In this document: positions 1 to 64,000 of the stretch, one piece after another | Numbering within the stretch: position 1 is the stretch's first letter | Layout: every line of letters starts with the position of its first letter | Source: a virus | Taxonomy: Duplodnaviria; Heunggongvirae; Uroviricota; Caudoviricetes | Reading direction: 5' to 3' (one strand) | Virus record (IMG/VR): IMGVR_UViG_3300021387_000074 | Length of the DNA stretch: 64,000 nt | Notes under the pieces: model-generated | What the model was told of the DNA's origin: nothing | Seen by the model: only the letters and a program-made list of their open reading frames with translations | Database searches by the model: none | Position numbers and translations under genes: made by a program

Positions 1-237
1 CATTAATGACTTCTTTATCTTCGTTGCTGTAGCTTTCTAATATATCTAGAATTATCTGGGTGTCTTTATTCTGCCCCTGCATTGAAGTATCCCAAAGTTT
101 TTCAAAGAAATCTCTTATTATTGCATTTTGTATGTCGTAATCTTCATCGCTACACCAAATGTCTTTATCAAAATTTACATTATCAATCATAAATACCTCA
201 AAAAAAGAAGGGGCTATAACTAGCCCCTCCCTTTTAA

Positions 238-1734
238 TTACAAGATCTTACCAAGCTCCAACTTTGTGAAGTTGTCTTCACGAATAAGTCTTGAAAGTGT
301 TGCTTTGAAGACCTTAGTGCTGCTTGGAATTACAACATAAGATTTCTTGCCTTCACCGAACACACCTACGCGGCAAACGTCGCCATTCTTGTCTTTTCCA
401 AGAATTACAGATTTGATAACCTGTGGTGCGAAAGTTCCATAAATATCTTTAGAGAACTTGTTTTCTGTTCCAAGCAAGTTGTTATACATACCTGAACAGC
501 TCTGGTGAATATCTGCGATTATTTCAGCGTTCTGCTGAGAAACCTTTGGAAGAAGAAGAACGATAGAATCCATATCGTTGATGAATTCAGTTGCTTCAGG
601 TACTACCTTATTGCCGCTCTTCTTTGCTGCTTCAACAGCTTTTTCCAGCTTTCTGAATGTTCCAGTCCAATCACCATATTTCTGAGCAATCATATCTACC
701 AAAGCGTTTTCGTATTTAGTAGAACCAAGAGTATTTGTAGACTCAAGTCTTGCGATATACTCATTGATAATATCCGAAAGTTTCTTGTTTGGATCGATTG
801 TGTTATCCATACCGTCATTAACGTTGGCTTCTACAATCTGCTTAACGTGGTCAGCAACCAAGTTGATAAATGCTTCAACCTGATCTTCTGTCTTGAAGTT
901 GTTTGAACCAAGTCCAATCATACCTGCACAGACATTCTTGATAACGATTGGGTCATCAATACCAAGTTTTGCCAAAGCTTTTACGAACTCTTTCAAGTAA
1001 GTAATTGAACGCCAAGAAAGAATGTTGTAAACATTTCCCTTTCTCTTATAGATGTTTGAGATGTCGTGGTTCTGAAGGTCGATATAACCAAGTGAACCAT
1101 CAACGTGAGAATACTTAACGATAAGGTCGTTAATCATCTCGTTATACTGCTTTTCGATTTCGTCTTCATCTACGTCTGAAGCAGCTCTTGTTTTTGGTGT
1201 CTGATGTACAAGACACTCGTGTATAATTTCTGAGTTGTTGTATCCCCAAAGAAGGTTAACGATACAGAAACGGTTAATTGTTGGAGCCATAATATTCATA
1301 AAACTTGGCAAGTTTTCTGAATAGTTAGCTGCTGCAATAATGATACAGTCTTCTGGAAGACATTTACCATTACCAATTCTGCGGTCGAAGATAAGCGAAA
1401 GCAAAGAACCCTGAACCTGTTCAGAACAAGTAGAAATCTCATCACAGAAAAGAAGTGATGGTTTATTATCTTTTGAAGCGTCCATAATACGCTGGAACCA
1501 AATTGGATCCTTCTGAACGAGTGTAGGTGAACCTGGCTCGTTTACCTGATAACCCATAATATCATCAGGGCTAAAACGCGAACCAATCAACTGTTCATAG
1601 TGATAACCTTTTTCTTTTGCCCAATTGGTAAGACTTGTTGTTTTACCATAACCTGGGTTAGAAATCAGCAAGATTGGCTGCTTTGTGATTTTTGACAACT
1701 CAATGTAGTCATAAATGTTTTGTGAAATACTCAT
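238..1734 (-). CDS. AAA+ ATPase, MoxR/CobS-like, with C-terminal extension
   Basis: Walker A 'SNPGYGKTT', Walker B 'LLFCDEI', sensor 'IIAAAN'. Strong SD (AAGGAAGGAAG) upstream of ATG. Confidence 0.8.
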   Translation of the reverse strand: MSISQNIYDYIELSKITKQPILLISNPGYGKTTSLTNWAKEKGYHYEQLIGSRFSPDDIMGYQVNEPGSPTLVQKDPIWFQRIMDASKDNKPSLLFCDEISTCSEQVQGSLLSLIFDRRIGNGKCLPEDCIIIAAANYSENLPSFMNIMAPTINRFCIVNLLWGYNNSEIIHECLVHQTPKTRAASDVDEDEIEKQYNEMINDLIVKYSHVDGSLGYIDLQNHDISNIYKRKGNVYNILSWRSITYLKEFVKALAKLGIDDPIVIKNVCAGMIGLGSNNFKTEDQVEAFINLVADHVKQIVEANVNDGMDNTIDPNKKLSDIINEYIARLESTNTLGSTKYENALVDMIAQKYGDWTGTFRKLEKAVEAAKKSGNKVVPEATEFINDMDSIVLLLPKVSQQNAEIIADIHQSCSGMYNNLLGTENKFSKDIYGTFAPQVIKSVILGKDKNGDVCRVGVFGEGKKSYVVIPSSTKVFKATLSRLIREDNFTKLELGKIL

Positions 1735-1834
1735 AGTTTCTTCCTTCCTTTGTATTTGTTTTCTTTATGTTAATATTTTAACACAAATTTAATTTTTTGT
1801 AAATCTCAGTGACCAGCCTGAAGGCTGGTTTCAA

Positions 1835-3922
1835 TTAGGCGGCTGCTTCTTCAATTTTTTTTTGAGTTTGAAATGAAGGATCTTTTCGACAAAGCTTCAT
1901 ATAATTGAAGAACAATCTAAAGTTTTCGGCGCTATAACCATCAAGATTGCTTTTACACATATTATACAACGGATATGCAGAAAAGTCAATATTATAGCTA
2001 GGAACCTCTTCAACTCCACACATAGTAAATGAACTATGGTACTGAGCGTCGTATACTTCTTTCTTGTACAACTCTCTTAAAAGCTTGAAGTTTTCATCTG
2101 CTTCAAGTTCGTCAAATTCTGGATCATTGATAAGCTCTTCCATCTGCTCACTGTAATAATAACCAGCCGCTCTTGTGATTGCTTCTTTCTTTCTACAGTT
2201 TTCAAGTTCTGTTCTGATTGTGTCAACGTTTGCTTTTACAAGTGTATCAACATAATCTTTAAGAGTTTGGAAACCTTTGTCCTTATATTTCTTAAATACA
2301 GTTTCCTTACAAGGTCTTACAACTACATTGTAATCAAGACCAAGGTCTCTAAGAATTCTGATATAATCAGAAGCTTTTCCTGCTTTCTCTTCTTCAATAA
2401 GAACTCCAACTTCATCGTCAGCCAAATCAGGAGTTCCGCTTCTATAATAACCGTAAGTTGTTCCTTCGTTCTTACCACCAACACACTTGAATGTCATAGT
2501 CTGTTGAGTTTTGAAACCAAGTTTTCTACCAGTTGCCTCTTTCTTTACGTCACAGTAGTCTGCCCATTTAACACATCTTACTTCATCGCCCAAGAACTCT
2601 TTACAAGCCTTTAAGTTGTCGGCATCTTTGTAGTCTTTAGGAAACACAACAACATAGTCATGGTCAGGGTCAAAAGACTTAACTACGTTTGCGAATGAAG
2701 TAGAAGTAAGTTTACCCTTATCATCAAATGTCTGAAGTGATAAGAAGTTATCTACTACACCCTGCTTAACTGTAGATTTAATTCCGTTAAAGTCTACAAA
2801 GATATATTTATTAGGAGTTCCTCTCCAACCAGTGCTATATGATATTGGTCTAGATACATCGAGATGTGCTCCTCTTCCACCACGTCTTACAATTAAAGAC
2901 TTACAGAAGAAAAGATTATTAACCTTATTCTCAATTTTTTCATTTAGCTCAGGGTCATAACTCTGATTTGCGCGAAGTTTAATTGCGTCTGTAAAATGAT
3001 AGTTGTCAAAATTTTGATTGATTTTGTCGTAATATTCTCCGATAACTTTCTTTACACCATTACAAATAAATTCAACTGTTTTATCATCATAGTGTAAAAC
3101 CTCGCGAGAAGGTGTAAGAGATACATCTGACTTACCAGCCATAATATTAATCTTCTCAACGCCTGCAGAACGGAAGTCGCTTCTAATCTCATCTCCACGA
3201 GCTTTCAAGTCGCTAAGGTTAACATTGAAGTTTACACCTGCTACATTAACTGTAATTTCTGGATTGTATCCGCAATTACCAATTTTAATAGAGTCCATAG
3301 AATAGAACTCTCTATCTTTTGCGAAAGATTCCCAATCAAAATTAGGATCTTCGCTAAATGTATTTACTTCTGGAAGAAAAGAAGTCCCCCTGAAAAACTT
3401 TTGAGCTTCTTCATCCCATTCACTATATTCCCAATCTCTGAGCCCCTTCAAATCAAATCTGATTTCAAGACCTGTTGGTTCATTACCAATTGGCTCTTCC
3501 TTTATTTTTTCAACGGTAGGTAAACCGTTTTTCTTTTCCATCTTGTAAGTAATCTTCTTGCCTTCACTGTAAGAAGTTACAAAATATTTATCAACAAGAG
3601 AAAACGGAGTCTTTGAGCCAAGTCCAAAATAACCAGTCTGATCTTCTCTGTCTGATTTTGTAGATGTGAAGTAATTAACGTAAATGTTATAAATCAAATC
3701 TTCAGGGATACCAGTTCCAAAGTCTCGAATATAAAAGAACTGTTCGCTAGGCGTTGGAAGATGCAAAATAAAAGGGTCGTCATCTTTACCCGCATCACGA
3801 TGTGAGTCATAAGCGTTTGTGCTTAACTCACGAATGATTGCTAATTTTGGGTTTGAATACAAATTGCTACTCAAAATCTGAAATGCTTCTGCAGTAGCAG
3901 CCATATTAAATGTTGATTCCAT
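1835..3922 (-). CDS. Hsp90/HtpG-family GHKL ATPase (chaperone homolog)
   Basis: N-terminus 'NLYSNPKLAIIRELSTNAYDS' parallels HtpG '[20 protein letters not shown]'. G1 box 'IRDFGTGI', G2 box 'GYFGLGSKT'. Length 695 aa is similar to HtpG. Confidence 0.75.
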   Translation of the reverse strand: MESTFNMAATAEAFQILSSNLYSNPKLAIIRELSTNAYDSHRDAGKDDDPFILHLPTPSEQFFYIRDFGTGIPEDLIYNIYVNYFTSTKSDREDQTGYFGLGSKTPFSLVDKYFVTSYSEGKKITYKMEKKNGLPTVEKIKEEPIGNEPTGLEIRFDLKGLRDWEYSEWDEEAQKFFRGTSFLPEVNTFSEDPNFDWESFAKDREFYSMDSIKIGNCGYNPEITVNVAGVNFNVNLSDLKARGDEIRSDFRSAGVEKINIMAGKSDVSLTPSREVLHYDDKTVEFICNGVKKVIGEYYDKINQNFDNYHFTDAIKLRANQSYDPELNEKIENKVNNLFFCKSLIVRRGGRGAHLDVSRPISYSTGWRGTPNKYIFVDFNGIKSTVKQGVVDNFLSLQTFDDKGKLTSTSFANVVKSFDPDHDYVVVFPKDYKDADNLKACKEFLGDEVRCVKWADYCDVKKEATGRKLGFKTQQTMTFKCVGGKNEGTTYGYYRSGTPDLADDEVGVLIEEEKAGKASDYIRILRDLGLDYNVVVRPCKETVFKKYKDKGFQTLKDYVDTLVKANVDTIRTELENCRKKEAITRAAGYYYSEQMEELINDPEFDELEADENFKLLRELYKKEVYDAQYHSSFTMCGVEEVPSYNIDFSAYPLYNMCKSNLDGYSAENFRLFFNYMKLCRKDPSFQTQKKIEEAAA

Positions 3923-4016
3923 TTTTTTCTCCGTTTAATTAAATCTTAATTTATTATACCATAAACTCACTTTTTTGTAAATTGCAGAGAGCAGGGTTCG
4001 CCCTGCTCTCGCTATG

Positions 4017-6299
4017 TTAATTGTTTTTAACTAAAATCTTTTCAAACTGTCCACAGAATTCATTGAACTTTGTGCCAGTGTAGTGCTGAATAACATCCAT
4101 ACTACTCCAACATACAAGGTATGCTGTATCAAAATCTTCAACGTTCCAATCTTCAAGTGTATCTTCACAGTCAGATACTACGAAAAGGTTTCCAATATCA
4201 GCTGGCTGCATCTTATCCTTAACGTATCTAATGCCTGAGCCAATATCTGTTCCACCACCTGAAACCGCTTTGATTTCATCCTTTGAATCAAATATTGCAC
4301 GAAGACCAGTATCCCAAAGAACGATCGTACATTTCTTATCAACCATTCTAGATACATTCTTAAAGATATTACAGAATCCCAAAATATTCTTTTCTGAGAT
4401 AGAACCTGAAACGTCGAGAATAACTGTCATCGGAACATCCTCATAACGAGTTTCTTCACGATAACGTGGTGTAAGAACATCACCACAACCACGACCGCGG
4501 TTATAATTATAAAGCAAGTCTCTCTTAGAAGTTGTGATACTACGGTTAATCAAAAGTTCCTTGATTTCTTTTTCAAGTCCTTCGAAGTCAACCCAGTTAG
4601 AACATCCATCTGCAAGAACAGTTCCCTGTCCACCGCCACCACCTTTTGAGTAGCCCTGGAGTTCCTGATTCTGAGCGGCAGACTGTTCAGCCTTTGTTTC
4701 TACCATTTTCTGATAGTCTGTAACAATCTTCTGAACAAAGTTCTTGATCATTTCTTCAAGCTCTTCTTTTGTTGGCTGGTAAGGTTCTTCTACATCTCCA
4801 TCACCATCTTCGCCATCCTCTCCTTCTCCCGAATCCTGCCCATCTCCGCTTTCGCCCAACTGATCTGCATTATCGCCTTCAGCCTCTGATTCTCCGTCAG
4901 AGTTGTTCTCGGATTCATCTCCGTCTCCTGATAAATCTTCTCCGCTTTCACTAGATTCATCAGAACCTCCAGAAGATGCGTCGTTAGAAGCTGTGGATCC
5001 GTCATCTTCAGACTTCTCACCATCTTCTTCACTTCCGCCAGCATTTGAGTTCTGTTCATCTTCGGCTGAGTCTCCTCTATCAGAGCTTCCGCCGCTAGAA
5101 CTAGAATCTCCGTCTCTGTCGTCGGAGTCATTTCCGTCTTTAGATGAACTTCCCCCGTTAGAGGATTCTTTGTCTTCACTGCCTTTTTCTTCATCTGAAG
5201 AACCTCCGCCTACTCCGTCTGATCCGCTTTCAGATTTATCGTCAGATTTACTCTGTCCACTTGAGGCGCCAGCACTTTGTGAATCTCTATCTTCAGTATC
5301 TCCATCCTTGTTGTTAGAAGAAGAACCGCTTTGATTCTGAGAGCCGCTATTTTCATTCTGATTTTTTCCATCTTTCCAATCCTGTGACTGAGTATTTGCG
5401 GCAGCATCCTGGTTCTGTTGGTCTGAGCCCATACCCTGCTGTGGCTGCTGATTCTGCTGTCCGCTCTGAGAACCATTCTGCTGCTGATTGTTCTGTTGCT
5501 GGTTCTGCTGACCGCTCTGCCCATTCTGATTGTTCTGACCATTCTGATTTTGCTGATTGTTTTTCTGCTTTCTCTGTGGCTTATCCTTCTCTTCCTTATT
5601 GTGGTTCATATCAGCTTCATCTGGCTGACCACCACTTGAAGAACCGTCCTGGTTTGTATTACAACCACCCTGAGTACCGTTATTCTGCTGTCTGTTTCTC
5701 TGATTAGCTTGGGCTTGTGCCTGAGCCTGATTCATAAACCACTCTTCAGGGTTCTGCAAAATCAAAAGCAAATACTCGTTTGCTGTTAATCCTGGCGGAT
5801 ATCCAACATCTTGTGGAAGCATGTGATAAACTGGCTTTCCATCAATTATACACTCTTCAGGGTAAAGTGTATCCAAATATCTTACTTCATCTTCTGTGAA
5901 ATACTTTGTAAGACATTCCCAATCGCGCAACATTTTAAAGATATAATCTTCAAAGATGTCGTACATATTATCAACGTCCTGAACTGGATCATCAAATAAT
6001 GGTTTAAGTTTTTCATAAACCGCTCTGATTTTTGGAGCTGAAAACTTGAAGTCCAAACTCTGATGCTTTGCGTAATGCTGCAACTTAATGTGAGCGAACT
6101 CGATAGTTTTCAACCATTCCTTCAGTTCTTCGGGAAGCTGATCATTCAAAGCAATACGATAAACACTACCAGCAAGTCTATTGGAAATACGGTAAGTGTA
6201 ACAAACATTGCTCCAAGATTTGTTAGGAACTATCTGATAAAGTAGTCCTTTAGAAAATTTGTCCATTTCCTTTTTACAAGCTGGCAAGTTCATAGTCAT
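4017..6299 (-). CDS. von Willebrand factor A (VWA) protein with ~330-aa acidic/Q/N/S/G-rich disordered linker (CobT/BchD-like architecture)
   Basis: C-terminal MIDAS motif 'VILDVSGSIS' followed by 'SGGGTDIGSGI'. Central low-complexity region of about residues 190-520. Conserved N-terminal ~190-aa domain. Confidence 0.8.
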   Translation of the reverse strand: MTMNLPACKKEMDKFSKGLLYQIVPNKSWSNVCYTYRISNRLAGSVYRIALNDQLPEELKEWLKTIEFAHIKLQHYAKHQSLDFKFSAPKIRAVYEKLKPLFDDPVQDVDNMYDIFEDYIFKMLRDWECLTKYFTEDEVRYLDTLYPEECIIDGKPVYHMLPQDVGYPPGLTANEYLLLILQNPEEWFMNQAQAQAQANQRNRQQNNGTQGGCNTNQDGSSSGGQPDEADMNHNKEEKDKPQRKQKNNQQNQNGQNNQNGQSGQQNQQQNNQQQNGSQSGQQNQQPQQGMGSDQQNQDAAANTQSQDWKDGKNQNENSGSQNQSGSSSNNKDGDTEDRDSQSAGASSGQSKSDDKSESGSDGVGGGSSDEEKGSEDKESSNGGSSSKDGNDSDDRDGDSSSSGGSSDRGDSAEDEQNSNAGGSEEDGEKSEDDGSTASNDASSGGSDESSESGEDLSGDGDESENNSDGESEAEGDNADQLGESGDGQDSGEGEDGEDGDGDVEEPYQPTKEELEEMIKNFVQKIVTDYQKMVETKAEQSAAQNQELQGYSKGGGGGQGTVLADGCSNWVDFEGLEKEIKELLINRSITTSKRDLLYNYNRGRGCGDVLTPRYREETRYEDVPMTVILDVSGSISEKNILGFCNIFKNVSRMVDKKCTIVLWDTGLRAIFDSKDEIKAVSGGGTDIGSGIRYVKDKMQPADIGNLFVVSDCEDTLEDWNVEDFDTAYLVCWSSMDVIQHYTGTKFNEFCGQFEKILVKNN

Positions 6300-6374
6300 T
6301 ACTCCTAAAATTAAAAACTGTAAGGTCTTCCTTCCTTACAGTTTTATTATATCACGAAAATAAATTTTTGTAAA

Positions 6375-6587
6375 TTATTTCTTCTTCTTTTTCTTGTGCT
6401 TCTTAGCACCATCTGGAACACCATAAAGATTCTTGGCTTCACCCGTAACAACATCTTTCCACATCTTCATTCCACGTGCAAGTTCTGCTGCTTCTTTTGG
6501 ATCGGTGGAACCAAAAAGTATAGATGGATCTGATGGTGAAGGAAAGCCATAAAATTTTATCAGTTTTGGTTTTTCTCTTCCGAACAT
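6375..6587 (-). CDS. small basic hypothetical protein (poly-Lys C-terminus)
   Basis: ORF with upstream promoter-like motif at 6343-6378. No recognisable domain. Confidence 0.35.
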   Translation of the reverse strand: MFGREKPKLIKFYGFPSPSDPSILFGSTDPKEAAELARGMKMWKDVVTGEAKNLYGVPDGAKKHKKKKKK

Positions 6588-6760
6588 TTATTTCTCCTAT
6601 AAGTTCTAACATTTACAACAATACAAATAGCGTTAAGAACAATAAAAATTATTTCCATAACAAAAACGGCAACACTTGTTGTTGTAATTGCACAAAGCAA
6701 ACAAAGAAGTAAAGCAAGTGAGTTAATTGTTATTCCAAATAAGCAAAACATATTGCCTCC

Positions 6761-6985
6761 TTAATTGATTGTAGCAAGAAGTTCTTTGAGTTTCAAAACT
6801 TCTTCTTTTGTAAGAGTCAAACCTTTCTGCATTTTCTTTGAACCATCTTCTTCGGTAGTCCAGTTTCTTAAATCATACTTTGGCTCCGCGCCATTATATG
6901 AAATGATATTTAATTCTTTCGAGTATTTGCCACTCGCAGAAATTGTCCCAAGTTTTTCTTTGATTTCAAATGAGAATTCTGCCAT
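6761..6985 (-). CDS. hypothetical protein (possible YdbC/PC4-like small ssDNA-binding fold)
   Basis: 74-aa ORF with pattern 'ISYNGAEPKYDLRNW...KGLTLTKEE'. Weak resemblance only. Confidence 0.35.
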   Translation of the reverse strand: MAEFSFEIKEKLGTISASGKYSKELNIISYNGAEPKYDLRNWTTEEDGSKKMQKGLTLTKEEVLKLKELLATIN

Positions 6986-7345
6986 TTAGTCCTCCTTTGG
7001 CGGTTCTTCTGAAGTTAGTTGTTTGTAAAGTTCGTCTGCTTTTTGCTTTAAATAATCGTCATTTAATGAATTATTAAATTTATTAATTTTCATAATTACA
7101 GCGTCAATTGGGTTTCTAACACCAATTTCGTGTAAAGACAACGAAGGAATTTCTTCAGCATCTATTACCGCCGCTTTACAAAAATTATAGCATACTCTTC
7201 TTAATCCGTCAAGTTTGGCTAATGCCTCCTTTTCATTTGACCAGCCTTTAATACCATTAGCGGCAGCTGTGAGTATCTCAGCAAGCTCGTATTTGTCCAA
7301 CCTCTTCCTCCAAAGTCTCTTTTGCTTTTCTTTCGCAAAGATCAT
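6986..7345 (-). CDS. hypothetical protein
   Basis: ORF in the minus-strand gene series. The 5' end overlaps the next ORF, so the start is uncertain. Confidence 0.4.
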   Translation of the reverse strand: MIFAKEKQKRLWRKRLDKYELAEILTAAANGIKGWSNEKEALAKLDGLRRVCYNFCKAAVIDAEEIPSLSLHEIGVRNPIDAVIMKINKFNNSLNDDYLKQKADELYKQLTSEEPPKED

Positions 7346-7805
7346 CTAAAAGATTATCAAGCGCCTTGCGGGTATCGTACTTTTCAACTTCAATGGCAAC
7401 CTTCTTTGTAAGCTCTTCATTTATATAAAAGTTGTTATACTTTTCGCCATTAAACTTAAACAAAGGACGACCATTTGTAGGATTGAAATTTGGATAATAA
7501 ACATCTTTACCATGCTTATAGGCATAAGCAATTTCGCGCTTTGCTCCCATAGAATCTTTCCAGTTTGGAAGAAGAGCAACTGCATCACAAGCATCAAGCA
7601 TTGCAAAGTCTACATGCAGCCAATCATCATATGAGAAAGCATTAAATTTCTGCATTGCATATGTAACAGCTGGGTTCATAACAGATTCAATTTTTTCGCC
7701 GACGTGATGTCCATGTTTAACAAGAAAAGTTTCAACTTTTCTAAAATTATCCCAAATCTTTTCTTCTGAAAGACCTGTCATTTTTCCACTAAGATAAACC
7801 TTCAT
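7278..7805 (-). CDS. nucleoside 2-deoxyribosyltransferase-like protein (NDT/DNPH1/DUF4406 fold)
   Basis: N-terminal 'MKVYLSGKMTG' and C-terminal 'CDAVALLPNW...GAKREIAYAYKHGKDVYY' match the NDT-family signature (AxVALLxG...EIGYAxAxGKPV). Confidence 0.5.
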   Translation of the reverse strand: MKVYLSGKMTGLSEEKIWDNFRKVETFLVKHGHHVGEKIESVMNPAVTYAMQKFNAFSYDDWLHVDFAMLDACDAVALLPNWKDSMGAKREIAYAYKHGKDVYYPNFNPTNGRPLFKFNGEKYNNFYINEELTKKVAIEVEKYDTRKALDNLLDDLCERKAKETLEEEVGQIRAC

Positions 7806-7807
7806 AA

Positions 7808-8206
7808 TTAATTCTCCTTCTTTAATTCAAGAACAGATTTGCCGTTTTCTTCAATAGCGCAGTACTCTGCAATTGAAAGAACGATAGCAGCAATACCACA
7901 AGTTATAAACATAAGCCAACCGATGCCACATATAGCCCCGAAAACAGATGGACATTTATTTTCAAATTTAGCGAATGCCCAAATAAGTTTAATAATTGCA
8001 CTTCCAATAGAAGACAAAACAATTAAGCCAACTGAAGAAACAACACCATAAATAGCAAGCATCATTTCTTTTCCAAGGAATGTTAAGTTTTCTGATTCAA
8101 ACAATTCGTCAATTTTAATTTTGAGTTTTTTTAGAAAACCTTCTTTCTGCTTTTTTGCAGGAGTTTCGCCAAAGGCGTCAACAAATACGTCTTTCTTCTT
8201 TCCCAT
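7808..8206 (-). CDS. membrane protein (2-3 TM helices)
   Basis: Hydrophobic segments 'LAIYGVVSSVGLIVLSSIGSAIIKLIWAF' and 'VFGAICGIGWLMFITCGIAAIVLSIA'. Confidence 0.45.
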   Translation of the reverse strand: MGKKKDVFVDAFGETPAKKQKEGFLKKLKIKIDELFESENLTFLGKEMMLAIYGVVSSVGLIVLSSIGSAIIKLIWAFAKFENKCPSVFGAICGIGWLMFITCGIAAIVLSIAEYCAIEENGKSVLELKKEN

Positions 8207-8862
8207 TATACTACCTCGTCAACAAGACCAAATTCAACAAGCTGCTCAGGTGTGTAATAAGTTTCTGTTTTGAACATTGTATCAAGCTGCTCTTCTGTAA
8301 GTTTAGAATGCTCAAGATAAACACCTTTATAGATCTTGTTCCAATTTTTGTTATTTGCAATAGCAATTTCCTGCTCTTCCTGAGTCTTAGGCATTGTATC
8401 TAATGCTCTCATTGGATGAATAAGGCTCATAGCATACTTAGAACAAGTTCTGTGATTTCCAACACAAGCGATAAGAGAAGCACCTGAATCGGCTTCGCCT
8501 TCAATGTGTGTATTTACTTTGATAGGCACTAAAGCATCACCAATTTGGCAAGCCTTTCCGCTCTGAATATCTTTAATTACCTGAACAATCTGCAAAGCGT
8601 CTGAAAGACTTCCACCATTTGAATTGATATGAAGTTCAATGTCTGCAGGTTTGTTACCTGTTTCAATACAAGCGTTTGTAATTGTAAGTGCTACCTCATG
8701 CAAATTTATAATCAAAGATCTTGTTGTGTCAGGATTGATTTCTTCGTTGAAGTAGTAATGATTTCTTACCAAATAATTCTTTGGTTCACCGCCGCCACCA
8801 AGTGCCGACAAGTCTAAAATCTGTCCTTCTCCACAAGAGTCTTTTACTTCTTTTTCTTCCAT
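8206..8862 (-). CDS. ClpP-like serine protease (S14 family)
   Basis: 'INSNGGSLSDALQIV' (ClpP INSPGGSV), 'GEADSGASLIA' catalytic Ser region, 'MSLIHP' (MIHQP His), 'FGLVDEV'. Confidence 0.7.
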   Translation of the reverse strand: MEEKEVKDSCGEGQILDLSALGGGGEPKNYLVRNHYYFNEEINPDTTRSLIINLHEVALTITNACIETGNKPADIELHINSNGGSLSDALQIVQVIKDIQSGKACQIGDALVPIKVNTHIEGEADSGASLIACVGNHRTCSKYAMSLIHPMRALDTMPKTQEEQEIAIANNKNWNKIYKGVYLEHSKLTEEQLDTMFKTETYYTPEQLVEFGLVDEVV

Positions 8863-8953
8863 AGTTTCTCCTTTTTATTTCTTTATGAGATAATTATAAC
8901 ATTTATTTGATTTTTTGTAAACTAAATTGGCTGGGAGATACCCAGCCACTTGA

Positions 8954-9385
8954 TTAGAATTGATTTAATTCTTCTTTTTTCTTTAAGAACTTTAAGTATT
9001 TGAATTTATAGAACCATCGTTTTCTGAAAAAATGTTTTAGCCATCTTTTCATAGCATCTTCTTCATTTTCTATTCCCCAAGGATTATAAACAAGGATAGA
9101 AGTTTTAACTGCTTTCCCTTCTTTTTTCTTATCATGAATTTCGCCGAGATATACTAAAGAATCTTTAAAGGCTTCTTGATAATCTCTGTTTAAAAAAGTA
9201 TCAGAAAAAAGCATATACTTTATATCTATTACTTCGTCAGATACTCCCGATTTCAAAGATATTGGAAGACCACCTTTGTCGTAATCCTTGAATGTTACAG
9301 GAATAATTGAGTAATCCATTTTTGTCTTATTTTTGTCATACTGATAAACTGTTAGTTGTAAAAAATACAAATTGTCATCTTTCAT
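8954..9385 (-). CDS. hypothetical protein
   Basis: 143-aa ORF with its own upstream promoter motif. No domain recognised. Confidence 0.45.
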   Translation of the reverse strand: MKDDNLYFLQLTVYQYDKNKTKMDYSIIPVTFKDYDKGGLPISLKSGVSDEVIDIKYMLFSDTFLNRDYQEAFKDSLVYLGEIHDKKKEGKAVKTSILVYNPWGIENEEDAMKRWLKHFFRKRWFYKFKYLKFLKKKEELNQF

Positions 9386-9402
9386 ACTTTAATTATACAC
9401 TA

Positions 9403-9984
9403 CTATTCTTTTTTTGTCAACGGGAATCTTTTCTGCCACCAAGCAGATTTCATATTAAACAAGCCACTTTCTTCTAGTGTTTCTTTGTAGGCGTCTTTTA
9501 CTTCTTTCATTCCGAGTTCCCATTTGAAAGAGTTATTACACAGATAGTTAATCAATTCACCGCGCCAATCAGAATGAATGTTCTGAGATGCGCCAGTTAA
9601 GAACTCTGTTATTTTTTCTTTTTCGACACCTTTTACTACAATGTTTAATAGCTTCTTGTTAAGAAGTTCTAACTCTGGGAAATTGCCAGTGTTGCCAAGA
9701 ACATGGATTAATTCGTGCATAATATAATCCATTGCCTTGTCTTTTGAAACAGTTGCAAACATTGGTCTGTTAATATAAATCTTAGTGCCTTGTGTATAAG
9801 CCATAACGTTGCTTTTCTGCTTAAAATCTCTAAGCACTAAAGTTACATTAAAAAATCTATTTATTTTCTTTAAAAACATTGGTGAAAAAACTTGTTCCAT
9901 ATATCTATGAAATAAGTTGTCGAGTGCCTTTTCGCCACTATTTATTCTTAAATCTTCTGTAAAAACTGCATCTTCAAAGTTCAT
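9403..9984 (-). CDS. putative zinc metallopeptidase (HExxH)
   Basis: 'DYIMHELIHVLGNTG' HExxH motif. Otherwise unassigned. Confidence 0.4.
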   Translation of the reverse strand: MNFEDAVFTEDLRINSGEKALDNLFHRYMEQVFSPMFLKKINRFFNVTLVLRDFKQKSNVMAYTQGTKIYINRPMFATVSKDKAMDYIMHELIHVLGNTGNFPELELLNKKLLNIVVKGVEKEKITEFLTGASQNIHSDWRGELINYLCNNSFKWELGMKEVKDAYKETLEESGLFNMKSAWWQKRFPLTKKE

Positions 9985-9995
9985 ACTATTAACTT

Positions 9996-11009
9996 TTATT
10001 TTTTATCAACCAGGTGAGAACCGTCTAAACTTATATTATTCTTGCCATTATGTTTAACAAAGAACATATTTTCATCTGACATTTTTACGACTTGTTGCTC
10101 TGTTAAATAATCAGCATTCTGAGCAACGCCAATACTTAAAGTAATTCCAAACTGTTGATAGAATAAATTCTGAATGCTTTTTAGTTTATTAACAGTTTCT
10201 TGTGTATTAAGTCTTGAAAGAATTACAAACTCTTCTCCACCATATCTGTAAACCTTAAATTCATCACTACTTACAAATAAACAAATGTCTGCAAGTTTCT
10301 TTAGACACAAATCTCCAAATTGATGTCCATGCTCGTTATTACAATTATGGAAATCGTCTATATCTATCATAGCAATAAATCTAAAATGTTTTGTTTTTAA
10401 ATCTTCATCAAACTTTCTTCTATTATATAGTTGAGTTAACTCATCATGAAACGTTAAGTTTAGTAATCTTTTATTATAGGTAAAACTTACATTTGAAAAA
10501 AAGTAAGTAAATAAGAATACAAACATATAGCCAACTGAGAAACTCAAGTTGTAAAGAATAATATTTCTATTTTCCATTGTAAAAACATTTTTATCTATAT
10601 AATAAAAGATTGCCAAATACTCTATAAGAGTCAAAATAGGCGCGAACAAGTATCTCTTTTTACTTACCGATATTCCATAAGCAACTGGGGCTATAAACAA
10701 GTAAAAAACAAAAGAGCCCGACAATCCTTTTTTATCTGCTAATAAAATTAGTGGGAATAAAACATTTGTACAACCAGCAGTTAATAATATTGCTGTAATA
10801 GTGTATGGTATTTTTTTTCTAAAAAGCCAAATAATCAATTGAAAGCCTAAACAAATAGCAGTTGGTAAAGCGTTCCCATGATTAGATGCAAAAGTAAGCG
10901 ACAAAATTAAACCAACCGTATTAGATAAAATACCCGCAACCGCCAAGATGTTGACAATTACGGGTTCTATAGGTTTTAATGAATTGTTATTTTTAAATCT
11001 CTTTTTCAT
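9996..11009 (-). CDS. membrane-anchored GGDEF-domain diguanylate cyclase
   Basis: About 5 N-terminal TM helices. C-terminal 'DELTQLYNRRKF', 'DIDDFHNCNNEHGHQFGD', and active-site 'RYGGEEF' (GG[D/E]EF). Confidence 0.75.
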   Translation of the reverse strand: MKKRFKNNNSLKPIEPVIVNILAVAGILSNTVGLILSLTFASNHGNALPTAICLGFQLIIWLFRKKIPYTITAILLTAGCTNVLFPLILLADKKGLSGSFVFYLFIAPVAYGISVSKKRYLFAPILTLIEYLAIFYYIDKNVFTMENRNIILYNLSFSVGYMFVFLFTYFFSNVSFTYNKRLLNLTFHDELTQLYNRRKFDEDLKTKHFRFIAMIDIDDFHNCNNEHGHQFGDLCLKKLADICLFVSSDEFKVYRYGGEEFVILSRLNTQETVNKLKSIQNLFYQQFGITLSIGVAQNADYLTEQQVVKMSDENMFFVKHNGKNNISLDGSHLVDKK

Positions 11010-11014
11010 AGATA

Positions 11015-11503
11015 TTAACTTAAATTTTTAAACTCTTTTTCTGTATCATATTGCAGTTTAATACCATCATACAAACCTTTAACGAATTCATTGTTTTGCT
11101 CTGTGTCAGATACAGAATTTTCAACAGCGGCAGCTTGGGCAGCTCTCTGCTCTAAGAATAAAACATTTTCATAACGATAAAGTGTTAGATTTCTTTCTCT
11201 ATTACTTTTTTTAATAAAATGATGATATTTAAAATTATAAATAAGTGAATAACCAATTCTTATAAAACAAACCGCTAAAACCATAAAAGCAAATGAATTT
11301 ACTGCATTTGGCTTCATAAAAAGTGCAATTAATTCACTTATAAATAAACAAAGCATTAAAGCAAATGATGCTTTATACCATTCCACATTTTCTACATTTT
11401 TATACTTAAAAAGATAAAAACGAAAACGAGCGGAAGCATCATTGTATTCCTTTTTTCTTGTTTCGACAAGCGTTGAAATATCGTCTAAAAGTTTTTCTAT
11501 CAT
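11015..11503 (-). CDS. membrane protein
   Basis: Two hydrophobic helices ('FALMLCLFISELIALF', 'FAFMVLAVCFIRIGYSLIY'). Confidence 0.45.
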   Translation of the reverse strand: MIEKLLDDISTLVETRKKEYNDASARFRFYLFKYKNVENVEWYKASFALMLCLFISELIALFMKPNAVNSFAFMVLAVCFIRIGYSLIYNFKYHHFIKKSNRERNLTLYRYENVLFLEQRAAQAAAVENSVSDTEQNNEFVKGLYDGIKLQYDTEKEFKNLS

Positions 11504-11536
11504 AGTTTACCTCACTACAGAAATTATACCACAAAA

Positions 11537-12247
11537 TTAAAATTTTGTAAATACATCTGTTAATTTAAGAATATCATGATGCTTATCCCAGCAAGCATTA
11601 AAATAATTCTTTAGATCAACTGTCTTTGTAGGATCAGAGATTATTTCAGTATCAATATCGAGATTTGTTTGCTCAGTAATTCCTTCTGCTTTTACTCTTT
11701 CCATCATGGCAAAATTTTCACATTCATGGCAGAAATAATCCTCTGAAATATCAATATCATGAGTATGACCATAAATATTAACAAGATTACTTCCTGGAGC
11801 CAAATACACTGGCTCGTGACTCATTAAGAATTTATCTTCCAAAAGTATTGGAAATGGGAAAACTCTATCAAAACCAAGAGCAATAAATAACTCATATGGG
11901 CTGTTATATTTTCCCTTAAAATCATTTACTCTGAAATGCATTTCTCTGTCGTGATTTCCAAGAACAATCCAAAGTTTTTTGCCATTCTTCTTCATTCTGT
12001 CGATACAAGCCTTTAATGTATCGAAAGTTAAAGAGCTATTAAGAGCAATATCACCAAGGTTTATAATTGTTGAGCCTGCAGGCAATTTGTCGAACTGAGA
12101 AAGAATATCCTCGTTCATCTGCTTAACAGCCTCCCAAGTAAACTCGTAAGGTCTATTGCAATATTTAATTATATTTTTATGAAACAAGTGGCTATCACTT
12201 GTTAAGTAAAATTTATCCAAATTCATCTTTTTCTCCATAAACAACAA
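11537..12247 (-). CDS. calcineurin-like metallophosphoesterase
   Basis: 'INLGDIALNS', 'IVLGNHDRE', 'IYGHTHD' phosphoesterase motifs. Confidence 0.7.
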   Translation of the reverse strand: MLFMEKKMNLDKFYLTSDSHLFHKNIIKYCNRPYEFTWEAVKQMNEDILSQFDKLPAGSTIINLGDIALNSSLTFDTLKACIDRMKKNGKKLWIVLGNHDREMHFRVNDFKGKYNSPYELFIALGFDRVFPFPILLEDKFLMSHEPVYLAPGSNLVNIYGHTHDIDISEDYFCHECENFAMMERVKAEGITEQTNLDIDTEIISDPTKTVDLKNYFNACWDKHHDILKLTDVFTKF

Positions 12248-12270
12248 AAGGCGCCGAAGCGCCTTTATTA

Positions 12271-12711
12271 TTAAACTTCAATTTCGTTATCTTTTAAGAA
12301 CTGTTTATAGCTTTCAAGGTTTGCTTCCATTGCTTTTAGTTCCTGTTTGTAAAGTTCAACGTTTGGCTTTGTAATATCAAAATCTTTGCAGAACTGCTTA
12401 ATGTCTTTAATATCAAAGACTGCACCATTTATTTCAGCACCTTTCTTATAAGTTTCAACTGGGTCTCCCCAATTTTCTGGCTTTACAAAAAATGCGCGTG
12501 CAGCCTCCTGACGATTGCAAATTAAGTTAGCAACCAAACCAGGATAAACAGCCCCTCTTTCTTTTTCGAATGTAAAAGCAGCACCGTCAATCGCTACCTT
12601 CTGTCCATTAAGAACTATTTCACCTTTTGCCAAATAAACAATTCCATCTTTCTTTTCACTCAGGTCGCGAAGTTCTTCTGCATACTTATTAAGTTCTTCT
12701 TTTGTAAGCAT
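12271..12711 (-). CDS. hypothetical protein
   Basis: ORF with a downstream GC hairpin terminator at 12248-12265. Confidence 0.5.
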   Translation of the reverse strand: MLTKEELNKYAEELRDLSEKKDGIVYLAKGEIVLNGQKVAIDGAAFTFEKERGAVYPGLVANLICNRQEAARAFFVKPENWGDPVETYKKGAEINGAVFDIKDIKQFCKDFDITKPNVELYKQELKAMEANLESYKQFLKDNEIEV

Positions 12712-12741
12712 TCAATTCTCCTTTTTTATAAGAAAATTATA

Positions 12742-13596
12742 TCATGCAGTTTCTACTTTGTCAAGTGCTTCTTCACTAAAACTTTGAACGTGTTCAGCCT
12801 CATCGAAAGAATTAACATAGTTATCAATATTAAATTTATATTCCTTTTCAGAAATACGAACAAATCCAAAAGCTTCTTCCAAGAATTTAATATTTGCTCT
12901 TTCTGCGCATTCGACAATCATATCATCAAATGGTTTACCATATAACTGATGGAATCTAAGTGCTTTTTCTTTATTAAAAGCATCTTTGTCTTCTATATTA
13001 TAGAAGCGCCATTGTCCATCTCCATCAAGAAATGCCCCTGAACTATCTTCTGTAAACCATTCGCCAGTTTCTTCTTCTTTATACCAATACTCACCCCAAA
13101 GATCATTAGCCATTTGATAAGCTTCATCTGAATACTGATCAAATTCGTTTAAGTCAAAACTTTGATCTGTGATGTAACCTTCACCACAATACACTGGCCC
13201 CTGTTCTTCTGAGTATTTATATTCAATTCCAATTCCTTTAGGTAATTTACTTACAAGTTTTTCAAGAACTGGAAGTGGTGGAGACCAAGCAGTCTGAAAC
13301 CAAAGTTCATTACCTTCAAACGATACTTCGTAAGCGTTCCATTTTGTTCCCCATTCTTTACACTGAAACTCATACCAATTTAGCCAAGGTCTTTCTTCAT
13401 CTTCTTGTATATGGGCTGCAGCTGGGTTTTCGCAAATATATTCTTGTGGACATTCTTCTTTGGTTTTTGGAAATGGAACAATCCATTCAAACCTAAATCC
13501 GTCTTCTTCTGTCCAACCTGGCTTTAAAGCGTTCATAACTTTTTCAAGACTTTCTCTTGAACTGAACGTTAAAACATTTTGAACATGATTAGGCAT
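12742..13596 (-). CDS. hypothetical protein (Trp/acidic-rich)
   Basis: 284-aa ORF. No motif recognised. Confidence 0.5.
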   Translation of the reverse strand: MPNHVQNVLTFSSRESLEKVMNALKPGWTEEDGFRFEWIVPFPKTKEECPQEYICENPAAAHIQEDEERPWLNWYEFQCKEWGTKWNAYEVSFEGNELWFQTAWSPPLPVLEKLVSKLPKGIGIEYKYSEEQGPVYCGEGYITDQSFDLNEFDQYSDEAYQMANDLWGEYWYKEEETGEWFTEDSSGAFLDGDGQWRFYNIEDKDAFNKEKALRFHQLYGKPFDDMIVECAERANIKFLEEAFGFVRISEKEYKFNIDNYVNSFDEAEHVQSFSEEALDKVETA

Positions 13597-14012
13597 TATT
13601 TCTCCTTCTCTTTAAGTTCATTCAATTTTACAAAGTAATCGTAAGCGTCATCAATAGAGTTGATTTTAAATTCTTCTCCATTAAGACCAATTTCTGTCGG
13701 GAATGTAAAATCATTTTCCCACATCCACCAAGATGCTCCCTCTTCTGATTCGCCACAGTCTATGAGGATTTCTTTAAGCATCTGTCTTACACCATCGAGC
13801 GGCCAGTACAACCAAACAGACCCATCATAGATAGGTTTATCTGTTTCAAAATCTGTATTAAGTAAGTTTTCTAACTTGGTATTAAAATCATCAGTTTTCT
13901 CATCGAACTTTTTATAAAGTTCTATAATTTTCTTAAACGCTTCTCTTCCAATCATTTTGGTTCCTCCGTAAACATTTAATTCCAAGAAATTACTATTTCT
14001 TGCTCTGTCCAA
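13596..14012 (-). CDS. hypothetical protein
   Basis: ORF. Its stop overlaps the next start. Confidence 0.45.
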   Translation of the reverse strand: MDRARNSNFLELNVYGGTKMIGREAFKKIIELYKKFDEKTDDFNTKLENLLNTDFETDKPIYDGSVWLYWPLDGVRQMLKEILIDCGESEEGASWWMWENDFTFPTEIGLNGEEFKINSIDDAYDYFVKLNELKEKEK

Positions 14013-14248
14013 TTAAACTCAACTTCAATTGATTGTTCAGAGCAGAAATCAGCTAATATAATTTCATTTTCAAGTAAATCTTTAAAGAATTTGAAAGTTT
14101 CTTCATCGTTATATACAATGCAATCAGCTCCACCAAGAGCTGCGCCCTTTAATTCATCCATGTGCTCATCAAACCAATCTTTGATTTTCTGCTTGGCATC
14201 TTCTACCGCACCATCTCTGATACCTCTCAATTCTGCACCAATTGTCAT
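13976..14248 (-). CDS. hypothetical protein
   Basis: 90-aa ORF overlapping its neighbours by a few codons. Confidence 0.4.
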   Translation of the reverse strand: MTIGAELRGIRDGAVEDAKQKIKDWFDEHMDELKGAALGGADCIVYNDEETFKFFKDLLENEIILADFCSEQSIEVEFNWTEQEIVISWN

Positions 14249-14574
14249 TATGCTGCCTCCATAAGTTCTTTTAAGTTCTTAGAACCGTGAGAAAGATCTT
14301 GAGAACCAATCCAAGTATATTTTTCGTAATCAATGGAATCTATGTCTACCATTGGTACAATTTTTGGTATAATTAAAGTGAGGCAAGCCTCTGTATCACC
14401 GCAAGGAAAATTAAAGATAGGATCAATTGTGTAATGAACTTTGTGAATTGATACACATTTGTCTTTTGTATATCCCCAAATAGACTTAATAGCCCCTTCG
14501 CCTGAAAAGTCATTGCCATTACCGTCCTGCCAGTGCTGCTGTTCCAAAAACTCTAAAACTTCTGTTTTATTCAT
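14248..14574 (-). CDS. hypothetical protein
   Basis: 108-aa ORF. Confidence 0.45.
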   Translation of the reverse strand: MNKTEVLEFLEQQHWQDGNGNDFSGEGAIKSIWGYTKDKCVSIHKVHYTIDPIFNFPCGDTEACLTLIIPKIVPMVDIDSIDYEKYTWIGSQDLSHGSKNLKELMEAA

Positions 14575-14577
14575 AGT

Positions 14578-14871
14578 TTACTCCTCTTCGTCAAATCTTC
14601 CTTTACATTCTTCGCGACTTGGATTGCTTTTGCTACAAGTGTATTTCTTTGGGCACTCGTCGCAATCAAGTAATTCTTTTTTCTGTGTCGGTTCTTTCCA
14701 AATCTTTTCGCAACCTTTTAATGCAGCAAAATAAAATACCATAAATATCGCAAAAACAAGTAGGAAATTAAGAATTGGATTCTGAACAAAATCTTCTAAA
14801 AGTCTTTGAGTTATATAACCAAATAACATAGCATACCAACCGCCATTAAAATAAACAATTTCTTTTCTCAT
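14578..14871 (-). CDS. small membrane protein with Cys-rich C-terminus
   Basis: TM helix 'ILNFLLVFAIFMVFYFAAL', then a CDECPKKYTCSKSNPSREEC segment. Confidence 0.4.
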   Translation of the reverse strand: MRKEIVYFNGGWYAMLFGYITQRLLEDFVQNPILNFLLVFAIFMVFYFAALKGCEKIWKEPTQKKELLDCDECPKKYTCSKSNPSREECKGRFDEEE

Positions 14872-14942
14872 ATTTTCCTCACTAGAAAAATTATATCATG
14901 AAAACTAAAAAAAGTAAAGCCTGGCGTTTAGCCAGGCTCGTT

Positions 14943-15578
14943 TTATGAATTACATAATAATATGTAGGTTTTTAATACTCTATCTCGATAATCAATAGTA
15001 GATTGCGGAATGTCGCCCGCCACGACTGGCGCGGGTCCAGCGTTATAAGCAGCAATTACTTTCTCAACATCTCCATCGAAATCTTTATAAAGGTCGTTGA
15101 TTAAGTGAAGCGCAACCCAAGTATTATGTTGCCAATTACTCCAATCAAAACTCATATTTGAATCATACTTGTCAAAAGGCCAGTATAAACCAGCGAAGTA
15201 AAGTTGATAAGCAGAATTAAGTTGGAACATTCCATTATCAGTTGTTCCATTTGCATTTACATTAACAGCATAAGGATTTTGCTTTGGATTCTCGTGTAAT
15301 AGAATCGCCACCGCAAGATTGTTATTGCCTTTCATTGGCTTGTTAACTTCTATTATGTAATAAGCAACTTCATCTCTTACTAAATCTTTATAAGGGTTTT
15401 CCCAATTAATAGGAATTTCAATTGTTTTAGAATCTGTAAAAGATGCTTGTCCAATTTTTTTAACTGTGATTATATGTCCTGCAAGGAAAGTTCCTAAGAA
15501 CAAAACAACAACCGCGAGCCAACAAACAATTTGTCTCGCAACAATTTTTTTATTTATATATTTTTCGCAGTAAAGCAT
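14943..15578 (-). CDS. membrane-anchored lysozyme/lytic transglycosylase-like protein
   Basis: N-terminal TM helix. 'LLHENPKQNPYAVNVNANGTTDNGMFQLNS' resembles the catalytic Glu plus 'GLMQ/DYGxFQIN' region of GH23/lysozyme-like enzymes. Confidence 0.5.
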   Translation of the reverse strand: MLYCEKYINKKIVARQIVCWLAVVVLFLGTFLAGHIITVKKIGQASFTDSKTIEIPINWENPYKDLVRDEVAYYIIEVNKPMKGNNNLAVAILLHENPKQNPYAVNVNANGTTDNGMFQLNSAYQLYFAGLYWPFDKYDSNMSFDWSNWQHNTWVALHLINDLYKDFDGDVEKVIAAYNAGPAPVVAGDIPQSTIDYRDRVLKTYILLCNS

Positions 15579-15967
15579 TAATCTGTATCACCATTTTCGT
15601 CACAACATTTGTCTTGTTGCGTATACATATTATTTGCAGTAGAGCTAAACAAATCATTCGCATCATACTTAGCTGTTCCACTAGTTCTATAAAGAACTGG
15701 CTGATTAGGATCATAAACATTATTGTTAGTTGCTACTTGCAAGCTTCCCCACCAAGGCTGTTGAGTAATTGGTTTAATTGGGTCGTTATATATATTTGGT
15801 GTATTATTACCAAAAATAGAATCTCCACTTTTTTCAATTGCTCTTATAATTTTGAGTTTGTCATCTGTTGATAAACTCTCACAATTCATAACTCTTTTTT
15901 CGAGTCCCGTCTTTTCGTCGTCTCCACTTGTGAAGTCTTGAACATACTTTTTTTGTTCGTCTGACAT
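15578..15967 (-). CDS. hypothetical protein
   Basis: 129-aa ORF. Confidence 0.45.
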   Translation of the reverse strand: MSDEQKKYVQDFTSGDDEKTGLEKRVMNCESLSTDDKLKIIRAIEKSGDSIFGNNTPNIYNDPIKPITQQPWWGSLQVATNNNVYDPNQPVLYRTSGTAKYDANDLFSSTANNMYTQQDKCCDENGDTD

Positions 15968-16426
15968 TTAATCTCCTTTATTTATCTTAACAAACTCCTG
16001 CTCAGTGATTTCAGTCCATTCTTTAATATAGTGCTCATCAACAACAAACAATTTCTTTCCATCAGACATAAGCCAATCATTATGAAAAACATAAAGTGTC
16101 TGTTCATAATGCTCGTCGTAAGTTCCATCAGGATTTCTTGAAGAGGTTCCAGCCTGAACAATGATGACTTTCATATTGTCTATCATTTGTTCCATAGAAC
16201 AAAGTTCTCCATTCTCGTTTGTAAACAAAAGTTGAACACCACTTGAGTCTCGGAACTGCTCATGAATAATAACATCTTTTACTAATAAATCACAGAATTC
16301 ATAATTCATTCCGTCAGTGCAGTAATCGTTGTTATAACAAATGCCCTTAAATACTTTATCGCCCCTTTTGAAAAATTTAGTATATGATTCCATATCCTTT
16401 TTCCAATCGTTATAAGCATTGCTCAT
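15968..16426 (-). CDS. hypothetical protein
   Basis: 152-aa ORF. Confidence 0.5.
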   Translation of the reverse strand: MSNAYNDWKKDMESYTKFFKRGDKVFKGICYNNDYCTDGMNYEFCDLLVKDVIIHEQFRDSSGVQLLFTNENGELCSMEQMIDNMKVIIVQAGTSSRNPDGTYDEHYEQTLYVFHNDWLMSDGKKLFVVDEHYIKEWTEITEQEFVKINKGD

Positions 16427-16496
16427 AGTTTTACCTCTGAATGTTAAGATTTATTTTATTATATTATATCAAGAAAGGATTAAAAAGTCAAGAGAA

Positions 16497-16566
16497 AGCC
16501 CGCCACGGAATCGAACCGTGCCTCTTGGTTTTGCAGACCAGCCACTACCCAGCAATGTCGCGAGCG
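16497..16566 (-). tRNA. tRNA-Cys (GCA)
   Basis: Reverse complement folds with T-arm CACGG-TTCGATT-CCGTG, anticodon loop CUGCAAA and D-stem CATT/AGTG. Positions 1 and 72 are mismatched. Confidence 0.55.
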
Positions 16567-16569
16567 TTA

Positions 16570-16639
16570 GCCACATGTAGGAGTCGAACCCACCTCTCTT
16601 GATTACAGGTCAAGCCCTCAACCGATAAGACAATGTGGC
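16570..16639 (-). tRNA. tRNA-Thr (UGU)
   Basis: Acceptor GCCACAT/ATGTGGC, T-loop TTCGACT, anticodon loop CCUGUAA. Position 33 is C rather than U. Confidence 0.55.
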
Positions 16640-16649
16640 ATAAAAAAGT

Positions 16650-16720
16650 CAGCTATATAGGATTTGAACCTACAACATTCACATTAAGAGTGTGCTGCTC
16701 TACCGTTGAGCTAATAGCCG
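16650..16720 (-). tRNA. tRNA-Lys (CUU)
   Basis: D-arm GCTC-AACGGTA-GAGC, anticodon loop CUCUUAA, T-loop TTCAAAT. Acceptor paired, with one G-U. Confidence 0.6.
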
Positions 16721-16725
16721 ATAGT

Positions 16726-16797
16726 GTGTCCAATGGGATTCGAACCCATCCTAAAAGATCCACAATCTTTTGTGCTAACCGCTAACACTATGGATAC
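16726..16797 (-). tRNA. tRNA-His (GUG)
   Basis: Anticodon arm AAAGA-UUGUGGA-UCUUU. T-arm ATGGG-TTCGAAT-CCCAT. Confidence 0.65.
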
Positions 16798-16800
16798 AGT

Positions 16801-16871
16801 CGTTCCCGTAGGACTTGAACCTACAACCTCCGTCTTGTAAGGGCGGCACTCTACCATTGAGTTAGAGAACG
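16801..16871 (-). tRNA. tRNA-Val (UAC)
   Basis: D-arm ACTC-AATGGTA-GAGT, anticodon loop CUUACAA, T-loop TTCAAGT. Confidence 0.6.
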
Positions 16872-16878
16872 AAATTGC

Positions 16879-16950
16879 GTGAGTAGAGAGAATCGAACTC
16901 CCGTTCATTTGGTTCGTAGCCAAAGGCACTATCCATTATACCATACTCAC
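16879..16950 (-). tRNA. tRNA-Arg (ACG)
   Basis: Acceptor GTGAGTA/TACTCAC. Anticodon arm TTTGG-CUACGAA-CCAAA. T-loop TTCGATT. Confidence 0.65.
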
Positions 16951-16954
16951 ATAT

Positions 16955-17024
16955 TCCTCCACAAGGACTCGAACCCTGCCTAAATCATCCAGAGTGATTT
17001 GTGCTACCACTACACTACGGAGAA
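16955..17024 (-). tRNA. tRNA-Gln (CUG)
   Basis: Anticodon arm AATCA-CUCUGGA-TGATT, D-stem GTGT/GCAC, T-loop TTCGAGT. Confidence 0.6.
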
Positions 17025-17034
17025 ATGTATAAAT

Positions 17035-17106
17035 GAGCTCGGCGGGGATCGAACCCACGACCCTAACATTAAAAGTGTTATGCTCTACCAATTGAGCTAC
17101 GAGCCC
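17035..17106 (-). tRNA. tRNA-Lys (UUU)
   Basis: Acceptor GGGCTCG/CGAGCTC. D-arm GCTC-AATTGGTA-GAGC. Anticodon loop CUUUUAA. T-arm GTGGG-TTCGATC-CCCGC. Confidence 0.75.
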
Positions 17107-17252
17107 GTATGCTGAATCTTTGTGCCGACCAAAGTTTCTTCCCTTTATGAGGGGGAATAGGAGCCGTCCTACCACTCAGCAAATTTGGCGAGGTGTATAG
17201 ATACATTAACAGTGTATTGCTTCATCAGCATAGGAACACCTTTTGCCATAGC

Positions 17253-17323
17253 CCAGAGGGTAGGACTCGAACCTACAACCCTCGGATCTTCAATCCACCG
17301 CGCCACCGTTGCGCCACCTCTGG
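17253..17323 (-). tRNA. tRNA-Phe (GAA)
   Basis: Acceptor CCAGAGG/CCTCTGG. D-arm GCGC-AACGGTG-GCGC. Anticodon loop UUGAAGA. T-arm GTAGG-TTCGAGT-CCTAC. Confidence 0.7.
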
Positions 17324-17328
17324 ATAAA

Positions 17329-17360
17329 ATAAAAAAGGCTTAGTATTTCTACTAAGCCTT
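17329..17360 (-). terminator. hairpin plus U-run (minus strand) immediately 5' of tRNA-Phe
   Basis: The minus strand reads AAGGCTTAGTAGAAATACTAAGCCTTTTTTATTTTAT. Confidence 0.5.
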
Positions 17361-17944
17361 CAAAACAAAATACAAGTTTTTCTACATTATCACTTGATAT
17401 TTTCTCCTGAAGACTCAGCAATATGTTTACACATAAAGACTGTGTGCTGTTTATGAGTAGTTTTAGTTGTCTTTGTAAATACTGTTGTAAACATATTCTT
17501 TTCTCCTATAAAATTAACTTGTAAGTGGGCGATAAGAAGTGACTTCTCAATTTTCTCATTCTTGTTTGCTCGCGACGCAAGATTCCATTTGATATGGAAG
17601 GCCCTTAAGCGCATTTCTGCCACGAGAAAACCGAAAAGCCAATTCACTTTTAAGGTCTTCAACCGCCATTTCTAGACAATGACAACCACAATTCACCGCC
17701 TATTCAGGTTGTCATAAGATGTTATACTCAGGGTCTGCTAAAAGACGGCAACCGACTATCCAATAAAAGTCAGATAGCACTTTATTTGTATAACAAATTC
17801 GATAACTTAATCAACTAGCCCTCGGAAATCGGGTCGTAAATCCGAAACGTTAGCCCCTAAGGCTACTGTGTTACTCTTACACCATTTCCTTCTTGTCGGG
17901 AGCCTATCCCCGCAATACTTCTTTACTAAGTTATCTAGCAAGGT

Positions 17945-18020
17945 CTCGGGTGACCGAATCGAACAGTCCCGATGTCCAGCTTATGAGGCTGGTGAGCCAC
18001 AACCAGTGCTCCAACCCGAA
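17945..18020 (-). tRNA. tRNA-Met/Ile2 (CAU)
   Basis: Anticodon arm CCAGC-CUCAUAA-GCTGG. D-stem GAGC/GCTC. T-arm GACTG-TTCGATT-CGGTC. Confidence 0.6.
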
Positions 18021-18107
18021 ACGAATAAATTCTTTATGTAATTATCTTATCATAAAGAATAAAATTTGTCAAGCGATGTGTTTACCCAATCGCTTAATGG
18101 GTTTAGT

Positions 18108-18182
18108 CGAGGTCGCAGGAGTTGAACCTGCCTGAACCAACTACCCTTTCAACACCTTATCAGAGTGAGGGGATACACCTCG
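18108..18182 (-). tRNA. tRNA-like element (anticodon not resolved)
   Basis: T-arm GCAGG-TTCAACT-CCTGC and a 6-bp acceptor pairing. The interior could not be folded canonically by eye. Confidence 0.35.
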
Positions 18183-18481
18183 GAAGGAAAGTCCTGTGTG
18201 GTGAAACTTACAGTATACCTTTATCATTTTCTGGCTTATCCCTTAAGGGTTTGCGTAAGCCTTTATTTAGGTGGCATGAACGTTATCCGCCGACAACTTC
18301 CACCACTACCTTTAATCAGGGTAGCATATTCGTATAATTCATCAACTACTTTAACGCGCGTAATTTTAGTTGATTACTCCGAATAACTTTTGTGTAGGTA
18401 ATTACGCTTTAAGAAAAACTCCTACACGCGTTTTTCTCTGCGTAGCATTTAACCTTGCGTAAGGTGGATTTTCTCCCGATT

Positions 18482-18553
18482 AGTTCTTGCGGGGATCGAA
18501 CCCACTCCTCCACCTTGAAAGGGTGGCGACTCAACCTTTTTGTCCTAAGAACC
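18482..18553 (-). tRNA. tRNA-Glu (UUC)
   Basis: Anticodon arm CCACC-CUUUCAA-GGTGG. T-arm GTGGG-TTCGATC-CCCGC. Acceptor GGTTCTT/AAGAACT. Confidence 0.6.
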
Positions 18554-18648
18554 ATATAGCAGGCAAGTTATGGTTAAAGGTCGCGGGTTTATCACAACCA
18601 ACTTGCCAGGAAACCCATGCTGCATAATACGGACTGTTATTGTCCTTT

Positions 18649-18731
18649 GGATTAGGTCGGACTCGAACCAACATTCCTACGCTTTCCACTGTGGGCTTTA
18701 ACGTAGAGCCTAGCCATTAACTGACTAACCC
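18649..18731 (-). tRNA. type II (long variable arm) tRNA, anticodon undetermined
   Basis: Acceptor GGGTTAG/CTAATCC pairs fully. T-arm GTTGG-TTCGAGT-CCGAC. The 83-nt length implies a long variable arm. Confidence 0.45.
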
Positions 18732-19049
18732 ATAAAAATTTGGCAACTTTACCGAATTGTAATTTGCCGAAGGTCTTGCCTACCTATCGTTAAAGTAGGA
18801 ACGCTAACAGAGATTTGTGCGTTAGCCACTAGAAGCTGAATCGTTTTATAAAATAATGGTTTTACGGTAACCAGCCGCTTACACTGACGTTGGAACAACC
18901 AATTCCTCCGAAGTGTTTCTCGATTACACATAACGCACTGCTTCGCTAGGGCGCGGCTTGCTTTCACCACCTAAACAAGCAAAGGGTTTCTTAGGTTATA
19001 CAACCACAAGTATTTTTGGTTAAAGGAACCTCGTTTTCCTTATGACTTA

Positions 19050-19078
19050 ATTTTACCACGAAAGTAAAATTTTGTCAA
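19050..19078 (-). promoter_or_regulatory. sigma70-type promoter inside the tRNA region (minus strand)
   Basis: The minus strand reads TTGACA, then a 17-nt spacer (aaattttactttcgtgg), then TAAAAT. Confidence 0.5.
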
Positions 19079-19082
19079 TAGC

Positions 19083-19154
19083 AGGCGGTGCCCGATTCGA
19101 ACAGGCGTCCAACGGATTTGGAGTCCGTGATTTTAGCCGCTAAACTAACCACCT
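19083..19154 (-). tRNA. tRNA-Trp (CCA)
   Basis: Anticodon arm ACGGA-CUCCAAA-TCCGT. Acceptor AGGTGGT/ACCGCCT. T-loop TTCGAAT. Confidence 0.7.
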
Positions 19155-19265
19155 ATAATTAACCCAAACCACCGAGTTAGCGCTACCACGGATTTACGGT
19201 TTTGTATGAGCACTGCTATTCATCATAGCTTCCTATAAAGCGCATCTCTCATACTAAGGTTTAGA

Positions 19266-19337
19266 GCACCATCACGGATTCGAACCGAGGCTTTCTGCTT
19301 GGAGGGCAGACGTGCTAGCCGCTAACACTAATGATGC
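19266..19337 (-). tRNA. tRNA-Gly (UCC)
   Basis: Acceptor GCATCAT/ATGGTGC. D-stem GTGT/GCAC. Anticodon arm TCTGC-CCUCCAA-GCAGA, with C at position 33. Confidence 0.55.
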
Positions 19338-19519
19338 ATAATTGGCGGAGTGTATAACTCTTTTTTTCCTAAAAAATTTTAAATAGGAACACTCTTTGCC
19401 ATACGGAAGCGGCGAGTCCCGACCTCGCATTTCCCGAAGGAACCCAACTTAGCAGGCTGGTGGTTTTGCCAATTCACCCACACTTCCAAAAAGTGGGTTA
19501 GCACGTATCCACTTTATTG

Positions 19520-19650
19520 TTGACGTCATTTTAGGACTCGAACCTATTTGTGCTAACCCTAGCATTGTTATGTCTCCTCATAACAAAAGTGGACACAGGC
19601 AGCATCGAACTGCTTCTATTCCGCTGTGCAAGAGCGGCGAGATGCCAAAC
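19520..19650 (-). ncRNA. unresolved tRNA-like region with two T-arm motifs
   Basis: GGTTCGAGTCC and AGTTCGATGCTGC motifs, plus hairpin GTTATG-AGGAGA-CATAAC. No canonical cloverleaf could be assembled. Confidence 0.3.
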
Positions 19651-19837
19651 CTCCCCAGGCCCATAAAAAAGGTGTTCGGGTTTATCGTCGCAGACGTCAT
19701 ACGACTAGTTAGTTTTGTTCCGTTTGCACTCCTCGATGTTATTACTGCCGAGTGTAAACGTATCGGTTCAGTTTGCCCGAAAAGATCTAACATACTTCAT
19801 TAACCAAACGCCCCGAACTGTTACGCTTGGATTTAGT

Positions 19838-19910
19838 GGAGCGGGGGAGCATCGAACTCCCAACCTCATGATTGCAAATCACGTATTCTAGCCAATTGAA
19901 CTACCGTCCC
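19838..19910 (-). tRNA. tRNA-Ala (UGC)
   Basis: Anticodon loop UUUGCAA. G3:U70 identity pair present. T-arm GGGAG-TTCGATG-CTCCC. Confidence 0.7.
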
Positions 19911-20058
19911 ATAAATGGTCGGTGATTTTAAGGGCTCACCTTTTGTCAGCATATAACCTTCTGACGCATCCTCTCGGAAAATACCCAGGCAACGTACCTA
20001 CAGTATATGACTTGTAGGGGTTTTGTTCAACTTACTGAACCTGCCCAATAAAGCTTGC

Positions 20059-20145
20059 GGAGTATGCAAGACTCGAACTTGCGCCACGCTCATCGCATGT
20101 CAACGGTTTTCAAGACCGCCCGTATAGCCGCTAACTCAATACTCC
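20059..20145 (-). tRNA. tRNA-Ser (UGA), type II
   Basis: 87 nt. Acceptor GGAGTAT/ATACTCC. Anticodon loop CUUGAAA. Long variable arm. T-arm GCAAG-TTCGAGT-CTTGC. Confidence 0.65.
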
Positions 20146-20153
20146 ATAAAAGT

Positions 20154-20223
20154 CTGTATGGTAGGACTCGAACCTACGAAGCCTTGTTCCCAAAACAAGT
20201 GGATTAACCGCTCTCCCACACAC
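20154..20223 (-). tRNA. tRNA-Pro (UGG)
   Basis: Anticodon arm CTTGT-UUUGGGA-ACAAG. T-arm GTAGG-TTCGAGT-CCTAC. Confidence 0.65.
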
Positions 20224-20358
20224 AGATAAAAGTTGTTAGATCGCCGCGCAGCACAACCAAAGATTGTACATTAGTGTCCTTGCGGATTACCAATCTTCTT
20301 TATGGATATCTTTCGATAGGTCTTATCTAGGCACCCTTCCATAAATAAACAACTTAGC

Positions 20359-20428
20359 GGGCTAGGCAGGAATTGAACCTGCGTCCACGGATTAACAGTC
20401 CGCTGTATAACCATTTTACTACTAACCC
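20359..20428 (-). tRNA. tRNA-Asn (GUU)
   Basis: Anticodon arm GCGGA-CUGUUAA-TCCGT. T-arm GCAGG-TTCAATT-CCTGC. Confidence 0.6.
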
Positions 20429-20438
20429 AAATTTTAGT

Positions 20439-20522
20439 TGGCAGGGAGGGACTCGAACCCCCAACGTTTCTGATGTCACGGATTTACAGTCCGCTGCCTT
20501 CAGCCATTCGGCACACCTACCA
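20439..20522 (-). tRNA. tRNA-Tyr (GUA), type II
   Basis: 84 nt. D-arm TGCC-GAATGGCTGAA-GGCA. Anticodon loop CUGUAAA. Long variable arm. Confidence 0.65.
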
Positions 20523-20531
20523 ATAAGTAGC

Positions 20532-20603
20532 GGGATATGCGAGAATTGAACCCGCGCTCTCCTGAGTGACAGTCAGGCGTATGCACCATTTTACCAATAT
20601 CCC
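20532..20603 (-). tRNA. tRNA-Asp (GUC)
   Basis: Acceptor GGGATAT/ATATCCC. Anticodon arm CCTGA-CUGUCAC-TCAGG. Confidence 0.65.
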
Positions 20604-20613
20604 AAATGTTAGT

Positions 20614-20693
20614 CGGCTCGGAGAGACTCGAACTCTCACGTCAAAGACACATGATCCTAAGTCATGCGTGGCTGCCAATTACACCACGAGCCG
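20614..20693 (-). tRNA. tRNA-Leu (UAG), type II
   Basis: 80 nt. Acceptor CGGCTCG/CGAGCCG. Anticodon arm CATGA-CUUAGGA-TCATG. 13-nt variable arm. Confidence 0.65.
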
Positions 20694-20702
20694 AAAATAA
20701 AA

Positions 20703-20733
20703 AAGGCTTCTGATTTGTGTCAGAAGCCTTTAT
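20703..20733 (-). terminator. hairpin plus U-run upstream of the tRNA array (minus strand)
   Basis: The minus strand reads AAAGGCTTCTGACACAAATCAGAAGCCTTTTTTATTTTCGG. Confidence 0.5.
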
Positions 20734-20883
20734 ATAATAAACTCAGCTTCCGTCACGTTCTTGGATCATAGGCAGGTTCATACGATACGCCACTATTAAG
20801 TGTTGCAATAATGAGAGAATCTGCACTGTAATTATTCCAAGAATTTTTCATTTTGTTTTCCTTTTAATTTAACTTGTGACTAT

Positions 20884-20912
20884 ATTATAAAACACAAATT
20901 AATTTTTGTCAA
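20884..20912 (-). promoter_or_regulatory. sigma70-type promoter for the 20915..21682 gene
   Basis: The minus strand reads TTGACA, then 17 nt, then TATAAT (from + strand 'attataaaacacaaattaatttttgtcaag'). Confidence 0.55.
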
Positions 20913-20914
20913 GA

Positions 20915-21682
20915 TTACTTTCTTAATAAGAAAGCTCTCATCCATTTTTCAACGATTGTTTCTTCATTTTTTCTGAACCAATCGAGCAACTGTTTTTCGT
21001 TTTTGAAATCAAGCGGAATAATTCTACTTCTAAACAAAAACCCAAACAAATCCCAATTAGAAAGACTAAGAAAATAACTTTTTCGTTTCCACCAATGAGT
21101 TATCTCCCAACCTTCTTCGGGCTTATATTTTGGAGGATAAATCTCAGTAGTTATATACTTCTTTTCTTCTTTGCGTTTACCCGCAAATCCAGAATTCCAA
21201 GGCATATAAAAACCATAGTTTACTTTTTCTATAACTACTCTTTCAAGAACTATTGTATAAAGTGGCTTATCTTCATTATAAACCAAATCAACATAATCCT
21301 TATATTTTTCCCAAAGAGGGCGATGCTTAACACCATATCTATAATCTAGACCAAAAATTTCTTTTTCAAAATTTCTGCGGTATTCATCTTTGCCGCCCCA
21401 ATAGTAATTTCCCCCATCTGATGCCCAACCCCATTTATCAGCAAATCTCAAAGAATAATCAATGTTTTCGTTAATAAACTTTTCTTCAGGCTGAACACCA
21501 TCTTTTGTGCAAAGAAAACAACGATCATCATAAAGAACTTCTTTAATGATAGTACCTTCCATTTCTTTACACAATCTCCTATCCTTCTGTCTGCGTTCTT
21601 TGTGATACTGTTGGCGACACCATTTATCGCCTCTAGATTTGCAAATAGAATGATAAGGTTTTTTCTTAAAGCTTCTACTCAT
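20915..21682 (-). CDS. hypothetical protein (basic, Trp-rich)
   Basis: 255-aa ORF with promoter and RBS upstream. Confidence 0.5.
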   Translation of the reverse strand: MSRSFKKKPYHSICKSRGDKWCRQQYHKERRQKDRRLCKEMEGTIIKEVLYDDRCFLCTKDGVQPEEKFINENIDYSLRFADKWGWASDGGNYYWGGKDEYRRNFEKEIFGLDYRYGVKHRPLWEKYKDYVDLVYNEDKPLYTIVLERVVIEKVNYGFYMPWNSGFAGKRKEEKKYITTEIYPPKYKPEEGWEITHWWKRKSYFLSLSNWDLFGFLFRSRIIPLDFKNEKQLLDWFRKNEETIVEKWMRAFLLRK

Positions 21683-21800
21683 ATTTTTCTCCTAACTAAT
21701 TTAAGTTAGAATATTGTATACTTCATAAGAATCTCCTTTATTCTTTCTAGGAACGTGAAATAATCTTCACGCAAAATTTCCTCTTGCAACCTCGTTCTAC

Positions 21801-21860
21801 AGTCAGGACTCGAACCCGATCCAAAGACCATGCAGGTCTGTGTGCAACCGTTACACCTCT
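21801..21860 (-). ncRNA. degenerate tRNA-like fragment
   Basis: GGGTTCGAGTCC T-arm motif, but no matching 5' acceptor strand within 90 nt. Confidence 0.25.
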
Positions 21861-21866
21861 GAGATT

Positions 21867-21936
21867 TCTTCCGCGAGGACTCGAACCCAGCCTGCAAGAT
21901 CCAAATTCTTGAGTGCGACCGCTACACTACGGAAGA
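21867..21936 (-). tRNA. tRNA-Gln (UUG)
   Basis: Paralog of the Gln(CUG) gene. Acceptor TCTTCCG/CGGAAGA pairs perfectly. Anticodon arm CAAGA-AUUUGGA-TCTTG. Confidence 0.6.
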
Positions 21937-21946
21937 ATAAATTAGT

Positions 21947-22027
21947 CGGCAAGGTGGGATTCGAACCCACACGTCCGAAGACAACTGATTTTGAGCCAGC
22001 CAAGACTACCAATTCCATCACTCACCG
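21947..22027 (-). tRNA. tRNA-Leu (CAA), type II
   Basis: 81 nt. T-arm GTGGG-TTCGAAT-CCCAC. Anticodon loop CUCAAAA. Variable arm GTCTTCGGAC. Confidence 0.55.
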
Positions 22028-22267
22028 AAAAGAAGGGCGTTTAATACGCATTCTCTAATAATGCAGTTGCCCTTCGCCCAAGTATTTATAGTGCGTCGTG
22101 GCGATACACTTGAAAAGATTTTATGTTGTTCTTTTCATCAACATCAAAATTATAACACGAAGTCATAATTTTGTAAAGGGATGGGCTACCACCCAACCTC
22201 CACCACCTAGTTTCATTAATGTTTCTGAGAAGGAAGCTTCAAAAAACTAGGAAACAAATACCTTAGT

Positions 22268-22340
22268 GGAGCATATCGGAATTGAACCGATGTCCAAACA
22301 ACTTCTTATATTAAACACGTCTTTACAAGCTTAAGTCATT
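22268..22340 (-). ncRNA. tRNA 3'-half-like element (T-arm ATCGG-TTCAATT-CCGAT plus acceptor strand), no 5' partner found
   Basis: The + strand carries 'ggagcatatcggaattgaaccgatgtcc'. The 5' acceptor complement is absent from the following 300 nt. Confidence 0.25.
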
Positions 22341-22866
22341 TGCTTTTCGGTAAGTGCAAATAACAAAACTAATAGATTTTAATTTTCGTTGGTAAGCACT
22401 GAATCTCCAAAAGTTCAAACCAACTATCAGATGGTGACACTTAGACCGAAATATCTGAGTCATTCGCTAAGTGCTTACGCAACCATTGCGTAAGAATCTT
22501 CGAAATCTTCGTCGATTATTTTTTTGCTATATTAAGGTTAGCAACCTTTGCTTGATGTTTAATTCTTCCGTTGCTGTCGAAACCAAGAATGCCCCATAAG
22601 AATCATTGTCCATTTACCACTTGCGGACTACAAGGTAGCCAAGCCAGGCTCAACTTAAAGCTCTAATCTTAGGCTTTTGTTTTCGCTTGATGATTTATTA
22701 TACTACTTTTTTAACTTTTTGTCAAGGGTTGTTTTAGCGGTTTGGTAATCATCATAAAACTCATACTGTCCACCGTAGTGATAACAAACCAAATACTTTG
22801 TAGGAGTTCTCCACAATTCCCAAACACCCTTTTGTAATAAAAATTGCCATCCCATAAGATTAACTC

Positions 22867-23436
22867 CTAATCTTGCTCTTCGTGCAGCCACCTTTCATTT
22901 AAATACTGATCGGCTTTCTGAAGTCCTTCCCAAATAGTTTTCAAATCTTCTTCAGGAATTTCTTCAAACATTCTTGAACCGCAAGAGTGAAATTCATATC
23001 CTTCTTTATCTCTTTCCCAAGAGCCAAGCTGAAAACAAGAAGAATTAAAATCATCATAAAACTGAACAAGTTCCAAAGGAACGTATTCAGGTTCTCTACC
23101 TAAATAAGAACAATTACAAATCATATAATTCTTCTTACCCGCAAACTCCCACTTAAAGTGGGAATTGCCTACTTCCGAGCAAATATCCTCAGATGTTTCT
23201 CCAGGCAGCGGGTGAGCATTTATATAATCATCTGTTAGGTCATAACAGATTGTTCCCTTTTTGTCATACTCGTTTTCGATTGCTTTAAGCAAATCTTGTT
23301 TTGTTGTAATTCTTATTTTGTTAGGAGAGTCTTTGAGCCCATCATACGGATCATACCAAACATCGTAATATTTAGAATAAACCATATCTAACAACCTTTT
23401 AAGTTCGGTTGTACCATTTGGATAAATCATTAACAC
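22867..23436 (-). CDS. hypothetical protein
   Basis: 189-aa ORF. Confidence 0.5.
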   Translation of the reverse strand: MLMIYPNGTTELKRLLDMVYSKYYDVWYDPYDGLKDSPNKIRITTKQDLLKAIENEYDKKGTICYDLTDDYINAHPLPGETSEDICSEVGNSHFKWEFAGKKNYMICNCSYLGREPEYVPLELVQFYDDFNSSCFQLGSWERDKEGYEFHSCGSRMFEEIPEEDLKTIWEGLQKADQYLNERWLHEEQD

Positions 23437-23598
23437 CTCCTGCTCCTAATTATTCATTTTCTTTGCAAGATCAACAACAAGTCTGATAACTGCACAAACG
23501 CATACAATGATTCCAAGTGTCAGCACAGCTTTTGCACCACTAGGATGTCCATCCAAACACTGTGAAATAACAATTAAAGCAGCTCCTGTTCCCATATT

Positions 23599-24624
23599 TT
23601 ACTCCTTAAAATAAGTATTATAAACATAATCAGCGATGTCAGGGAAAACTTCTTTAATTTTTATCATTTTCTCTGCCTCTGAATAGTCAGCTCCAAGTCC
23701 GCCAAACACACTTTTAAGATTACCAACCTTCCTATCAAACTGTTTAAGTTTTCTATTAAAGTCAGCAATAGTTAAAGCTGTTGGTGGATTCTGTGTATCG
23801 AACACTTCGAACACATCATGGTTTACAGAATCACAAAGAATAACAATATCTTTGTCTTTGTTTGTAATTGCTTCATAGTCACCCATGCAACAATACTCTG
23901 TATGACCAACTACCTGCTTAGGGAAATAAGGTTCTTTTATTAAACTGTTTGGTCTAATCCATAAACAGAACTGAGAAACCTCATCGCCACTTCCACTAAA
24001 GCAACCATCCCAATCAAGTTTTTCCTCAAACCCATTTGAGAAGTTTTCATCGCCTGGAATATGACTTCTTTCATGCCAACACTTATTAAGTGTTTCAACA
24101 GAGAATAAATTCTGATCCCATTCTACAACATCTTTGTAGAGTTCTTTGAAGTAAGCGTCTGCTTCTTCTTTAGATTCAAACTCTGTTCTATCTGCTTTTG
24201 GATAAACAGTATAAATGTCTCCCATAATTTCTTTCATATAAGAAACGGCAGTCTTTGAAAAACCTGCGTGAGAGAACACCCAGCCATCACATTCAAAAGC
24301 AAGATCGATTATATCCATATTTGCCATAAGTAAGGCGCGGATAACACTTATTTTACTGTTTTGATGTCCACTACAATTTGAGCCATATCTTGAGCCACTA
24401 ACATAACTCCAATCATGGTTACCAATTAAAAGTATTACTTTATTAGGATACTTTCTTTTGAATCTACAGATCGTCTGAAAGTTCTCACCCTGGTCATCCC
24501 ATACATTTTCCCAAGCATCAAAATAGTCACCAAGGAAAACTACAAAATCAACCTCATCAATTTTCTTCTGGGCAATTTCCCAATTATGACTACCATGAAC
24601 ATCGGGAATTATTAAAATTTTCAT
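23599..24624 (-). CDS. calcineurin-like metallophosphoesterase (candidate RNA 2',3'-phosphatase of a repair module)
   Basis: 'IIPDVHG', 'FLGDYFD', 'GNHDW' motifs. The likely start MKIL overlaps the ligase stop as ATGA, with an AAGGA RBS upstream. Confidence 0.65.
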   Translation of the reverse strand: MKILIIPDVHGSHNWEIAQKKIDEVDFVVFLGDYFDAWENVWDDQGENFQTICRFKRKYPNKVILLIGNHDWSYVSGSRYGSNCSGHQNSKISVIRALLMANMDIIDLAFECDGWVFSHAGFSKTAVSYMKEIMGDIYTVYPKADRTEFESKEEADAYFKELYKDVVEWDQNLFSVETLNKCWHERSHIPGDENFSNGFEEKLDWDGCFSGSGDEVSQFCLWIRPNSLIKEPYFPKQVVGHTEYCCMGDYEAITNKDKDIVILCDSVNHDVFEVFDTQNPPTALTIADFNRKLKQFDRKVGNLKSVFGGLGADYSEAEKMIKIKEVFPDIADYVYNTYFKE

Positions 24625-25838
24625 TTTATCAAATCCTTGTATACTGAACAATACATTTCATAACCCTTAGACTTTTCTTTCCAAGAATCCCAAAGTTCAT
24701 TTAAGTATTCATTAGAATCCTTACCGTCTGCAGCCTTGAAATATATTGGTCTCAAAGATGGTGGAACCTGAGAAGTTACCCACAAAGCAAATTCTTTACG
24801 ATTTTTCTTGTAATCATTCTCCCAAACATCTTTTGCATAATCCATTGTAGAAATAAACTCTCTCTTAAAGACTTTAATTTCTGCAACCTGCTTATCTGTC
24901 TTTTCCTTCAACTCAGGGAAATCATCATGGCTTTCAGTAATGCACAAACGCCAAATACCTTCAGGGGTATCGTGGTCGCGAATATACTTCAAAGCCAAGT
25001 AAGAAGGACACTTCATTTTTACACGAGTCCAATTCTCTTCGTCTACTACAACAAAACCTTCCTGGTTTTTTCCGCTGAACTTTTCAAGTGCGGCGAGAAT
25101 ATCTTCCTTCTTCTTCAAGTCGTAATAATGTGGAGTGTCATAAGGCAAACCAAACATTTTTATTACTTCTCTTGGGTCGTGTTCAATACCTTCTGCATCA
25201 CGAGCACCATGGAACCAAAGTTTTGTTTCTGTATATTCGCAAATGATTTTATTCTGTGGCGAAGTAAGTTCAAACATTAAAGTCCAACCATCAGGAATTC
25301 TTGAAACCCAATCCATTTCACAATGGAAGTAGTTCTTATCTGCATCCCAAACAGTTGCGCCTGGAGCATCTTTTGTTAATGCTTTTGTCATCAATTCCTG
25401 ATAACAATGAACATCTTCTGTTTCATAATCAATTGGAGTATAAAGTCCAACACCACCATTTGTTACCCAATAATCTGCCCCTTTATATTTGAACATCTTA
25501 ATAAGCTGTCCATCTATTTTTTCGGGAACAAACAAAAATTTTGAATCCCAATTTATTGTATCAGCATGTCCGTCGTTGATGTCAAAGAATTTCAAATAAG
25601 GAGCACAAATAACATTTACAGTTCCATCTTCAAGAACTTCAACAACTGTTCCGCGGCACTGCTTAACAATTTTATCTGAAAGGTCAGATTCTATAAGATC
25701 ATAAACCAGCATCCACCAATTTGGATTGTTAGGAAACTGTGTTACAGAACGTAAGCAATAAGGCTTCTTCTTTAATTTGTCCTGCCAATTCTTTAGGTTC
25801 TTTCTAATAAAGTTCTCAAGTTCTTCAAAGTTTTTCAT
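24621..25838 (-). CDS. RNA ligase (Rnl1-like nucleotidyltransferase)
   Basis: Motif I 'EKIDGQL' (KxDG), motif IV 'EGFVVV', motif V 'RVKMK'. The likely start MKNFEEL has an AAGGAG RBS 8 nt upstream. Confidence 0.7.
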   Translation of the reverse strand: MKNFEELENFIRKNLKNWQDKLKKKPYCLRSVTQFPNNPNWWMLVYDLIESDLSDKIVKQCRGTVVEVLEDGTVNVICAPYLKFFDINDGHADTINWDSKFLFVPEKIDGQLIKMFKYKGADYWVTNGGVGLYTPIDYETEDVHCYQELMTKALTKDAPGATVWDADKNYFHCEMDWVSRIPDGWTLMFELTSPQNKIICEYTETKLWFHGARDAEGIEHDPREVIKMFGLPYDTPHYYDLKKKEDILAALEKFSGKNQEGFVVVDEENWTRVKMKCPSYLALKYIRDHDTPEGIWRLCITESHDDFPELKEKTDKQVAEIKVFKREFISTMDYAKDVWENDYKKNRKEFALWVTSQVPPSLRPIYFKAADGKDSNEYLNELWDSWKEKSKGYEMYCSVYKDLIK

Positions 25839-25856
25839 TGTTTTGCTCCTTATACT

Positions 25857-25915
25857 AAAATTATACCACGAAAGCAAAAAAAAGTAAAGCCCATCTACTG
25901 TTAGGTGGGCTTATT
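25857..25915 (-). terminator. conserved terminator-promoter cassette (copy 1)
   Basis: + strand reads 'aaaattataccacgaaagc-aaaaaaaagtaaagcccatctactgttaggtgggctt'. On the minus strand this is hairpin, then TTTACTTTTTTT, then TGGTATAAT. Confidence 0.6.
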
Positions 25916-25950
25916 AAATATTTTTTTAATAAATATTATTTTTAAATCCA

Positions 25951-26310
25951 TTACATTGTTGGATCGACTATGTAAGTACAGTCGTTGATAAGACCGTTTA
26001 CCTTTTTGAAAATAAATCCATCTGGATTTTCTTCTTCATCAAAATCCATCATTCCCAAAGCTTCATCTAAAGCTTCTCCAATTGCTTCTTCTACACTCGC
26101 TGCAGTTGTTGTTGGACTAAGTATTGCACTATCGCCATCACCAATATATTCATAAACGCCATAGCGATAGATTGTTTTATCCAGTCCTTCTACATTTACT
26201 TCTTCAATGGCGATATATGCATCACCATTGTCAGAGCCATCTGAAAAACGGAATTCTCCTTCTGTTTCCAAAACTTCTACGATTTTATCTATGAGTTCTT
26301 TTCTGTTCAT
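25951..26310 (-). CDS. hypothetical acidic protein
   Basis: 119-aa ORF. Confidence 0.45.
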   Translation of the reverse strand: MNRKELIDKIVEVLETEGEFRFSDGSDNGDAYIAIEEVNVEGLDKTIYRYGVYEYIGDGDSAILSPTTTAASVEEAIGEALDEALGMMDFDEEENPDGFIFKKVNGLINDCTYIVDPTM

Positions 26311-26318
26311 TTCAACTC

Positions 26319-26828
26319 CTAGATAATGTTACACTGGCAGCACTTCATAACGTCAAGTGCGGCTTTGTGTGTTTCAGGTGAGAGTCCTGCACAAGCATTT
26401 GCGATTACGTTTACTTCTACACCTTCAATCTGTTTAAGAGCGAGTGCGTTTGAAACAACACAAATGTCTGTACAAGTACCACACATTGTTACTTCATCAC
26501 CTGGCTGAACATATTCAGTCCATTTGTCTGAACCGAAATGTTCCTTTGGAAGAACGATTGCTTCATTAGCCAAATCCTGGAGATCTTCAATGATTCTCCA
26601 ACCGTCTGTACCTTCGATACAGTGTTCAACTGGCAGATGCTTTCCTTCTCCCGTTTTCATATAGTCATCGTAATGTGTATCAAGGGTGAAAATCAACTTT
26701 GCCCCATCAGCCAAAGCCTTTTCAGCTGCTTCCTTAATGTTAGGAATAATAGCAACAGCGGCATCGTTTTTTAATGCGCCTGTGAAAAAATCATTTTGAC
26801 AATCCACGATTACAAACCATTTAGTCAT
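26319..26828 (-). CDS. pncA: nicotinamidase/isochorismatase-family hydrolase (PncA-like)
   Basis: 'FVIVDCQNDFFTGAL' vs E. coli PncA 'LLVDLQNDFCAGGAL'. 'HCIEGTDGW' vs 'HCVQNSEGA'. 'TMCGTCTDICVVSNALALKQIEGVEVNVIANACAG' vs 'VMGLATDYCVKFTVLDALQLGYKVNVITDGCRG'. Confidence 0.75.
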   Translation of the reverse strand: MTKWFVIVDCQNDFFTGALKNDAAVAIIPNIKEAAEKALADGAKLIFTLDTHYDDYMKTGEGKHLPVEHCIEGTDGWRIIEDLQDLANEAIVLPKEHFGSDKWTEYVQPGDEVTMCGTCTDICVVSNALALKQIEGVEVNVIANACAGLSPETHKAALDVMKCCQCNII

Positions 26829-27453
26829 GCTTAGCCTCCATCAGACATTGTCTTAAAACAACATCTTTATATTTTTCTTTGTTTCTGTTTTTTCTACCCT
26901 GAAGGGCAGAATATGTTAATGTGTCTCCAACTATTGGATCCACACAAAGTTGCTTTCTTAAATCTTTTAAATTACTTGCTGACTTCTCGCAGTATTTTTT
27001 ATAAGTTTCATTGTTTTTTCTTTTTTTATTATATTCCTTAAAATAAGCAATAGAGTTTTCTCTGTTCTCTAATCTTTTTTGAGCAATTTGCTCTTTATGG
27101 TTTTCTCGATATCTTTTGCTAGTTGCTTTTTTAAGCATCTTTCTTTCCCATTCGCTTCTTACGCGATTTTTATTATAGCAACCACCAAGAGAAATATTAT
27201 AACCAAAATCTCTATCATATGAATGATAAAGTTTAATATAAAACATTTCTCTTTCATTAAGACTTTCCAAGCTGCATTCTTCCAAGACATAAAAAGAAAA
27301 GTTGTCGACTCCATAAGTTTCAAAGTCTTCTTTCAAAAACCTATTAGCATTTCCCCATTTCTCTGCTTGCCATCTTTTAGGAATGTCGTTAGATTGTCCT
27401 ATATAAACTTTACCGCTTACTTTGCTTTGAATACAATAAATACCACTAATCAT
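26821..27453 (-). mobile_element. GIY-YIG homing endonuclease gene (free-standing HEG)
   Basis: 'GIYCIQSKVSGKVYIGQS...R...E' GIY-YIG core with a basic C-terminal DNA-binding tail. Inserted between pncA and nadD. Confidence 0.7.
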
Positions 27454-27483
27454 ACAATTAACTTGTCATTCTGCGTATCAACA

Positions 27484-28077
27484 TTAGTATTTATAATTTT
27501 CAAGTTCATCTTCATAACCTTTACAGAACGAAAGGTCATCCATCATTTCGTCGAAGTCATCATAAATTTCCTTTCTGATTTCTTCGCGAAGCTTTGTTGA
27601 AGAAACATCAAGATCGATATCGCTTACATAATCATAAGCAATATCTTCAGGGAAATTATCTTCAAAACCTGGTCTACGGAAAACAATAAGTTTTGCTCTC
27701 TTGAGAATTTCTTCCCAATCACACCAAGTTTTGAATTTCTGAAAACTGTCAGAACCCATAGCGACGTAGTATTCATAGTCATCGAGAGATGACATAAATT
27801 TACCACTTGAAACTTTTCGCAGAGTATCTACGAAACGCCAACTGTCTCCAACATCTCTTTCAATGTCGGATACTTCTACGTTCTTAAAGCCAGCACAAAG
27901 CTGCTTTACTCTCTCGAACCTTTCGTTGAAGGAGAACATCTGAGTATTCTTCTTGTAATAACGAATGGTTGTAGGAACTACAATTACTTTATCAAACTTC
28001 TCAGACAGACGTTTAATAATTTCGATATGACCCTCATGACAAGGGTCAAAGCTTCCGCCATAGATTGCAATTCTCAT
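27484..28077 (-). CDS. nadD: nicotinate/nicotinamide mononucleotide adenylyltransferase (NadD/NMNAT-like)
   Basis: 'IAIYGGSFDPCHEGHIEI' matches the GGxFxPxHxGH nucleotidyltransferase motif. Size is 197 aa. Confidence 0.7.
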   Translation of the reverse strand: MRIAIYGGSFDPCHEGHIEIIKRLSEKFDKVIVVPTTIRYYKKNTQMFSFNERFERVKQLCAGFKNVEVSDIERDVGDSWRFVDTLRKVSSGKFMSSLDDYEYYVAMGSDSFQKFKTWCDWEEILKRAKLIVFRRPGFEDNFPEDIAYDYVSDIDLDVSSTKLREEIRKEIYDDFDEMMDDLSFCKGYEDELENYKY

Positions 28078-28137
28078 AATTACCCCTTAATCTTCTTGAT
28101 AATACAATTATACTACCAAGAAGAAGATTTGTAAAGA

Positions 28138-28503
28138 TTAGTAATCGCAGTCAAATACTGCTTTAATCTTAGAACTGTGGCAAAGACAGAAAGCGCCGTT
28201 CTCACCATTAGAGATCATCTGACAATCGTAATCATCAATTACAACTTTGTCTCCAATCTTGAATGCTGGGTCTTTTACTTTGTCGCCAATACTCTTAACA
28301 ACAAAATATTTTACGATGAGCTTTCCGCTTTTATTTGGATTGTTTACATTCTGTCCAGTAGCCTTTACTCCTGGCATAATCAAACCACTAGCAGTTTTTT
28401 CTACTTTTGATTCTGCAGGGACAGCTTCGCAAACTACCCATTCACCCATTGCTGTAATGTCTTTAATTGTTTTATCACTCATTGTTTTTTCTCCAATGAG
28501 CAA
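28138..28503 (-). CDS. GroES/Hsp10-like co-chaperonin
   Basis: Mobile-loop-like 'EKTASGLIMPG' and 'FKIGDKVVIDDY' resemble the GroES 'KSAGGIVLTGS' and 'VKVGDIVIF' segments. Confidence 0.45.
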   Translation of the reverse strand: MLIGEKTMSDKTIKDITAMGEWVVCEAVPAESKVEKTASGLIMPGVKATGQNVNNPNKSGKLIVKYFVVKSIGDKVKDPAFKIGDKVVIDDYDCQMISNGENGAFCLCHSSKIKAVFDCDY

Positions 28504-28520
28504 ATTATAACAATAGTATT

Positions 28521-28973
28521 TTAAATGTCAAGTGCTTCAAAGCCATTCTTTACTTCGCTTAAGTTACAGAACGCATTATCGAAGTCTTTTGAAACTGAAT
28601 CAACGATAAGCTGATAATCTGCATTTTCAATAGCGTTATTAAGAGAGTCCTGAACTGTTTCGAATTCGTCTACCACTTCCTTGAGATGTGTTACCATCTT
28701 ATCGACTTTACGAAGTTTGCTATTTGCATCTCCTAAATCGCTTTCGAGATCATCATAATCATTGCAACGACAATAATCATAAGGACAAGAGTTGCAGTCG
28801 ATTTCATCCTGGAGATTACAGTTTTCTACTTTGAGCTCTTTAATCTCTTCTTCAGGAGCAATTTTTGAAGTATTCCAACACTCTTCAAAGAGAGCCTTAT
28901 ATTCGTCGGGAATTTTCTTTTCTGACCTTGCGTTATGAATAGCAAACCACTGTTCAAATGTTGATGGAGCCAT
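28521..28973 (-). CDS. hypothetical protein (Cys-containing, acidic)
   Basis: 150-aa ORF. Confidence 0.45.
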   Translation of the reverse strand: MAPSTFEQWFAIHNARSEKKIPDEYKALFEECWNTSKIAPEEEIKELKVENCNLQDEIDCNSCPYDYCRCNDYDDLESDLGDANSKLRKVDKMVTHLKEVVDEFETVQDSLNNAIENADYQLIVDSVSKDFDNAFCNLSEVKNGFEALDI

Positions 28974-29275
28974 TAGAGCACCTCCCTAAAATCTTTTATA
29001 TACCGATTTTCTGCGGCGTAAATTTCTGTTTTAATTTTTATAGGTTCTTCTTCATTAGGAAACGCAAGAGCTTTTTTTTCTTCTTCACCTAAAATCTTAA
29101 AAACTAAAACCCAAACATTTTTAAATCTTGGGTCTTTAACTACCGCAACTTCAGTAATATGATTTGTATTAAAGCCAACCATGTTTACTTCATTCAGGTC
29201 AAAAGTTTCTGTTTCTTCTTCAAATGAATAAGAAGGTATATCAATAAACATAATTACCCCTGCAAATAATCCCAA
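28973..29275 (-). CDS. hypothetical protein
   Basis: 100-aa ORF. Confidence 0.4.
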   Translation of the reverse strand: MGLFAGVIMFIDIPSYSFEEETETFDLNEVNMVGFNTNHITEVAVVKDPRFKNVWVLVFKILGEEEKKALAFPNEEEPIKIKTEIYAAENRYIKDFREVL

Positions 29276-29490
29276 ATACTCTGACCAAGTTTGTCTTCGT
29301 CGGGAATTTCAATTTTGTCGGAATCAAAATGTTCAATAAGATGCCAAATAGCACTTACTGCGTCATTAAGATCTTCATAATCATTTTTTATTTTTTCAAT
29401 TTCTTTATCAAACTCTCCACGAGTTTCAGAATTGATAAATTCAACTTTAAGGAATTCGCTTTCCCAGCCCCAATCAGAATTACTTGCCAT
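29254..29490 (-). CDS. hypothetical protein
   Basis: 78-aa ORF. Confidence 0.4.
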   Translation of the reverse strand: MASNSDWGWESEFLKVEFINSETRGEFDKEIEKIKNDYEDLNDAVSAIWHLIEHFDSDKIEIPDEDKLGQSIWDYLQG

Positions 29491-29575
29491 TCTGAACCTC
29501 CATAAAAACTAAAATAGCATAAGATTTTCCATCTTACGCTATAATTATATCACGAGGACAAAATTTTGTAAATTA

Positions 29576-30367
29576 TTACAACCCGAAATTTATTTTCTTA
29601 AAATAATTTGGAAGCTCTGGGTCAAAATAAGGGATCTGAATAATTCTTATTTTATAAATTTGTTGATCATGAAGTTTTTTGATTTTATCAAAATGTTCAC
29701 CCTTAACTTCTGCACGAATAAACTCGTTTACTTCGTGATAAGTAAAGCCGAGTTTGTCTTCGTCAGAACTTCCACACATTCCATCAGAAGGTGTCTTATG
29801 GACAAGTTCTTTTGGCAACTCAAGATAATCACCAATAGCAATAACTTCTTCAGTTGTGAGTTTGCTGATTGGAGCAAAGTCGCCAGCAGAATCACCATAG
29901 AATGTAGAGAAGCCTACCATATCTTCAGAAAGATTACAAGTGTTTGCTACGCGGCAGTTGCCGATTGTTGCGGCTACACCATAGAGTGTGACCATTCTTA
30001 AACGAGCTGGGGTATTTGTCTTGTATTGATAAGTAGGGAACTCTTTTCCGTTCTCAGAAACAACGCGCATCTGTTCTGTGAGTCCTGAGTAAGCATTGCA
30101 AATGTTAATGCAATAACTCTTAATTCCAAGATGTTTAATAACAGCATCAGAGTCAGCAATATCTGACTGAACACCGTTAGGCATCTGAACACCGATAACA
30201 CGATCTTTGCCAAGTGCTTCAACGCAGAGTGCGGCTACAACAGATGAATCCTTTCCACCTGAAATACCAATTACCGCTTTTGTATTTTCATCACCGTTCA
30301 AAGAGAACCAGTTACGAATCCAATCAATACAATTCTGTGTGTGTTTAACAACATTAAAACCGCTCAT
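29576..30367 (-). CDS. nadE: NH3-dependent NAD+ synthetase
   Basis: PP-loop 'GISGGKDSS'. 'ARLRMVTLY'. 'GFSTFYGDSAGDFAPISKLTTEEV...HKTPSDGM', typical of NadE. Confidence 0.85.
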   Translation of the reverse strand: MSGFNVVKHTQNCIDWIRNWFSLNGDENTKAVIGISGGKDSSVVAALCVEALGKDRVIGVQMPNGVQSDIADSDAVIKHLGIKSYCINICNAYSGLTEQMRVVSENGKEFPTYQYKTNTPARLRMVTLYGVAATIGNCRVANTCNLSEDMVGFSTFYGDSAGDFAPISKLTTEEVIAIGDYLELPKELVHKTPSDGMCGSSDEDKLGFTYHEVNEFIRAEVKGEHFDKIKKLHDQQIYKIRIIQIPYFDPELPNYFKKINFGL

Positions 30368-30606
30368 TATATTTCCTCCAACTCAAAGTTATAAAGTGAT
30401 TTTCTGATATTACCAACATACCCGCTAAATTCAAATTTGTGTCCATCATCTTCATAAGAGATGTTAAGACCGTTCCAAGGATGCATTTGAATTGTGAGTA
30501 TATCTCCTTCGTTAAGTCTTTCAAAGTTTCCCGAAATCTTTGCTTTCTTTCGTTCAACTACTCTGTACTTCTTTATGAAATTGTCTAAAACCTCATCTCC
30601 ACTCAT
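30367..30606 (-). CDS. hypothetical protein
   Basis: 79-aa ORF. Confidence 0.4.
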   Translation of the reverse strand: MSGDEVLDNFIKKYRVVERKKAKISGNFERLNEGDILTIQMHPWNGLNISYEDDGHKFEFSGYVGNIRKSLYNFELEEI

Positions 30607-31193
30607 TAAATACCTCCGAGGTTTAATAATTTACTTTTGTATTCTGCCCAAGCATGCTTCATCATAATAGAAGTGTCGGAAGAACTCATTATGTTTTCAA
30701 CCTGAGAGTCTGAACGATAGCGTACTTCAATAAATTCATTTTCATCGAGTTTCTGCTGCTGCCTACAAGAGCCTTCTACTTCTATATAATAACAAGTCAT
30801 TTTATTATCCATAAAAGCAGGGTTAGGATTTGATTCATAAAGTTTTCTTATTTGAAGGATTTTATTTTTATCCAGCCCAATCTCTTCTTCGCATTCGCGA
30901 AGAATAGCATCAAGTGGGCTTTCACCTTCTTCAACCATTCCGCAAGGAAATTCTTCCATTACTTTATCTACACCGTGGCGATACTGAGCAGTCATTACAA
31001 ACCTTTCGTTGTAATCTGCGCAAGTTCTTGTAACAATTGCAGATACCCAGTTTGGTGCTTTTATTTTTACATAAGTACCATTCTTTCCATTTGGTGCTTT
31101 TTTATTTTCATTCACAACATCAAAGATTGGTGTGTGCAGCATTGTCTGAGGATCGTTCCAAGATTCAAATTTTAATTTACTATCGTCTGCCAT
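30606..31193 (-). CDS. Nudix hydrolase (candidate ADP-ribose/NAD-related pyrophosphatase)
   Basis: Nudix box 'GMVEEGESPLDAILRECEEEIGL' (GX5EX7REUXEEXGU). Confidence 0.75.
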   Translation of the reverse strand: MADDSKLKFESWNDPQTMLHTPIFDVVNENKKAPNGKNGTYVKIKAPNWVSAIVTRTCADYNERFVMTAQYRHGVDKVMEEFPCGMVEEGESPLDAILRECEEEIGLDKNKILQIRKLYESNPNPAFMDNKMTCYYIEVEGSCRQQQKLDENEFIEVRYRSDSQVENIMSSSDTSIMMKHAWAEYKSKLLNLGGI

Positions 31194-31201
31194 ATTTTCT
31201 C

Positions 31202-31621
31202 CTAAAAATGATCTACATATTGCGGATTTATTTCTCCAAGTCTTTTGTTTATTTCTTTTATAAATTTATCAATAAATTCTTCATCTTCATTTTCGTTTTT
31301 AATGCTAAATGCATAAGGGTTCTCGTCGTTGATAAACCAAACATGGACTTTTATTCTGTCATTTTCTGTTGCGTAGTCGACTTTCACTATTGTTTCTATG
31401 TTTATATAAATTTTAGTGTGATCACCACTTAATCCAAGAAATTGCTTAGTATTCTCATTCTCAAATAAAGCTATAAGTTCATCTCTTGAGATAAAATCAA
31501 AATCGACATAACTTAATTCTTTACTACCTATTGTGGTATAATCGAATTCTTTTTCTTCTATACTTATATAAGCAACATTTTTAATATTTAAGTAAGTGTC
31601 TTCTTTAATTTTTACTAGCAT
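31202..31621 (-). CDS. hypothetical protein
   Basis: 139-aa ORF. Confidence 0.45.
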   Translation of the reverse strand: MLVKIKEDTYLNIKNVAYISIEEKEFDYTTIGSKELSYVDFDFISRDELIALFENENTKQFLGLSGDHTKIYINIETIVKVDYATENDRIKVHVWFINDENPYAFSIKNENEDEEFIDKFIKEINKRLGEINPQYVDHF

Positions 31622-31637
31622 TTCTTACCCCACGCAA

Positions 31638-31695
31638 AAATTATACCATAAAAGCGAAAAAAAGTAAAGCCCACCAAATAGGTGGGCTGTTAAAG
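31638..31695 (-). terminator. conserved terminator-promoter cassette (copy 2)
   Basis: + strand reads 'aaaaattataccataaaagcgaaaaaaagtaaagcccaccaaataggtgggct'. Confidence 0.6.
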
Positions 31696-31706
31696 CAGCT
31701 GCTTAA

Positions 31707-32867
31707 TTAAACAGTTGCTCCATATTTTCTTGCAAATTTAGCACTGTCTCTACTCTTGATTTCAGCACCAATGATTTCCATATCTTCTTCATGGAGGTCG
31801 TCATCAAAGTTTTGTTCTTCTGCAGTTATTTCATCTGCGGTAAGATTATTTGTAAGATAGCTGCTGATTTCAGCATCTTCGTCAATACTGTATCTGAAGT
31901 GCTCAGGTACACCGAGATTCATCAAACGTTCTCTTTCTTCTGACTTCTTACACTTGAGAGAAGCCCATCTACCATCAATCATACAATCTCGCTGACAACA
32001 ATCGTGATAAACGATAGTTTCACTATTCTTAAACTTGATGAAGATGCTTACATTAAAGTTTTCTTCTTCTTCGGCTTCAACATTGAAGTAAGTGATTGCT
32101 TCACTTGGAGTCATATCTGGGAAGTTGTTAAGTTCTTCAACGAATGAAGAAAGAATATCCATAGATACGAACTTCTTACTACCAAGAGTTTTTACAATAT
32201 CTTCTGTGAGTTCTTTTCTTACGAGATTATCAGCGCAGTATGCTCTTACAACATTTGCATTTTCTGAAGTAAATTTGTAGTGATAGCGAATACGTCCTGG
32301 TCTTGATTTCAAGTTTTCATCAAGCTTCCAAACGTTATTTACTGTGAGCAAGAACAAGTTGCCAGCGCAGCCGCTGTTTCCATCCAATACAGAGAGAAGT
32401 GTTTCCTGCTTTGTCTGGTCATCTTCATTATCGCCACCATTGGCATTACCGCCCATAAACTTTTCAAATTCATCCATAAAGATGACACAATCTTTTATGT
32501 TCATAAGGAAGTCAGGCAGTCCTGGCAAAAATTCAGAAACAACAACAATTGGCTTCTTTCCGTTAAGCTGCTCCATTACAAGACGAGCAGTAAGTGTCTT
32601 TCCAAGTCCTTTGTCACCTGACAAAAGAACACCAAGGTTTTTGTCGGCTTTGTTCTTGCCATAAGCTTCTACAATATGGCTTGCAACATTTTGAGAATTT
32701 CCATAAATCTTTCCGTGAGAAAGTTTTACTTCTGTTTCTTCCAAATAACAGCCGATGAATTTGTTAAAACAAACCTTCCAAGTTCCCATCGGGACTTCTT
32801 TTCCAAATGTCAAATCAGATTCTTCTGCGTCAAAGAATCTAACCATGTTTTCAGTTCTTAACCACAT
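31707..32867 (-). CDS. AAA-family ATPase of unknown function
   Basis: Walker A 'GDKGLGKT', Walker B 'VIFMDEFEKF'. Confidence 0.6.
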   Translation of the reverse strand: MWLRTENMVRFFDAEESDLTFGKEVPMGTWKVCFNKFIGCYLEETEVKLSHGKIYGNSQNVASHIVEAYGKNKADKNLGVLLSGDKGLGKTLTARLVMEQLNGKKPIVVVSEFLPGLPDFLMNIKDCVIFMDEFEKFMGGNANGGDNEDDQTKQETLLSVLDGNSGCAGNLFLLTVNNVWKLDENLKSRPGRIRYHYKFTSENANVVRAYCADNLVRKELTEDIVKTLGSKKFVSMDILSSFVEELNNFPDMTPSEAITYFNVEAEEEENFNVSIFIKFKNSETIVYHDCCQRDCMIDGRWASLKCKKSEERERLMNLGVPEHFRYSIDEDAEISSYLTNNLTADEITAEEQNFDDDLHEEDMEIIGAEIKSRDSAKFARKYGATV

Positions 32868-32880
32868 ATCTTTTTACCTC

Positions 32881-32940
32881 ACTACAAAAATTATAACATG
32901 TTTCCATAAAAAAGTAAAGCCCACCAAATTGATGGGCTGT
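32881..32940 (-). terminator. conserved terminator-promoter cassette (copy 3)
   Basis: + strand reads 'aaaaattataacatgtttccataaaaaagtaaagcccaccaaattgatgggct'. Confidence 0.55.
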
Positions 32941-32943
32941 TGA

Positions 32944-33237
32944 TTATTTATTAAAACTTTCTACAAAGACGGGATGCGTTATAATCTGTTCAATTACTGC
33001 ATCTCTATCTTCCTTTTTTGGAAAATAATAAACCTCAAGGCTTGTATCATTACCGTCAAATCTTTCGATACCTAAGCAATAATACTCAGTGCGTTCATCC
33101 ATATAAAAGTTATTATCTTCATCTTCTTTGTAAGAAGACATTTTTACAATGCTTTTGATTGGAATATAATATTCCATATCTCCGAACTTATAACTGTTAT
33201 CTTCATCTTCCAAACAATTAGTTAATTTTATAAACAT
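32944..33237 (-). CDS. hypothetical protein
   Basis: 97-aa ORF. Confidence 0.4.
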   Translation of the reverse strand: MFIKLTNCLEDEDNSYKFGDMEYYIPIKSIVKMSSYKEDEDNNFYMDERTEYYCLGIERFDGNDTSLEVYYFPKKEDRDAVIEQIITHPVFVESFNK

Positions 33238-33238
33238 A

Positions 33239-34480
33239 TTATTTTCCTGACTGAATTCTCCAATTGAGAGTTCTGCGGAGGAAGTCTACAAACTGCTGGC
33301 TGCGGCTCATTGTCTTGCTTGCATCGTCTGAAAGTTTTGCAACATCCAAACCATTTACAAGAACAACTTTTGCTACAATGTTAAGCGGTTTGATTGTCTG
33401 TGGACCACTCCACCAAGTTCCAATACCAAAGGCTGGCTTAGCGCCGAGTTCTTTTGTATACTTACACAAATCACCCCAAAGTTTGAAGCTGTCGATAGAA
33501 TTACTAAACAACAGTGTCTTTGTATGTGGGTCAATCTTGAGAGATTTATAATGTTCTACCCAATTCTTTGCCCATTCAAATGGATCACCTGAGTCGTTTC
33601 TTACTCCACCAAACAAAGTAGCGTAAGTGAGTGTCATATCTCTGCGGCAGAGTTCATCACCGATTGTATCGGTAAGCCAAATGCCGTTCAAGATACCATA
33701 TTCCTTAATCCAAGCATCCATAGCAATCTTGTTAGAGTAAGCAGGGTTATACATAAGGTTACCCTGTCCAACAGATTCAATAAATTCGTGAGCACAAGTT
33801 CCAACTGGTGTGAGACCATACTTCATAGCAAGCAGAACATTTGATGTTCCAATAAAACCTGCAAATCTGCTCTGAGTCTTTTTGCATTCTGCAAAGCGAC
33901 TGATAAGCCAATCCTGTGCTTCAAAAGACAAGCGGCGACGAGCACCAAATTCTGACCAAACACCTGTGTCAAAATCACCATAAATAACTTCATGGATTTT
34001 CTTTTCATTTTCTTCCTTGAAACCTTTCAAGAGTTCATCATAATCGTAGTGATTACGATAATAAACTTCTGCACAAATTTCAAGAACTGGAATTTCGTAA
34101 TAACTTACATATTCCTGGACTCCGCCAAAAGAAATACTCAAGCCACTTTCTGCATCATTTGAGATTGTGAAATCTTCAAATACTGGATGCCAAAAACGCA
34201 AGAAGTTAATGTAATCATTGTGAATCCAAGGACACTTAGTTCTGAGATAATTAAGTTCCTCTTCTGTGAATCTTAAATTACAGTAAGACTTAATCTGTGC
34301 TGTAATTTCCAAAATATCTTCTTTGGTGTAAGGCTCGTGGTCTTTCTCGATACCAACATTTCGGGCGCGGAAATCCCAAGTTGCCTTCATGTTTCCAAAC
34401 TGATGATGATAACACTGACCCATACTGAACTTGTATAAGTCAGTATCTAACAAAGATTTTACAATCGGCTCATATTTCAT
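33239..34480 (-). CDS. pncB: nicotinate phosphoribosyltransferase
   Basis: 'SLLDTDLYKFSM', 'GARRRLSF', 'IGTSNV', 'GTCAHEF', 'RNDSGDP', 'AFGIGT', 'KPLNIVAKVVLVNGLDVAKLSD' all parallel the E. coli PncB blocks. Confidence 0.85.
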   Translation of the reverse strand: MKYEPIVKSLLDTDLYKFSMGQCYHHQFGNMKATWDFRARNVGIEKDHEPYTKEDILEITAQIKSYCNLRFTEEELNYLRTKCPWIHNDYINFLRFWHPVFEDFTISNDAESGLSISFGGVQEYVSYYEIPVLEICAEVYYRNHYDYDELLKGFKEENEKKIHEVIYGDFDTGVWSEFGARRRLSFEAQDWLISRFAECKKTQSRFAGFIGTSNVLLAMKYGLTPVGTCAHEFIESVGQGNLMYNPAYSNKIAMDAWIKEYGILNGIWLTDTIGDELCRRDMTLTYATLFGGVRNDSGDPFEWAKNWVEHYKSLKIDPHTKTLLFSNSIDSFKLWGDLCKYTKELGAKPAFGIGTWWSGPQTIKPLNIVAKVVLVNGLDVAKLSDDASKTMSRSQQFVDFLRRTLNWRIQSGK

Positions 34481-34539
34481 AAAAAAATACTCCTTTGTTT
34501 TGTTTTCTTAATTATAAACCAAAAACGATTTTTTGTAAA

Positions 34540-34860
34540 CTATTCCTCTTTAAAAGAATCAACGTAATGCGGAGCACGCTCTAACCAGCACGCAATAAAA
34601 CTCCAATTATTTGTATTTACAAGTTTGTAATTGCCATCATTACACACTCTTTCAATTACAGTTTCTTTTCCACAAAACTTAAGCATTGAATGCACAAAAG
34701 AATTATGTGCTGTAATTACATTACCAAATTCATCAGTGTCTTCACAACTTCCAACTATCTCTTCTTCTTCATTATCTACTTTTTCTATTTGATGACAAGG
34801 TAGTTTTTTAATTTCTTCAAATGGTTTTATAACCACTTCATCTCCAACTTTAAATTTCAT
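34540..34860 (-). CDS. member of tandem paralog family (MKFKVGDxV N-terminus)
   Basis: N-terminus 'MKFKVGDEVVIKPFEEIKK' is shared with five downstream ORFs. Confidence 0.5.
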   Translation of the reverse strand: MKFKVGDEVVIKPFEEIKKLPCHQIEKVDNEEEEIVGSCEDTDEFGNVITAHNSFVHSMLKFCGKETVIERVCNDGNYKLVNTNNWSFIACWLERAPHYVDSFKEE

Positions 34861-34913
34861 AAAATCCCTACTTGTTACTTAGTATTATGCATAGTGGACA
34901 TCTGTGTCGTGAC

Positions 34914-35504
34914 TCACGACAAATTTGTCCACTCGGTGCGTTCTTTATTTATACATATATCTCGAATCTGCTCTACAAGAGCATTCCACATTTGAGATTT
35001 ATAACTTTCATCTGTGAACTTTGTTAAAGTATTAAATGAATGATTGAACATAGAGCAATCCATATCAAATTTGTCTAAATCTTTGTAAGTAAAATTATAG
35101 TCGTGTGTGGCTACGTCTACTAAACGAGCATATACAAATTTATAAGGGAAATGTCTAGTATGGATACAGATAGGACTTACTGTATCATTCTTAAAATTAA
35201 ATGGAACTTTCCAACAATAATTAGCGGCATAAATTATATTTTCTTTTTTGAAAAGATCGAGAATGTTTATTAAGTCTTTTGGGTCAGGCGGATCTTTCCT
35301 ATATTCCTCGGCAAACTTATGATATTCAGCGAGCAAATCGTTATAGTCTCTTACAAAGTTAGAAGAATCCTTATTCCAAACTTCACGATTGAATAAATAT
35401 GTTCTTGAACCATAATTCAAATCAAGATCATTTGCCATAAATAAATCATAATCAGTCGCAATCGTTTCAAACTGATTAAGTTTGTCTTGAGGATAATAAA
35501 TCAT
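34914..35504 (-). CDS. hypothetical protein
   Basis: 196-aa ORF. Confidence 0.45.
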   Translation of the reverse strand: MIYYPQDKLNQFETIATDYDLFMANDLDLNYGSRTYLFNREVWNKDSSNFVRDYNDLLAEYHKFAEEYRKDPPDPKDLINILDLFKKENIIYAANYCWKVPFNFKNDTVSPICIHTRHFPYKFVYARLVDVATHDYNFTYKDLDKFDMDCSMFNHSFNTLTKFTDESYKSQMWNALVEQIRDICINKERTEWTNLS

Positions 35505-35537
35505 AAAAGCCCCCGTGTAATAGGTTCACCACCGCAA

Positions 35538-35771
35538 TTAAGCAGACGTTATAAATATAAGTAAAAGTTTAATAAGGCTAAAAGCCGTGCCAAATCCTAA
35601 AATGGCAGTTGTCCAAAACTTTGCCATAAAGCGTAAGAAATCATTACTGATTTTATCATCCAAGATAGATAACCAGGAATCACATTTTTCATAATTATGG
35701 TAAAGATAGCCAAGCACCGATACAAAACAAAGCAATAAAAATAAATACAACATCCACATTATTTCCAACAA
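35538..35771 (-). CDS. small membrane protein
   Basis: Two hydrophobic helices. Confidence 0.35.
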   Translation of the reverse strand: MLEIMWMLYLFLLLCFVSVLGYLYHNYEKCDSWLSILDDKISNDFLRFMAKFWTTAILGFGTAFSLIKLLLIFITSA

Positions 35772-36019
35772 CTCCTAATTACTTCTACCAAAACTACAAG
35801 TAGTTTCCAACACAGCCAAAGGCATCCAGCGTATAAAGGAATTTCCCACCAGTGCATAAGCCCTCCTATGCCATTTGAATGACTGTAATTTTATAATCTT
35901 TTGGAAGATTACCATTAGCTGCAGAAGTTGACCTTAAATACATCATAAATGCTTCATTTGTATTATGGGCGTTTATGATTGTCGATGGAGATTCCTTTCC
36001 ATCTATTCTACAACTTACT

Positions 36020-36457
36020 TTATAAACGTTCAGCTTTTCCATTTTCATAACCTCTATTATAAACTTCTCTAAACATTTCTTCAAGTCTAGGGAGAAGTTC
36101 ATTAAATATTTCACCGACTGTATCGGGCTTGCCACTGAAGTCTGCAACATAACCTTTTTCCTCAGCATTCTCAACTTTCTCAAGCCAACTTTCAATGAAT
36201 TGGTAGTTGCTTATCGCACTTACCCCTCCTAAATAATAATGTCCTTTGTTTTCGTCATAATCTTCTATTACGCATTCTTCACCGCAAAATTCAAACATTT
36301 CTGTGATAAAATATATACCATCAGTTATATCTCTACAAAATTCTGGATCATAATATGTATATTTAGTAAGATAATCACCATCACAGTCCCTGGTAGAAAT
36401 AGCTGCAATTTCTTTAAGAGATTTGATACGAACTTTATCGCCAACCTTGAATTTCAT
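36020..36457 (-). CDS. paralog family member (MKFKVGDKVRIKSLKEI ... SDFSG)
   Basis: Shares N-terminal and C-terminal blocks with 36828..37232, 37582..38151 and 38968..39414. Confidence 0.55.
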   Translation of the reverse strand: MKFKVGDKVRIKSLKEIAAISTRDCDGDYLTKYTYYDPEFCRDITDGIYFITEMFEFCGEECVIEDYDENKGHYYLGGVSAISNYQFIESWLEKVENAEEKGYVADFSGKPDTVGEIFNELLPRLEEMFREVYNRGYENGKAERL

Positions 36458-36847
36458 TTAAGCCTCTGTCATAAAACCGTAATCTACGTTATAAATATCT
36501 GCTTCAAGTTTTGTAAGTTTCCATTCAGAAACTACACCAAATTTCATAAGAAGTTCAACGTGATCTTTAAGCATAGAAGAACAGCCTTTTCCAAACTCCT
36601 TGAGTTCATCAAAATGAACTTCAATAAATCCTTTACCGAAGAAGTTTGAAACTGCATTGTTATACACAGCAACTTCATCTGCGTTATCATATTCGCCCAT
36701 CATAAAGCAATCACAAAGACGAGCGGCATTTTCAATCAAAGCTTTATAACTATCGGCGTATCTGTCAGGAAATTCAAGTTTGTAAGTGCCATCATCGCAA
36801 GTTCCGACTTCATCATCTTCAAAATAACTACGAATTATTTTTTCCAT
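36458..36847 (-). CDS. hypothetical protein
   Basis: 129-aa ORF interposed in the paralog array. Confidence 0.45.
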   Translation of the reverse strand: MEKIIRSYFEDDEVGTCDDGTYKLEFPDRYADSYKALIENAARLCDCFMMGEYDNADEVAVYNNAVSNFFGKGFIEVHFDELKEFGKGCSSMLKDHVELLMKFGVVSEWKLTKLEADIYNVDYGFMTEA

Positions 36848-37232
36848 CTTCTACTCCTTTGTTATAAGCATTAATTACTATTTCTTTGATTTGCGGCATG
36901 ATTTGTTCCCAATATATTTCAGCAGGTGTCATTTCTTCAATGGTTCCGCCAAAATCTGATACATACGCAACTGACGTTGGTTTGTCTTTATTAAACCAAC
37001 AAAGACACCAATTCCAGTGATCATCTTCTTCTATGGTATAAACGTCGTACCCTTTGCATTCTTTAATTGTTACTAGTTTATCGCAATACTTATACATTTC
37101 GGGTATAAAATCATATCCAAGAACTCGGAATATATATCGTTTAGCGCCGCTTTCTGCTACCGAGTTTTCAGCAATCTCTTCTATTTCTTTAAGCGACTTA
37201 ACCCAAACTTTGTCGCCAGGTTTAAGACTCAT
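36828..37232 (-). CDS. paralog family member (MSLKPGDKVWVKSLKEIEEI ... SDFGG)
   Basis: Conserved family blocks. Confidence 0.55.
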   Translation of the reverse strand: MSLKPGDKVWVKSLKEIEEIAENSVAESGAKRYIFRVLGYDFIPEMYKYCDKLVTIKECKGYDVYTIEEDDHWNWCLCWFNKDKPTSVAYVSDFGGTIEEMTPAEIYWEQIMPQIKEIVINAYNKGVEDGKNNS

Positions 37233-37589
37233 TTACGCCTCCCTTTCGTCAGGTGTTCCACTAAAGTCTGACACAAACTCTTGCTCTGGACTTAACCATT
37301 TTTCATTCCAAACATAATTTTGAATTTCTCTAGTATCTTCATATCTATGTTCAGTCATTTTACTTGCAATGTTAAGTCGATATGATGGTTCTTCCTCGTC
37401 AACAATATAAGCCACAAAGAAAGTTTTTCCGCAAAAAGGTGGCATGTAACCTTTATTAAAGATAGTATGAGAATAATCAAATTTAATATAGTCTTCTGAA
37501 ATAGAAGTATGATATGTACCGCTATTTAAGATCTCTTCAAACGATTTAATAGTTACTTTATCGCCAACCTTGAATTTCATCTTACTCAC
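37233..37589 (-). CDS. paralog family member, C-terminally shorter
   Basis: 'MSKMKFKVGDKVTIKSFEEIL...FVSDFSGTPDEREA' lacks the C-terminal helical block found in siblings. Confidence 0.5.
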   Translation of the reverse strand: MSKMKFKVGDKVTIKSFEEILNSGTYHTSISEDYIKFDYSHTIFNKGYMPPFCGKTFFVAYIVDEEEPSYRLNIASKMTEHRYEDTREIQNYVWNEKWLSPEQEFVSDFSGTPDEREA

Positions 37590-38151
37590 CTCGGCTTTTC
37601 ATTTCTTCATTATAAGCATTTACCACAACTTCCTTTAGCTGTGGTAAAATACTATAAAAAAACTTTTCTGCATCTGATAGATTTTCTTCTGAACCACCAA
37701 AATCTGAAACAAACATTGGTTCTTCTTCATCTTCAAACTGTTCGGAAGATGCTGCTGGGTCTACATTTGTCAGCCAGCCACCATACCAATAAAATTGTTC
37801 GGAATCTTCGCGAATGCGAAAAACGTATTCACCGCCATCAGTCTTTTCTTCAATTTTGGTAGGCGTTACTTTCTTGCCGCAAAACTTCATCATATCTTCA
37901 AGAAAAGTATAATGGCAATCACCATCAAAAGAAAAAGTTTTATCTTCTATGTGCTTTGCCATATCAGCCAAAACTGCATATGGCTTAACCCAAATCTTTT
38001 CATCGTCGAACTTAACCTTAGTGGCAGTAATATCAGTCTTTTTCTTCCGCATTGAAATCGTCCTTGTTGATAATAGTAGGAATAAAACTTCCATACATCC
38101 AAGTTCCAGGTACTGGAACAAAGCACTGATCTTGAACACGCTTTTCACCAA
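37582..38151 (-). CDS. divergent paralog family member
   Basis: C-terminal 'FVSDFGGSEENLSDAEKFFYSILPQLKEVVVNAYNEE' matches the family C-block. Confidence 0.5.
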   Translation of the reverse strand: MVKSVFKISALFQYLELGCMEVLFLLLSTRTISMRKKKTDITATKVKFDDEKIWVKPYAVLADMAKHIEDKTFSFDGDCHYTFLEDMMKFCGKKVTPTKIEEKTDGGEYVFRIREDSEQFYWYGGWLTNVDPAASSEQFEDEEEPMFVSDFGGSEENLSDAEKFFYSILPQLKEVVVNAYNEEMKSRGE

Positions 38152-38971
38152 CTGTTAAAGCATAATCAAGATTTGCATCAACATAATCAGCAAAACCGTG
38201 AACTGGGTCGTTCTTACCAAGTTTCTTAAAGAAAGCAGCTGCATCACCAAGACAAGTTCTTTTAACTAACGTATGATAGCCACCATTAGTTTTGATAATA
38301 AAGTAATTGCCTTTACCGAAAGCCTTTTCGTGAAGGTCTCGCAAAATCTTTTCTGCGAACTCTCTGTTTTCTTTTTCTTTATATGTTTCATTCAAATCAA
38401 AATCATAATGAATGAATACTTTTTCTGTGCTTTGTGCATAAATAGATTTTGATTTCTTTGCAATACCAGCCATTTTTTCAAGCTGTCCTTTGATACCATT
38501 AGTGTTACCAAAGTTTATTGTTCTTTCACAGGCTTCAACTGTCTGAGAAACAATTTCGTGTGCATACTTAATAAGTTCGTTTGCAACTTTTACTTCATCA
38601 GAAGGTTCGGCATAAATCATAACTGCCAAACTTTTATCAGGATAAGCGTAGCCATTCTTTGTAATCATACCACGTTTAGGACATTCATATTTGTAGATAT
38701 GTGTAAGGAATTCTTCAAAAGACCAAATGCGATCTTTGCCACGAGGAGAAATAATCTCTTCTCGCATCATAACACCATCAGAACCTGAAATACCAAAAGT
38801 TTCTCTTTCTTCTTTGTTAAGTTTCTTTGGTCTTGTAGCGATACACATAAGATAAGATTTTCTTATGTTTTCTTTTGACAAATCTCTTAATACATTTTCA
38901 AAGAACCAAGCCAACTCTGATGGGTCGGCAACAAATTTATAATTACCTTCAAGTGATTCTGATTTAGTCAT
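38033..38971 (-). CDS. hypothetical protein (312 aa)
   Basis: Long ORF. No motif recognised. Confidence 0.5.
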   Translation of the reverse strand: MTKSESLEGNYKFVADPSELAWFFENVLRDLSKENIRKSYLMCIATRPKKLNKEERETFGISGSDGVMMREEIISPRGKDRIWSFEEFLTHIYKYECPKRGMITKNGYAYPDKSLAVMIYAEPSDEVKVANELIKYAHEIVSQTVEACERTINFGNTNGIKGQLEKMAGIAKKSKSIYAQSTEKVFIHYDFDLNETYKEKENREFAEKILRDLHEKAFGKGNYFIIKTNGGYHTLVKRTCLGDAAAFFKKLGKNDPVHGFADYVDANLDYALTVGEKRVQDQCFVPVPGTWMYGSFIPTIINKDDFNAEEKD

Positions 38972-39414
38972 TTTTTTATCCCCCTATATTCCTTTATAGC
39001 ATGTATTAAATCGTAAAATATACATTCATTTCTACTGCATTCTGAGCATTCTGTATCCAAGCAAGTTTTTGCATCTCCTTCTAAGGCAAGAATCTTATTT
39101 ATAAAAACTCTTTCTCGCGGAGCATCTGTGAAAGAAGAAACGTAGCAATGCTCCTCACTAGTTTCTACTAGTTCTAACCATCTCTCTATAAAGTTCCATT
39201 CTCTTGAGTCGCCAACAAATCTGTAACTACCATTGTCACAAACTTCTTTTATTACATATTCCTTTCCGCAAAAAGAATACATGCTGGAAGCAAAGCGCAT
39301 TTCACTATATGTACCATTGTCGCAATAATACTCAGCATTATCGAAATCATTTAAAGTTTCTCTTATTTCTTCAGCTGATTTTACACGAACTTTATCACCA
39401 ACCTTAAAATTCAC
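38968..39414 (-). CDS. paralog family member (MNFKVGDKVRVKSAEEIRE)
   Basis: N-terminal family block, plus a Cys-rich C-terminus. Confidence 0.55.
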   Translation of the reverse strand: MNFKVGDKVRVKSAEEIRETLNDFDNAEYYCDNGTYSEMRFASSMYSFCGKEYVIKEVCDNGSYRFVGDSREWNFIERWLELVETSEEHCYVSSFTDAPRERVFINKILALEGDAKTCLDTECSECSRNECIFYDLIHAIKEYRGIKK

Positions 39415-39420
39415 CTTTTG

Positions 39421-39485
39421 CCTCCGTATGCTAAAATTATACCATAAAAGTGAAAAAAAGTAAAGCCCACCGATTTGGTGGGCTT
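39421..39485 (-). terminator. conserved terminator-promoter cassette (copy 4)
   Basis: + strand reads 'ctaaaattataccataaaagtgaaaaaaagtaaagcccaccgatttggtgggctt'. Confidence 0.6.
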
Positions 39486-39503
39486 ATTTAATAGGAGGTA
39501 ATT

Positions 39504-40334
39504 CTAAATATGACAATCAACCAACGTGATATAATAATCAGGGTGGTCTTTGACGTACTGTATAAACCAATCTTCATACTTACGCTGGTCTTCGGAGCTT
39601 TCAGAAGAGCTGAACCAATGCATTTCGCCTGGTGCAACCCATTCACCGTCAGGTGTTACCACCGCGTAAGGACAAGTGCGTGTAGAACGTAAGATATAAT
39701 CATCTCTTGATTCATAACGATCTGTATAATATTCTTTTTTATAAAAAGAAAATCCAAAATGATTTTCCTTTTCTTCTTCAGTTTGCTCAGCACCTTCAAC
39801 AACGATATCCCAAAAACGTGCTGCGGCGTCGAGTTCTTCTTTGGTTCCTTCCCATTGAATTTCATCGAGCTTTGCAGAGTTTACTGTTTTTGTAGGATCT
39901 TCTTTGAGTTTGAAATATCCATCCCAACGACCGCCAATAGTATACCAGTCCCATTTTGATTTTGGGTTATAAGTTGAGAGTTCATTACCATTCTCATCAT
40001 AACGGTCATCATCGTCGCCATCACGATACCACTGATAAATCTCTTCATCAGTTTTTTCATACAATTCCAAACGTTCTTTGACGTAATCAGTTAATTCATC
40101 ACTGTCTTCTTTAAGCCAATAAGTACGATATTTCTCAGTGTCGTAAGTTCCATTGGCGTAAGCTTCCATATCTTTCTTTAAACTCTCAACGCTTTCGCGG
40201 AAGCTTTTGATAATTTCTTCCTTTGTTTGGTAGATATATGGCTCTACTTCAATGTTTTCGTCAAACGGAGCGAGGAGTTCATCAATAGCAGATTCACCAC
40301 CTTCTTTTGTAATTACAGCAACTGTATAATGCAT
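39504..40334 (-). CDS. hypothetical acidic protein
   Basis: 276-aa ORF. Confidence 0.5.
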   Translation of the reverse strand: MHYTVAVITKEGGESAIDELLAPFDENIEVEPYIYQTKEEIIKSFRESVESLKKDMEAYANGTYDTEKYRTYWLKEDSDELTDYVKERLELYEKTDEEIYQWYRDGDDDDRYDENGNELSTYNPKSKWDWYTIGGRWDGYFKLKEDPTKTVNSAKLDEIQWEGTKEELDAAARFWDIVVEGAEQTEEEKENHFGFSFYKKEYYTDRYESRDDYILRSTRTCPYAVVTPDGEWVAPGEMHWFSSSESSEDQRKYEDWFIQYVKDHPDYYITLVDCHI

Positions 40335-40510
40335 AGGCTACTCCTTATCAAGTTTATTGAGCTCTTCAACAGTCTGAGAATCCTTACGCTTGAAAGCACC
40401 AAAAACCTTATCTACAAAATTTGCTACTTTATCTCCAACACTTGGGAACTTTGTTGAGATAGCCCAATAACCAACAGCAAAAACTGCTACAATTCCAATA
40501 ATAGCAAATA

Positions 40511-40954
40511 CTACCATATATCCTCCACTTTGTCTAATGCATTTATAATGTTATCAATGAAAACCTGATCAATTTCAACGTTTTCATTCCAAATGTCTCT
40601 TTTGAATTTATCATAGGCTATATTGAAAGCCGCACCAAAACACTGATTAACAGCATTAATCATCATTCGACACTGAACAGACTCAATATCATGATGATAG
40701 TCGTTAGGCTCAAACTCGAACCATTCTGGCTCACCAAAGTTGCAGCGATACCAGCTCTGATATTCTTCAAAATCTTCAAAGAACTTTTTTATAAATTCTT
40801 TCGCCTCATAACGAGAGCAAAACCAAGAGCCATTAGCATTTTCATTTTCTGTAAGAGTGTAACCTAAATCGCAAGGATAATGATGTTGTCCAAGCCAATT
40901 AGGAAGTCTTTCTTTTACTTCTTGTTTTACCAAGTCTATAAAATCTTTACTCAT
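40511..40954 (-). CDS. hypothetical protein
   Basis: 147-aa ORF. Confidence 0.45.
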   Translation of the reverse strand: MSKDFIDLVKQEVKERLPNWLGQHHYPCDLGYTLTENENANGSWFCSRYEAKEFIKKFFEDFEEYQSWYRCNFGEPEWFEFEPNDYHHDIESVQCRMMINAVNQCFGAAFNIAYDKFKRDIWNENVEIDQVFIDNIINALDKVEDIW

Positions 40955-41178
40955 TGCCCTACCTCCCTCCAGCCACGCTGTTTTATTACGTCTTTAACCG
41001 CATCAATTGCGGCATTTAATTTTGCCTTCATCTCTTTAAGATCTGAGGCACCAACTTCAATTCCGTAATAGCATAAACCGCTAGTGTTTCTATGAAATTC
41101 TACTCGATAGTTAATCTCGTTTGGAACATCGCTGAAGCTTTCAACTTCTTGTGGAGCAGATTGAACCTTCCCTCTCAT
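40951..41178 (-). CDS. hypothetical protein
   Basis: 75-aa ORF whose stop overlaps the next start. Confidence 0.4.
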   Translation of the reverse strand: MRGKVQSAPQEVESFSDVPNEINYRVEFHRNTSGLCYYGIEVGASDLKEMKAKLNAAIDAVKDVIKQRGWREVGQ

Positions 41179-41678
41179 TAAACCTCCTTTACGGAGATAG
41201 TAATGTTAGGAAATTCTTTTGCCCAGCCCTTGCGGTATTCTTCAAGATTGCTCATAAGTGCTTTGAAGTTTTCAAGCATATTATCTGAAACTTCAGCTGG
41301 AACATTCGAACGGTCTACACCATTTTCAATATCCGCTTTAATTCTTCCCTTACACAAATCATTGTCGTAACTATCTTTGAAGATAAGGATTGTTACATCC
41401 TGCTTATACAAAGCAGCAATTTCAAGAACGGCGCGGATTGATGAGTTATGGAGTGATGTAGCATCAAACCAAATCTCTTCTCTTTCTTCTGAGCAGAATT
41501 CTCTCAAAGAAGCATACGCCATTTCCCAAACTTTTTTATTTCTTGATTGATCGTTTACGTTTCCGCAAATCTGTTTCCTGATTGTGTCAGGGTTTATATA
41601 AAACGGAGTCTCTCCGCAATTATTTTTGTAATAAGTTGATTTACCTGAACCAGGCACCCCTACAGTTAATCTAACCAT
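41178..41678 (-). CDS. P-loop kinase (nucleotide/nucleoside-kinase family; polynucleotide 5'-kinase-like)
   Basis: 'GVPGSGKST' P-loop and 'INPDTIR' parallel the T4 Pnkp kinase 'GCPGSGKST' and 'INRDDYR'. Size is 166 aa. Confidence 0.65.
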   Translation of the reverse strand: MVRLTVGVPGSGKSTYYKNNCGETPFYINPDTIRKQICGNVNDQSRNKKVWEMAYASLREFCSEEREEIWFDATSLHNSSIRAVLEIAALYKQDVTILIFKDSYDNDLCKGRIKADIENGVDRSNVPAEVSDNMLENFKALMSNLEEYRKGWAKEFPNITISVKEV

Positions 41679-41850
41679 TGCACTCTCCCACTATTTTATC
41701 TGTTAAGGCAATTATGTCTTTGCCAGCCATATTAGGATACTTCTTGTTGAAATACCAAATGACAGCAATTTTGTCTTTCTTTTCTTTGAAAATCTTTTTT
41801 GCTTTACGCAAGATTAAAACATCTTTTACGCTCATCATTTGCCTCCTTTT

Positions 41851-41910
41851 CTATAAAAATTATACCACAAGTCTATAAAAAAGTAAAGCCCACCAATTTG
41901 GTGGGCTTAT
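41851..41910 (-). terminator. conserved terminator-promoter cassette (copy 5)
   Basis: + strand reads 'ctataaaaattataccacaagtctataaaaaagtaaagcccaccaatttggtgggctt'. Confidence 0.6.
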
Positions 41911-42371
41911 AAGTTTCGCAAATTACTAAGGCGAGCTCTCGCTATATTACCTGCTTGCCTGGATGCGGCTCTGTTCGAGAGTTAATCCTAAGTCAGTACG
42001 TTTATTCCCAACTTGTATAATTCGTTCCCGAATGTATTAAGAACCTTGCTCCACCATTTTCCATAATCTGTTGATCTTATAACTGCTTTTCACTTGGCTG
42101 TGATTCACGCAGAAAGCAATCAAGCGTTTTTTACTTTTCCATATTGTAATACATATAAATCAGGTGCTTACTTTTCTAAAAGAGTAAAAGAACTTTTAGT
42201 TAGTTTAAGCAATTTCCCCATTCAGAGTGGTTGCCACACCAACAACAAACACTAACTTCTCTGAATAATCTCCATCAGTATTTGTTTCTCCTATGGTTTT
42301 TCCTTTAGTCATCTTCTTCTCTCATGGAGAAGCTTTCTACCTTAATGGAACGCCCAAAAAGGCTGACAAGT

Positions 42372-42452
42372 CGGCTCGGAGGGATTTGAACCCTCAATCC
42401 TTTCGGCGTCTGGGCTTAAACCAGATGTGAATTCCAGTTCCACCACGAGCCG
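42372..42452 (-). tRNA. tRNA-Leu (UAA), type II
   Basis: 81 nt. Acceptor CGGCTCG/CGAGCCG. Anticodon arm TCTGG-UUUAAGC-CCAGA. T-arm GAGGG-TTCAAAT-CCCTC. Confidence 0.6.
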
Positions 42453-42459
42453 AAATAGT

Positions 42460-42500
42460 CGGTCGGCAGGGATTCGAACCCCACTTTCTTCTTTATTCTC
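42460..42500 (-). ncRNA. tRNA 3'-half/minihelix-like element
   Basis: GGGG-TTCGAAT-CCCTG T-arm plus acceptor strand. The nearest 5' complement is about 150 nt away, across a hairpin-rich spacer. Confidence 0.3.
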
Positions 42501-42698
42501 ATGAATACTTTTGATTGAACTTTAAGGAAGTTCATAGCATCCCTTAATTCTTTACCTATCCTTTTCACTACCTTCAGAACTCCATACACTAAGCACTATG
42601 AATGCATCATGTCGACCGTTAAAATTGGGCGAGGTGTATAACCAAGTCCCGTGTGTTTACCAATTTCACCACACCCCTCACGGATTGCTATCCTTTAG

Positions 42699-42750
42699 AG
42701 AGATGGCAGGGCTCGAACCTGCAGTGTCGGGATTTTACCATTTGCTTTAA
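42699..42750 (-). ncRNA. tRNA 3'-half-like element enclosed by the bipartite box motif
   Basis: GCAGG-TTCGAGC-CCTGC T-arm. Only about 28 nt lie 5' of it before the TGTTCCTAT motif. Confidence 0.3.
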
Positions 42751-42780
42751 AAAATAGGAACACCCTTTGCCTAAAATAGT

Positions 42781-42830
42781 AGGAATGGAGGGAGTCGAAC
42801 CCCCATTTGCAAAATTGCTTTTGCGGAGCT
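42781..42830 (-). ncRNA. tRNA 3'-half-like element
   Basis: GGGGG-TTCGACT-CCCTC T-arm. No 5' acceptor partner within 100 nt. Confidence 0.3.
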
Positions 42831-42968
42831 GAACCTTCGGTAATTTACGTTATAACTTTCAGATTCAGTGAGTGTCTTGCATCACTCTTCATACTCTCAC
42901 GACATACAGCTGATACTTCGCTACCCTTTGAGCCTTTGGCTTTCCAACGCTGCCAACATTCCCATTTA

Positions 42969-43049
42969 GGAGAGGTGGGAGTTGAACCCACATCCACCAA
43001 TTACAAGCATTATACTGGACGGTTTATAAGACCGCGCTGATACTCTCCT
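42969..43049 (-). tRNA. noncanonical tRNA-like gene (possible anticodon loop CUUAUAA)
   Basis: Perfect acceptor AGGAGAG/CTCTCCT and T-arm GTGGG-TTCAACT-CCCAC. The D-arm and anticodon-arm spacing is not canonical. Confidence 0.4.
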
Positions 43050-43073
43050 ATATTTGCCCTTTCGGGCAAATCG

Positions 43074-45005
43074 TTAAGCAAACAACTTAATCAAATCATC
43101 TTTCGATGGGTTTGACAAGTCGATAAGCTCAATGTCATCTTCTGTCAACGGAATCATTTTGGTTTCGTCGTCAGGATCTGGAACCATTAAAGGTTCGTAG
43201 ATGACGTTAGCCCCTGCTTTCTCTAAGAGAGGCTTCAAGTCCACATAGGACTCAACTTTATTCCTCATCTGCTGCTGAATAATATCAGCGGCTGTACTTG
43301 TGGAAACTCTCTGTGCTCCTGCGGCAAGGTCAGCAAGAACAATCTTGTTGTTTGTTACAACACCAATCTTCTTCAAGCCACCGTCCTTAAACTCGAGCTC
43401 TGTTTCAAACACGATGTCGTTAGGATCTACCATATAGGCTTTACCACTTGAGCTCCAACCATGATGGTTGCAGAACTTAGACTTATCAATATCCTCGTTA
43501 GCAACGAGAATCTTGAATTTACACTTACCATTACCACTGTAAACGTTTACACCGATGTTTCCATCAACAGCTTCCTTGCCCACATAGAACAATTCAGTTG
43601 CTTCTGGGTCGGCATTTGTCATATCACCTGAGAAAACAAGTGTATGATTTTCGTCGTAGTAATCAGAACACCAACCATAGCGGTTGCCATTCTTATCAGT
43701 GTACCACAAGTCGAGGTCTCTCGCTCCCCATTCGTTTCTCCAATAGATGCCAAATATGTTATGGTCACCCTTCATAGGAACGTAAGAACCGAATGGTAAG
43801 TTACCAATAAAGTTTTTCTCTGAGGTAGGGCAAGAGAGTTCAACACCCTTTGGCAACATTACATTGTAGCCACTTACCTTTCCAGCCAAAGACTTAACAA
43901 CAGATTCTTCAATAAGATTGTACAACTTTACGAGGTAATCTGTATTGCAAGTTGCGATGTAATCATCACGAACAAACATTTTACCATTTCTGATAATGAA
44001 CATTTTACCTTCGCGGTCTTTACCGAGCAGACGTTCCTTGATTGACTGCATCAGCTGAATCTTACGATAGTTGTTAAGATTTTCTACTTCTTTTGACGCC
44101 TTGTACAAAGAAAGTTTTTCATTTCCCTGAGCTGCAGGTGTCAAACAAGTTTCCCAAAATCCCTTTACCAATGGCTTATGGTAAGCATCGGCATATTTAC
44201 GGATTTTGTTTACTGCCTTGTTGTTGGCAGCAGTTCCCTTCATAGCAAGGAAGATTGGCTTGTATCTGTGGAAGATTCTTGAAAGGATCTTCAACTGATT
44301 GTCTTTCAGAGTAGAGAGGTCGAAACTTCCCCTCTGATTGTACTGAAAACCGTTCTTTCCCTTGATTGTATAAAGGGTGTTCGCATCCTTAATGAGAGTA
44401 GCGGCACCTGTGTAGCGATAAACGATACAACGAAGCATTCCGAACTCATCTCTTGGAAGAATTCCAAGTTTCTCAGAAAGGATAGCCTGGGCTTCTTTAT
44501 TGCTGACTTCATCAAGATTCACATCTTTAATGAACCCATACTCAGTGAAGTATTCAACAATAACATCAATGGTTTCAGGCTTGAGTGCGATGCCACTTTT
44601 AAGCATTCCCATACATTTGTCAAAGATTTCCTTTGGTTCAGCGGGAGTGATAACTTTGAAATGGTCGTAAGGAATTACGACTGGTTCATCGTTTGGAACA
44701 TAACCATTTCCAAGAGCGAAGTCTGTTCCATAAGTTGTGGCGTAATGGAGGATCTGATCGACAAGCAACTCGAAACGATTCTTTGTTGTGATGTCGCTCC
44801 ATTCTTTATAAAATGTTGAGTTCGGATTGAAAGACTGCTCCTTCAACCAAGCAACAACATCTTTTGTGCAGCATTCAGGATGGATAATATACCCATACTT
44901 CATTGACTGCTCATTTACTTTAGCAAAGTTCTTTTCAGCACCTGGTTCTCTTAAAGCCAAGTGAAACATCGAAATAAGTTTAGTATTCATAACGATTTCC
45001 CCCAA
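43074..45005 (-). CDS. large hypothetical protein (643 aa)
   Basis: Long uninterrupted ORF flanked on both sides by tRNA/ncRNA clusters. No motif recognised by eye. Confidence 0.55.
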   Translation of the reverse strand: MGEIVMNTKLISMFHLALREPGAEKNFAKVNEQSMKYGYIIHPECCTKDVVAWLKEQSFNPNSTFYKEWSDITTKNRFELLVDQILHYATTYGTDFALGNGYVPNDEPVVIPYDHFKVITPAEPKEIFDKCMGMLKSGIALKPETIDVIVEYFTEYGFIKDVNLDEVSNKEAQAILSEKLGILPRDEFGMLRCIVYRYTGAATLIKDANTLYTIKGKNGFQYNQRGSFDLSTLKDNQLKILSRIFHRYKPIFLAMKGTAANNKAVNKIRKYADAYHKPLVKGFWETCLTPAAQGNEKLSLYKASKEVENLNNYRKIQLMQSIKERLLGKDREGKMFIIRNGKMFVRDDYIATCNTDYLVKLYNLIEESVVKSLAGKVSGYNVMLPKGVELSCPTSEKNFIGNLPFGSYVPMKGDHNIFGIYWRNEWGARDLDLWYTDKNGNRYGWCSDYYDENHTLVFSGDMTNADPEATELFYVGKEAVDGNIGVNVYSGNGKCKFKILVANEDIDKSKFCNHHGWSSSGKAYMVDPNDIVFETELEFKDGGLKKIGVVTNNKIVLADLAAGAQRVSTSTAADIIQQQMRNKVESYVDLKPLLEKAGANVIYEPLMVPDPDDETKMIPLTEDDIELIDLSNPSKDDLIKLFA

Positions 45006-45073
45006 TTATGAAAAAAGGCGAGGTGTATAATTCTTCATAAACGCTGAAATAAATAGGAACACCTTGTGCCATT

Positions 45074-45102
45074 TAATAATCTAATTATAACACGAAAATA
45101 AA
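45074..45102 (-). promoter_or_regulatory. consensus sigma70-type promoter with extended -10
   Basis: The minus strand reads cTTGACAaatttttattttcgTGtTATAAT, with a 17-nt spacer. Confidence 0.6.
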
Positions 45103-45108
45103 AATTTG

Positions 45109-45507
45109 TCAAGCAACTGAGTAACTAAGTTCCCAATCGCAAGGATCCCAGCCATAGTTGGCATCAACATATTCTCGCAATCTTGTGTCGTATTCATTGA
45201 TTGCCAGATCGAGATTTTTGGCAACGAAAGAATCTCGGCATCTTATACTGAGATTGTCTCGCATCCAATTATGCTGGTAATTATTAAAATTACCACCATT
45301 AAGAGTAATAACGACAACACAGAAATCTTTAATAATGAACTTAGTTGTGTAACTAAAGCATTCACTACTATCGTGATAATACCAAACCTTAGTAGTTATA
45401 TTGATTTCGACATCACCATTGAGAGTTTTAGTAGCAGCACTTTCAAAGCTCTCTACTTCTTTGTATGCAAGCAAAGACATACAACTTCTAAGTTCATCTA
45501 ACTTCAT
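45109..45507 (-). CDS. hypothetical protein
   Basis: 132-aa ORF. Confidence 0.45.
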   Translation of the reverse strand: MKLDELRSCMSLLAYKEVESFESAATKTLNGDVEINITTKVWYYHDSSECFSYTTKFIIKDFCVVVITLNGGNFNNYQHNWMRDNLSIRCRDSFVAKNLDLAINEYDTRLREYVDANYGWDPCDWELSYSVA

Positions 45508-45535
45508 TGTGAAGCCCCCAAAGATAAAATTTTAT

Positions 45536-45607
45536 TTCGCTTATTGGACTCGAACCAATGACCTGCGGATTAATCGTCCGCCGCTCTGCCACCTGAGCTA
45601 AAGCGAT
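45536..45607 (-). tRNA. tRNA-like gene with A1·A72 mismatch and anticodon loop CGAUUAA
   Basis: D-arm GCTC-AGGTGGCA-GAGC. Anticodon stem GCGGA/TCCGC. T-arm ATTGG-TTCGAGT-CCAAT. The anticodon-loop register is unusual (G at position 33). Confidence 0.45.
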
Positions 45608-46038
45608 TCCTAGCACTCGGGAATGTACGCGCGTCTTACCGTCATCATGCTAAACTCTAAATAAATTAATTATACTCTTGCAACCAAGTAGCCTGTCCTA
45701 GCCCTAACGTGTATCATTTACGGTTGCTTTCGTCTCGCAAGCATATTACTTATTTTCGTCGCTGAGACCCTCAAGGTACTTTTACACAGTTCATAGAAAA
45801 TCCTTAAAGACGCCTACTCGCCTTCTTTTCAGAAGGATGCCAAACTCACTTTCTTACTCACCTTCGGTCTATGAGATCAACACTCTTCACTCACTAAATA
45901 AATATGGAACAATTATTTATCTCAACGTAAGTGAAATTAAATTTTTTTGATAAGATTGTACATATCATTGTGCCTCGTCAGTATTGGCTTTACCGCAAAC
46001 ACCCTTTCCTCAGAGCCAAAGATGGGAAAGAACATCTC

Positions 46039-46109
46039 ATTCCTAGCAGGAGTTGAACCTACGTTTTCAGGGTGAGAACCTGATGAACTAACCACTATTC
46101 GATAGGAAC
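46039..46109 (-). tRNA. tRNA-Glu (CUC)
   Basis: Acceptor GTTCCTA/TAGGAAT. D-stem GAAT/GTTC. Anticodon arm TCAGG-UUCUCAC-CCTGA. The 5' end coincides with the TGTTCCTAT box motif. Confidence 0.6.
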
Positions 46110-46522
46110 ATAAAAGGAGTGTTTAAGCACACACTCCGAAAGTGCAGAACTTTTTTGGTTAACTGACGGCTTTTCTTGCCTTTACGCGACCTACTTACGT
46201 TAACCAAGGTGAAGACAACCTTTGGGCGGCTTTAACTTTGCACTGTAAAGCCTTTAAGATCTTGCGTCATACTATATCACATACACTTTCCCGTACTCCA
46301 TAGCAATTTAAGTATGAGCATTGCTACTTCTTAGGGAAGGCTGAAGGAATAGTTGATTAGTCTATCCTTGCCACGCACTACGCTGCGATATGGCGGTTGA
46401 TTTAAACCTACTACCAACAAGTGTCTTTCGACAAGATTCAAGAACCATACAAAACCAAAAACCTTTTGGCGATTCTAATCTCTTTGGTTTTTGAGTTTGT
46501 ACTCCCAATAACCAACAAAAGT

Positions 46523-46595
46523 AGGACTGAGAGGGCTCGAACCTCCCACAACCTGATTAGAAGTCAGGTGCTCTATCCTGATGAGCTACAGTCCC
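46523..46595 (-). tRNA. tRNA-Arg (UCU)
   Basis: Acceptor GGGACTG. D-arm GCTC-ATCAGGATA-GAGC. Anticodon arm CCTGA-CUUCUAA-TCAGG. T-loop TTCGAGC. Confidence 0.65.
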
Positions 46596-47521
46596 AAGTT
46601 TAGAAAAAGTTGTCTAGGAAAAAACAAATATAGGTTTTTGTTCGCCTTATTACTCACTTCGGCTCGTTATTACGCTACAGAGATGATACGGGCTGAGTCA
46701 CAGTGAGCGACACCTGACTTCCATACCACTTTCTAGCTCTGGCAGGAATGATTACCTACAAGTTTCACGTTTCTTCAGCTAAATTATACAAATCATACAA
46801 TTATGCTTTTTTGTCTTACGCTACTTCTTAGTTTTTTGCATACCTTATACTCCGAATTTCTTCGGGATCACGACAGAATGGCTTGTTTAGCATTTCGTCG
46901 GTTTCCCCAAGTGCTACCTTGAAGACCTATCCGATTCTTCTCTCCCTAAGAGAGCGTCTATTACGCCACCGATATACGTCTAACGCTACAAGTCAAAAGT
47001 AAGCAACACGAATCCTTTGCTGTTGGATATTTGAATTATCCTTCTCCTCATTTCTCACGATTTGAAGATAGCCCCATATAACAAGTATCCTTGTTATAAC
47101 CATAACTAAGACTTCAGACTCTCTCGGAGTGGCTGAAAAACCACCTTTGCACCGAGTTATATTTGCTTTTTCTTAGACAACCTTCCCTAAAAATGTTTAC
47201 TTGATGTGCTTCCTTCAGTACCTTCTACCAAAGACAGATAGCCCGTTGCTTTTACAAGCAAATCTTTAGATGCTTTCGCAAATAGATGTCGGAGGTGCAA
47301 GTTCCGAATACCTTTTTAGTCTTCCAACAAGTCCCACCTGACAAAATTTTTTATTTAAGGGGGCAAAAAAGAAAAGTGTCAGGTGGCACCCCAAACTGCC
47401 GCTAATAAAAGCCGCAAACGAAAATCAAACGGGGTGTGGCGTCCTTCAGATAACCACAAAACAGACGCTCGCGTTCTTGTTGTACTGTCTTGCGACAGTA
47501 AGTGGTTTTACGCGTCAAATG

Positions 47522-47971
47522 CTATTTAAGTTCTGATGCTAAAGTTTCAAGAGCACCGTGAATAGTGCCTAAAGCCTTAGCATAAGCGGTTCTTTGCCTT
47601 CGCAAATCCGTTGCTTCATTATACAATGTTTTTCGCTGTTTGTCAAGTTCTTCGACATTGGCGTTTTTCGCTTTCTCATCACGCAACATTGTATTGACTT
47701 TATCAAAGTCCTCAAGAAGTTTCTGAGCTGCTTTACGCAGCTTGTCATTCTCTTCTCTAAGAGTTTTATTTTCTTCTACGAGCTGGCTTTTATAAGCCTC
47801 TACGGCTTTATACTGTGCCTCAAGTCGCTCATAAGACAACTGCTCGCCAGTTATTACTTTTGCTTCAGCTTTTGCAGACACTTGTGGGTTAGATGCTGCG
47901 GTAGGATCAAACTTTACACCCATAGTTGCTGCAGCTTCACCAATTTCTTTCAGAATATCATCTAATTCCAT
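47522..47971 (-). CDS. coiled-coil protein
   Basis: Heptad-rich, K/E/L/A-rich 149-aa ORF. Confidence 0.45.
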   Translation of the reverse strand: MELDDILKEIGEAAATMGVKFDPTAASNPQVSAKAEAKVITGEQLSYERLEAQYKAVEAYKSQLVEENKTLREENDKLRKAAQKLLEDFDKVNTMLRDEKAKNANVEELDKQRKTLYNEATDLRRQRTAYAKALGTIHGALETLASELK

Positions 47972-48081
47972 ATTTCTTTCCTTCTAATAACTAAATGAAT
48001 CCAAATAACGCAAGATTTCATCTTTGGTTATTTCCAAATTTTATATTTCTATTATTATTGCCCCAAAAGATAAGATTTATT

Positions 48082-48150
48082 GCCTTAGAAGGAATTGAAC
48101 CTTCTTACCGCTAGCATCGTAGTCAGTTTAACACAGACAAGGCATCCTTC
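48082..48150 (-). tRNA. noncanonical tRNA-like element
   Basis: Acceptor TGCCTTG/TAAGGCA and T-arm GAAGG-TTCAATT-CCTTC. The interior is about 8 nt too short for a canonical cloverleaf. Confidence 0.35.
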
Positions 48151-48363
48151 CCCGTTCCGCTCTTAAAGAGCATTACTAGGGGAATAAATAGTAGGGTTAA
48201 TTAGTCTTGCAGATTATCGGCTTCTGAATTGCCAACCCCATAAAGCTCACGGACTTTAACCGCACCCACGCTATCGTCATCCGCTATTGTCGGCTGGTGT
48301 CTGGTAAATCCAGGTCATACCTATCGTTGCAGACTATTGTCGCCACCGATTAAGATGTAATAC

Positions 48364-48434
48364 AAGGCTATGGAGGCTCGAACTCCAACTCCCACTCTTA
48401 CGAGTAGGGTGCTAACCATTAACACTATAGCCTT
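48364..48434 (-). tRNA. tRNA-like gene with atypical anticodon arm
   Basis: Acceptor AAGGCTA/TAGCCTT, D-arm GTGT-TAATGGTTA-GCAC, T-arm TGGAG-TTCGAGC-CTCCA. The anticodon region forms a 7-bp stem with a GTAA tetraloop. Confidence 0.4.
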
Positions 48435-48840
48435 TACCAAAGATAAGCTCTCTCGAACTCTCTCCAAAAAATTCTATTGCACATAAGCAAAAATGTCAAC
48501 AGAAGAAATAGGGAACACAACTCATTTCCCACATTCACGAACTAACCCCGTGGTCGGGCTTATCGCTTATTGCCCCTTACTTGCCTAACTCAGAGTTTAA
48601 TACCTCACTCCTCCTAGTTGTCGCTTGGCTTTATTCTCTGAACGGTTTTCACGAGCCGAGTTGTTAAGTTTTAGGCGAACAATATACCCACTAAAATGTT
48701 AGTCCGAAGACTAACATGAAGTTGCGTCCAATATCTTTATAAGAATAGGAATTGTATATGCCTTTGCTTATTTATAATCAATTCAGTTGTGTCCAGCCAA
48801 CTGAATTACCATACCAAATTAGGCGAGTTGTATGCCTGGC

Positions 48841-48913
48841 TCGCGAGGAAGGACTTGAACCTTCAACCTTCGGGTTTGTCGCCCGACGCTCTAGCCAATT
48901 GAGCTACTCTCGA
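48841..48913 (-). tRNA. tRNA with anticodon loop CGACAAA (anticodon ACA?), 3' CCA encoded
   Basis: D-arm AGCTC-AATTGGCTA-GAGC. Anticodon stem TCGGG/CCCGA. T-arm GAAGG-TTCAAGT-CCTTC. GCCA follows the acceptor. Confidence 0.5.
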
Positions 48914-48962
48914 AAAAATGGTTGATAGGAACAACTTGTGCCTTAATTTATCTTGTGCTATA

Positions 48963-48991
48963 ATTATAACACGAAAATAATTTTTTGTCAA
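48963..48991 (-). promoter_or_regulatory. consensus sigma70-type promoter
   Basis: The minus strand reads TTGACA, then 17 nt, then TgTTATAAT (from + strand 'attataacacgaaaataattttttgtcaag'). Confidence 0.55.
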
Positions 48992-49737
48992 GTACCGAAT
49001 ATATAAGCAACCACCTTAGTTCCATACTCTTTCGAGTAGAAATCTAAGATATTTGCCATACTTACAGCAGCCTCGTATTTACAACGATACTCTGTAATGT
49101 CCTCATCAAGACACTCATACTCGTCGCCTACGTTCATTTTTTCTTCTTCGGAAAGTTTCTGATAATCAAGAGATTTTCTAGTTCTTTCCCAATCTGCTTT
49201 TTCAATAAGCAGCTTTTCAAGATGATCAAACATCTTTGAAGAATAATCGTAGAACGAACGAGCATCATAGAAACCACCATCGTATCCACGAGGATTGATT
49301 CTCTTTTTGTAGATAGAAAGATATTCACTATCTCTCTTATCAGCTACTGCATTGATGTACTCAACTGAATCAACATCATACTTCTTAGCAATAGCTTCAG
49401 ACTTTTCATCTTCTACATAGAAGTGAACCATATTTGTTTCTTCGTGGTGAGCTGTGCGATATTTGAAATCGCTTTCAGCAACAACGTTTTTCCAACTATC
49501 CTTATGGATAGTGGCAACAAGAACATCTTCGACTTCGTCGTATTGATGCTCAAGTTGTTCAAGTTCCTTGCGGTCTTCGTCGCTTAAAGTAGCGGGGTTA
49601 ATCATTGAGTCTAAAGTTCCTCTGTTTTCACAAAGGTTCTTTGCCATAAGCCAATAGTTAGAAACCATTTCGGGTTTCCAAGATTCGCTTTCTTTCTTGG
49701 TGTAGATGTCTACACCAATATACCAACTCATAATCAC
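48988..49737 (-). CDS. hypothetical protein
   Basis: 249-aa ORF. Confidence 0.5.
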   Translation of the reverse strand: MIMSWYIGVDIYTKKESESWKPEMVSNYWLMAKNLCENRGTLDSMINPATLSDEDRKELEQLEHQYDEVEDVLVATIHKDSWKNVVAESDFKYRTAHHEETNMVHFYVEDEKSEAIAKKYDVDSVEYINAVADKRDSEYLSIYKKRINPRGYDGGFYDARSFYDYSSKMFDHLEKLLIEKADWERTRKSLDYQKLSEEEKMNVGDEYECLDEDITEYRCKYEAAVSMANILDFYSKEYGTKVVAYIFGT

Positions 49738-49740
49738 CTC

Positions 49741-50043
49741 CTACTTCTTTTCATTAGCCACGTCCTGATAATTCATTTCGATCTGAGTATTAACCTCAGT
49801 TGTGCGAGTGTAGTTAATGTTCTTCATCGCAACAGCGAAGTTTACATCATAGCACTTTTGACAATTGTGAGCAGCAATCAAAACGCCACTAGCTGCGATT
49901 ACGCAAATAATCAATCCACCTAACGCACCTTTCCAATCAATGTCGCCATCCATTGCTTTGAAACCCATAGAACACAAAATGAATATAATAGGTAATCCAA
50001 AACAAACTGCCACAAATACCCAAAGACAAGCAGCACCCGTCAT
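49741..50043 (-). CDS. small membrane protein
   Basis: Two to three hydrophobic helices. Confidence 0.4.
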   Translation of the reverse strand: MTGAACLWVFVAVCFGLPIIFILCSMGFKAMDGDIDWKGALGGLIICVIAASGVLIAAHNCQKCYDVNFAVAMKNINYTRTTEVNTQIEMNYQDVANEKK

Positions 50044-50151
50044 ATCAAAACTCCTTAATCAAGTGATGAACAAAACACTCTCTAAGAAAATGCTTAATTC
50101 ATCACTTGATGATATAATTATACCACCAAGTGATTTGAAAGTCAACTATCT

Positions 50152-51273
50152 CTATCTGTTAGGGCTAGTTGCTTCTTGAATCAGACTATCCAAGCCAAGC
50201 ACCTTCAAGTCATTAGAAGTAATAACTTTAGGGAATACGATATTATCCAAAGCCTTTGAGCGATTGATAATAGCCTGGGCTTCTGCTTCACCTTTAAGTT
50301 TAAGGTTAGCAATTTCCTGCTCTCGCTGCTTACGAGAAAGCTCAATGTTAGATGTCTGTGCCAAAATCTGCTGAGTTTCTACTGTTTTACGAGCTTCTGC
50401 CTTAGCGTTTTCAGTTTCGGCTTTAATTCGCTCCTTTTCAAGAGCAAGCAGTTCAATTTCGTTCTGTTTCTTCTGCTTTTCAGCATCCTGTCGTTTCTTT
50501 TCAGTTTCAACCTGAGCGGCAAGTTTAGCCTGCTCGTTCATAGAATCCTGCAATGTAGTATCGTCAGGAATCAATCCTTCAAATACCGCAAGGTTATCAA
50601 TAGTAATTCCAAGATCGTTTGCCCATTCATTTACACGCTCTACAGCGGCATCGACGATTACGTCACGATTAGGTAGAACATCTTTGTATTCATACTTATG
50701 GAACTCTTTTGACAATTCAGCAGCAACCTGGTTCTTAAACTGAACGTCGGCGACGCTTTCAACAGACGTCATCTTTTTTGAAAGAAGTTTTCCATTTTCG
50801 TCTTTTACCTGCAAGTTCGCAGGGAAATTACGCAAGAATTTTTCTGAGTTTTCAGGTTTAACACGAATACCGTACTTCATCGGAACAGTAAATCCCTGAG
50901 AACCCTTAGTTTCAACTTTAATGTCATCTTTCCAAGTGCCCGTTACTGGCGAGTTAGAAACTGCAATAACAATTTCAGCTGCGATATACTTACCTGTTCC
51001 AGGCATACGTCCTGTCTTTACCCAGTGATGGTTAATCCGAGTTAGTTTGGAATTAACTGTCTTGTAATCCTGATTAGCATTGATCTTTGCCTGATCGTTA
51101 TCAGTTCCAAGCTGGTTAATAAGGAACGCTGTTTCATTGGTTCCAATAGAAACATACTCTGGTTTGTCATAAGGTCTAATGAACAAACAAGAAGTACACA
51201 TAAATGACATTGCCATTACGGCAAGAAGTAAAACAAAAAATTTCTTCATAGGGCTATTCTTTCTCCTTCCCAT
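50152..51273 (-). CDS. lipoprotein with SPFH/band-7-like domain and coiled-coil tail
   Basis: Signal/lipobox-like 'LLLAVMAMSFMCTSC'. Central region and a long K/E/A/Q coiled-coil resemble stomatin/prohibitin-type proteins. Confidence 0.45.
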   Translation of the reverse strand: MGRRKNSPMKKFFVLLLAVMAMSFMCTSCLFIRPYDKPEYVSIGTNETAFLINQLGTDNDQAKINANQDYKTVNSKLTRINHHWVKTGRMPGTGKYIAAEIVIAVSNSPVTGTWKDDIKVETKGSQGFTVPMKYGIRVKPENSEKFLRNFPANLQVKDENGKLLSKKMTSVESVADVQFKNQVAAELSKEFHKYEYKDVLPNRDVIVDAAVERVNEWANDLGITIDNLAVFEGLIPDDTTLQDSMNEQAKLAAQVETEKKRQDAEKQKKQNEIELLALEKERIKAETENAKAEARKTVETQQILAQTSNIELSRKQREQEIANLKLKGEAEAQAIINRSKALDNIVFPKVITSNDLKVLGLDSLIQEATSPNR

Positions 51274-51571
51274 TTTTGATCAAGTTTATAATTTTATTTC
51301 CATCCTTAAACAAGATGAATATAGCCAAAAGCCACAGCAGAAAACTAATAAAGGTAAAAATCGCTGTAAAACTGCCTTGATGATTTATTACAAAATTAGC
51401 AAAGGCATACGATACTTCACCCTTCATTCGTTCAATTTCAATGTTACTAGCCGCCTGATTTGCGACCGTAGCAAAGAAACTCTGTGCAAGCAGCACAATT
51501 CTTATTGCCAAGAACAGAAAAGCTTCCTTAATAACCAAGCCAATTGACTTGCTTACAATTTCTTTTTTCAC
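51254..51571 (-). CDS. membrane protein
   Basis: 105-aa ORF with two TM helices. Confidence 0.4.
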   Translation of the reverse strand: MKKEIVSKSIGLVIKEAFLFLAIRIVLLAQSFFATVANQAASNIEIERMKGEVSYAFANFVINHQGSFTAIFTFISFLLWLLAIFILFKDGNKIINLIKNGKEKE

Positions 51572-51770
51572 TTTTCCTCCTTAATAATTTCAAAGGTATC
51601 ATTTTCAGGTTGTATTGCACAACCGCCCCACGAGCCATGCAGCTGACCAATGTCATCGACAGATTTAACAACACCAGTCTTACCACTATACTGCGGCTCG
51701 CCTTCCATGTTTATAATCTTAACAGTCTTACCTACATAAGTCTGTCGCAATTCTTCAATTCTTTTCATAA

Positions 51771-51995
51771 TTACTTCTTAGAATTAAAATTTATTTTGAG
51801 CGTTGAAAGCATGCCAATAACCAATGAGGCGTTAGCATAATTTACAAAGCTGCCCTCTGCTACACCAAGAGATGCGGCAATGGTATGAATAAACCAACAA
51901 TGACGAATTGCCAAAGTAAGAATTATTCCACCAAGCAACCAAGCGAGCAGCCAAACAATGATGGCTCCAATTAACCAACCAAGAAAATTTTTCAT
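51771..51995 (-). CDS. small membrane protein (holin-size)
   Basis: 74 aa with two TM helices. The assignment is speculative. Confidence 0.3.
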   Translation of the reverse strand: MKNFLGWLIGAIIVWLLAWLLGGIILTLAIRHCWFIHTIAASLGVAEGSFVNYANASLVIGMLSTLKINFNSKK

Positions 51996-52003
51996 AGTTT
52001 CTC

Positions 52004-52477
52004 CTAAGGGTTAGATTTTGGATTAGGATCGAAGTCGAAGTCATTCAAACATTCTGTCCAACTTTCCCAATCTTTAGCGATTGTTTCATCGACTGTTATG
52101 CGACCATCAGAACGATCCTGACATATTGGCAGAGAACTGTTCTTATTGAAAGCTTCCTGCTCGTCAGAGTGGTAAGGGGTATCAATAGGAGTATCACCTT
52201 TCCAAGTAGTAAAGATAACATCCGCAGATACAAGACCGTGCTTTGGTTTATAGTTTGGATCGCAAACAGAATTGTTGTATTTTGTAAGCATTTCAAAAAG
52301 AATTTGAACTGCTTCTTCTTTCGTTCTTACATGGTCATCATCAAAGAACCCGTGTTCAACAATAGTTTCATCAAGAATATCTTCAAGCATTTCCCAATTA
52401 CCAGCCGCCCATTGTTGATAAGACGCTGCAAAGAATTGCCCATTATAAGCAATCCTTGAAACTAAACGGTCACCCAT
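52004..52477 (-). CDS. hypothetical protein
   Basis: 157-aa ORF. Confidence 0.45.
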   Translation of the reverse strand: MGDRLVSRIAYNGQFFAASYQQWAAGNWEMLEDILDETIVEHGFFDDDHVRTKEEAVQILFEMLTKYNNSVCDPNYKPKHGLVSADVIFTTWKGDTPIDTPYHSDEQEAFNKNSSLPICQDRSDGRITVDETIAKDWESWTECLNDFDFDPNPKSNP

Positions 52478-52918
52478 TATTGCCTCCTGACACTATAATT
52501 ATAACACGGAAATAAAATTTTGTAAATTAAATTAACCAAAAGATGATAACGAAAACGAACGGAAAAATATCTGCGATAATAAATTTCTTCTTCCATTCGT
52601 GAAGACTTACACGACGTTCAATGTCGTTGCTTAAATATTCGGCTACAGCACAAACCATAAAGCCGACTGTAAAAAAGGTTGCACAAAAAATTACTGTCCA
52701 AAAAATAATTGCAGCCATACTACCTCACTCGATAACAGATGTCAGCTCCGTCATCTTCAAAATACTCTTTTACGTAATCGCGAACAGTATCACCGATTTG
52801 ATCTAAGGAGCTAAGATAATACTTAGTCCCCGTAGATCCCTCGTGGGAGATATAACAGAAAAGTTTTCCTATCATATCTCCATCACTTTCGCGTCCTATC
52901 TCAACGCTTATTGGCATA

Positions 52919-53365
52919 TTAACCTACTTTCTTTGCGAGAATATCAGCCAATACGTCGCGTGCTGATGCAGCTGAAGGATTTGGGTTTGGTGTTGGCTTT
53001 GAGCAAGAGCAAGCGTCGCAATCGCAGCCTTCATCTTCTTCGTCGTCATCGTCTGACATCAAATCTTCCATAATCTGCATTGTGGTAGCGACAGCACCAT
53101 AGATAACAAAGTCGAGCATTTCTTCTTTTGGAAGTCCTTTTGCTTTGCAGAACATAGCTGCTTTTTCAACTACATCATCTTTAATATGATCTGTGATTTC
53201 TTTTGTAAGCATTGCTCTTTTAGCAATGTTTGCAAAGCCACCAATAGCGTTCATAAAATCAGGATCTTCCTTAGCCTCTGCTTCAGAAAATGTCTTAACT
53301 TCTGCATCACCATTTGATACTGCAGCAGCAAGTCCTGCCAATAACTGTTTCAATTCCTCTGGCAT
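52919..53365 (-). CDS. hypothetical protein with C-terminal Cys cluster
   Basis: 'EGCDCDACSCSKPTPNP' tail. Confidence 0.45.
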   Translation of the reverse strand: MPEELKQLLAGLAAAVSNGDAEVKTFSEAEAKEDPDFMNAIGGFANIAKRAMLTKEITDHIKDDVVEKAAMFCKAKGLPKEEMLDFVIYGAVATTMQIMEDLMSDDDDEEDEGCDCDACSCSKPTPNPNPSAASARDVLADILAKKVG

Positions 53366-53375
53366 ATTCGCCCTC

Positions 53376-53705
53376 CTATTCTATTTTTATATACAAATGA
53401 CCTTGTTCGGGGTCATTGAATTTTTCAAATTCTTCCTCTGTCATAACGCAGAACTGAAAATCTTTTTCACCACTACGTTTATAGACGTCATAATGGCGGT
53501 CTAAATTATAAACATTCTGACACAACCAATTAAGATTGTCACGGTCTTTCCTTGCTTCTTCTACTTTTTTGTGGATACTACCCGTGCAAGAATTATCAAG
53601 CATTTCCTGGAAATCTAAAAGATTAAACCCAAGAACTTCTGAAAGTTTTGAAAGTGCTTCTTCCATTTGAAGCTCCTTAGCGTGTGTCCCAATCAGATAC
53701 AACAA
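53376..53705 (-). CDS. hypothetical protein
   Basis: 109-aa ORF. Confidence 0.4.
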   Translation of the reverse strand: MLYLIGTHAKELQMEEALSKLSEVLGFNLLDFQEMLDNSCTGSIHKKVEEARKDRDNLNWLCQNVYNLDRHYDVYKRSGEKDFQFCVMTEEEFEKFNDPEQGHLYIKIE

Positions 53706-53985
53706 ACTTCAAACTGAAGTCTATATCGCCCGTATCTTTATCGTAATAAGAATTGGCTTCAAAGCCACCAGTGCCTACAATCCAATCTTCTTTCTTTTCT
53801 TCTGTGTGCTCAAGGCACTCAAGGAGCAGTTCTGTTGCCTGCTCTCTAAGGTCTACTTCTTTTGGAATATGGGGATAAGGAACACTAGCCCACTTCCATT
53901 TGAGTTTCTTCATAGTTTTTAAGACTCTTTTGAAATCAAAGTTATTAAGACACTCAAAGATTTTTTTTGTGTTTTTGTGAGCCAT
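53677..53985 (-). CDS. hypothetical protein
   Basis: 102-aa ORF. Confidence 0.4.
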   Translation of the reverse strand: MAHKNTKKIFECLNNFDFKRVLKTMKKLKWKWASVPYPHIPKEVDLREQATELLLECLEHTEEKKEDWIVGTGGFEANSYYDKDTGDIDFSLKFVVSDWDTR

Positions 53986-54005
53986 TCCTTGCCTCCATAC
54001 AAAAA

Positions 54006-54533
54006 TTATACCACGCCTTCAGATTTTTGTAAAGTACGAGCATCTGCCCATTCTTTCCAAACCTTGTAGTTAACGTGAACATAGATTCTATCTTCAGTGC
54101 GGCGATCTGACAGCACCAAGGCTTTATATTCAACTCCACCATAAGATTTGTTCACAATATCATCATCCATGCAAATTCCGATAGGAATGTATTCGTGATC
54201 GAGCATATCGAGCAAGCGTTCAAGCTGCTCACTTGGATTACCTGCAGAAATAAAAGTGTTGTCGAGATAATGGTCGCCAATAGTCATCGGATTGATCCTT
54301 TCGTACATAAACGAAAAATCATCTTTATACTGAAGCTCAGACTCTAAAGATTCCACTGTTGGAAAATCTTCGTAGTCTAAATCTTCACGGACTTCCATTA
54401 CTATATCAGACTTGGTATGAATACACCAGCCGCCATTACAATTGTAAATCTTGCAGCCTATTTCAAGTTTGTTTTCTTCAGGGCGATACCAAATAGGAGT
54501 CCCATTTTCACCATGTCTGAGTTTTACAAGCAT
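54006..54533 (-). CDS. hypothetical protein
   Basis: 175-aa ORF with a promoter motif upstream at about 54000. Confidence 0.45.
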   Translation of the reverse strand: MLVKLRHGENGTPIWYRPEENKLEIGCKIYNCNGGWCIHTKSDIVMEVREDLDYEDFPTVESLESELQYKDDFSFMYERINPMTIGDHYLDNTFISAGNPSEQLERLLDMLDHEYIPIGICMDDDIVNKSYGGVEYKALVLSDRRTEDRIYVHVNYKVWKEWADARTLQKSEGVV

Positions 54534-54811
54534 TAGTCACACTCCAAAATTCTTTTCATATAATTAATCCAACTATACTTTCGTCTGCGATAAGTAAGTG
54601 CCCAAAACAAAGTGCCATAAAACACTATGATAATTTGAACAACCAAAAGTAAAACCCACAAAAAAGAGTAAAGGATAAGCCAGCCAAGATGATCCCAGCT
54701 GTCTTCTGTAAACCAATTTATAGCTGCCCAATGTCCTACGCCAATAAACAAGTAAAGTAAAATATAAATAAAAATCATACTAAGCCACCTTGTGAGATTC
54801 AAGATAAGCAT
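54533..54811 (-). CDS. membrane protein
   Basis: 92 aa with two TM helices. Confidence 0.4.
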   Translation of the reverse strand: MLILNLTRWLSMIFIYILLYLFIGVGHWAAINWFTEDSWDHLGWLILYSFLWVLLLVVQIIIVFYGTLFWALTYRRRKYSWINYMKRILECD

Positions 54812-55268
54812 TGATTACTTCCCAATCGCTTGGCTTGAGTAAATCATTCAAAGCACCTTTGTAGATTTTATTTTTATTTGTAACAGTGTAGCCAAACATA
54901 GCAGCATAAATCTGGATTGCCTGAATATACTGTTTTTCTGTCGCATTAATAAATGTAGTATCCCAATCTCTTTTACAAGAGCAAATCAGCATGCCGTCAT
55001 GCTCAATTCCTTTGAAGTCTGTATAATTATGGGACTTAAAACGCCCGCCAACATTACGAGATTTTCCACCATACAGTAAATGTTCGCTTTCCGATTGAAG
55101 ACAATAAATGCCATTTTGTTCGAATGATTTTGGCTGTTTAATTTCTCCATTAAGAACTTTGGCGACTCTTACTACAGCCTCCCCCATCGATGGAATTTGT
55201 CTTGTAAGCATTGCGGTGCTTCTTCTTACTTTTTTAGTTCCGCAACTTACTTTTGTGCAGTTTGTCAT
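54780..55268 (-). CDS. GIY-YIG domain nuclease
   Basis: 'NGIYCLQSESEHLLYGGKSRNVGGRFKSH' GIY-(10)-YGG with the conserved Arg. Confidence 0.5.
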   Translation of the reverse strand: MTNCTKVSCGTKKVRRSTAMLTRQIPSMGEAVVRVAKVLNGEIKQPKSFEQNGIYCLQSESEHLLYGGKSRNVGGRFKSHNYTDFKGIEHDGMLICSCKRDWDTTFINATEKQYIQAIQIYAAMFGYTVTNKNKIYKGALNDLLKPSDWEVINAYLESHKVA

Positions 55269-55278
55269 ACCTGCCCCC

Positions 55279-56172
55279 CTAGAATATCAGTGAGCCTTTG
55301 TCATCCCACTTAGAATAAAGTTTGCAGTTAGGTCTCAAAATGAGATATTTAACTGCGTCTTTGTTGATACGCTTAGACATACAATCCTCGTCTATTACGA
55401 CCGAGATTCCATCATACGAATAACGGTCAGAACCATATTCGAGCGTATCGAGATAATTTCCGTTTTCCTTTACTTCATTATACAACAAAGGGAAAAAATT
55501 GTCAATTATGTTCTTTGACACGTTCTCTTCGAGCCACTTATCCTGTTCAGAGTCAGTTCCCGATGAATACATCTTGCGGAATGTCACCTGGTCTGCACCA
55601 AGTTCTTTGCAACGTTCAAAGATCTTCTGAATCATTCCTGAGGTACAGCCATCAAGAATGTTGTCAGTAATGTTAAGGCTCAATCGGAGATTAAAGTCAT
55701 AGCGTTTGATTTCAGAACAAAGTTTTTCAAGGTTGAAGTCTTTGTCTTTCATTCCAATGATTTCCATATTCTTTGCATCATTATTGAGGCAAGAAACAGA
55801 AACGGAAATAGTAGTAATGCCTACCTGATTTCTGAAAAAGCGGAGTTTTTCGTCACCAATGAAAGCACCCGTAGTCTGCATTTCAATATTACGGAATGGG
55901 TGTTCCAAATCGCGATTCATGTCGCCAAACGCTTTCAAGAACGGAATGTTCTGCTGTGGCTCCACATCGCCAGTAAGCATACAAGTATTACAGCCATTAT
56001 CGCGAGCAAACTCCATGCGTTTCATAAAGTCATAGCGATAAAGGTCGTAAAACCTTAAATTATCTGTTATCTGATCTGGGTAAGCAGATTCAGACATTTT
56101 TACACAACAAAATTTACAGTCGTTAATGCATTTCTTTGCAGGCACGCAAACAGAGAGAGATTGAATTTTCAT
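55279..56172 (-). CDS. radical SAM enzyme
   Basis: 'CINDCKFCC' CxxxCxxC cluster near the N-terminus. 'LTGDVEP' glycine-rich SAM motif. Confidence 0.7.
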   Translation of the reverse strand: MKIQSLSVCVPAKKCINDCKFCCVKMSESAYPDQITDNLRFYDLYRYDFMKRMEFARDNGCNTCMLTGDVEPQQNIPFLKAFGDMNRDLEHPFRNIEMQTTGAFIGDEKLRFFRNQVGITTISVSVSCLNNDAKNMEIIGMKDKDFNLEKLCSEIKRYDFNLRLSLNITDNILDGCTSGMIQKIFERCKELGADQVTFRKMYSSGTDSEQDKWLEENVSKNIIDNFFPLLYNEVKENGNYLDTLEYGSDRYSYDGISVVIDEDCMSKRINKDAVKYLILRPNCKLYSKWDDKGSLIF

Positions 56173-56175
56173 AGA

Positions 56176-56793
56176 CTACTCCTTGCTGTCTAATTCCATT
56201 TCGGAAATTTTTGCTTCAAGCCCTTTGATATTCTTTTTCAATTTGTTTCTTTTTTCACGGAGTTCTTTAATTGTTTTTTCGTGACAAAGAGCAGAGTTTT
56301 TGCATTCAACAAGTTCTTTAGCAAGTTTTAATATAGAAGTTGGTTCTCTCTGCATTCTAGGATGCATCATTTCTTTTTCCAACTCTATCATTTTTTCATG
56401 ATAACGAGAAGCTGCTACAGAGCCTCTGCGTTTTATTTGATGCAGTTCTTCGCAAACATTGTCATAACGACGATAAAGAGTCCAGCGTGCTTTCATAAGT
56501 TCGATCTGCTTTTCAAGCGGACCTTTCAATTCTTCTATGTCATGATTAGAGAAAGCAATCGGGAAAGAAAAAGCATTACCATTTGCACCCATAAACTTTG
56601 CAGTAATAATGAAAGTTTTATCCCAGCCAATTCGTGTATCTGGAGCATCTGAATAAAGTTTGCAAACGATAGTTTCAGTATCAATGTTGTTGTAGAGGGC
56701 TTTAATATGTTCTAAAAGATCTTCATAACTTAATGGCTCAAAAACTGTTGCCATAGATTCGGCTAAACCGCCTTTGTGAAAACGTACTTTCAT
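56176..56793 (-). CDS. hypothetical protein
   Basis: 205-aa ORF directly downstream of the radical SAM gene. Confidence 0.45.
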   Translation of the reverse strand: MKVRFHKGGLAESMATVFEPLSYEDLLEHIKALYNNIDTETIVCKLYSDAPDTRIGWDKTFIITAKFMGANGNAFSFPIAFSNHDIEELKGPLEKQIELMKARWTLYRRYDNVCEELHQIKRRGSVAASRYHEKMIELEKEMMHPRMQREPTSILKLAKELVECKNSALCHEKTIKELREKRNKLKKNIKGLEAKISEMELDSKE

Positions 56794-56796
56794 GCA

Positions 56797-57327
56797 TTAC
56801 TCCTTATTGTGACATTCTAAAAAATCTCTTGTTATATTGACAGTGTTAATAGTGTAGCCATCACCATCATAATCAACATTTATACCGCATTTTTTGCAGT
56901 GCCAGTGCACGCCGCCATCTTTATTATAGGTTTTTACAAAATCGTGCGGAGTTGGTCTTCCTTCTACCATAGCACCTAAAAGGTCATCTAACCCCATACG
57001 ATCTAAAGGTTTTTCTTCTTTATAAAGATTATTTTTTCTTAAAACGGCATCGCAAGGATGATTTCCATGTTCACCACTTATAGTGTTTTTAATGATTGTC
57101 ATCCAAGCACCGCATTTATCGCAGCTCCAATATTCAACACCATCTTTTTTATAATGGGTACAAGTAGGATGATAATGCTGAAATTCTGCCCTAGTGGCTT
57201 TTGCCACTAATCTTTTTTCGGGAGTATAGTATTTAGCATTTGCCATAAAATACGCTGCAGGAATTGCAATAGCAGCACAAGCAATAACAGTTATAAGAAC
57301 TCTTCTAAGAATTACATAAAATTTCAT
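56797..57327 (-). CDS. membrane-anchored Cys/His-rich protein
   Basis: N-terminal TM helix. 'CTHYKKDGVEYWSCDKCGAW' and 'HWHCKKCGINVDYDGDG' suggest two CxxC-type metal sites. Confidence 0.45.
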   Translation of the reverse strand: MKFYVILRRVLITVIACAAIAIPAAYFMANAKYYTPEKRLVAKATRAEFQHYHPTCTHYKKDGVEYWSCDKCGAWMTIIKNTISGEHGNHPCDAVLRKNNLYKEEKPLDRMGLDDLLGAMVEGRPTPHDFVKTYNKDGGVHWHCKKCGINVDYDGDGYTINTVNITRDFLECHNKE

Positions 57328-57550
57328 TGGTCTTCCTCCAACTCATCAAGTTCTTCGTCGGTTACATCGTCCCAATACTCTTCTTCAAATTCATCTTCGT
57401 CGATGACACCTTTTGCTACTAAACGCCTTACCCTTCTGTGTCTGTCATATTTTTTATCTGATTTGTTAACTGCAGCAATAGCACAAGAGCCAATAGCAAG
57501 CACAAGCAAACAGGCAAGCAAACAACAAAAAACTGCAAATCCTATAATCA

Positions 57551-57967
57551 CTAACATTGGCAATCTACCTCCGAGCGTGCAACTTCAATAACGTGAGCGT
57601 CATCTTTAAGCAGCTCTTCCATTGTTTCAACTTTGACTTCTTTGAAACCATCGGCTTCAAGGTTGTCGAGAAAAGCAATTTCAAATCTAAAGTTTTTATA
57701 AGATACAACGTCGCCAGGCTTCAAAATCAATTGGTATAAATAACCATGATTGTGTGGATCGCTAATGTGCCACCAAGCAACCTCGTTTTCATACCAGCCA
57801 TTCTTTTTGGCTTGTTCTTCATCTTCAGGGCGTGTGTTAACTGCTTCAAATCTTCCGCCATATCTTTCGATAAAATCGGAAACAGCCTGAATATCTTCAA
57901 TGCCATTAAACTTAATCGTAGGAACAGTCTGCGTTATGACTCTTGCTAAAATTCTTACTTCTGCCAT
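57551..57967 (-). CDS. hypothetical protein
   Basis: 138-aa ORF. Confidence 0.45.
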   Translation of the reverse strand: MAEVRILARVITQTVPTIKFNGIEDIQAVSDFIERYGGRFEAVNTRPEDEEQAKKNGWYENEVAWWHISDPHNHGYLYQLILKPGDVVSYKNFRFEIAFLDNLEADGFKEVKVETMEELLKDDAHVIEVARSEVDCQC

Positions 57968-57976
57968 AAACCCCTC

Positions 57977-58558
57977 CTACAAATTGTCTGTAAGATTCGA
58001 AAAATCAATATAACTGTTATCAATGTTGCCATTGATTAAATCGCCCCAAACTTCCCATTTAGGTGCCTGAATTTCCTGGATTTTGCCAAATTGTTCTTCT
58101 GATAATTCCTGAAAACTTTCAATGTTAATATCATCGCCGAGCAGTTCTTTAGCAATAAGACGCTCAAAAGCATAGCCCTCGATACGATAGCAATACTCTC
58201 GAACTTCTTCTTTGCCCATAAAAGTAACTGTTTCTTTTTGTGGCATAAGTCCCAGCTGAAGAAGACTCATTGTGAAAGTTTTTGCTGCATCAATATATTC
58301 TCTTCTTAAATGTGCACGAGCTTCACAAGCCTCTTGTGAGAAATCATTTTCAGGTGGCATTGTAGGATTATCAAAATAAAAGATGTTGTTTAATTTTTTT
58401 TCATATTTGAGATCTTCGAATGTGCATCCATACCAGCATGGCTTGTTTTCATTATTTACGCCAAGAAAGCAAGGATACTGCCATTTTTCCCAAAAGTCAG
58501 CATTATCTGCTGCACTTATATTTTTTTCATATCTAACGACTGTTTTGAAAAACTTCAT
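57977..58558 (-). CDS. hypothetical protein
   Basis: 193-aa ORF. Confidence 0.45.
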   Translation of the reverse strand: MKFFKTVVRYEKNISAADNADFWEKWQYPCFLGVNNENKPCWYGCTFEDLKYEKKLNNIFYFDNPTMPPENDFSQEACEARAHLRREYIDAAKTFTMSLLQLGLMPQKETVTFMGKEEVREYCYRIEGYAFERLIAKELLGDDINIESFQELSEEQFGKIQEIQAPKWEVWGDLINGNIDNSYIDFSNLTDNL

Positions 58559-58825
58559 ATTTGCCCCCGCAAAAAAATAGTTTTATTTTCGTTTTGAAAA
58601 ATTATAACATTAAAACTTTTTTTTGTAAATCACAGCGGTTTGAATCGAAAAAGCTGCAGCAAAAAATCAACGCCTTGTCCCGAAAATTATACAGTTTTGG
58701 GGACAAAATACGTTTTTGTAAAGTTCAAGAGCTGCTGCAGAATTGACGTAATGTTTCCACCCACGCACCTTGACAAGAAGTGCGAGTAATGTTTCCAACC
58801 CCGCAAAACAAAAAAAAGAGCAGGT

Positions 58826-58862
58826 GCCCAGGCTTATCGCCTTACTAACCTGCTCTTTTTGC
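58826..58862. terminator. bidirectional intrinsic terminator hairpin
   Basis: 'aaaaaaaagagcaggtgcccaggcttatcgccttactaacctgctctttttgcc' is a GC stem flanked by A-run and T-run. Confidence 0.5.
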
Positions 58863-59395
58863 CAAGTGCCCGAACTTCTCAGTCCTACTAACTTGTCAGC
58901 GGTAACAGCCCCCGTCGGGGCGAATACCGCTTAAATTAAAATGTCAAAACTCTGCTACATTGTCACAGAGGGGAGTTTTGTGGTTTGTCTAATACCCTAG
59001 AGTCGTGCCAATCTTATCCCATATAGCACACTACGTTATACCTTTTTGCGTCCTCCGCTCATCTGAATCCCTAGCGGGATGGTCTATAACGCCCGACCAA
59101 CTCATATCTAGCAGGCTGACAAAATCCTGCCACTTTTGAGGTTTTTGTTTTTTAGAGCAACCGTTCAACTATGATAAACCTATCCGCCTAATAAGTCCTC
59201 AAGGAGTGTTTTGATTATTTGATAACTCAACAACATAAAACACCCAAACTAAAAACAGTGACCGAAGTCAATCCCACGCTATACCTCGCCTCGCGATGCG
59301 AAAAATAGCGTGTAAAGTGAATATGCATCTTCACTTTTAGGAGCCTACAGATTACCGAAAACAGCCCCTGCGTTTTGACTTCAAAAAAATCGGTT

Positions 59396-60430
59396 TTACG
59401 CAATATCAAATCCGCCAAGTCCTACAAACTTAGTAATAGCGGAAAATTCATGTGCAATTCTTTTTGAGCGTTCAGCATTCAAAGAATCTTCCAATAAGGT
59501 CAAGCCGTGCTTGAGGCTCAACAAAGTCATACAGCCGCTCAAATCAGTTTGAATCAAAATATTTCTAACCTTTTCGAGATTAGAATTATTTCCATTTGCA
59601 AAAGACAAAATGATTTTGTCAGTTTCCCCATTTTCAACCGCCTCTTTTGCAATTACACGCATTTTGTATTTAAGGTCGTCAGTTGATTTACTCTTATCAG
59701 CAAGAGTTTTCAATTCAAAAACAAGTGAACCATTCACTGCTTTTATAGTGTCATCGTTAGGGTTATAACCGCCCGAAGAGCCATATAGTTCATCATTCAC
59801 GTTTCCCATACGTGCCATCAGCCCCTTCTCACTACTTGACAGTAATGCCCTATAACACTGCTTGTGCATTTCGCTTATCTGCTTATAAAGTTCCTGATAC
59901 TTTACCAAAAGAACATTATAGTGCTCATCATCATAAGCATCTAAACAATCATCTAACAATTCAGAAGCACCCTGTGATAAAATGGCGGGCAGTATTCTTT
60001 TGACTTCAATATCATCAGAATCGACGAGGGCTGAGAAGTAGTCCAGCATCTTTTTGATTGTTTCCTTCAGTGAAGTTCCAGCGGACATTATATCATAGAA
60101 TGATTTATTTCCCACAATTATAGATTTTGTAAGAATCAATTCTAAAACAGAGTCCACGATTTTATAACCTTCAATGGTCGGCTCTTCATAATCGAACGCC
60201 TTCCCGAAGGTCTTAATAAGGTCTTCAAAATCATCATAGGTTTTGAAGTTATTGAAAAGCATCATCTGCTCTTCTATTAAAGCAAGAGAGTTATCTTGAA
60301 GTCGAAAACCATTTTGAAACAAGAAATAGAGCTGGTCTCCGTACTTCTTAATAGCATCTTGCGGATAAAGTTTATTACAACGCTGAACAGTATAAGGGAA
60401 TACCACATAATTTTTATAGTTTATATTCAT
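59396..60430 (-). CDS. hypothetical protein (344 aa)
   Basis: Long ORF. Confidence 0.5.
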   Translation of the reverse strand: MNINYKNYVVFPYTVQRCNKLYPQDAIKKYGDQLYFLFQNGFRLQDNSLALIEEQMMLFNNFKTYDDFEDLIKTFGKAFDYEEPTIEGYKIVDSVLELILTKSIIVGNKSFYDIMSAGTSLKETIKKMLDYFSALVDSDDIEVKRILPAILSQGASELLDDCLDAYDDEHYNVLLVKYQELYKQISEMHKQCYRALLSSSEKGLMARMGNVNDELYGSSGGYNPNDDTIKAVNGSLVFELKTLADKSKSTDDLKYKMRVIAKEAVENGETDKIILSFANGNNSNLEKVRNILIQTDLSGCMTLLSLKHGLTLLEDSLNAERSKRIAHEFSAITKFVGLGGFDIA

Positions 60431-60501
60431 TTTGTCCTTCTTGCTATTTGTTTAGAGATAAAAAAAGACGTTGTGAAAAAATCACAACGCCTTCCAATTT
60501 A

Positions 60502-60523
60502 AGCCCCTACTATGTAGGGGCGG
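60502..60523 (-). terminator. hairpin terminator downstream of 60527..61162
   Basis: 'gcccctactatgtaggggc'. Confidence 0.45.
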
Positions 60524-60526
60524 TGG

Positions 60527-61162
60527 TTAGGCTACTGCCTCTTCTGATGTTTCGTCAGAAGTGAGTGCTACTGCTACACCGTTGCGAGTAAGGTTCTGAA
60601 CCTTTCCGAAAGGAACAGATTTCTTACCGAGTTTGAAGCCTGCAACTTCGCCTGCTTTTACTTCCTTGCCCTTGAACAGTACAAGAGAGTCTGCAGTTAC
60701 GTCGATGCGTGCTGACTTGTCAGTCACCTTGATGACTGTTGCCTGGAGGATGGTTACCTTAGAAGTAGACATATAGTAGTCCAGCTTGTCGCCTTCCTTG
60801 ATGATTTTTTCATCGGCGATTTTCTGAGCAAGAATCTTCTGCTCATCCTTAGCCTTTTCCTTGCGTTCCTTTTCCTTAGCCTTTTCAGCCTCACGTGCAG
60901 ATTTCTTTTCTGCGTTGAGTTTGTCGAGGATACCAAGCAACATATCGAGTTTTACTCCGTCATCGTCGCTGATTGAACCGATAACACCTGCAACGATTTC
61001 GTCTACAGATGCCTGAGCCTCTTCTGAAAGCTCCTTATATTTAGCCAATGGGTCGCGTTTTGTTGTAGCAGGTGTTTCTGCTGGTGCTTCATCTGCAACC
61101 TGAGCCTGAGCTCCGTCTGCAACCTGAGATTCAACAACTTCGTTTTCCATAATCTGTGCCAT
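60527..61162 (-). CDS. hypothetical protein with acidic N-terminus and K/E-rich middle
   Basis: 211-aa ORF. Confidence 0.5.
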   Translation of the reverse strand: MAQIMENEVVESQVADGAQAQVADEAPAETPATTKRDPLAKYKELSEEAQASVDEIVAGVIGSISDDDGVKLDMLLGILDKLNAEKKSAREAEKAKEKERKEKAKDEQKILAQKIADEKIIKEGDKLDYYMSTSKVTILQATVIKVTDKSARIDVTADSLVLFKGKEVKAGEVAGFKLGKKSVPFGKVQNLTRNGVAVALTSDETSEEAVA

Positions 61163-61339
61163 AGTATTTTTACTCCCGACCGTTTCCTAATACGGTCTCG
61201 TTATCAAATTGTGTTTTTGGTATGATACACTAACATATTGCTTTAATTATGCACTACGGTCATTAACAATGCCGATTTACATGCCCACGTTTTGCCCTAG
61301 TTTGTTTTCTCTCAAACTATGACTGCCGAACTTGCTATA

Positions 61340-61368
61340 ATTTTAACACAAGTGATATTTTTTGTCAA
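61340..61368 (-). promoter_or_regulatory. sigma70-type promoter
   Basis: The minus strand reads TTGACA, then 17 nt, then TAAAAT. Confidence 0.5.
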
Positions 61369-61568
61369 TCATCACTCATACCAACAGTATACAACGCTTT
61401 TGCTTTTGAATATGCACTAGCGTGCCTTCGTTCTTTATCACAAACAATAGAACAATCTGAAGCCTTAAACTTCTTATTCCCATTTTTTGTGCTGACCATA
61501 ACAAAATCCATATCATCGGCAAAATCAATAAAAGTGCCGACAACCTTACCATTGCTTACGACTTCCAC
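61365..61568 (-). CDS. small hypothetical protein
   Basis: 67-aa ORF. Confidence 0.35.
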   Translation of the reverse strand: MEVVSNGKVVGTFIDFADDMDFVMVSTKNGNKKFKASDCSIVCDKERRHASAYSKAKALYTVGMSDD

Positions 61569-61600
61569 AATTTTACCTCCAACGCAGATTTTTGTAAATA

Positions 61601-61670
61601 GGAGTAGGTCGGATTTGAACCGACAAAATATACTATTGAAAGTATCGTTCTACCGTTGAACTACTACTCC
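61601..61670 (-). tRNA. isolated tRNA-like gene with 6-nt anticodon loop (UUCAAU)
   Basis: Acceptor GGAGTAG/CTACTCC, D-arm GTTC-AACGGTA-GAAC and T-arm GTCGG-TTCAAAT-CCGAC are all well paired. The anticodon loop is 1 nt short. Confidence 0.45.
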
Positions 61671-61701
61671 ATTATAACACCAAGCGAAAATCAATTATGC
61701 A

Positions 61702-62058
61702 CTAACTGACTAACGGAGTGTCCATCATAGAAGGCTCAATGTGATAACTACCGTTACCCGAATTGACGCCCCATTTACGATTGACCAATTTAAGAAGGTC
61801 GTCGGAGATGTTGCGGGATAAATACTCCCCTTCAGAGTCACCATCTGCAAACCAAATCTTAGTACACTTATCGGTTATCTGATAACCAAGCCGAGCCTCA
61901 CCCAAGCGAGCAAAATCTTCCCCAGCAATTACTTTTACTGCCTTTTCGATTTCCTGCTTGTGAGGCTTGTCGAACTTATGATGGAATGAAACATTCCAAC
62001 AACGATTAAAACCAACATCATCCAAGTGTTCGTTACTGTAGATTTTAATGAATGCCAT
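61702..62058 (-). CDS. hypothetical protein
   Basis: 118 aa. AGGGGG RBS 9 nt upstream. TAGTGCATAAT motif upstream. Confidence 0.45.
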   Translation of the reverse strand: MAFIKIYSNEHLDDVGFNRCWNVSFHHKFDKPHKQEIEKAVKVIAGEDFARLGEARLGYQITDKCTKIWFADGDSEGEYLSRNISDDLLKLVNRKWGVNSGNGSYHIEPSMMDTPLVS

Positions 62059-62112
62059 ATTGCTAAGCCCCCTATGCTTAATATTATATGCGGAATTAAA
62101 ATTGATTATGCA

Positions 62113-62352
62113 CTAAGATAAATCCAAGTGCTCAGCGGAAATATAGACCTGTCTGCCATTACGCTCCAGGCTACCAACAATGCGGACATTAAGTGGTTTT
62201 TTCTTAATGATTGAATCTGCCATTTTTTGAGATTTTACAACAACAGCCATTTTTTGTCCATTATTGTCCACAATGAATGCCAAAGGCATTGACCCTTTTT
62301 TAGAAGTGAAGTGTGCAAACTTTCCTTCAAAGATTACTGAATTAAGTGCCAT
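62113..62352 (-). CDS. small hypothetical protein (possible OB-fold)
   Basis: 79-aa ORF. The OB-fold suggestion is only a weak impression. Confidence 0.4.
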   Translation of the reverse strand: MALNSVIFEGKFAHFTSKKGSMPLAFIVDNNGQKMAVVVKSQKMADSIIKKKPLNVRIVGSLERNGRQVYISAEHLDLS

Positions 62353-62353
62353 T

Positions 62354-62605
62354 TTACACCTTCCATATTTTTTTACCGTTTACAATGGTCGGCTTACCAT
62401 ATTTTGATTCAAGGACTTCGCTCTGAGTTCTGAGCTGACGAGGAGGCAGTTTTGTCATATTCTGCTGGTCGTCAATTCCCTTTCCCGTTTTGGCTTCGAG
62501 AACATCTCGGAGTCTTAAATTGCCATACTTAGCCTTCCAAGCCTGCGGATTTTTTGCGAGGTTGATAAGACCATCCAACTCATTAGCATTTATTGTGTTT
62601 CTCAT
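62354..62605 (-). CDS. small hypothetical protein
   Basis: 83 aa. Preceded by the 37-bp promoter/RBS cassette. Confidence 0.4.
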   Translation of the reverse strand: MRNTINANELDGLINLAKNPQAWKAKYGNLRLRDVLEAKTGKGIDDQQNMTKLPPRQLRTQSEVLESKYGKPTIVNGKKIWKV

Positions 62606-62641
62606 ATTGTGTCCCCCTTATGAGATATAGTATACCACAAA
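62605..62641 (-). repeat. 37-bp promoter/RBS cassette, copy 1
   Basis: 'attgtgtcccccttatgagatatagtataccacaaaa' is identical at 63279-63315. The minus strand reads TGGTATACT...AAGGGGGACACAAT-ATG. Confidence 0.7.
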
Positions 62642-62659
62642 ACCAAAAACGATTATGCA

Positions 62660-62851
62660 CTAAGCCCGTATTATTTGGTCATAGCGAATGCCGACCACTT
62701 TGTCCCCTTCGGGAACATACGCAGATTTTTTTGTTACCTTAGTAACTCTGCGTGTTTTGATTCCATTGTGATTATAAACAATACGGTCACCAACTTTTAC
62801 AAGTTTAGTGAGGTCAAAATCTCTTAGAGAATTAAATGCAATTCCAACCAT
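62660..62851 (-). CDS. small hypothetical protein
   Basis: 63 aa. Confidence 0.35.
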   Translation of the reverse strand: MVGIAFNSLRDFDLTKLVKVGDRIVYNHNGIKTRRVTKVTKKSAYVPEGDKVVGIRYDQIIRA

Positions 62852-63031
62852 AAAGTGCCTCCTATAATACGCACATGAGAATTATTAAAAATGGGAACAT
62901 TGATCCACCAATAAAGGTGTAACCCCATTCCGTCAAGTTTTGCTTTTCTTTTTCAGTCCGAGCGGTCTTGCTAACACCTAAGTATGCAAGACCGATGAAC
63001 ATACAAGCGACCATTAATGCAAGAAGGACTA

Positions 63032-63280
63032 CTAACATTTAGCATCCCCCTTCACATCATTCAGAATAACCCAAGTGCCACCACTAGAGAGGTAACGCTT
63101 ACGTTTTGGATTTGTTGCAGTGCCCCACTTCACGTAGAAGGCTCCCTTTTCAGACTGATGCAGAATGCGTTTCTGAGTGCTAAGTCCAACGGTTACCTTC
63201 CTTCCTTCGTGAAGAGCCTCGAAAATAGGGCAATCAAGATTTTCTGCCCTGACCAAGTGCAATACTGATTTTCCCATAAT
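63032..63280 (-). CDS. small hypothetical protein (start at MGKSV)
   Basis: AAGGGGGA RBS 8 nt before the ATG at 63278-63280. The track ORF extends further 5' but lacks an RBS. Confidence 0.4.
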   Translation of the reverse strand: MMGKSVLHLVRAENLDCPIFEALHEGRKVTVGLSTQKRILHQSEKGAFYVKWGTATNPKRKRYLSSGGTWVILNDVKGDAKC

Positions 63281-63315
63281 TGTGTCCCCCTTATGAGATA
63301 TAGTATACCACAAAA
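63279..63315 (-). repeat. 37-bp promoter/RBS cassette, copy 2
   Basis: Identical to 62605-62641. Confidence 0.7.
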
Positions 63316-63478
63316 AGTAGTGCAATTATGCACTACTTCCAACCAAGAGCCTGCGGATAGTCTACAATCCTATCTGCAGCACCATTTATTGCCGATTCTA
63401 AATCATACGTGCCACTTTTGATGGCACTTTTGATTTTACGGACTTTTTCGGATTTTGGAGTGCGGAGTTTTGGCTTTT

Positions 63479-63787
63479 TCATATCTGCATAACTCCCAAG
63501 TGAACAGCCCCAGCCTCGCGGACTGCTAGCCCTTTTGCGTCGCTGACTTTTGCTCGATAAACAAGTGCCTGCAGTCCTTCTGTTTTGTTACTTGTTGCCA
63601 TCAACTGTAAGGTCTTTTCCATAGAATAGCGTTTATCTGATTTTACAGCGTTATGGAATGCCCTTCTAGTTGTGTCCACTTCAATACGCACTAAGCGGTC
63701 TTTTTTAGCCCAAATGTTAGCACCAACTCTGATAGAGCCTCTACAGTCCTGAAGCCCTATGTCCTTTTCAAATTGTGTAAGTTCCAT
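63479..63787 (-). CDS. hypothetical protein
   Basis: 102-aa ORF. Confidence 0.4.
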   Translation of the reverse strand: MELTQFEKDIGLQDCRGSIRVGANIWAKKDRLVRIEVDTTRRAFHNAVKSDKRYSMEKTLQLMATSNKTEGLQALVYRAKVSDAKGLAVREAGAVHLGVMQI

Positions 63788-63850
63788 ATTAAGCCCCCTA
63801 TGCTTAAAATGTTTAAGTTTTATATATAAGTGATTAAATCACTTGATATA

Positions 63851-64000
63851 CTTAATTATACAACTACTTAAAAAGTAATTATGCACTAAGTGATTACTAG
63901 GTGCGAAAAAACTAATTAAATAATTTATGACTTAATTATACAACTACTTAAAAAGTAATTATGCACTAAGTGATTACTAGGTGCGAAAAAACTAATTAAA
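63851..64000. repeat. tandem direct repeat, 2 x 70 bp separated by 10 bp
   Basis: 'cttaattatacaactacttaaaaagtaattatgcactaagtgattactaggtgcgaaaaaactaattaaa' occurs at 63851-63920 and 63931-64000. Confidence 0.8.

Follow-up and report, generated by a model that had tools for sequence, protein, structure and literature searches.

Introduction

Molecular genetics counts the rII region among its founding loci, and to our knowledge the mechanism of the two rII products, rIIA and rIIB, is still not understood. Both proteins counter RexAB, and the role known for T4 rIIA is that of an anti-Rex factor, not of a folding chaperone; literature evidence that rIIA is required against RexAB or abortive infection comes from T-even phages only (PMC10312443; preprint 10.1101/2025.11.20.689424). 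A different phage system, consisting of a MoxR ATPase and a metallopeptidase-vWA protein, has been described in jumbo phages by Iyer et al. (2021; PMC7824862), who proposed a virion-assembly role for this pair. In addition, a MoxR ATPase of Vequintavirinae, bas54_0063, was found in a transposon screen to be dispensable in the laboratory strain and needed against a predicted defence system (10.1101/2025.11.20.689424). The cellular MoxR-VWA remodellers NorQ-NorD, CbbQ-CbbO and RavA-ViaA have an AAA+ ATPase of the same fold class, and the partner protein contains an acidic linker and a VWA domain with MIDAS.

Here we describe a phage locus that joins two accessory systems so far discussed separately. 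Compared to the MoxR-vWA pair of jumbo phages, the clade represented by this locus has an rIIA gene between the two genes of the pair, and compared to the rII region of T4, the slot downstream of rIIA is occupied by an AAA+ ATPase that is unrelated to rIIB. The individual parts are known; what appears to be undescribed is the arrangement, that is, rIIA without a detectable rIIB and with an AAA+ gene in its place.

Results and Discussion

Organization of the locus

The window (the whole 64-kb stretch of DNA analysed) represents part of a genome of about 230 kb, that of an uncultivated jumbo phage whose host is probably Treponema or another animal-gut spirochaete. Three consecutive large minus-strand genes, designated C, B and A in this order, were present as reported in the initial annotation, and the motifs quoted for them were real (Table 1). 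Because a separate promoter-like site precedes each of A, B and C and hairpins lie between them, the three genes do not form a tight operon. The motif family to which the three promoter-like sites belong has 23 copies, exclusively on the minus strand, compared to 0.27 copies expected by chance. Since every gene carries its own copy of this recurring, strong predicted promoter motif, A, B and C probably belong to one temporal expression class.

Genes surrounding the block are accessory and non-structural, including RNA ligase, phosphoesterases, GGDEF and ClpP among the profiled ORFs. The ClpP-like gene, which had also been noticed previously, is located at positions 8206-8862, 2 kb upstream of the block (Pfam CLP_protease, 1.2e-13). 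As with T4 rIIA, the part of the large phage genome where gene B lies is early and accessory in character.

Table 1. Features of the C-B-A locus (positions within the window)
Feature	Position	Strand	Description
Gene A	238-1734	minus	ORF, 498 aa
Gene B	1835-3922	minus	ORF, 695 aa
Gene C	4017-6299	minus	ORF, 760 aa
Promoter-like site 5′ of C	6346-6374	minus	TTTACA-N17-TATAAT with TG, extended -10
Promoter-like site 5′ of B	3953-3981	minus	same class as site 5′ of C
Promoter-like site 5′ of A	1775-1803	minus	same class as sites 5′ of C and 5′ of B
Hairpin without T-run	3987-4010		between C stop codon and promoter-like site of B
Hairpin	1812-1829		after B stop codon, 5′ of A
Predicted intrinsic terminator after A	199-228	minus	GC-rich hairpin followed by T-run
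Walker A of A	1636-1656	minus	NPGYGKTT, aa 26-33
Walker B of A	1438-1455	minus	LLFCDE, aa 94-99
Degenerate zincin motif of C	6075-6104	minus	IEFAHIKLQH, aa 66-75; consensus HExxHxxxxH in alignment
Low-complexity acidic/Q/N/S/G linker of C	4695-5729	minus	aa 191-535, 345 aa
VWA-like domain of C	4020-4694	minus	aa 536-760
MIDAS motif of C	4401-4415	minus	DVSGS, aa 629-633 (D629-V-S-G-S633)

Gene B is a member of the rIIA family

Gene B codes for a full-length rIIA homolog. It matched the PHROG RIIA profile (phrog_612) with an E-value of 2.8e-83, residues 3-629 being aligned with profile positions 19-637 of 725, and T4 rIIA with 30% identity (BLASTP, E 7e-25). Homology with the T4 protein extends along most of its length; in both, the GHKL ATPase is N-terminal and the rest is of rIIA type. 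A search with B matched 2,904 phage records, and its top BFVD matches were full-length RIIA proteins. The GHKL ATPase and a transducer-like domain occupy approximately residues 1-300 (nt 3023-3922) and are followed by the rIIA-type C-terminal half. Characteristic GHKL motifs include NLYSNPKLAIIRELSTNAYDS at residues 20-40, the G1 box DFGTG and the G2 box GYFGLGSK. Residues E32, N36, D39, D67, G69, G71, G97, G100 and G102, among them catalytic and ATP-binding positions, were invariant across 55 homologs, and the ATP-binding site is predicted to be intact.

B had initially been annotated as a clear Hsp90-family protein, unusual in phages. The HtpG-like stretch and the G1 and G2 boxes are indeed present; however, membership in the Hsp90 family was not upheld, as B is an rIIA homolog, from a family present in thousands of phages, and Pfam HSP90 (PF00183) gave no match to B at E-values up to 1. 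Pfam matches of B were HATPase_c_3 (1.1e-4) and HATPase_c (8.4e-3), both below cut-off. The idea of a rare phage-borne Hsp90 paralog was therefore rejected. Structure comparison confirmed the GHKL fold, and the nearest solved structures of the ATPase module were those of Hsp90/TRAP1. A motif I region, YSN..(x)RELxxNAxD, and a G2 box, GxFGxG, are common to B and Hsp90 proteins (HtpG, TRAP1, Grp94), and the invariant PSRExL loop of B resembles the catalytic LSRExLQ loop of Hsp90. Alignment with Hsp90 structures covered only about 310 of the 695 residues, MORC, topoisomerase II and MutL scored almost as high, and a profile of the second domain of B alone found no Hsp90.

These findings bear on a proposal made in the initial annotation, in which an Hsp90 paralog, the AAA+/VWA pair and ClpP-like and GroES-like genes would constitute a proteostasis or assembly-chaperone system. 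The nearby ClpP-like gene would fit such a system, as would the name 'HSP90 family' automatically given to some UniProt entries with the fold of B. However, B is a full-length rIIA homolog that lacks a Pfam HSP90 match and resembles Hsp90 over less than half of its length, nearly equalled there by other GHKL proteins; its second domain does not lead to Hsp90, and its T4 counterpart acts against Rex. We found no specific support for a chaperone system, which appears very improbable, and an accessory counter-defence or host-takeover role is favoured over it.

Gene A is a MoxR/NorQ-like AAA+ ATPase

Gene A encodes an AAA+ ATPase resembling MoxR and NorQ; the protein also has a C-terminal extension, which is helical, and a small beta domain. 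The Walker A (GYGKTT) and Walker B (LLFCDE) motifs noted earlier are present, and the suggested MoxR type agrees with the results of Foldseek searches using an AF2 model (pLDDT 90.8), in which NorQ (6e-9), MoxR CHU_0153 (2r44; 2e-7) and CbbQ (8e-7) were detected, with MCM in between. The top NorQ matches came from NorQ-NorD(VWA) complexes. Walker A, Walker B, N137, R155 and R242 were invariant in 39 homologs; we assign the invariant residues of the alignment (G28, K31, T32, D98, E99, N137, R155 and R242) to Walker A/B, sensor 1 Asn, Arg finger and sensor 2.

Pfam profiles AAA (8.4e-7; 29.9 bits, cut-off 21.2) and AAA_5 (1.5e-4; 22.2 bits, cut-off 22) matched A, and AAA_3 and bpMoxR remained below cut-off. 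A also matched phrog_1297 (1.8e-23). The ATPase of Vequintavirinae phage FENT2 falls into the same PHROG as the AAA+ domain of A, the match between the two, at 1e-4 in tblastn, being confined to the AAA+ core. The C-terminal extension of A, about 200 residues long, is absent from the cyanophage and vibriophage versions of 330-380 aa.

Gene C combines a zincin-like domain, an acidic linker and a VWA-like domain

As judged from its sequence, gene C is composed of a zincin-like N-domain, a long disordered linker and a VWA-like domain, and would be the cognate adaptor of A. The same domain order, with a MIDAS in the VWA domain, characterizes the corresponding protein of the jumbo-phage pair. The D-x-S-x-S MIDAS motif was kept in nearly all C homologs. 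Earlier recognition of a MIDAS-containing VWA-like domain behind a long acidic linker was correct, the linker measuring 345 residues. The proposed relationship to CobT/BchD was rejected because no such Pfam matches were found and the N-domain is zincin-like; the protein is instead probably of the zincin plus VWA type (phrog_1314) that partners phage MoxR ATPases.

Direct profile matches of C were limited to Pfam DUF2201 (3.8e-4, 21.0 bits, below the cut-off of 26.4) and VWA_CoxE (1.7e-3, also below cut-off), and C itself had no match in the PHROG profile search. Its placement in the DUF2201_N/DUF2201/phrog_1314 family is based on a chain of similarities. Both end domains matched proteins encoded directly downstream of A homologs in L010, L011 and L012 (BLASTP, 1e-18 to 1e-19), which in turn matched phrog_1314 (1.6e-8 to 7.7e-25) and DUF2201/VWA_CoxE. 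More distant relatives, L006 and L008, which were caught by a local C HMM, matched DUF2201_N at 1e-25 to 1e-27, and a few close C homologs carry a precomputed PF09967. In the jumbo-phage MoxR and metallopeptidase-vWA families (PMC7824862; DUF2201_N/DUF2201; phrog_1297/phrog_1314), A and, through this chain, probably C have the place of distant members.

Compared to those families, the C proteins of the window clade have lost the first His of HExxH. In the window, Ile is present in place of this zinc ligand, and the position is I, K, N or V throughout the subclade (window, L001-3, L009, L014 and L030), whereas HExxHxxxxH was kept in 45 of 45 C homologs outside it. With one zinc ligand lost, this domain is probably not a peptidase.

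An AAA+ protein together with an acidic linker and VWA is also the architecture of chelatases, and cyanophages carry cobS. The block could accordingly be viewed as an auxiliary metabolic gene set for chelatase-like metal insertion of the CobS-CobT or BchI-BchD type. This is hardly credible, given that no CobS, CobT or BchD Pfam matches were obtained, the N-domain of C is zincin-like and not CobT- or AAA-like, A is closest in fold to NorQ, CbbQ and MoxR, and the profiled ORFs include no cobalamin or chlorophyll genes.

rIIA adjoins the AAA+ gene where rIIB is expected

In IMG/VR, rIIB was located directly downstream of rIIA in 73 of 79 other rIIA loci. In the window, the position directly 3′ of rIIA is taken by the AAA+ gene A, and an rIIB HMM had no match in the 64 kb at E-values up to 10. 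No match was obtained at E-values up to 1 in the searched related loci, including most of those with C-B-A, B-A-C or B-A order, or in L107 at E-values up to 1e-4, and hhalign comparison of rIIB with the A, B and C families gave probabilities of 0.2% or less. As the genome is about 230 kb long, an rIIB gene could be located outside the window; it could also be too divergent for detection.

Neighbourhoods were counted for 37 distinct A genes, each flanked on either side by 2.5 kb or more; relationships among A genes were drawn as a neighbour-joining sketch only. The AAA+ and VWA genes are a real, widespread pair, a C homolog being present within 3 kb in 28 of the 37 loci. In 10 loci, the gene directly preceding A, in the same orientation, was rIIA (6 C-B-A, 2 B-A-C and 2 B-A), and the genes flanking these three types of loci differ. 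Thus, all three genes do co-occur in related phages. The other 27 loci had no rIIA within 3 kb, and an rIIA HMM found none anywhere in their flanks (up to 8 kb), indicating that the AAA+/VWA pair does not need rIIA. The three-gene module suggested at the outset therefore stands in part: the pair is real and rIIA adjoins the AAA+ gene in three gene orders, but most pairs occur without rIIA. With regard to the closest rIIA relatives of B (within P0076-P0146), an A homolog adjoined rIIA in every subgroup sampled (P0093, P0104, P0111, P0113, P0119 and P0141). The phages with C-B-A, B-A-C and B-A loci are gut phages that are broadly related and have other genes in common (SLT, GGDEF and ClpP), and part of the rIIA-AAA+ adjacency may be inherited synteny.

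The three genes might then be independent neighbours, with A and C forming a chaperone pair for virion assembly or maturation and rIIA being an unrelated accessory gene kept nearby through shared ancestry. This explanation, which rests on the proposal for jumbo phages (PMC7824862) and on analogy with the Acidianus two-tailed virus system, agrees with the majority of A-C pairs lacking rIIA, with the separate promoter-like sites and with the relatedness of the phages having rIIA-linked loci. However, rIIA followed by the AAA+ gene persists over three rearrangements in which C has moved or is absent, and it is in exactly these loci, among those searched, that rIIB is missing. Moreover, the region is non-structural, a phage MoxR ATPase was dispensable on a laboratory strain (10.1101/2025.11.20.689424), and with the degenerate zincin of the window clade it is unlikely that virion proteins are processed proteolytically in this case. 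We regard independent neighbours as possible but rather doubtful.

A proposed variant rII locus

On balance, we lean towards a variant rII locus, in which rIIA is accompanied by an AAA+ ATPase in the rIIB slot and by C as VWA adaptor, with an accessory host-takeover or counter-defence output. By analogy, NorQ-NorD, CbbQ-CbbO and RavA-ViaA may serve as a working model for the mechanism of A and C, with the differences that C has a zincin-like domain instead of the N-terminal regions of NorD or CbbO and that the context is a phage, with no cNOR or Rubisco gene nearby. The MIDAS of C would hold its target protein by an acidic residue, in the manner of NorQ-NorD and CbbQ-CbbO, and a hexamer of A would remodel the protein held in this way. 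The rIIA ATPase would not act with rIIB but beside this remodeller or by means of it, and the output would be host takeover or counter-defence and not general protein folding. A counter-defence output is made plausible by the action of rIIA and rIIB against RexAB, by the need for bas54_0063 against a predicted defence system, by the PHROG common to A and the FENT2 ATPase, and by the accessory genes around the block; a PADLOC and anti-defence family search gave no match. The data show what the three parts are, that their neighbourhoods are conserved and that no rIIB is detectable, and we infer that rIIA is coupled, physically or functionally, to A and C, as well as the target and the role in counter-defence.

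A more specific version of the variant rII locus, in which rIIB was functionally replaced by the MoxR-type remodeller and VWA adaptor, and the three proteins form one two-ATPase machine directed against abortive-infection or membrane-targeting defence in gut jumbo phages, is speculative and on present data unlikely. If true, rIIA would be a modular ATPase with interchangeable partners, and the locus would offer a new approach, amenable to structural work, to the still unsolved rII mechanism. A fixed MoxR-type neighbour instead of rIIB suggests that rIIA may have exchangeable partners, and this adjacency points to protein remodelling as the type of activity. If the adjacency is inherited synteny only, the block is no more than a group of ordinary, already known accessory genes of phages.

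The linker of C, which has grown to its present length in the window clade relative to the jumbo-phage pair, consists of D/E/Q/N/S/G to 79%, with 79 acidic and 24 basic residues and 5% hydrophobic residues. GC content reaches 0.426 over this stretch, and near-identical C homologs range from 637 to 768 aa in length.

Identity of the three genes

ORF calling recovered three minus-strand genes (genes A, B and C) with exactly the coordinates of the initial annotation. The motifs it had quoted were all found in the sequence and were invariant in family alignments.

Features of the three-gene locus and of other genes in the window
Feature	Position	Strand	Description
Gene A	238-1734	minus	ORF, 498 aa
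Gene B	1835-3922	minus	ORF, 695 aa
Gene C	4017-6299	minus	ORF, 760 aa
PC4-like ssDNA-binding gene	6761-6985	minus	directly upstream of C
DUF4406 gene	7278-7805	minus	directly upstream of C
ClpP-like protease gene	8206-8862	minus	directly upstream of C
GGDEF diguanylate cyclase	9996-11009	minus	Pfam 7.9e-23
Metallophosphoesterase-like gene	23599-24651	minus	phrog_1649
Rnl1-type RNA ligase gene	24621-25877	minus	phrog_562, 3.8e-41
Second ATPase, unrelated to A	31707-32867	minus	phrog_2376, 3.9e-66

Gene A carries a Walker A (NPGYGKTT) and a Walker B (LLFCDE) motif and a C-terminal extension (aa 290-498). It passed the Pfam cut-offs of AAA and AAA_5, and matched phrog_1297 (1.8e-23). The closest folds to its structure model (pLDDT 90.8) were those of NorQ in NorQ-NorD(VWA) complexes, followed by MCM, the MoxR protein 2r44 and CbbQ. 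Gene A is thus a MoxR-class AAA+ ATPase, as had been proposed.

Gene B had been described as a phage Hsp90. Its motifs are an N-box stretch (NLYSNPKLAIIRELSTNAYDS), a G1 box (DFGTG) and a G2 box (GYFGLGSK). Against PHROGs it matched phrog_612, 'RIIA lysis inhibitor', over aa 3-629 (2.8e-83), tblastn matched 2,904 GenBank phage records annotated rIIA, and identity to T4 rIIA was 30% over aa 4-293 (E 7e-25). The best matches of its AlphaFold model (pLDDT 87.9) among viral structures were full-length RIIA proteins, with E down to 6e-31. These sequence and model comparisons are strong evidence that gene B is an rIIA homolog, whose family is thus found in thousands of phages.

Similarity of gene B to Hsp90 was visible only with a profile; single-sequence PDB searches with B, and likewise with A, returned only noise. 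When a profile of the B subfamily was compared with all PDB sequences, the sole significant matches (E up to 1e-3) were to TRAP1 (6.5e-5), followed at weaker values by Hsp90, Hsp82, Grp94 and HtpG, with two histidine kinases in the non-significant tail. MutL, MORC and GyrB were absent from these matches. Gene B could be aligned to Hsp90 structures over only ~310 of its 695 residues, and Pfam gave no HSP90 match, only sub-threshold HATPase_c hits. A profile of its second domain (aa 195-345) had no Hsp90 middle-domain match in PDB, so the resemblance of its SRE loop to that of Hsp90 is putative. Some database entries sharing this fold are automatically named 'HSP90 family', and a literature search on rIIA together with Hsp90 found nothing relevant. 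What stands of the earlier assignment is an Hsp90-like ATPase module; the protein containing it is rIIA and not an Hsp90 paralog.

Gene C had been likened to CobT and BchD on account of a VWA domain after a long acidic linker. Both the domain, with its MIDAS motif (DVSGS), and the linker are present, but its relatives belong to a different family. Matches of C to Pfam DUF2201 and VWA_CoxE were both below cut-offs; DUF2201_N (putative metallopeptidase) and DUF2201 (VWA-like) were matched by remoter relatives, among them the protein encoded beside the MoxR gene of cyanophage S-TIM54. Both terminal domains of C also matched proteins whose genes immediately follow A homologs at the distant loci L010, L011 and L012. 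These proteins match phrog_1314, whose PHROG label, 'HNH endonuclease', is erroneous for what is really the zincin-VWA partner of MoxR. Iyer et al. (2021, PMC7824862) had already reported a pair of MoxR and metallopeptidase-vWA proteins from jumbo phages, and on sequence grounds genes A and C are assigned to this pair, and C not to CobT or BchD. In GenBank phages, tblastn with the two domains of C found no match, and a literature search on DUF2201 found nothing relevant.

The motif HExxHxxxxH was kept by all 45 C homologs outside the subclade of the window, whereas in C of the window and in its close relatives the first His is replaced by I, K, N or V. With this residue lost, the zincin domain of the window protein is probably not catalytic. 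A link between this loss and adjacency of rIIA was considered and rejected, as HExxH is intact in L013, L034 and L035 with an adjacent rIIA.

The linker of C (aa 191-535) is exceptionally long and consists of 79% D/E/Q/N/S/G, with 79 acidic and 24 basic residues and only 5% hydrophobic ones. Its length varies among near-identical homologs: in C proteins P0196-P0206 the aligned folded-domain segment is 89-100% identical and total length is 637-758 aa, so that the low-complexity linker must gain and lose sequence quickly. Total length over the wider family is 608-768 aa. Only weak short tandem repeats were seen in the linker DNA (window 4695-5729).

Co-occurrence and gene order

Local HMMs of A, B and C were run over 103 loci surrounding A homologs, drawn from IMG/VR, JGI metagenomes, GTDB genomes and assemblies. 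Gene order was counted where A had 2.5 kb or more of sequence on each side, which gave 37 distinct A genes. The most common order was A-C (16/37), and C-A was found at four loci; A was alone at seven. The rIIA gene was present in the orders C-B-A (6/37), B-A-C (2/37) and B-A (2/37). The widespread unit is therefore the A-C pair, which rIIA joins in a minority of loci; the three-gene module proposed earlier does recur elsewhere, but most A loci lack rIIA.

Wherever rIIA is present at these loci, it is the direct 5′ neighbour of A and shares its strand; C is upstream, downstream or absent, and flanking genes differ. Every sampled subgroup of the closest rIIA relatives of B (to ~33% identity) had an A homolog next door on the contig; the next group out (P0164) had none. 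In a rough tree of A, built by neighbour joining, the three rIIA-linked groups were interspersed with unlinked ones.

Candidate genes at other loci were rejected. A 407-aa gene after A in L015/L016 has no HExxH, MIDAS motif or HMM match to C, and neither the 719-aa nor the 305-aa gene upstream of A in L010, suspected from their sizes to be rIIA and rIIB, matched either family. The megaphage-sized contig IMGVR_UViG_3300028591_000070 (385,934 bp; L020/L056, L022/L060) has two paralogous A genes ~127 kb apart; C accompanies only one of them, in the order C-A.

Absence of the usual rIIA partner from the locus

Among other IMG/VR loci with rIIA, rIIB was directly downstream of it in 73 of 79, and the remainder were mostly truncated contigs. 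An iterated HMM of rIIB, built from 75 sequences of these comparison loci, found nothing in the whole 64-kb window at E up to 10, nothing in the searched related loci (most of the C-B-A, B-A-C and B-A loci) at E up to 1, and nothing in L107 at E up to 1e-4. Profile-profile alignment (hhalign) showed no relationship between rIIB and the family of A, B or C, and PHROG scans detected no rIIB among the genes that follow A in L001 or among ten other ORFs of the window, one of them of 312 aa. In this lineage, the usual slot of rIIB is occupied by the AAA+ gene; the genome is ~230 kb, and rIIB could lie elsewhere in it. Contigs with this locus include one of 233 kb, which encodes P0196, and the 226-kb contig of L009.

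On the long contigs of L106 (rIIA at 8001-10124), L116 and L118, rIIA is followed neither by rIIB nor by an A homolog, and these genes may carry other replacement partners. In addition, phrog_609 ('RIIB', 1055 positions) is a composite, with the GHKL N-terminus of B at 23-197 and T4 rIIB at 751-1049, which fits rIIA-rIIB fusions like the RB43 protein. Systems that sense rIIB include the gasdermin system of Lysobacter.

Transcription and possible function

The genes are transcribed in the order C, B, A. Each has on its 5′ side a strong promoter-like site with an extended -10 (TTTACA-N14-TGnTAWAAT); there is a hairpin after the stop codon of C and another after that of B, and A is followed by a canonical terminator. 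By these signals, the genes are three co-oriented units with a shared promoter class, and not one tight operon. The motif TTTACA(AAAA)-N14-TGnTAWAAT has 23 sites in the window (1775 to 61598, ~1 per 2.8 kb), all on the minus strand, with 0.27 expected by chance; these sites probably mark phage transcription units of a single temporal class, read by host sigma-70.

Two ATPases of predicted activity and a MIDAS-bearing adaptor are thus encoded at a locus in which A is paired with C, rIIA then A is a conserved adjacency, and rIIB is undetectable. By analogy with NorQ-NorD and CbbQ-CbbO, the MIDAS site of C would bind a target protein and an A hexamer would remodel the target gripped by C; this remodeller may replace rIIB as the partner of rIIA. 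The initial annotation had suggested a proteostasis or assembly-chaperone role, or a three-component machine; its observation was confirmed and its interpretation supported in part only. The main rival, which we regard as less likely, is that the A-C pair is a virion-assembly chaperone, the role proposed by Iyer et al. for the phage pair (PMC7824862), beside which rIIA merely happens to lie. Both the separate promoters and the many A-C pairs without rIIA leave room for such independence.

In T-even phages, rIIA and rIIB defeat RexAB (PMC10312443; preprint 10.1101/2025.11.20.689424). In a transposon screen, the MoxR ATPase of Bas54 (Vequintavirinae) was dispensable in the laboratory strain and required against the predicted defence system DS-28 (10.1101/2025.11.20.689424), a phenotype that makes a counter-defence role plausible by analogy for the locus described here. 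The ATPase of FENT2 (Vequintavirinae) falls in phrog_1297, the family matched by the AAA+ domain of A, and has close homologs in rV5-like phages annotated 'MoxR ATPase'; any orthology with the Bas54 gene is putative. PADLOC gave nothing meaningful for A, B and C, and blastn of window positions 1-8000 against 50,697 phage records gave no DNA-level match. The parts are known families. We found no description in the literature of an rIIB-less rIIA fixed beside a MoxR-VWA pair whose zincin is degenerate and whose linker is hyper-extended.

Genomic context and host

Neighbouring genes in the window, phosphoesterases among them, are accessory and not structural. The ClpP-like gene noted earlier was found; together with the DUF4406 and PC4-like genes it is syntenic in L009 and L014, and ClpP is downstream of A in L013. 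Related phages (L009, L013, L014 with two copies, and L107) also keep the GGDEF cyclase close to the locus, which suggests manipulation of host c-di-GMP signalling. The metallophosphoesterase-like and Rnl1-type ligase genes are adjacent and overlapping, and resemble a T4-style tRNA-repair, counter-anticodon-nuclease set.

A-C pairs were also detected on contigs of Treponema MAGs, some with plainly bacterial flanks. In L011/L098, L096 and L099, HExxH is intact and the pairs lie amid typical bacterial genes, for instance those of histidine kinases, MCP and esterases, implying that the pair is also a cellular, or anciently integrated, module of the probable host genus. The occurrence of these pairs in Treponema points to spirochaetes of rumen, horse and termite guts as hosts.

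Follow-up and report, generated by a model that had tools for sequence, protein, structure and literature searches.

The minus-strand gene at positions 9996-11009 of the phage DNA analysed here (a stretch of 64,000 nucleotides, referred to below as the window) probably encodes a catalytically competent, inner-membrane diguanylate cyclase of large rumen phages, one that would be expressed early in infection, would be insensitive to feedback by its product, and would raise the level of cyclic di-GMP (c-di-GMP) in the host.

Domain organisation, active site and product

The product of this gene is a predicted diguanylate cyclase, the elements of which are positioned as follows.

9996-11009, minus strand: GGDEF gene, with an ATG start, encoding 337 amino acids (six-helix transmembrane (TM) module, stalk helix and GGDEF domain)
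10485-11009, minus strand: N-terminal membrane module, residues 1-175, with six TM helices (hydropathy, AlphaFold2)
10035-10451, minus strand: GGDEF catalytic domain, residues 187-325 (Pfam PF00990, phmmer and Foldseek)
10311-10340, minus strand: guanine-recognition pair N224 and D233, invariant in 27 of 27 homologs; D233 occupies the Hypr specificity position
10257-10268, minus strand: position expected for the RxxD inhibitory site (I-site), residues 248-251, reading S-D-E-F
10227-10241, minus strand: GGEEF active-site (A-site) motif, residues 257-261, verified by translation

A preliminary description of this DNA had reported a polytopic N-terminal domain fused to a complete GGDEF domain, with an intact GGEEF motif and upstream motifs of the DxLT and RxxFD types, and each of these elements was recovered. 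Six TM segments are predicted, and PF00990 matches residues 187-325 over positions 2-161 of its 161-position profile (E=7.9e-23; 81.4 bits against a cutoff of 23.8), with DELT at residues 189-192, RRKFD at 197-201, IDID at 215-218, N224, D233, and GGEEF at 257-261. Across an alignment of 27 homologs, residues D216, D218, N224, H229, D233, R255, G258, E259, K309 and K319 are invariant, as are the DxLT turn residues D189, L191 and T192, and G257, E260 and F261 are found in at least 90% of the sequences. The metal-binding aspartate that precedes the first helix is the equivalent of D327 in PleD. GGEEF and all other catalytic residues are retained in 26 of the 27 family members, the exception being a protein (P0026) in which GGEEF is replaced by DGEKF; the degenerate active site that the preliminary description had raised as a counter-possibility is thus ruled out for the present enzyme. 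The glutamate at the fourth position of GG[D/E]EF is the general base of the reaction (PMC6456294).

Structural comparisons point in the same direction. Confidence in the AlphaFold2 model is high across the GGDEF domain (pLDDT mostly 87-96, with one block of 10 residues at 77), and a Foldseek search returned 99 PDB chains at E<=0.001, the 50 listed all being diguanylate cyclase structures. The solved cyclases matched by phmmer or Foldseek include DgcR, SadC, DgcZ, WspR, PleD and ImcA, with DgcR providing the best match by sequence (E=1.7e-14). The phage enzyme has the catalytic fold of the bacterial cyclases PleD, WspR, DgcZ and DgcR and lacks none of their active-site residues (DxLT, the metal-binding aspartates, the N...D pair, the arginine two residues before GG[D/E]EF, and the C-terminal KxxGxN). 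It differs from them in being phage-encoded, in having loops that are approximately 20 residues shorter, and in carrying a six-TM module where their input domains are of the Rec or CZB type.

While the preliminary description had left the choice between c-di-GMP and cGAMP open, at the level of sequence that question is not really an open one. The spacing between N224 and D233 (nine residues) is the same as that between N339 and S348 of the Hypr enzyme GacA of Geobacter, a member of the same domain family, and inspection of this position, as that description had proposed, revealed an aspartate in all 27 homologs, accompanied by GGEEF. According to the rule of Hallberg et al. 2019, an aspartate at the specificity position in combination with GGEEF denotes a GTP-specific diguanylate cyclase; natural Hypr enzymes, which have serine or threonine at that position, exclusively carry GGDE[F/Y], and GacA mutants given the Asp/GGEEF combination behaved solely as diguanylate cyclases (PMC6456294). 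Because the family pairs an invariant aspartate with GGEEF, its enzymes should be GTP-specific and should produce c-di-GMP rather than cGAMP. The alternative of a Hypr-type or otherwise promiscuous GGDEF enzyme that makes cGAMP or another dinucleotide, for which the sole argument is the general precedent that some GGDEF enzymes produce cGAMP (PMC6456294), is highly improbable: Asp rather than Ser/Thr at the position of GacA Ser348, together with GGEEF rather than GGDE[F/Y], led us to reject Hypr/cGAMP specificity.

The RxxD inhibitory site, the second feature that the preliminary description had singled out for inspection, is absent from its position five residues before GG[D/E]EF in all 27 members of the family alignment. 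The corresponding columns, which were set by ungapped alignment to native DgcR (RKSD) and to a DgcR I-site mutant, hold S248 in place of the arginine and F251 in place of the aspartate when compared with DgcR and with the proteins of phages SP-15 and G; PleD and WspR likewise possess the motif that the phage enzyme lacks. The same residues bear on the possibility that the protein is a non-catalytic membrane scaffold or receptor, which would bind nucleotides or partner proteins and make no c-di-GMP. Such receptors with degenerate GGDEF domains are common in bacteria, the domain seen here, at 139 residues, is shorter than the 161 positions of the profile and hence compact, and the DGEKF sequence of P0026 furnishes an example within the family itself. 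That reading is nevertheless very unlikely, given that catalytic, metal-binding and substrate-binding residues are all intact in 26 of 27 members, that the ratio of nonsynonymous to synonymous substitution in the GGDEF domain is 0.08, and that receptor-type domains normally bind c-di-GMP through the RxxD motif that is missing here.

The membrane module was delineated by a hydropathy scan, which yielded six hydrophobic segments (residues 17-35, 45-63, 73-91, 95-113, 120-138 and 150-168), and by the AlphaFold2 model (mean pLDDT 85.1), which places helices at residues 15-39, 41-62, 69-92, 99-114, 122-141 and 150-185, the last of these continuing into the GGDEF fold. Segments rich in lysine and arginine are found at the N-terminus and in the loops at 62-68 and 114-121; both termini are therefore predicted to lie inside and the GGDEF domain to be cytoplasmic. 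The outside loops comprise just 8-13 residues. Conserved intramembrane residues in the family alignment include N30, T50, F85-P86, Y103, Y111, P124 and E130.

A profile of the module, searched against 1.84 billion proteins, retrieved only 69 representative clusters, 20 of them at E<=1e-10. Among 61 matches that were scanned for domains, 41 carry GGDEF and five carry HisKA/HATPase_c, some of these five with REC or Hpt; the histidine kinases are among the weaker matches. No Pfam family could be assigned to the module: MASE11 (PF20969) reached 13.4 bits against a gathering score of 27.3 and matched only six of the 27 family members at all (best E=0.0043), and MASE7 and 6TM_PilS appeared as one-off matches among relatives. 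Furthermore, the definition of MASE11 calls for seven predicted TM segments, a short intramembrane hairpin among them (bioRxiv 10.1101/2021.11.05.467447), as opposed to the six full-length helices seen here by hydropathy and in the model.

Phage origin, distribution and gene neighbourhood

The source element is a large, lytic-type rumen phage. The window harbors an rIIA gene (E=3e-83), an Rnl1 RNA ligase, homing endonucleases, a ClpP-like protease, approximately 30 tRNAs, a tmRNA and a ROOL RNA, and is coded on one strand; the assignment was based on rIIA, Rnl1, the homing endonucleases, the tRNA array and membership in IMG/VR, the 64-kb window containing no capsid, portal or terminase gene. 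Contigs of the lineage extend to 227 kb; ERZ27279231 k141_125695, ERZ27297758 k141_458209 and ERZ12302816 NODE_196 span 190-227 kb. The earlier proposal of a phage-encoded membrane diguanylate cyclase is upheld by these surrounding genes, by an IMG/VR viral contig bearing a 79%-identical copy of the cyclase, and by a search of 185,579 species genomes that produced no full-length relative, but instead only generic GGDEF matches, at no more than 40% identity, from all phyla. The nearest cellular proteins with a six-TM-GGDEF arrangement, P0030, P0068 and P0072 (Lachnospiraceae MAG), are 25-33% identical. No near-identical phage was identified: a megablast search with positions 8000-13000 found no match among 50,697 phage records, and its rIIA protein is at most 38% identical to that of any deposited phage.

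Within its lineage the gene is persistent. The identical protein is present on six contigs, which derive from at least three separate assemblies, the sheep-rumen assembly AUXO01 among them. Approximately 26 full-length homologs exist at 34-96% identity, which excludes chance as an explanation for the gene and domain calls, and every genomic context that was examined is phage-like. The position of the gene is maintained in six of six lineage variants, down to 42% identity, and in all six it lies directly 5' of a gene for an HExxH protein, which is itself 65-74% identical across the lineage and which served, by itself, to retrieve three of the variants. The dN/dS ratio is approximately 0.14 overall and 0.08 in the GGDEF domain, values that are approximate with dS near saturation, and on these estimates the gene is under purifying selection. 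Its sequence has nevertheless changed more rapidly than those of the adjacent genes (in variant L092 it is 43% identical, and they are 65-89% identical).

The notion that a bacterial gene was mis-assembled into, or binned with, phage sequence must be considered, as many 'phage' database records with GGDEF matches resemble host contamination, and as GC content is lower over the cyclase gene and its two small neighbours than anywhere else in the window (0.286, whereas the ORFs average 0.361; z=-2.0). The recurrence of the same gene order on independent contigs from different samples and in IMG/VR, at 42-100% identity, the phage genes on both flanks, and the lack of a close full-length copy in the 185,579 species genomes effectively refute that explanation, which is scarcely credible.

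The immediate surroundings of the gene, in the direction of transcription, are organised as follows.

12247-12266, minus strand: terminator-like hairpin, the nearest one upstream of the promoter
11537-12247: metallophosphoesterase ORF, between that hairpin and the promoter
11523-11551, minus strand: sigma70-type promoter, TTTACA-17-TGgTATAAT, matching 11 of 12 consensus positions, with an extended -10 element, 19 nucleotides 5' of the ORF162 start
11015-11503, minus strand: ORF162, encoding a small protein (162 amino acids) with a two-TM hairpin; its stop lies 5 nucleotides before the GGDEF gene start
9403-9984, minus strand: ORF for a 193-residue HExxH protein (HELIH), with weak matches to DUF4157, eCIS_core and SprT-like families
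8928-8948, minus strand: terminator-like hairpin following ORF143 (8954-9385), the first terminator downstream of the GGDEF unit

ORF162, the GGDEF gene and the HExxH gene probably form a single unit transcribed from the promoter at 11523-11551. Sigma70 matches at 11 or more of 12 positions number 27 on the coding strand of the window and two on the other, against 1.9 expected in shuffled sequence, and Shine-Dalgarno sites precede 63% of its ORFs (background 9%). These canonical -35/-10 promoters and ribosome-binding sites point to a host outside the Bacteroidota, and hence to one that is likely to possess c-di-GMP signalling. The GGDEF gene itself has no recognisable Shine-Dalgarno sequence, and its translation may therefore be low.

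The protein of ORF162 is a possible membrane partner of the cyclase. A small TM protein occupies the slot upstream of the GGDEF gene in five of six variants, and its type tracks the GGDEF clade; the slot itself is variable, with a 68%-identical ortholog in L009, an unrelated TM protein of 183-190 residues in L001, L002 and L092, and no such gene in L091. An obligatory role for ORF162 is thereby ruled out, since the protein is non-homologous in three variants and missing from one. The metallophosphoesterase was also considered as a linked phosphodiesterase, a suggestion that remains speculation: it is not constantly adjacent (the one L001 gene for which a Metallophos match is recorded lies approximately 6 kb from the GGDEF gene), and the promoter separates the two.

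A Pfam census of the 97 ORFs of the window identified one GGDEF domain and, among the matches listed (the best 25 of 30 families), no EAL, HD-GYP or PilZ domain, in agreement with what the preliminary description had stated for the vicinity of the gene. A search of the same 64 kb with Rfam, at the gathering score and E<=1, found no c-di-GMP riboswitch, and thus neither a phage-borne riboswitch nor any of these three partners could be put forward. PADLOC returned no defence-system match for the cyclase or six of its neighbours, and membership in a known defence system was set aside.

Proposed action of the enzyme and competing readings

The proposed course of events begins with transcription of the gene by host RNA polymerase, probably soon after infection, because the gene sits in a genome arm that is studded with consensus sigma70 promoters; its early expression is a prediction drawn from that arrangement. 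The six-helix module and the continuous helix formed by TM6 and the stalk would then pair two GGDEF domains at the membrane, as in ImcA, a mode of dimerisation that is suggested by the model and by analogy with that enzyme. Each domain would bind one GTP (through N224 and D233, with Mg2+ held by D216 and E259), and the pair would condense the two nucleotides to c-di-GMP. Because the RxxD site is missing, the product should be unable to shut the enzyme off allosterically, and the concentration of c-di-GMP in the infected cell would be expected to rise. Host effectors of c-di-GMP would then likely lock the cell in a non-motile and adhesive state with a remodelled surface. We infer that the phage benefits from that state, for example by exclusion of superinfecting phages or by retention of the infected cell within a dense biofilm on plant fibre.

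Several observations count against this scheme or complicate it. In the window, no effector of c-di-GMP, no phosphodiesterase and no riboswitch was found from which a target might be deduced; the DGEKF sequence of P0026 suggests that catalysis is not indispensable in every lineage; and the membrane module, being found also in a few histidine kinases, resembles a sensor input, such that the enzyme may be gated and not constitutively active.

That last point leads to a different reading, in which the protein is a gated sensor cyclase whose six-TM module turns on synthesis in response to a membrane cue or partner protein (the trigger being, conceivably, the small upstream TM protein, a superinfection signal or envelope stress), and in which c-di-GMP becomes a conditional phage signal rather than a simple flood. 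Use with several types of output is the criterion by which MASE sensor domains are defined (bioRxiv 10.1101/2021.11.05.467447), and this module is common to 41 GGDEF proteins and five histidine kinases among the 61 scanned; isolated matches to MASE11, MASE7 and 6TM_PilS, all weak, were also seen. Polar residues within the membrane (N30, T50, Y103, Y111 and E130) are conserved, the upstream TM protein recurs in five of six variants in a form that tracks the GGDEF clade, and a bacterial precedent exists in the control of ImcA by IsmP through TM-TM contacts (PMC10904736). However, outside loops of 8-13 residues are too short to form an extracytoplasmic ligand pocket, L091 lacks the upstream TM gene and the other clades have non-homologous versions of it, the histidine kinases belong to the weaker of the module matches (only 20 of 69 being at E<=1e-10), and no Pfam MASE model reaches its gathering score. 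Gating is accordingly regarded as possible, yet doubtful. A more elaborate version, in which the rare module, possibly with the upstream protein, senses a membrane event and starts feedback-free synthesis of c-di-GMP that times development or lysis or blunts immunity, is improbable; the cues might be superinfection, envelope stress or loss of membrane potential, the timing might operate through elements responsive to c-di-GMP in other parts of the genome, which exceeds 200 kb, and the immunity concerned would be cyclic-dinucleotide-based.

A role in counter-defence or metabolism is also conceivable, with c-di-GMP acting as a competitor or decoy for CBASS-type receptors, or with its synthesis reprogramming the host by draining GTP. 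The window is rich in functions of that kind, including an NAD-salvage set (NAPRTase, NAD synthase, an NMNAT-like protein, NUDIX and isochorismatase), an RNA-repair ligase and many tRNAs, and an enzyme without an I-site could consume GTP unrestrained. Decoy nucleotides are documented in phage-host conflict, although in Panoptes they are made by the host system (PMC12657218). Weighing on the other side, neither the cyclase nor its neighbours gave a PADLOC match, no cyclic-nucleotide sponge or nuclease is linked to the gene, and nothing turned up to indicate that any CBASS effector is blocked by c-di-GMP. Where a host has a TIR-STING system, moreover, c-di-GMP would set off immunity instead of blocking it. 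Counter-defence or GTP drain is thus considered an unlikely function, and a feedback-insensitive cyclase that raises host c-di-GMP remains the preferred reading.

Related systems and significance

Existing annotations of Bacillus phages SP-15 and G, and of uncultured Caudovirales, include GGDEF genes, and the present gene belongs to a rare but catalogued kind of phage accessory gene. Gp150 of SP-15 (annotated 'diguanylate cyclase', 183 amino acids) and gp350 of phage G (254 amino acids) are similarly phage-encoded and have an intact GG(D/E)EF motif, but they are 26-31% identical to the present enzyme, and only in the GGDEF domain, are short with at most one N-terminal hydrophobic segment, and keep the RxxD site (REED). 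The former lies within a glycosyltransferase cluster, and the latter has a metallophosphoesterase two genes away; both phages have large genomes and infect Firmicutes. When predicted viral structures are compared, the top-ranking one (Foldseek E=1.3e-11 over 354 aligned columns) is UniProt A0A6J5LEQ5, a 358-residue 'Diguanylate cyclase AdrA' of an uncultured Caudovirales phage, in which a membrane module is again joined to a GGDEF domain; at 20% identity it falls outside the lineage-specific family described here. Its name presumably reflects an AdrA-like (MASE2) membrane module.

The closest architectural counterpart is ImcA of Pseudomonas aeruginosa (cryo-EM structure 8wcn), the top Foldseek match (full-length alignment, E=7e-10), which has the same order of six TM helices followed by GGDEF in 378 rather than 337 residues. 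The alignment has 18% identity, a TM-score of 0.40 and an rmsd of 12 A over the full length, and homology of the TM domains is not established by it. The activity of ImcA depends on its TM domain, which forms the dimer and through which a membrane partner exerts control (PMC10904736); ImcA is a chromosomal component of an iron response with a known partner, IsmP. A different route to the same second messenger is taken by the YIP peptides of Pseudomonas phages, which raise c-di-GMP by acting on the host cyclase YfiN (PMC8085984): the outcome during infection would be alike, but there the agent is a small peptide, whereas here the phage carries the cyclase. A survey of jumbo phages lists HD-GYP and other phosphodiesterases and mentions GGDEF solely in its reference list (PMC7824862), and no experimentally characterised phage diguanylate cyclase was found in the literature searched.

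The family offers 27 natural variants of a compact, 337-residue protein, one of them with a degenerate site that constitutes a built-in control, and its rare and uncatalogued six-TM input module joins the membrane domains that are coupled to c-di-GMP enzymes. Should the signal prove to be one that the phage itself owns, it would represent a virus-owned second-messenger circuit, beyond blunt manipulation of host behaviour.

c-di-GMP is the main switch between motile and sessile states in bacteria, and phages depend upon it or perturb it indirectly, as illustrated by the receptor glycan of N4 and by the YIP peptides. That a phage lineage has retained a feedback-insensitive cyclase of its own, and has done so under purifying selection, suggests a stable strategy in which the virus controls c-di-GMP directly. 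In the rumen, host ecology and the transmission of phages both depend on attachment to plant fibre.

Anatomy of the GGDEF protein

The observation made in the preliminary description, that a complete GGDEF domain is encoded behind a polytopic membrane part, was confirmed. The gene lies where it had been placed, at 9996..11009 (-), with an ATG start and a 337-aa product (ORF list), and the Pfam model PF00990 spans residues 187-325 of that product (profile positions 2-161 of 161; E=7.9e-23; score 81.4 bits, where the cutoff is 23.8). The motifs that had been named, including the GGEEF active site, were located by coordinate check.

Motifs of the GGDEF protein
residues 189-192: DELT
residues 197-201: RRKFD
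residues 215-218: IDID
N224 and D233
residues 257-261, window 10227-10241 (-): GGEEF

A hydropathy scan found six hydrophobic segments, in agreement with the polytopic N-terminal domain first described. Lysine and arginine residues cluster at the N-terminus and in the loops at 62-68 and 114-121, a distribution from which both termini are predicted to lie inside and the GGDEF domain in the cytoplasm; in the predicted topology the outside loops are merely 8-13 residues long. An AlphaFold2 model (mean pLDDT 85.1, built on 27 homologs) contains six long helices; the final one, at 150-185, continues without a break, forming a stalk that leads to a GGDEF domain of standard fold.

The membrane module has no Pfam match above threshold; MASE11, which is described with seven TM segments (bioRxiv 10.1101/2021.11.05.467447), is sub-threshold in 6 of the 27 family members (best E=0.004), and in the window protein scores 13.4 bits against 27.3. 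A module-only profile matched 69 clusters at E<=1e-3 among 1.84 billion representative proteins, with GGDEF domains in 41 and histidine-kinase domains in 5 of the 61 matches scanned; from this the module is taken to be rare and to have the look of a signal-input domain. Proteins of matching size and architecture are also encoded by cells, at 25-33% identity (for example P0030, P0068 and a Lachnospiraceae MAG protein, P0072), with alignments that reach into the TM region; the neighbourhoods of P0030 and P0068 are plainly bacterial.

Family and gene neighbourhood

A search of 5.8 billion proteins recovered about 26 homologs of full length, which are 331-346 aa long and 34-96% identical; P0017 is a 238-aa fragment. 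Beyond this family E falls sharply from 1e-39 to 1e-22, and generic bacterial GGDEF proteins follow. Among 185,579 species genomes no full-length relative was found, generic GGDEF matches being at most 40% identical and confined to the catalytic domain, and the family was thus found neither in cellular genomes nor as prophage. The 27 aligned members share invariant D189, L191, T192, N196-R198, D216, D218, F220, N224, G228, H229, G232, D233, R255, G258, E259, K309, K319, G322 and N324. One member, P0026, encoded on a 9,973-bp contig, carries a degenerate DGEKF in place of GGEEF; its C-terminal ADENM...GKN motif is also altered. It is predicted to be catalytically dead and would serve well as a natural control.

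In all six distinct variants examined (three of them retrieved with the HExxH protein as sole query) the GGDEF gene has the gene for an HExxH protein of 193 aa directly downstream and a ClpP-like gene two genes downstream, and it is therefore a stable gene of the phage lineage. The immediate surroundings in the window are as follows.

Neighbours of the GGDEF gene
9403-9984 (-): HExxH protein, 193 aa, HELIH motif; weak DUF4157/eCIS_core and SprT-like matches
11015..11503 (-): ORF162, small protein with two TM segments
11551-11523 (-): sigma70-type promoter, 19 nt upstream of ORF162
11537-12247 (-): calcineurin-like metallophosphoesterase, two genes upstream of the GGDEF gene

In every related phage the HExxH gene comes next after the GGDEF gene; it is better conserved than the latter (65-74% identity) and may encode a zinc metallopeptidase. 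The ORF162 slot holds a small TM protein in five of six variants, the gene being missing in the related locus L091; these proteins are of two unrelated types that track the GGDEF clades. In Bacillus phage G, too, a metallophosphoesterase lies two genes from the GGDEF gene (L094 3265-4564), which could reflect coincidence or a nucleotide-phosphodiesterase pairing; the adjacency is not kept in the related contig L001.

The GGDEF gene evolves faster than its neighbours, as identities in the related locus L092 illustrate (ClpP 89%, metallophosphoesterase 73%, HExxH protein 65%, GGDEF protein 43%), and the membrane half is more divergent than the catalytic half (31-35% versus 52-59% identity). In the closest usable pair, for which dS was about 1.1 and thus near saturation, dN/dS was 0.14 overall, 0.18 in the TM half and 0.08 in the GGDEF half. 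Three of the four lowest-GC ORFs of the window (GGDEF gene 0.286, ORF162 0.276, ORF143 0.280; ORF mean 0.361, sd 0.037) form a local patch at 8954-11503 that surrounds this fast-evolving cassette.

The surrounding phage and its expression signals

From its phage-type gene content, and from the rumen and IMG/VR contigs that carry its relatives, the window is read as the accessory arm, of early type, of a large and uncultivated phage of the rumen. Its long ORFs are all on the minus strand and encode rIIA (phrog_612, E=2.8e-83; at most 38% identical to deposited phages), an Rnl1-type RNA ligase, a ClpP-like protease, two GIY-YIG and other homing endonucleases, a GroES homolog and a set of NAD-salvage enzymes; about 30 tRNA genes and one tmRNA gene are also present. 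The window showed no cellular housekeeping gene, and capsid, portal and terminase genes are all absent from its 64 kb. Six contigs encode a GGDEF protein identical to that of the window, and the longest of them falls in the 0.2-1 Mb class; of the three listed, one is 123.5 kb and the others come from two further assemblies, including AUXO01 (sheep-rumen metagenome; Shi et al. 2014). A 79%-identical copy lies on a 64.7-kb IMG/VR viral contig, and related contigs extend to 190 and 227 kb. Megablast of window 8000-13000 found no close DNA-level match among 50,697 deposited phage genomes.

Other features of the window
4017-6299 (-): 760-aa ORF beside rIIA, without PHROG match
16569-22595, plus 42370-48913 and 61600-61670 (-): dense array of about 30 tRNA genes (ARAGORN)
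22264-22595 (-): phage tmRNA after the tRNA array, tag DEDFEDSYAMVA*
27484-28077 (-): NMNAT-like cytidylyltransferase
29576-30367 (-): NAD synthase
30606-31193 (-): NUDIX
33239-34480 (-): NAPRTase
46612-47180 (-): full-length ROOL RNA (RF03087; Rfam, 270 bits, model positions 1-574 of 574)

The position of the 760-aa ORF suggests a very divergent rIIB; related contigs L001-L003 have similar-sized genes (606-758 aa) at the same place before rIIA. The four NAD+ salvage and synthesis genes at 27484-34480, with an isochorismatase/nicotinamidase and an AAA_33 kinase encoded elsewhere in the window, form a set that we take to be similar to phage NAD+-reconstitution pathways countering NAD-depleting immunity. 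The tmRNA tag has an unusual ending, and ARAGORN also reported a 4-base anticodon (48363-48434), a 2-base anticodon (61600-61670), a tRNA-Asn(att) and a tRNA-Cys(aca). The ROOL RNA, with the tRNA-Arg gene at 46521-46595 on one side and a small ORF on the other, sits here in a large lytic-type phage; such RNAs were first discovered in cow-rumen metagenomes, are often located near tRNAs and in prophages (PMC5737381), and assemble into RNA-only homo-oligomeric complexes (PMC12286853).

Sequences that agree with TTGACA-17-TATAAT at 11 or more of 12 positions number 27 on the coding strand, many of them with an extended -10 TG; the opposite strand has 2, and shuffled sequence gives 1.9. Most are intergenic, typically some 20-80 nt before an ORF start with a few much further away; they mostly stand shortly before ORFs and tRNA blocks, and this unusually regular early-promoter architecture could serve to define the phage early regulon. 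The promoter at 11551-11523 and the short spacing of the genes (ORF162 stop 5 nt from the GGDEF start; HExxH gene 11 nt past the GGDEF stop) indicate that the three genes probably form a single transcription unit read by host RNA polymerase. A Shine-Dalgarno core stands before 63% of window ORFs (background 9%), and, given what is established about Bacteroides promoters and ribosome-binding sites, these sites and the canonical -35/-10 promoters argue against a Bacteroidota host. No Shine-Dalgarno sequence precedes the GGDEF or HExxH gene; AAGTTAATA(T/G) stands directly before the ATG of each (11010-11020 and 9985-9995, both (-)), and may signal translational coupling or low translation.

Predicted activity and known systems

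The most likely reading, and one that we consider probable, is that the protein is a dimeric, membrane-anchored, feedback-insensitive diguanylate cyclase. The RxxD I-site is absent from all 27 family members, and also from at least P0030 and P0072; in an ungapped alignment with DgcR (native RKSD at these columns; AKSA in the crystallised I-site mutant) S and F replace the inhibitory R and D, as they do when the protein is aligned with those of Bacillus phages SP-15 and G (REED), so that allosteric product inhibition is not expected. In keeping with the preliminary description, no strong EAL, HD-GYP or PilZ match was present among the Pfam matches listed for the 97 window ORFs, and Rfam reported no c-di-GMP riboswitch in the window at E<=1. 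The gene would probably be expressed early from its host-type promoter, GTP would be converted to c-di-GMP inside the infected cell, and host effectors would make that cell non-motile and adhesive and remodel its surface; we infer that such a shift could aid superinfection exclusion or retention in a fibre-attached biofilm.

The main variant, compatible with the cyclase reading and held here as a tentative possibility, is a gating role for the 6TM module, through which a membrane cue or partner would control the enzyme. The best PDB structural match is ImcA, a 6TM-GGDEF enzyme of P. aeruginosa whose TM domain makes the dimer, is needed for activity and receives an inhibitory partner (PMC10904736). 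Less likely than either is a role in counter-defence or as a GTP drain, which we judge improbable; PADLOC matched no defence-system model to the GGDEF protein or six neighbours. A non-catalytic scaffold, for which P0026 offers a degenerate example beside the invariant residues of the family, appears more doubtful still. The preliminary description had raised a Hypr-type, cGAMP-making enzyme. At the position of Ser348 in Hypr enzymes the canonical ones have Asp, GGDE[F/Y] is the exclusive motif of natural Ser/Thr enzymes, and the Asp/GGEEF combination is solely diguanylate cyclase (Hallberg et al. 2019, PMC6456294). The equivalent of Ser348 is the invariant D233, nine residues past N224 (matching the N339 to S348 spacing), and this Asp and the GGEEF motif led to rejection of that product, which is left with very little probability. 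An assembly chimera is the least credible of all.

Phage-encoded GGDEF genes are already known, and this gene is not a new kind of system. Isolated jumbo phages of Bacillus have annotated examples (SP-15 gp150, 'diguanylate cyclase', and phage G gp350), from which the window gene differs in its 6TM input module, in its lack of an I-site (REED in both of those proteins) and in being fixed within a phage lineage. Seven PHROG families contain GGDEF, all labelled unknown function, and eight GGDEF-fold proteins occur among predicted viral structures, the best match being a 358-aa 'Diguanylate cyclase AdrA' of an uncultured Caudovirales phage. The literature searched yielded no experimentally characterised phage cyclase, and the known route by which phages act on c-di-GMP is an indirect one, through YIP peptides that target the host cyclase YfiN (PMC8085984). 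The finding of this phage GGDEF gene is real, well supported and open to experiment.

Follow-up and report, generated by a model that had tools for sequence, protein, structure and literature searches.

We show that the minus strand from 16.46 to 22.73 kb of the 64-kb stretch of DNA analyzed here (the window) constitutes a translation-support island in the genome of an uncultivated jumbo phage. To this phage belongs a genuine and very large tRNA gene cluster (16.49–22.03 kb). On balance, we think it probable that two short ORFs in the island encode leader peptides through which ribosome-mediated transcription attenuators sense tRNA supply. All genes of the array are on the minus strand, as is every other feature described below.

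The tRNA array

The cluster comprises 23 tRNAs called by ARAGORN (21 in 16569–20693 and two in 21865–22027), a tRNA-Cys found at a relaxed threshold only, and three tRNA-like elements. The initial annotation had folded its tRNAs by hand; Rfam covariance models score 21 of the 23 ARAGORN tRNAs above the gathering score. The tRNA scores, together with the array's synteny across related contigs, rule out a chance array. Relatives are on 222–232 kb metagenomic contigs. A phage origin, proposed earlier, is borne out by matches to rIIA, Rnl1 and PHROG families and by the closest relatives, which are IMG/VR viral contigs; the proposal of a jumbo phage is supported by the occurrence of the array protein on contigs of 222–232 kb.

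Most tRNAs are in two blocks, and were found by both ARAGORN and Rfam unless noted. Block b has the order Leu-Asp-Tyr-Asn-Pro-Ser-Ala-Ala-Ser-Gly-Trp: Leu(UAG) (20612–20693), Asp(GUC) (20530–20603), Tyr(GUA) (20437–20522), Asn(GUU) (20357–20428), Pro(UGG) (20152–20225), Ser(UGA) (20057–20145), Ala(UGC) (19836–19910), a second Ala(UGC) with mismatched stems (19589–19662; ARAGORN only, with no report from a permissive Rfam scan), Ser(GCU) (19403–19488; listed only by the more permissive Rfam scan, at 40.7 bits), Gly(UCC) (19264–19337) and Trp(CCA) (19081–19154). Block a has the order Phe-Lys-Gln-Arg-Val-His-Lys-Thr(-Cys): Phe(GAA) (17251–17323), Lys(UUU) (17034–17106), Gln(CUG) (16953–17025), Arg(ACG) (16877–16950), Val(UAC) (16799–16871), His(GUG) (16724–16797), Lys(CUU) (16648–16720), Thr(UGU) (16569–16639) and the atypical Cys(GCA) candidate (16494–16567), which the Rfam tRNA-Sec model scores at 27.8 bits, below threshold.

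The other tRNAs are Leu(CAA) (21945–22027, Rfam 40.1 bits), Gln(UUG) (21865–21937, 43.3 bits), Glu(UUC) (18480–18554) and a 79-nt tRNA(CAU) with a 7-nt variable loop (17942–18020), called by ARAGORN only. The last could have either Met or Ile2 identity; Ile(GAU) stands in its place in relative L002. There are also three tRNA-like elements, none of which has a normal anticodon loop. The first (21795–21864) is a sub-threshold cloverleaf with GCA in a short loop (Rfam 25.8 bits against a gathering score of 29). The second (18648–18731; Rfam tRNA 31.5 bits) has acceptor, D and T arms and an extended anticodon arm that lacks a 7-nt anticodon loop; its stem CUACG/CGUAG is CCGCC/GGCGG in L001. The third, identified by folding, is a degenerate minihelix of acceptor and T arm (18100–18186), copies of which are 75–80% conserved in L002, L017 and L021.

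Every isotype and anticodon listed in the initial annotation was recovered in our scans. Its view of the set as nearly self-sufficient also holds, with canonical tRNAs for 18 amino acids, a weak Cys and an ambiguous Ile. Its count of at least 24 tRNAs at 16.5–20.7 kb becomes 23 tRNA or tRNA-like genes, the 24th probably having been a cloverleaf within the structured RNA X2a described below (17824–17889, 24.7 bits). Of three or four more proposed at 21.8–22.3 kb, two are tRNAs, and the others correspond to the sub-threshold element and to a tmRNA, one end of which is tRNA-like. A reported 1:72 mismatch was not borne out: among terminal pairs, the ARAGORN folds depart from Watson-Crick pairing only through U.G wobbles, in Met, in Ser-GCU and at the outermost pair of Glu.

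tmRNA and structured RNAs in the spacers

The long spacers had been described as free of ORFs and as possible sources of other small RNAs. The spacers are real, but they hold short ORFs with ribosome binding sites (RBSs) at 17.39–17.49 and 20.75–20.85 kb and a tmRNA at 22.26–22.60 kb. The suggestion of small RNAs proved right, since we find the tmRNA, the RNAs X1, X2a, X2b and X3, and the tRNA-like RNAs. The tmRNA gene (22264–22595) was identified by ARAGORN and by Rfam (RF00023), where its 101.5 bits exceed the gathering score of 47. It encodes the tag DEDFEDSYAMVA, followed by a stop codon, its acceptor stem carries G3.U70, and relatives have a tmRNA at the matching place. The tmRNA was overlooked in the initial annotation, as were the leader ORFs, which look translated, and their terminators, a probable regulatory layer.

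At least four conserved RNAs (X1, X2a, X2b and X3) are not tRNAs. Covariation is strong in X2a and X2b (17.64–17.94 kb). In X2a (17796–17941), a long stem closes a structure that contains a hairpin and a tRNA-like four-way junction, the “anticodon” loop of which is 3–5 nt. Compensatory changes occur in 14 of its 43 pairs, and pairing is kept in 97% of cells, against 28–46% when partners are slid. A covariance model of X2a (R1) has matches confined to the phage's own clade, and its inner domain is a weak match to true tRNA. X2b (17636–17799) has compensatory changes in nine of 42 pairs and is 96% paired, against 34–51% when slid. Comparison with relatives shows a long hairpin (17542–17635) inserted into its terminal hairpin loop; a closely similar one is in the same place in L017, and the insertion is absent from L001, L002, L003 and L021.

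X1 comprises X1a (18846–19048, ~200 nt) and X1b (18732–18850, ~120 nt, with a 3ʹ hairpin and U-run), both recognized by conservation in relatives. X1a has 90–95% nucleotide identity in clades in which the array protein is only 62–75% identical, and is thus more conserved than the neighboring protein gene. It is retained in L003 despite the loss of nearly all tRNAs there; only 3–5 of its pairs covary. X3 (22028–22150) is a leader RNA of three hairpins, with 93–98% identity to relatives and two covarying pairs in the alignment fold (A12). Its third hairpin is terminator-like (GAAGGGC...GCCCTTC followed by T4-5) and abuts tRNA-Leu(CAA). A permissive Rfam scan matched no family to X1 (18.73–19.05 kb) or X3 (22.03–22.15 kb). 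The non-tRNA RNAs are probably freed from shared transcripts by tRNA-processing enzymes.

Leader ORFs, terminators and promoters

Leader ORF a (MFTTVFTKTTKTTHKQHTVFMCKHIAESSGENIK and a stop codon; 17390–17494) is preceded by AGGAG at 17507–17503, and leader ORF b (MKNSWNNYSADSLIIATLNSGVSYEPAYDPRT and a stop codon; 20753–20851) also has an RBS. An automatic filter for an RBS-bearing ORF followed within 80 nt by a terminator and then within 40 nt by a tRNA returned exactly these two ORFs from the minus strand of the 64-kb window, and no ORF from two phage arrays unrelated to this one, which have 22 and 18 tRNAs. Between 16.3 and 22.9 kb there are only two strong minus-strand terminators, each lying after a small ORF and ahead of the tRNA that opens a block. 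Both are intrinsic terminators with a 12-bp stem and a T-run: terminator a (17334–17361) is 10 nt before tRNA-Phe, and terminator b (20702–20731) is 8 nt before tRNA-Leu(UAG).

Six promoter-like sites of the σ70/σA consensus type, scored out of 12 against the consensus, are found in the island: TTGACA-17-TATAAT ~100 nt upstream of the tmRNA (22697–22725, 12/12), TTTACA-17-TATAAT for X3 and the Leu(CAA)/Gln(UUG) unit (22149–22177, 11/12), TTGACA-17-TATAAT for leader b (20884–20912, 12/12), TTGACA-17-TAAAAT for X1 (19050–19078, 11/12), TTGACA-17-TAAGAT upstream of tRNA-Met (18044–18072, 10/12) and TTGACT-17-TATAAT for the protein genes after the array (16463–16491). Promoters are located before the leaders and not before the two tRNA blocks that the leaders precede.

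The composition of both leaders resembles that of the block downstream. Residues 1–24 of leader a are drawn from M, F, T, V, K, H, Q and C alone, and of its 33 residues, 23 belong to the isotypes of the downstream tRNAs (P = 4e-5 at a background of 0.35), a match that no natural 33-mer in the phage proteome equals. Leader b includes all nine isotypes of its 11 downstream tRNAs, with 23 of 31 residues in the set (empirical joint P for in-set count and isotype coverage = 5e-4). At the codon level, P is 1e-4 to 1e-2 in four of five leaders and 0.09 for the lone leader of L009; there are only ~5 distinct leader/block pairs, and these statistics are not independent because a-type leaders share ancestry. 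Leader a has no Arg codon despite the downstream Arg(ACG), and the leader codons ACU, CUC, CUU, GGC, GCC and CCU require extended wobble by U34 tRNAs.

Leader composition appears to shift in step with tRNA content among diverged relatives. In the clade L006–L008 (53% protein identity), the leader before tRNA-Phe has gone from eight Thr and two Val to one of each, both C-terminal, and has gained Cys and Leu (codons UUG, UUG and UUA); Phe, Gln, Leu(CAA), His, Cys and Leu(UAA) make up the block after it. This clade's other leader has gained Val, Glu and one Thr and lost Trp, matching changes in its block, with Ile constant at two; it uses a CUC codon, and a Leu(AAG) tRNA is downstream. L009 has one leader, with 17 amino-acid types, before one block of 19 tRNAs. 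That leader has an AGA codon, with Arg(UCU) downstream, and no Gln, the tRNA-Gln being upstream of the leader; it includes Tyr, with no Tyr tRNA after it. The a-type leader of L008 has six Lys, yet no Lys tRNA is seen downstream. In L019 and L026, leaders are retained before truncated blocks.

Proposed attenuation

How might the leaders act? We infer leader translation, termination and read-through from the sequence. The leaders appear to be written largely in codons decoded by the tRNAs behind them. When the sensed tRNAs are plentiful, the ribosome would reach the stop codon and cover an antiterminator strand, the terminator would form and the tRNA block would go untranscribed. When any sensed tRNA is scarce, the ribosome would stall upstream, the antiterminator would form and RNA polymerase would enter the tRNA genes. 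Possible sources of scarcity are host anticodon nucleases, host shut-off and a mismatch in codon usage. The net effect would be a self-limiting supply of tRNA, on demand. We found no description of control of tRNA genes by such leader peptides in the literature searched. The leader peptides could also be functional as peptides, as the conservation of their C-terminal halves may suggest.

For the attenuation that we favor, each leader has a putative antiterminator strand that pairs with the 5ʹ arm of its terminator, a conserved pairing in competition with that terminator. Strand a (UUGCUGAGUCUUCA, 17408–17421) spans codons 25–29; its pairing, at -16.7 kcal/mol against -7.1 ± 1.8 for shuffles, recurs at that position in both L017 and L008, and is preserved between the window and L008 through two compensatory and three one-sided changes. 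The a-type RNA differs from the trp attenuator in its ribosome-free default: without any ribosome it folds as the antiterminator, so that its default state is ON. Strand b (ACGGAAGCUG, 20744–20753; RNAduplex -11.4 kcal/mol) begins on the stop codon's final base. The type-b pairing of 8–9 bp is at the same position in the window, L017, L021 and L009, with compensating changes; its strength is low, at -10 to -11.6 kcal/mol (P = 0.02–0.1 per sequence), and no type-b antiterminator could be assigned to leader b of L008.

Neighboring genes and purpose of the array

What is the array for? Its purpose may be evasion of tRNA-targeting defense, a reading favored by the conserved C33 loops and by the genes next to the array, for an Rnl1-type ligase, a phosphoesterase, a tmRNA and NAD salvage. 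The initial annotation had reported C at position 33 in two tRNAs, and this holds: the loop reads CCUGUAA in Thr(UGU) and CCUCCAA in Gly(UCC). C33 of Thr(UGU) is kept in the window, L017, L019, L020, L009, L007 and L008, and that of Gly(UCC) in the window, L001, L002, L017, L020, L007 and L008; it is retained in distant relatives although the tRNA bodies differ. We further infer that these loops may be selected variants, plausibly for escape from loop-directed nucleases. That mutated anticodon loops of phage tRNAs serve nuclease evasion is a published idea (PMC10264068).

The Rnl1-type RNA ligase (24621–25877; PF09511, E 1.5e-12; PHROG 562) matches the T4 Rnl1 structures 2C5U and 5TT6 (E ~3e-9). 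The calcineurin-type metallophosphoesterase (23599–24651; PF00149, E 3e-10) is a candidate RNA end-healing enzyme, and its adjacency to the ligase is kept in relatives. The ligase, phosphoesterase and NAD-salvage genes adjoin the array, which fits a counter-defense island. Codon independence may instead be the purpose of the array.

One further protein, of 255 aa, is encoded between tRNA-Gln(UUG) and leader b (20915–21682). It matched no Pfam or PHROG family, and its AlphaFold model (pLDDT 62) had no fold match. The protein has 61 homologues, none of them named, and is always encoded at this place within the array.

Leader ORFs and terminators ahead of two tRNA blocks

A consensus scan of the array's coding strand found two strong intrinsic terminators only, at 20731–20702 and 17361–17334. 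Both have a 12-bp stem followed by a T-run. Instead of closing a unit, each heads a block of tRNA genes, 8 nt (20731–20702) or 10 nt (17361–17334) before the first tRNA, with no promoter between terminator and tRNA. A short ORF with a ribosome-binding site precedes each terminator. Leader b (20851–20753, minus strand; peptide MKNSWNNYSADSLIIATLNSGVSYEPAYDPRT) has its own promoter upstream, a 12/12 match at 20912–20884, and a Shine-Dalgarno sequence, AAGGA, ahead of the ATG at 20851. Leader a (17494–17390, minus strand; peptide MFTTVFTKTTKTTHKQHTVFMCKHIAESSGENIK) has the conserved non-tRNA RNA X2 upstream, and a Shine-Dalgarno sequence, AGGAG, 9 nt ahead of the ATG at 17494. The block behind leader b comprises tRNAs for Leu, Asp, Tyr, Asn, Pro, Ser, Ala, Ala, Ser, Gly and Trp; that behind leader a comprises Phe, Lys, Gln, Arg, Val, His, Lys and Thr, and a weak Cys.

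An automatic filter for an RBS-bearing ORF followed within 80 nt by a terminator and within 40 nt by a tRNA returned leaders a and b, and nothing more, from the whole 64-kb minus strand. The same filter returned nothing from the tRNA arrays of Vibrio phage Luma (22 tRNAs) and Bacillus phage MarvelLand (18 tRNAs). No leader-like ORFs were found ahead of the dispersed tRNAs at 42–62 kb, and a tblastn search of GenBank phages with leader peptide a gave no match. A mini-ORF at the start of the conserved RNA X3, MLMKRTT, was rejected as a third leader; it lacks a Shine-Dalgarno sequence and has one matching codon only.

These elements could also belong to an ordinary, constitutive array, in which the ORFs encode small proteins or arose by chance, the hairpins end upstream units, and the tRNAs are reached by leaky read-through or from unrecognised promoters. 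Regulation is undescribed for most known phage tRNA arrays, and the C-terminal peptide motifs SYEPAYDP and HIAESSGENIK are conserved across relatives; moreover, our promoter scan is a simple consensus match with a total count near the shuffled expectation. However, the gap between terminator and tRNA is just 8–10 nt, and the scan found no promoter-like sites within the Phe-to-Thr block. The Leu-to-Trp block has weak 9/12 sites only, in line with the shuffled expectation, and one of these (20723–20694) overlaps the terminator. Furthermore, in a constitutive array the 12/12 promoter would serve nothing but a 32-codon ORF. We consider constitutive transcription unlikely, and the composition of the leaders bears on the same question.

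Leader composition tracks the downstream tRNAs

Residues 1–24 of leader a are exclusively M, F, T, V, K, H, Q and C. Leader b has all nine isotypes of its own block; its Ser codons belong to both families, in agreement with the two Ser tRNAs. Matching residues account for 70–74% of a leader when it is compared with the right block, and 13–16% when the blocks are swapped. With the phage's own proteome as background, the joint empirical probability of the match between leader b and block b is 5e-4; leader a is the best match to block a, and no natural 33-mer in the phage proteome equals it. The enrichment also holds at the codon level under strict wobble rules. The match is imperfect in that leader a has no Arg codon.

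The leaders of relatives have changed together with their blocks. We compared related loci on other viral contigs, using as a measure of divergence their identity to the 255-aa protein encoded inside the array (array protein). In L006–L008 (53% identity), the leader before tRNA-Phe is MLCKCMKQFKSFSQKHFMLFKQHSDKPMALTV, which keeps one Thr and one Val, both C-terminal, and has gained Leu and Cys. The block behind it comprises Phe, Gln, Leu(CAA), His, Cys and Leu(UAA), and the leader's three Leu codons are UUG, UUG and UUA. The other leader of these loci, MKNMVITDNVILSLNLAGSLYDYANVPATEEPYLKT, has gained Val, Glu and one Thr and lost Trp (Ile is still two), and these changes are paralleled in its block; it has a CUC codon, with a Leu(AAG) tRNA downstream. 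L009 (45% identity) has a single leader of 30 residues, with 17 amino-acid types, before a single 19-tRNA block. This leader has an AGA codon, with Arg(UCU) downstream, and lacks Gln, the tRNA for which lies upstream. Imperfect matches also occur among relatives: leaders are retained ahead of truncated blocks in L019 and L026, the a-type leader of L008 has six Lys residues although no Lys tRNA was seen behind it, and the L009 leader has a Tyr codon, with Tyr tRNA absent downstream. If the array were constitutive, the agreement of leaders and blocks in composition and codons, and their joint change between clades, would have to be coincidence.

Alternative pairing at the terminators

The 5ʹ arm of terminator a has a competing partner in codons 25–29 of leader a (UUGCUGAGUCUUCA, 17421–17408); the pairing energy is -16.7 kcal/mol, against -7.1 +/- 1.8 for shuffles. 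Fold predictions for this RNA depend on the position of the ribosome: with the RNA masked as by a ribosome at the stop codon the terminator remains, whereas the antiterminator forms in full when the ribosome is stalled near codon 17. The default for RNA without ribosomes is the antiterminator fold. The equivalent segments in the a-type unit of L008 also pair (AAGCCUAUG with CAUAGGCUU); they differ from the window by two compensatory and three one-sided changes.

For leader b, the competing strand, ACGGAAGCUG, begins at the last base of the stop codon. L017, L021 and L009 have an equivalent pairing of 8–9 bp in the same position, with differences that compensate each other. The type b pairing is energetically modest; it is conserved in position in four of the five sequences and is not assignable in L008. 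A pairing that competes with the terminator, conserved in position and with compensatory changes, is a further argument against a constitutive array.

Proposed mechanism

The anatomy is that of ribosome-mediated attenuation, but here the products under control would be tRNAs, and the “regulatory” codons are the ones that those tRNAs read. Hence, we propose that the two tRNA blocks are transcribed on demand. Rapid translation of a leader would lead to termination before the tRNA block, and a ribosome stalled at any sensed codon would allow read-through into it, so that synthesis of both blocks would be self-limiting. Translation of the leaders, termination and a response to tRNA supply are all parts of this proposal, and we regard such leader-gated attenuation as fairly probable. 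A plausible trigger is tRNA depletion by a host defence, since the neighbouring genes include those of NAD salvage, a tmRNA, and an Rnl1 ligase whose phosphoesterase partner is kept throughout the family.

A fuller version of the proposal, to which we give roughly even chances, is that a jumbo-phage family controls its tRNA operons through multi-codon “tRNA-meter” leader peptides and expresses its tRNA genes on demand. Each leader would sample, one codon at a time, the pool of precisely the tRNAs that lie behind its terminator, and transcription would open only at a shortage of one sampled tRNA, for example after attack by a host anticodon nuclease. Delivered along with these tRNAs would be nuclease-resistant variants with C at position 33 (C33), decoy or processing RNAs of tRNA-like form, and the new structured RNAs X1, X2 and X3.

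The leaders could instead be true attenuators that sense general translation capacity, amino-acid starvation or the timing of infection, rather than particular tRNAs. For example, the blocks might be transcribed while ribosomes have yet to load, and shut down when translation becomes efficient. The antiterminator default of the a-type RNA without ribosomes is consistent with this, and the L009 leader, with its 15–17 amino acids, would answer almost any translational slowdown. A general sensor does not readily account for two leaders in one genome that use near-complementary amino-acid sets, each fitting its own block (0.70–0.74 versus 0.13–0.16 when crossed), or for a choice of Leu and Arg codon families that tracks the downstream anticodons. 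We judge general sensing to be somewhat less probable even than constitutive transcription, and prefer sensing of particular tRNAs.

Why phages carry tRNA genes has been debated for fifty years; the candidate reasons are that the tRNAs compensate for codon usage, make good a degraded host pool, or help the phage to escape defences that cleave tRNA. If the leaders work as we propose, the phage itself names the tRNAs that it expects to be scarce and links their synthesis to the shortage. The question would then be directly testable, and the phage's “expected threat” could be read in the codon composition of its leaders. Classical attenuation would be widened from amino-acid supply to tRNA supply, and the leaders would be compact natural sensors of individual tRNA levels, useful in synthetic biology. 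Should per-tRNA sensing be true, this would be the first attenuation system with a tRNA output and the first described regulatory circuit of a viral tRNA array.

Relationship to known attenuators and riboswitches

Leader-peptide attenuation is classical for amino-acid operons, as in trpL, hisL, thrL, ilvL and pheL (PMC1183508, PMC3082878). The phage leaders resemble these in three ways: a short RBS-bearing ORF is rich in “regulatory” codons, the genes under control lie behind an intrinsic terminator, and a competing pairing is available or not according to ribosome position. They differ in their phage setting, in that tRNAs rather than biosynthetic enzymes are regulated, and in covering up to 9–17 amino acids with 1–8 codons each (mostly 1–3) instead of long repeats of a single codon. 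The thr and ilv leaders are a precedent for sensing several amino acids. In addition, the untranslated state of the phage leaders appears to be ON, and no 1:2 “pause” hairpin was identified in them. Thus, the phage loci have a promoter, ORF and Shine-Dalgarno sequence, enrichment for cognate codons, a terminator without an intervening promoter, and an antiterminator pairing, but their downstream genes are tRNAs only, not amino-acid biosynthesis or related protein genes. For this reason we do not assign them to any described leader family, and Rfam leader families gave no match.

T-box riboswitches bind one uncharged tRNA directly, without translation, and control aminoacyl-tRNA synthetase or amino-acid genes. 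They share with the phage leaders the coupling of tRNA status to terminator read-through; no T-box match was found in 16000–23200, even at E <= 1. In the literature searched, in which subscription journals were thinly covered, we found nothing on control of tRNA operons by leader peptides, nor on any regulation of a phage tRNA array. The leader-gated blocks are probably a known attenuation mechanism with a new class of output.

Conserved non-tRNA RNAs in the spacers

Several long spacers between the tRNA genes contain conserved sequences, which we refer to as X1, X2 and X3. The X2a and X2b domains both lie within 17.64–17.94 kb. Compensatory changes affect 14 of the 43 pairs of X2a, and 97% of cells are paired, compared with 28–46% when partners are slid; for X2b the corresponding values are 9 of 42 pairs, 96%, and 34–51%. 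A long stem closes X2a, which also has a hairpin and a tRNA-shaped four-way junction whose “anticodon” loop measures 3–5 nt. Matches to an X2a covariance model are confined to the window's clade, and the inner part of X2a weakly matches a genuine tRNA (E = 0.03). In contrast to these helices, X1, which lies with a promoter in 18.73–19.08 kb, has few covarying pairs. It consists of X1a (~200 nt) and X1b (~120 nt), and nucleotide identity of X1a is 90–95% in lineages in which the array protein is only 62–75% identical. The structure of X1 is not established because X1a hardly varies; we do not claim a fold with the predicted long-range pairing of X1a with X1b, as the pairing is invariant and X1b is absent from L003. 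X3, in the 22.08–22.70 kb spacer, is a conserved leader of ~120 nt, the last hairpin of which is terminator-like and abuts tRNA-Leu(CAA). The comparative evidence identifies X2a and X2b as new structured RNAs, well supported by covariation, and X1 and X3 as strongly conserved candidate RNAs. Whatever the mechanism of regulation, these two well-supported RNAs and two conserved candidates enlarge the small set of phage non-coding RNAs.

Further conserved sequence lies in the minus-strand inter-tRNA spacers Phe-Lys (17107–17250), Ala-Ala (19663–19835) and Pro-Asn (20226–20356). These spacers, of 131–173 nt, are 92–99% identical in most relatives that carry them, and identity is 81–89% in the two that diverge most. 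As they move as modules, additional small RNAs may be encoded in them. Two tRNA-like pieces also lie in the array: a cloverleaf at 18648–18731 with an extended anticodon arm that lacks an anticodon loop, the stem of which covaries between relatives, and a minihelix of acceptor and T arm at 18100–18186.

An alternative explanation is that all of these long spacers are processing spacers or decayed tRNA genes and have no function. The tRNA-like remnants (the X2a cloverleaf, the minihelix and 18648–18731), as well as the scarcity of covarying pairs in X1, are consistent with decay. Decay is difficult to reconcile with the many compensatory changes that preserve the X2a and X2b helices, with the 90–95% identity of X1a beside a protein at 62–75%, and with the persistence of X1a and X2 in a clade that has lost almost all tRNAs. 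We regard spacers without function as improbable. The clade in question, L003–L005 (array protein 75% identical), has three tRNAs only (Tyr, Glu and one odd), and retains X1a, X2a, X2b and X3 at 80–93% identity. This suggests that the non-tRNA RNAs are kept independently of the tRNAs.

Homologues of these RNAs were not found farther afield. Neither a covariance-model search for X2a nor nhmmer searches for X1 and X2 detected homologues in the diverged clades L006–L009. An exact-word scan of IMG/VR for X1 and X2 motifs returned two known contigs only; four further 16-mer matches lacked BLAST similarity and were rejected as chance. No Rfam family matched X1, X2, X3, the tRNA-like pieces or the conserved short spacers at E <= 1. 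Thermodynamic folding of single spacers was uninformative alone (Z-scores +0.24 to -1.8).

YrlA (RF02553), a bacterial Y RNA-like RNA, resembles X2a in that a long stem formed by the ends closes a tRNA-like module without a working anticodon loop. RF02553 did not match X2a (17796–17941), the sole YrlA match being on ordinary tRNAs at 20.8 bits (gathering 69), and no Ro/Rsr (TROVE) domain was found among the ~25 window ORFs scanned. The T4 tRNA region encodes the stable RNAs “species 1 and 2” (rnaC, rnaD), and the T4 Pnkp/Rnl1 pair repairs PrrC-cleaved tRNA-Lys. As in T4, small RNAs here lie with the tRNAs in one transcribed region, and the phage encodes an Rnl1-family ligase; there is no sequence similarity to the T4 RNAs. 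T4 Rnl1 acts on tRNA-Lys cut by PrrC (PMC10264068). The ligase partner here is a calcineurin-type phosphoesterase, not Pnkp. ROOL and GOLLD are likewise structured phage or prophage RNAs beside tRNA genes (Weinberg et al. 2017, PMC5737381; Kretsch et al. 2025, PMC12286853), but X1, X2 and X3 are far smaller and match neither family.

A 94-nt insertion at 17542–17635 (minus strand) lengthens the terminal hairpin of X2b into a long perfect stem. It is present in the window and, closely similar and at the same site, in L017, and is missing from L001, L002, L003 and L021. It looks like a mobile or expandable hairpin.

tRNA genes and anticodon loops

ARAGORN identified 23 tRNA genes at 16569–22027, all on the minus strand. 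The initial annotation had placed at least 24 between 16.5 and 20.7 kb; the cluster is genuine, and the count for that stretch is 23. It had also decoded the isotypes by hand, and every one was recovered. Covariance models bear the array out: 21 of the 23 genes exceed the Rfam tRNA gathering score of 29, with scores of 40–70 bits, as does one tRNA-like gene (18648–18731, minus strand; 31.5 bits). Ser(GCU) is seen in Rfam only with a more permissive scan, and Met(CAU) (17942–18020) and the second Ala(UGC) (19589–19662) are ARAGORN calls without Rfam support. Rfam also gave sub-threshold cloverleaves at 16496–16567, 17824–17889 and 21795–21864 (minus strand), and the Cys tRNA named in the initial annotation corresponds to 16494–16567, called as Cys(GCA) in a relaxed ARAGORN run. 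A mismatched 1:72 pair reported in that annotation could not be located; only U.G wobbles are present. A pseudogenised remnant or assembly chimera, suggested by a few weak members (the second Ala, the Cys candidate and 21795–21864), is contradicted by the 40–70-bit scores of 21 of the 23 genes and by identical gene order on independent contigs from several sources, and can safely be dismissed.

Large tRNA arrays with tmRNAs are known from huge phages (Al-Shayeb et al. 2020, PMC7162821), and this array is almost certainly a further case; this part of our report is descriptive. Like the arrays of huge and jumbo phages and cluster C1 mycobacteriophages (PMC7162821; van den Berg et al. 2023, PMC10264068), it has tens of tRNAs on one strand that cover most amino acids, a tmRNA, and sequences unlike those of any cultured phage. 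It differs from them in that a leader ORF and terminator precede two tRNA blocks, conserved non-tRNA RNAs are interleaved, and the anticodon-loop variant is C33, in two specific tRNAs and conserved across clades. The C33 of Thr(UGU) and Gly(UCC), proposed in the initial annotation, is present in the folds and is kept from the window to L008 and L009 although the tRNA bodies diverge. Hence, C33 appears to be a selected feature rather than decay. Anticodon-loop variants of phage tRNAs have been proposed as an escape from host nucleases (PMC10264068), and nuclease resistance through C33 is our conjecture. Independently of the mechanism of regulation, a conserved C33 variant of the anticodon loop is documented here in two isoacceptors.

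The tmRNA

The tmRNA (22266–22595, minus strand) was found by ARAGORN and by Rfam RF00023, scoring 101.5 bits (gathering 47) over model positions 1–374, the full length. Its tRNA-Ala-like domain has the acceptor GGGGCAU/AUGCUCC with G3.U70, and its tag, DEDFEDSYAMVA, is an internal ORF ending in a stop (ARAGORN). The host may supply its SmpB partner. A 12/12 consensus promoter lies ahead of the tmRNA (22725–22697, minus strand), and a second promoter in 22.08–22.70 kb lies after it. Directly upstream of the tmRNA promoter is a gene for a 50-aa protein (MGWQFLLQKGVWELWRTPTKYLVCYHYGG...; 22703–22855, minus strand), the position of which is kept in all lineages examined. The tags of the phage tmRNAs (window, L002, L009, L006–L008 and L019) start with Asp, not Ala, and end in YAMVA, YAMAA or LRMVA, compared with the common YALAA. 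The phage tmRNAs may therefore address another protease-recognition motif.

Relatives and gene neighbourhood

A search of 50,697 GenBank phages found no DNA relatives beyond matches of single-tRNA length. The context is viral (rIIA, Rnl1, PHROG families), and the nearest relatives are IMG/VR contigs. The array protein (20915–21682, 255 aa) has 61 unnamed homologues, several on contigs of 222–232 kb. It has no match among Pfam or PHROG families, a Foldseek search of the PDB gave nothing below E = 0.29, and the N-terminal 100 residues of its AlphaFold model are poor. The homologue loci define an uncultivated jumbo-phage family with a tmRNA and tRNA array at the same place. Syntenic arrays of 8–28 tRNAs occur in L001, L002, L006–L009, L017, L019–L021 and L025–L026; family-wide, arrays range from 3 to 28 tRNAs by lineage, with modules shuffled and homing-endonuclease genes interspersed. 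A JGI metagenome scan added few new clades. Promoters are of the form TTGACA-17-TATAAT and ribosome-binding sites are AGGAG-type; together with a ROOL RNA, these suggest a Firmicute-like host, by inference only.

The full-length ROOL RNA (46612–47180, minus strand; Rfam RF03087, 270 bits, gathering 99) lies directly upstream of tRNA-Arg(UCU) (46521–46595). ROOL next to tRNAs is already known (PMC5737381). The Rnl1-type ligase (PF09511, E 1.5e-12) matches T4 Rnl1 structures (E about 3e-9), and its neighbour is a calcineurin-like metallophosphoesterase, a pairing conserved across the family. No T4-type Pnkp was found at the ligase; in the phosphoesterase no kinase domain was detected, nor any sequence match in the PDB, and we infer that it might act in end-healing. 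Upstream of the ligase is a Preiss-Handler NAD-salvage set (26319–34480, minus strand): an isochorismatase/nicotinamidase-like protein (26319–26828), an NMNAT-like cytidylyltransferase (27484–28077), NAD synthase (29576–30367) and NAPRTase (33239–34480), with a NUDIX protein (30606–31193), all on the minus strand. A GIY-YIG endonuclease gene (26821–27453, minus strand) is inserted in the set. These genes suggest a counter-defence island against NAD depletion. Near the array, the minus-strand stretches 238–6299 and 9996–11009 encode an AAA ATPase, rIIA, a GGDEF (diguanylate cyclase) protein, and a 760-aa protein with a weak VWA-like domain.

Homing-endonuclease-type genes (GIY-YIG, NUMOD3, SegE-like, DUF559, PDDEXK_5) lie in or beside the arrays of L006, L007, L017, L019 and L021, and may account for the mosaic shuffling of tRNA and RNA modules. 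L006–L008 have A34 tRNAs, which are rare in bacteria, namely Leu(AAG), “Tyr(AUA)” (loop CGAUAAG) and, in L007, Phe(AAA), and a further tRNA with an 8-nt loop (GCAU). In the window, 7–8 more tRNAs are dispersed among protein genes at 42370–48913 and 61600–61670 (minus strand), the canonical ones including Leu(UAA), Glu(CUC) and Arg(UCU). One (42967–43049) is an Rfam call alone, at 34 bits. Two, at 45535–45607 (loop CGAUUAA) and 48837–48913 (CGACAAA), lack U33 and resemble Ile(GAU) and Val(GAC) loops with U33 deleted. The tRNA at 48363–48434 has an 8-nt loop, and that at 61600–61670 has a 6-nt loop but scores 59.5 bits in Rfam.
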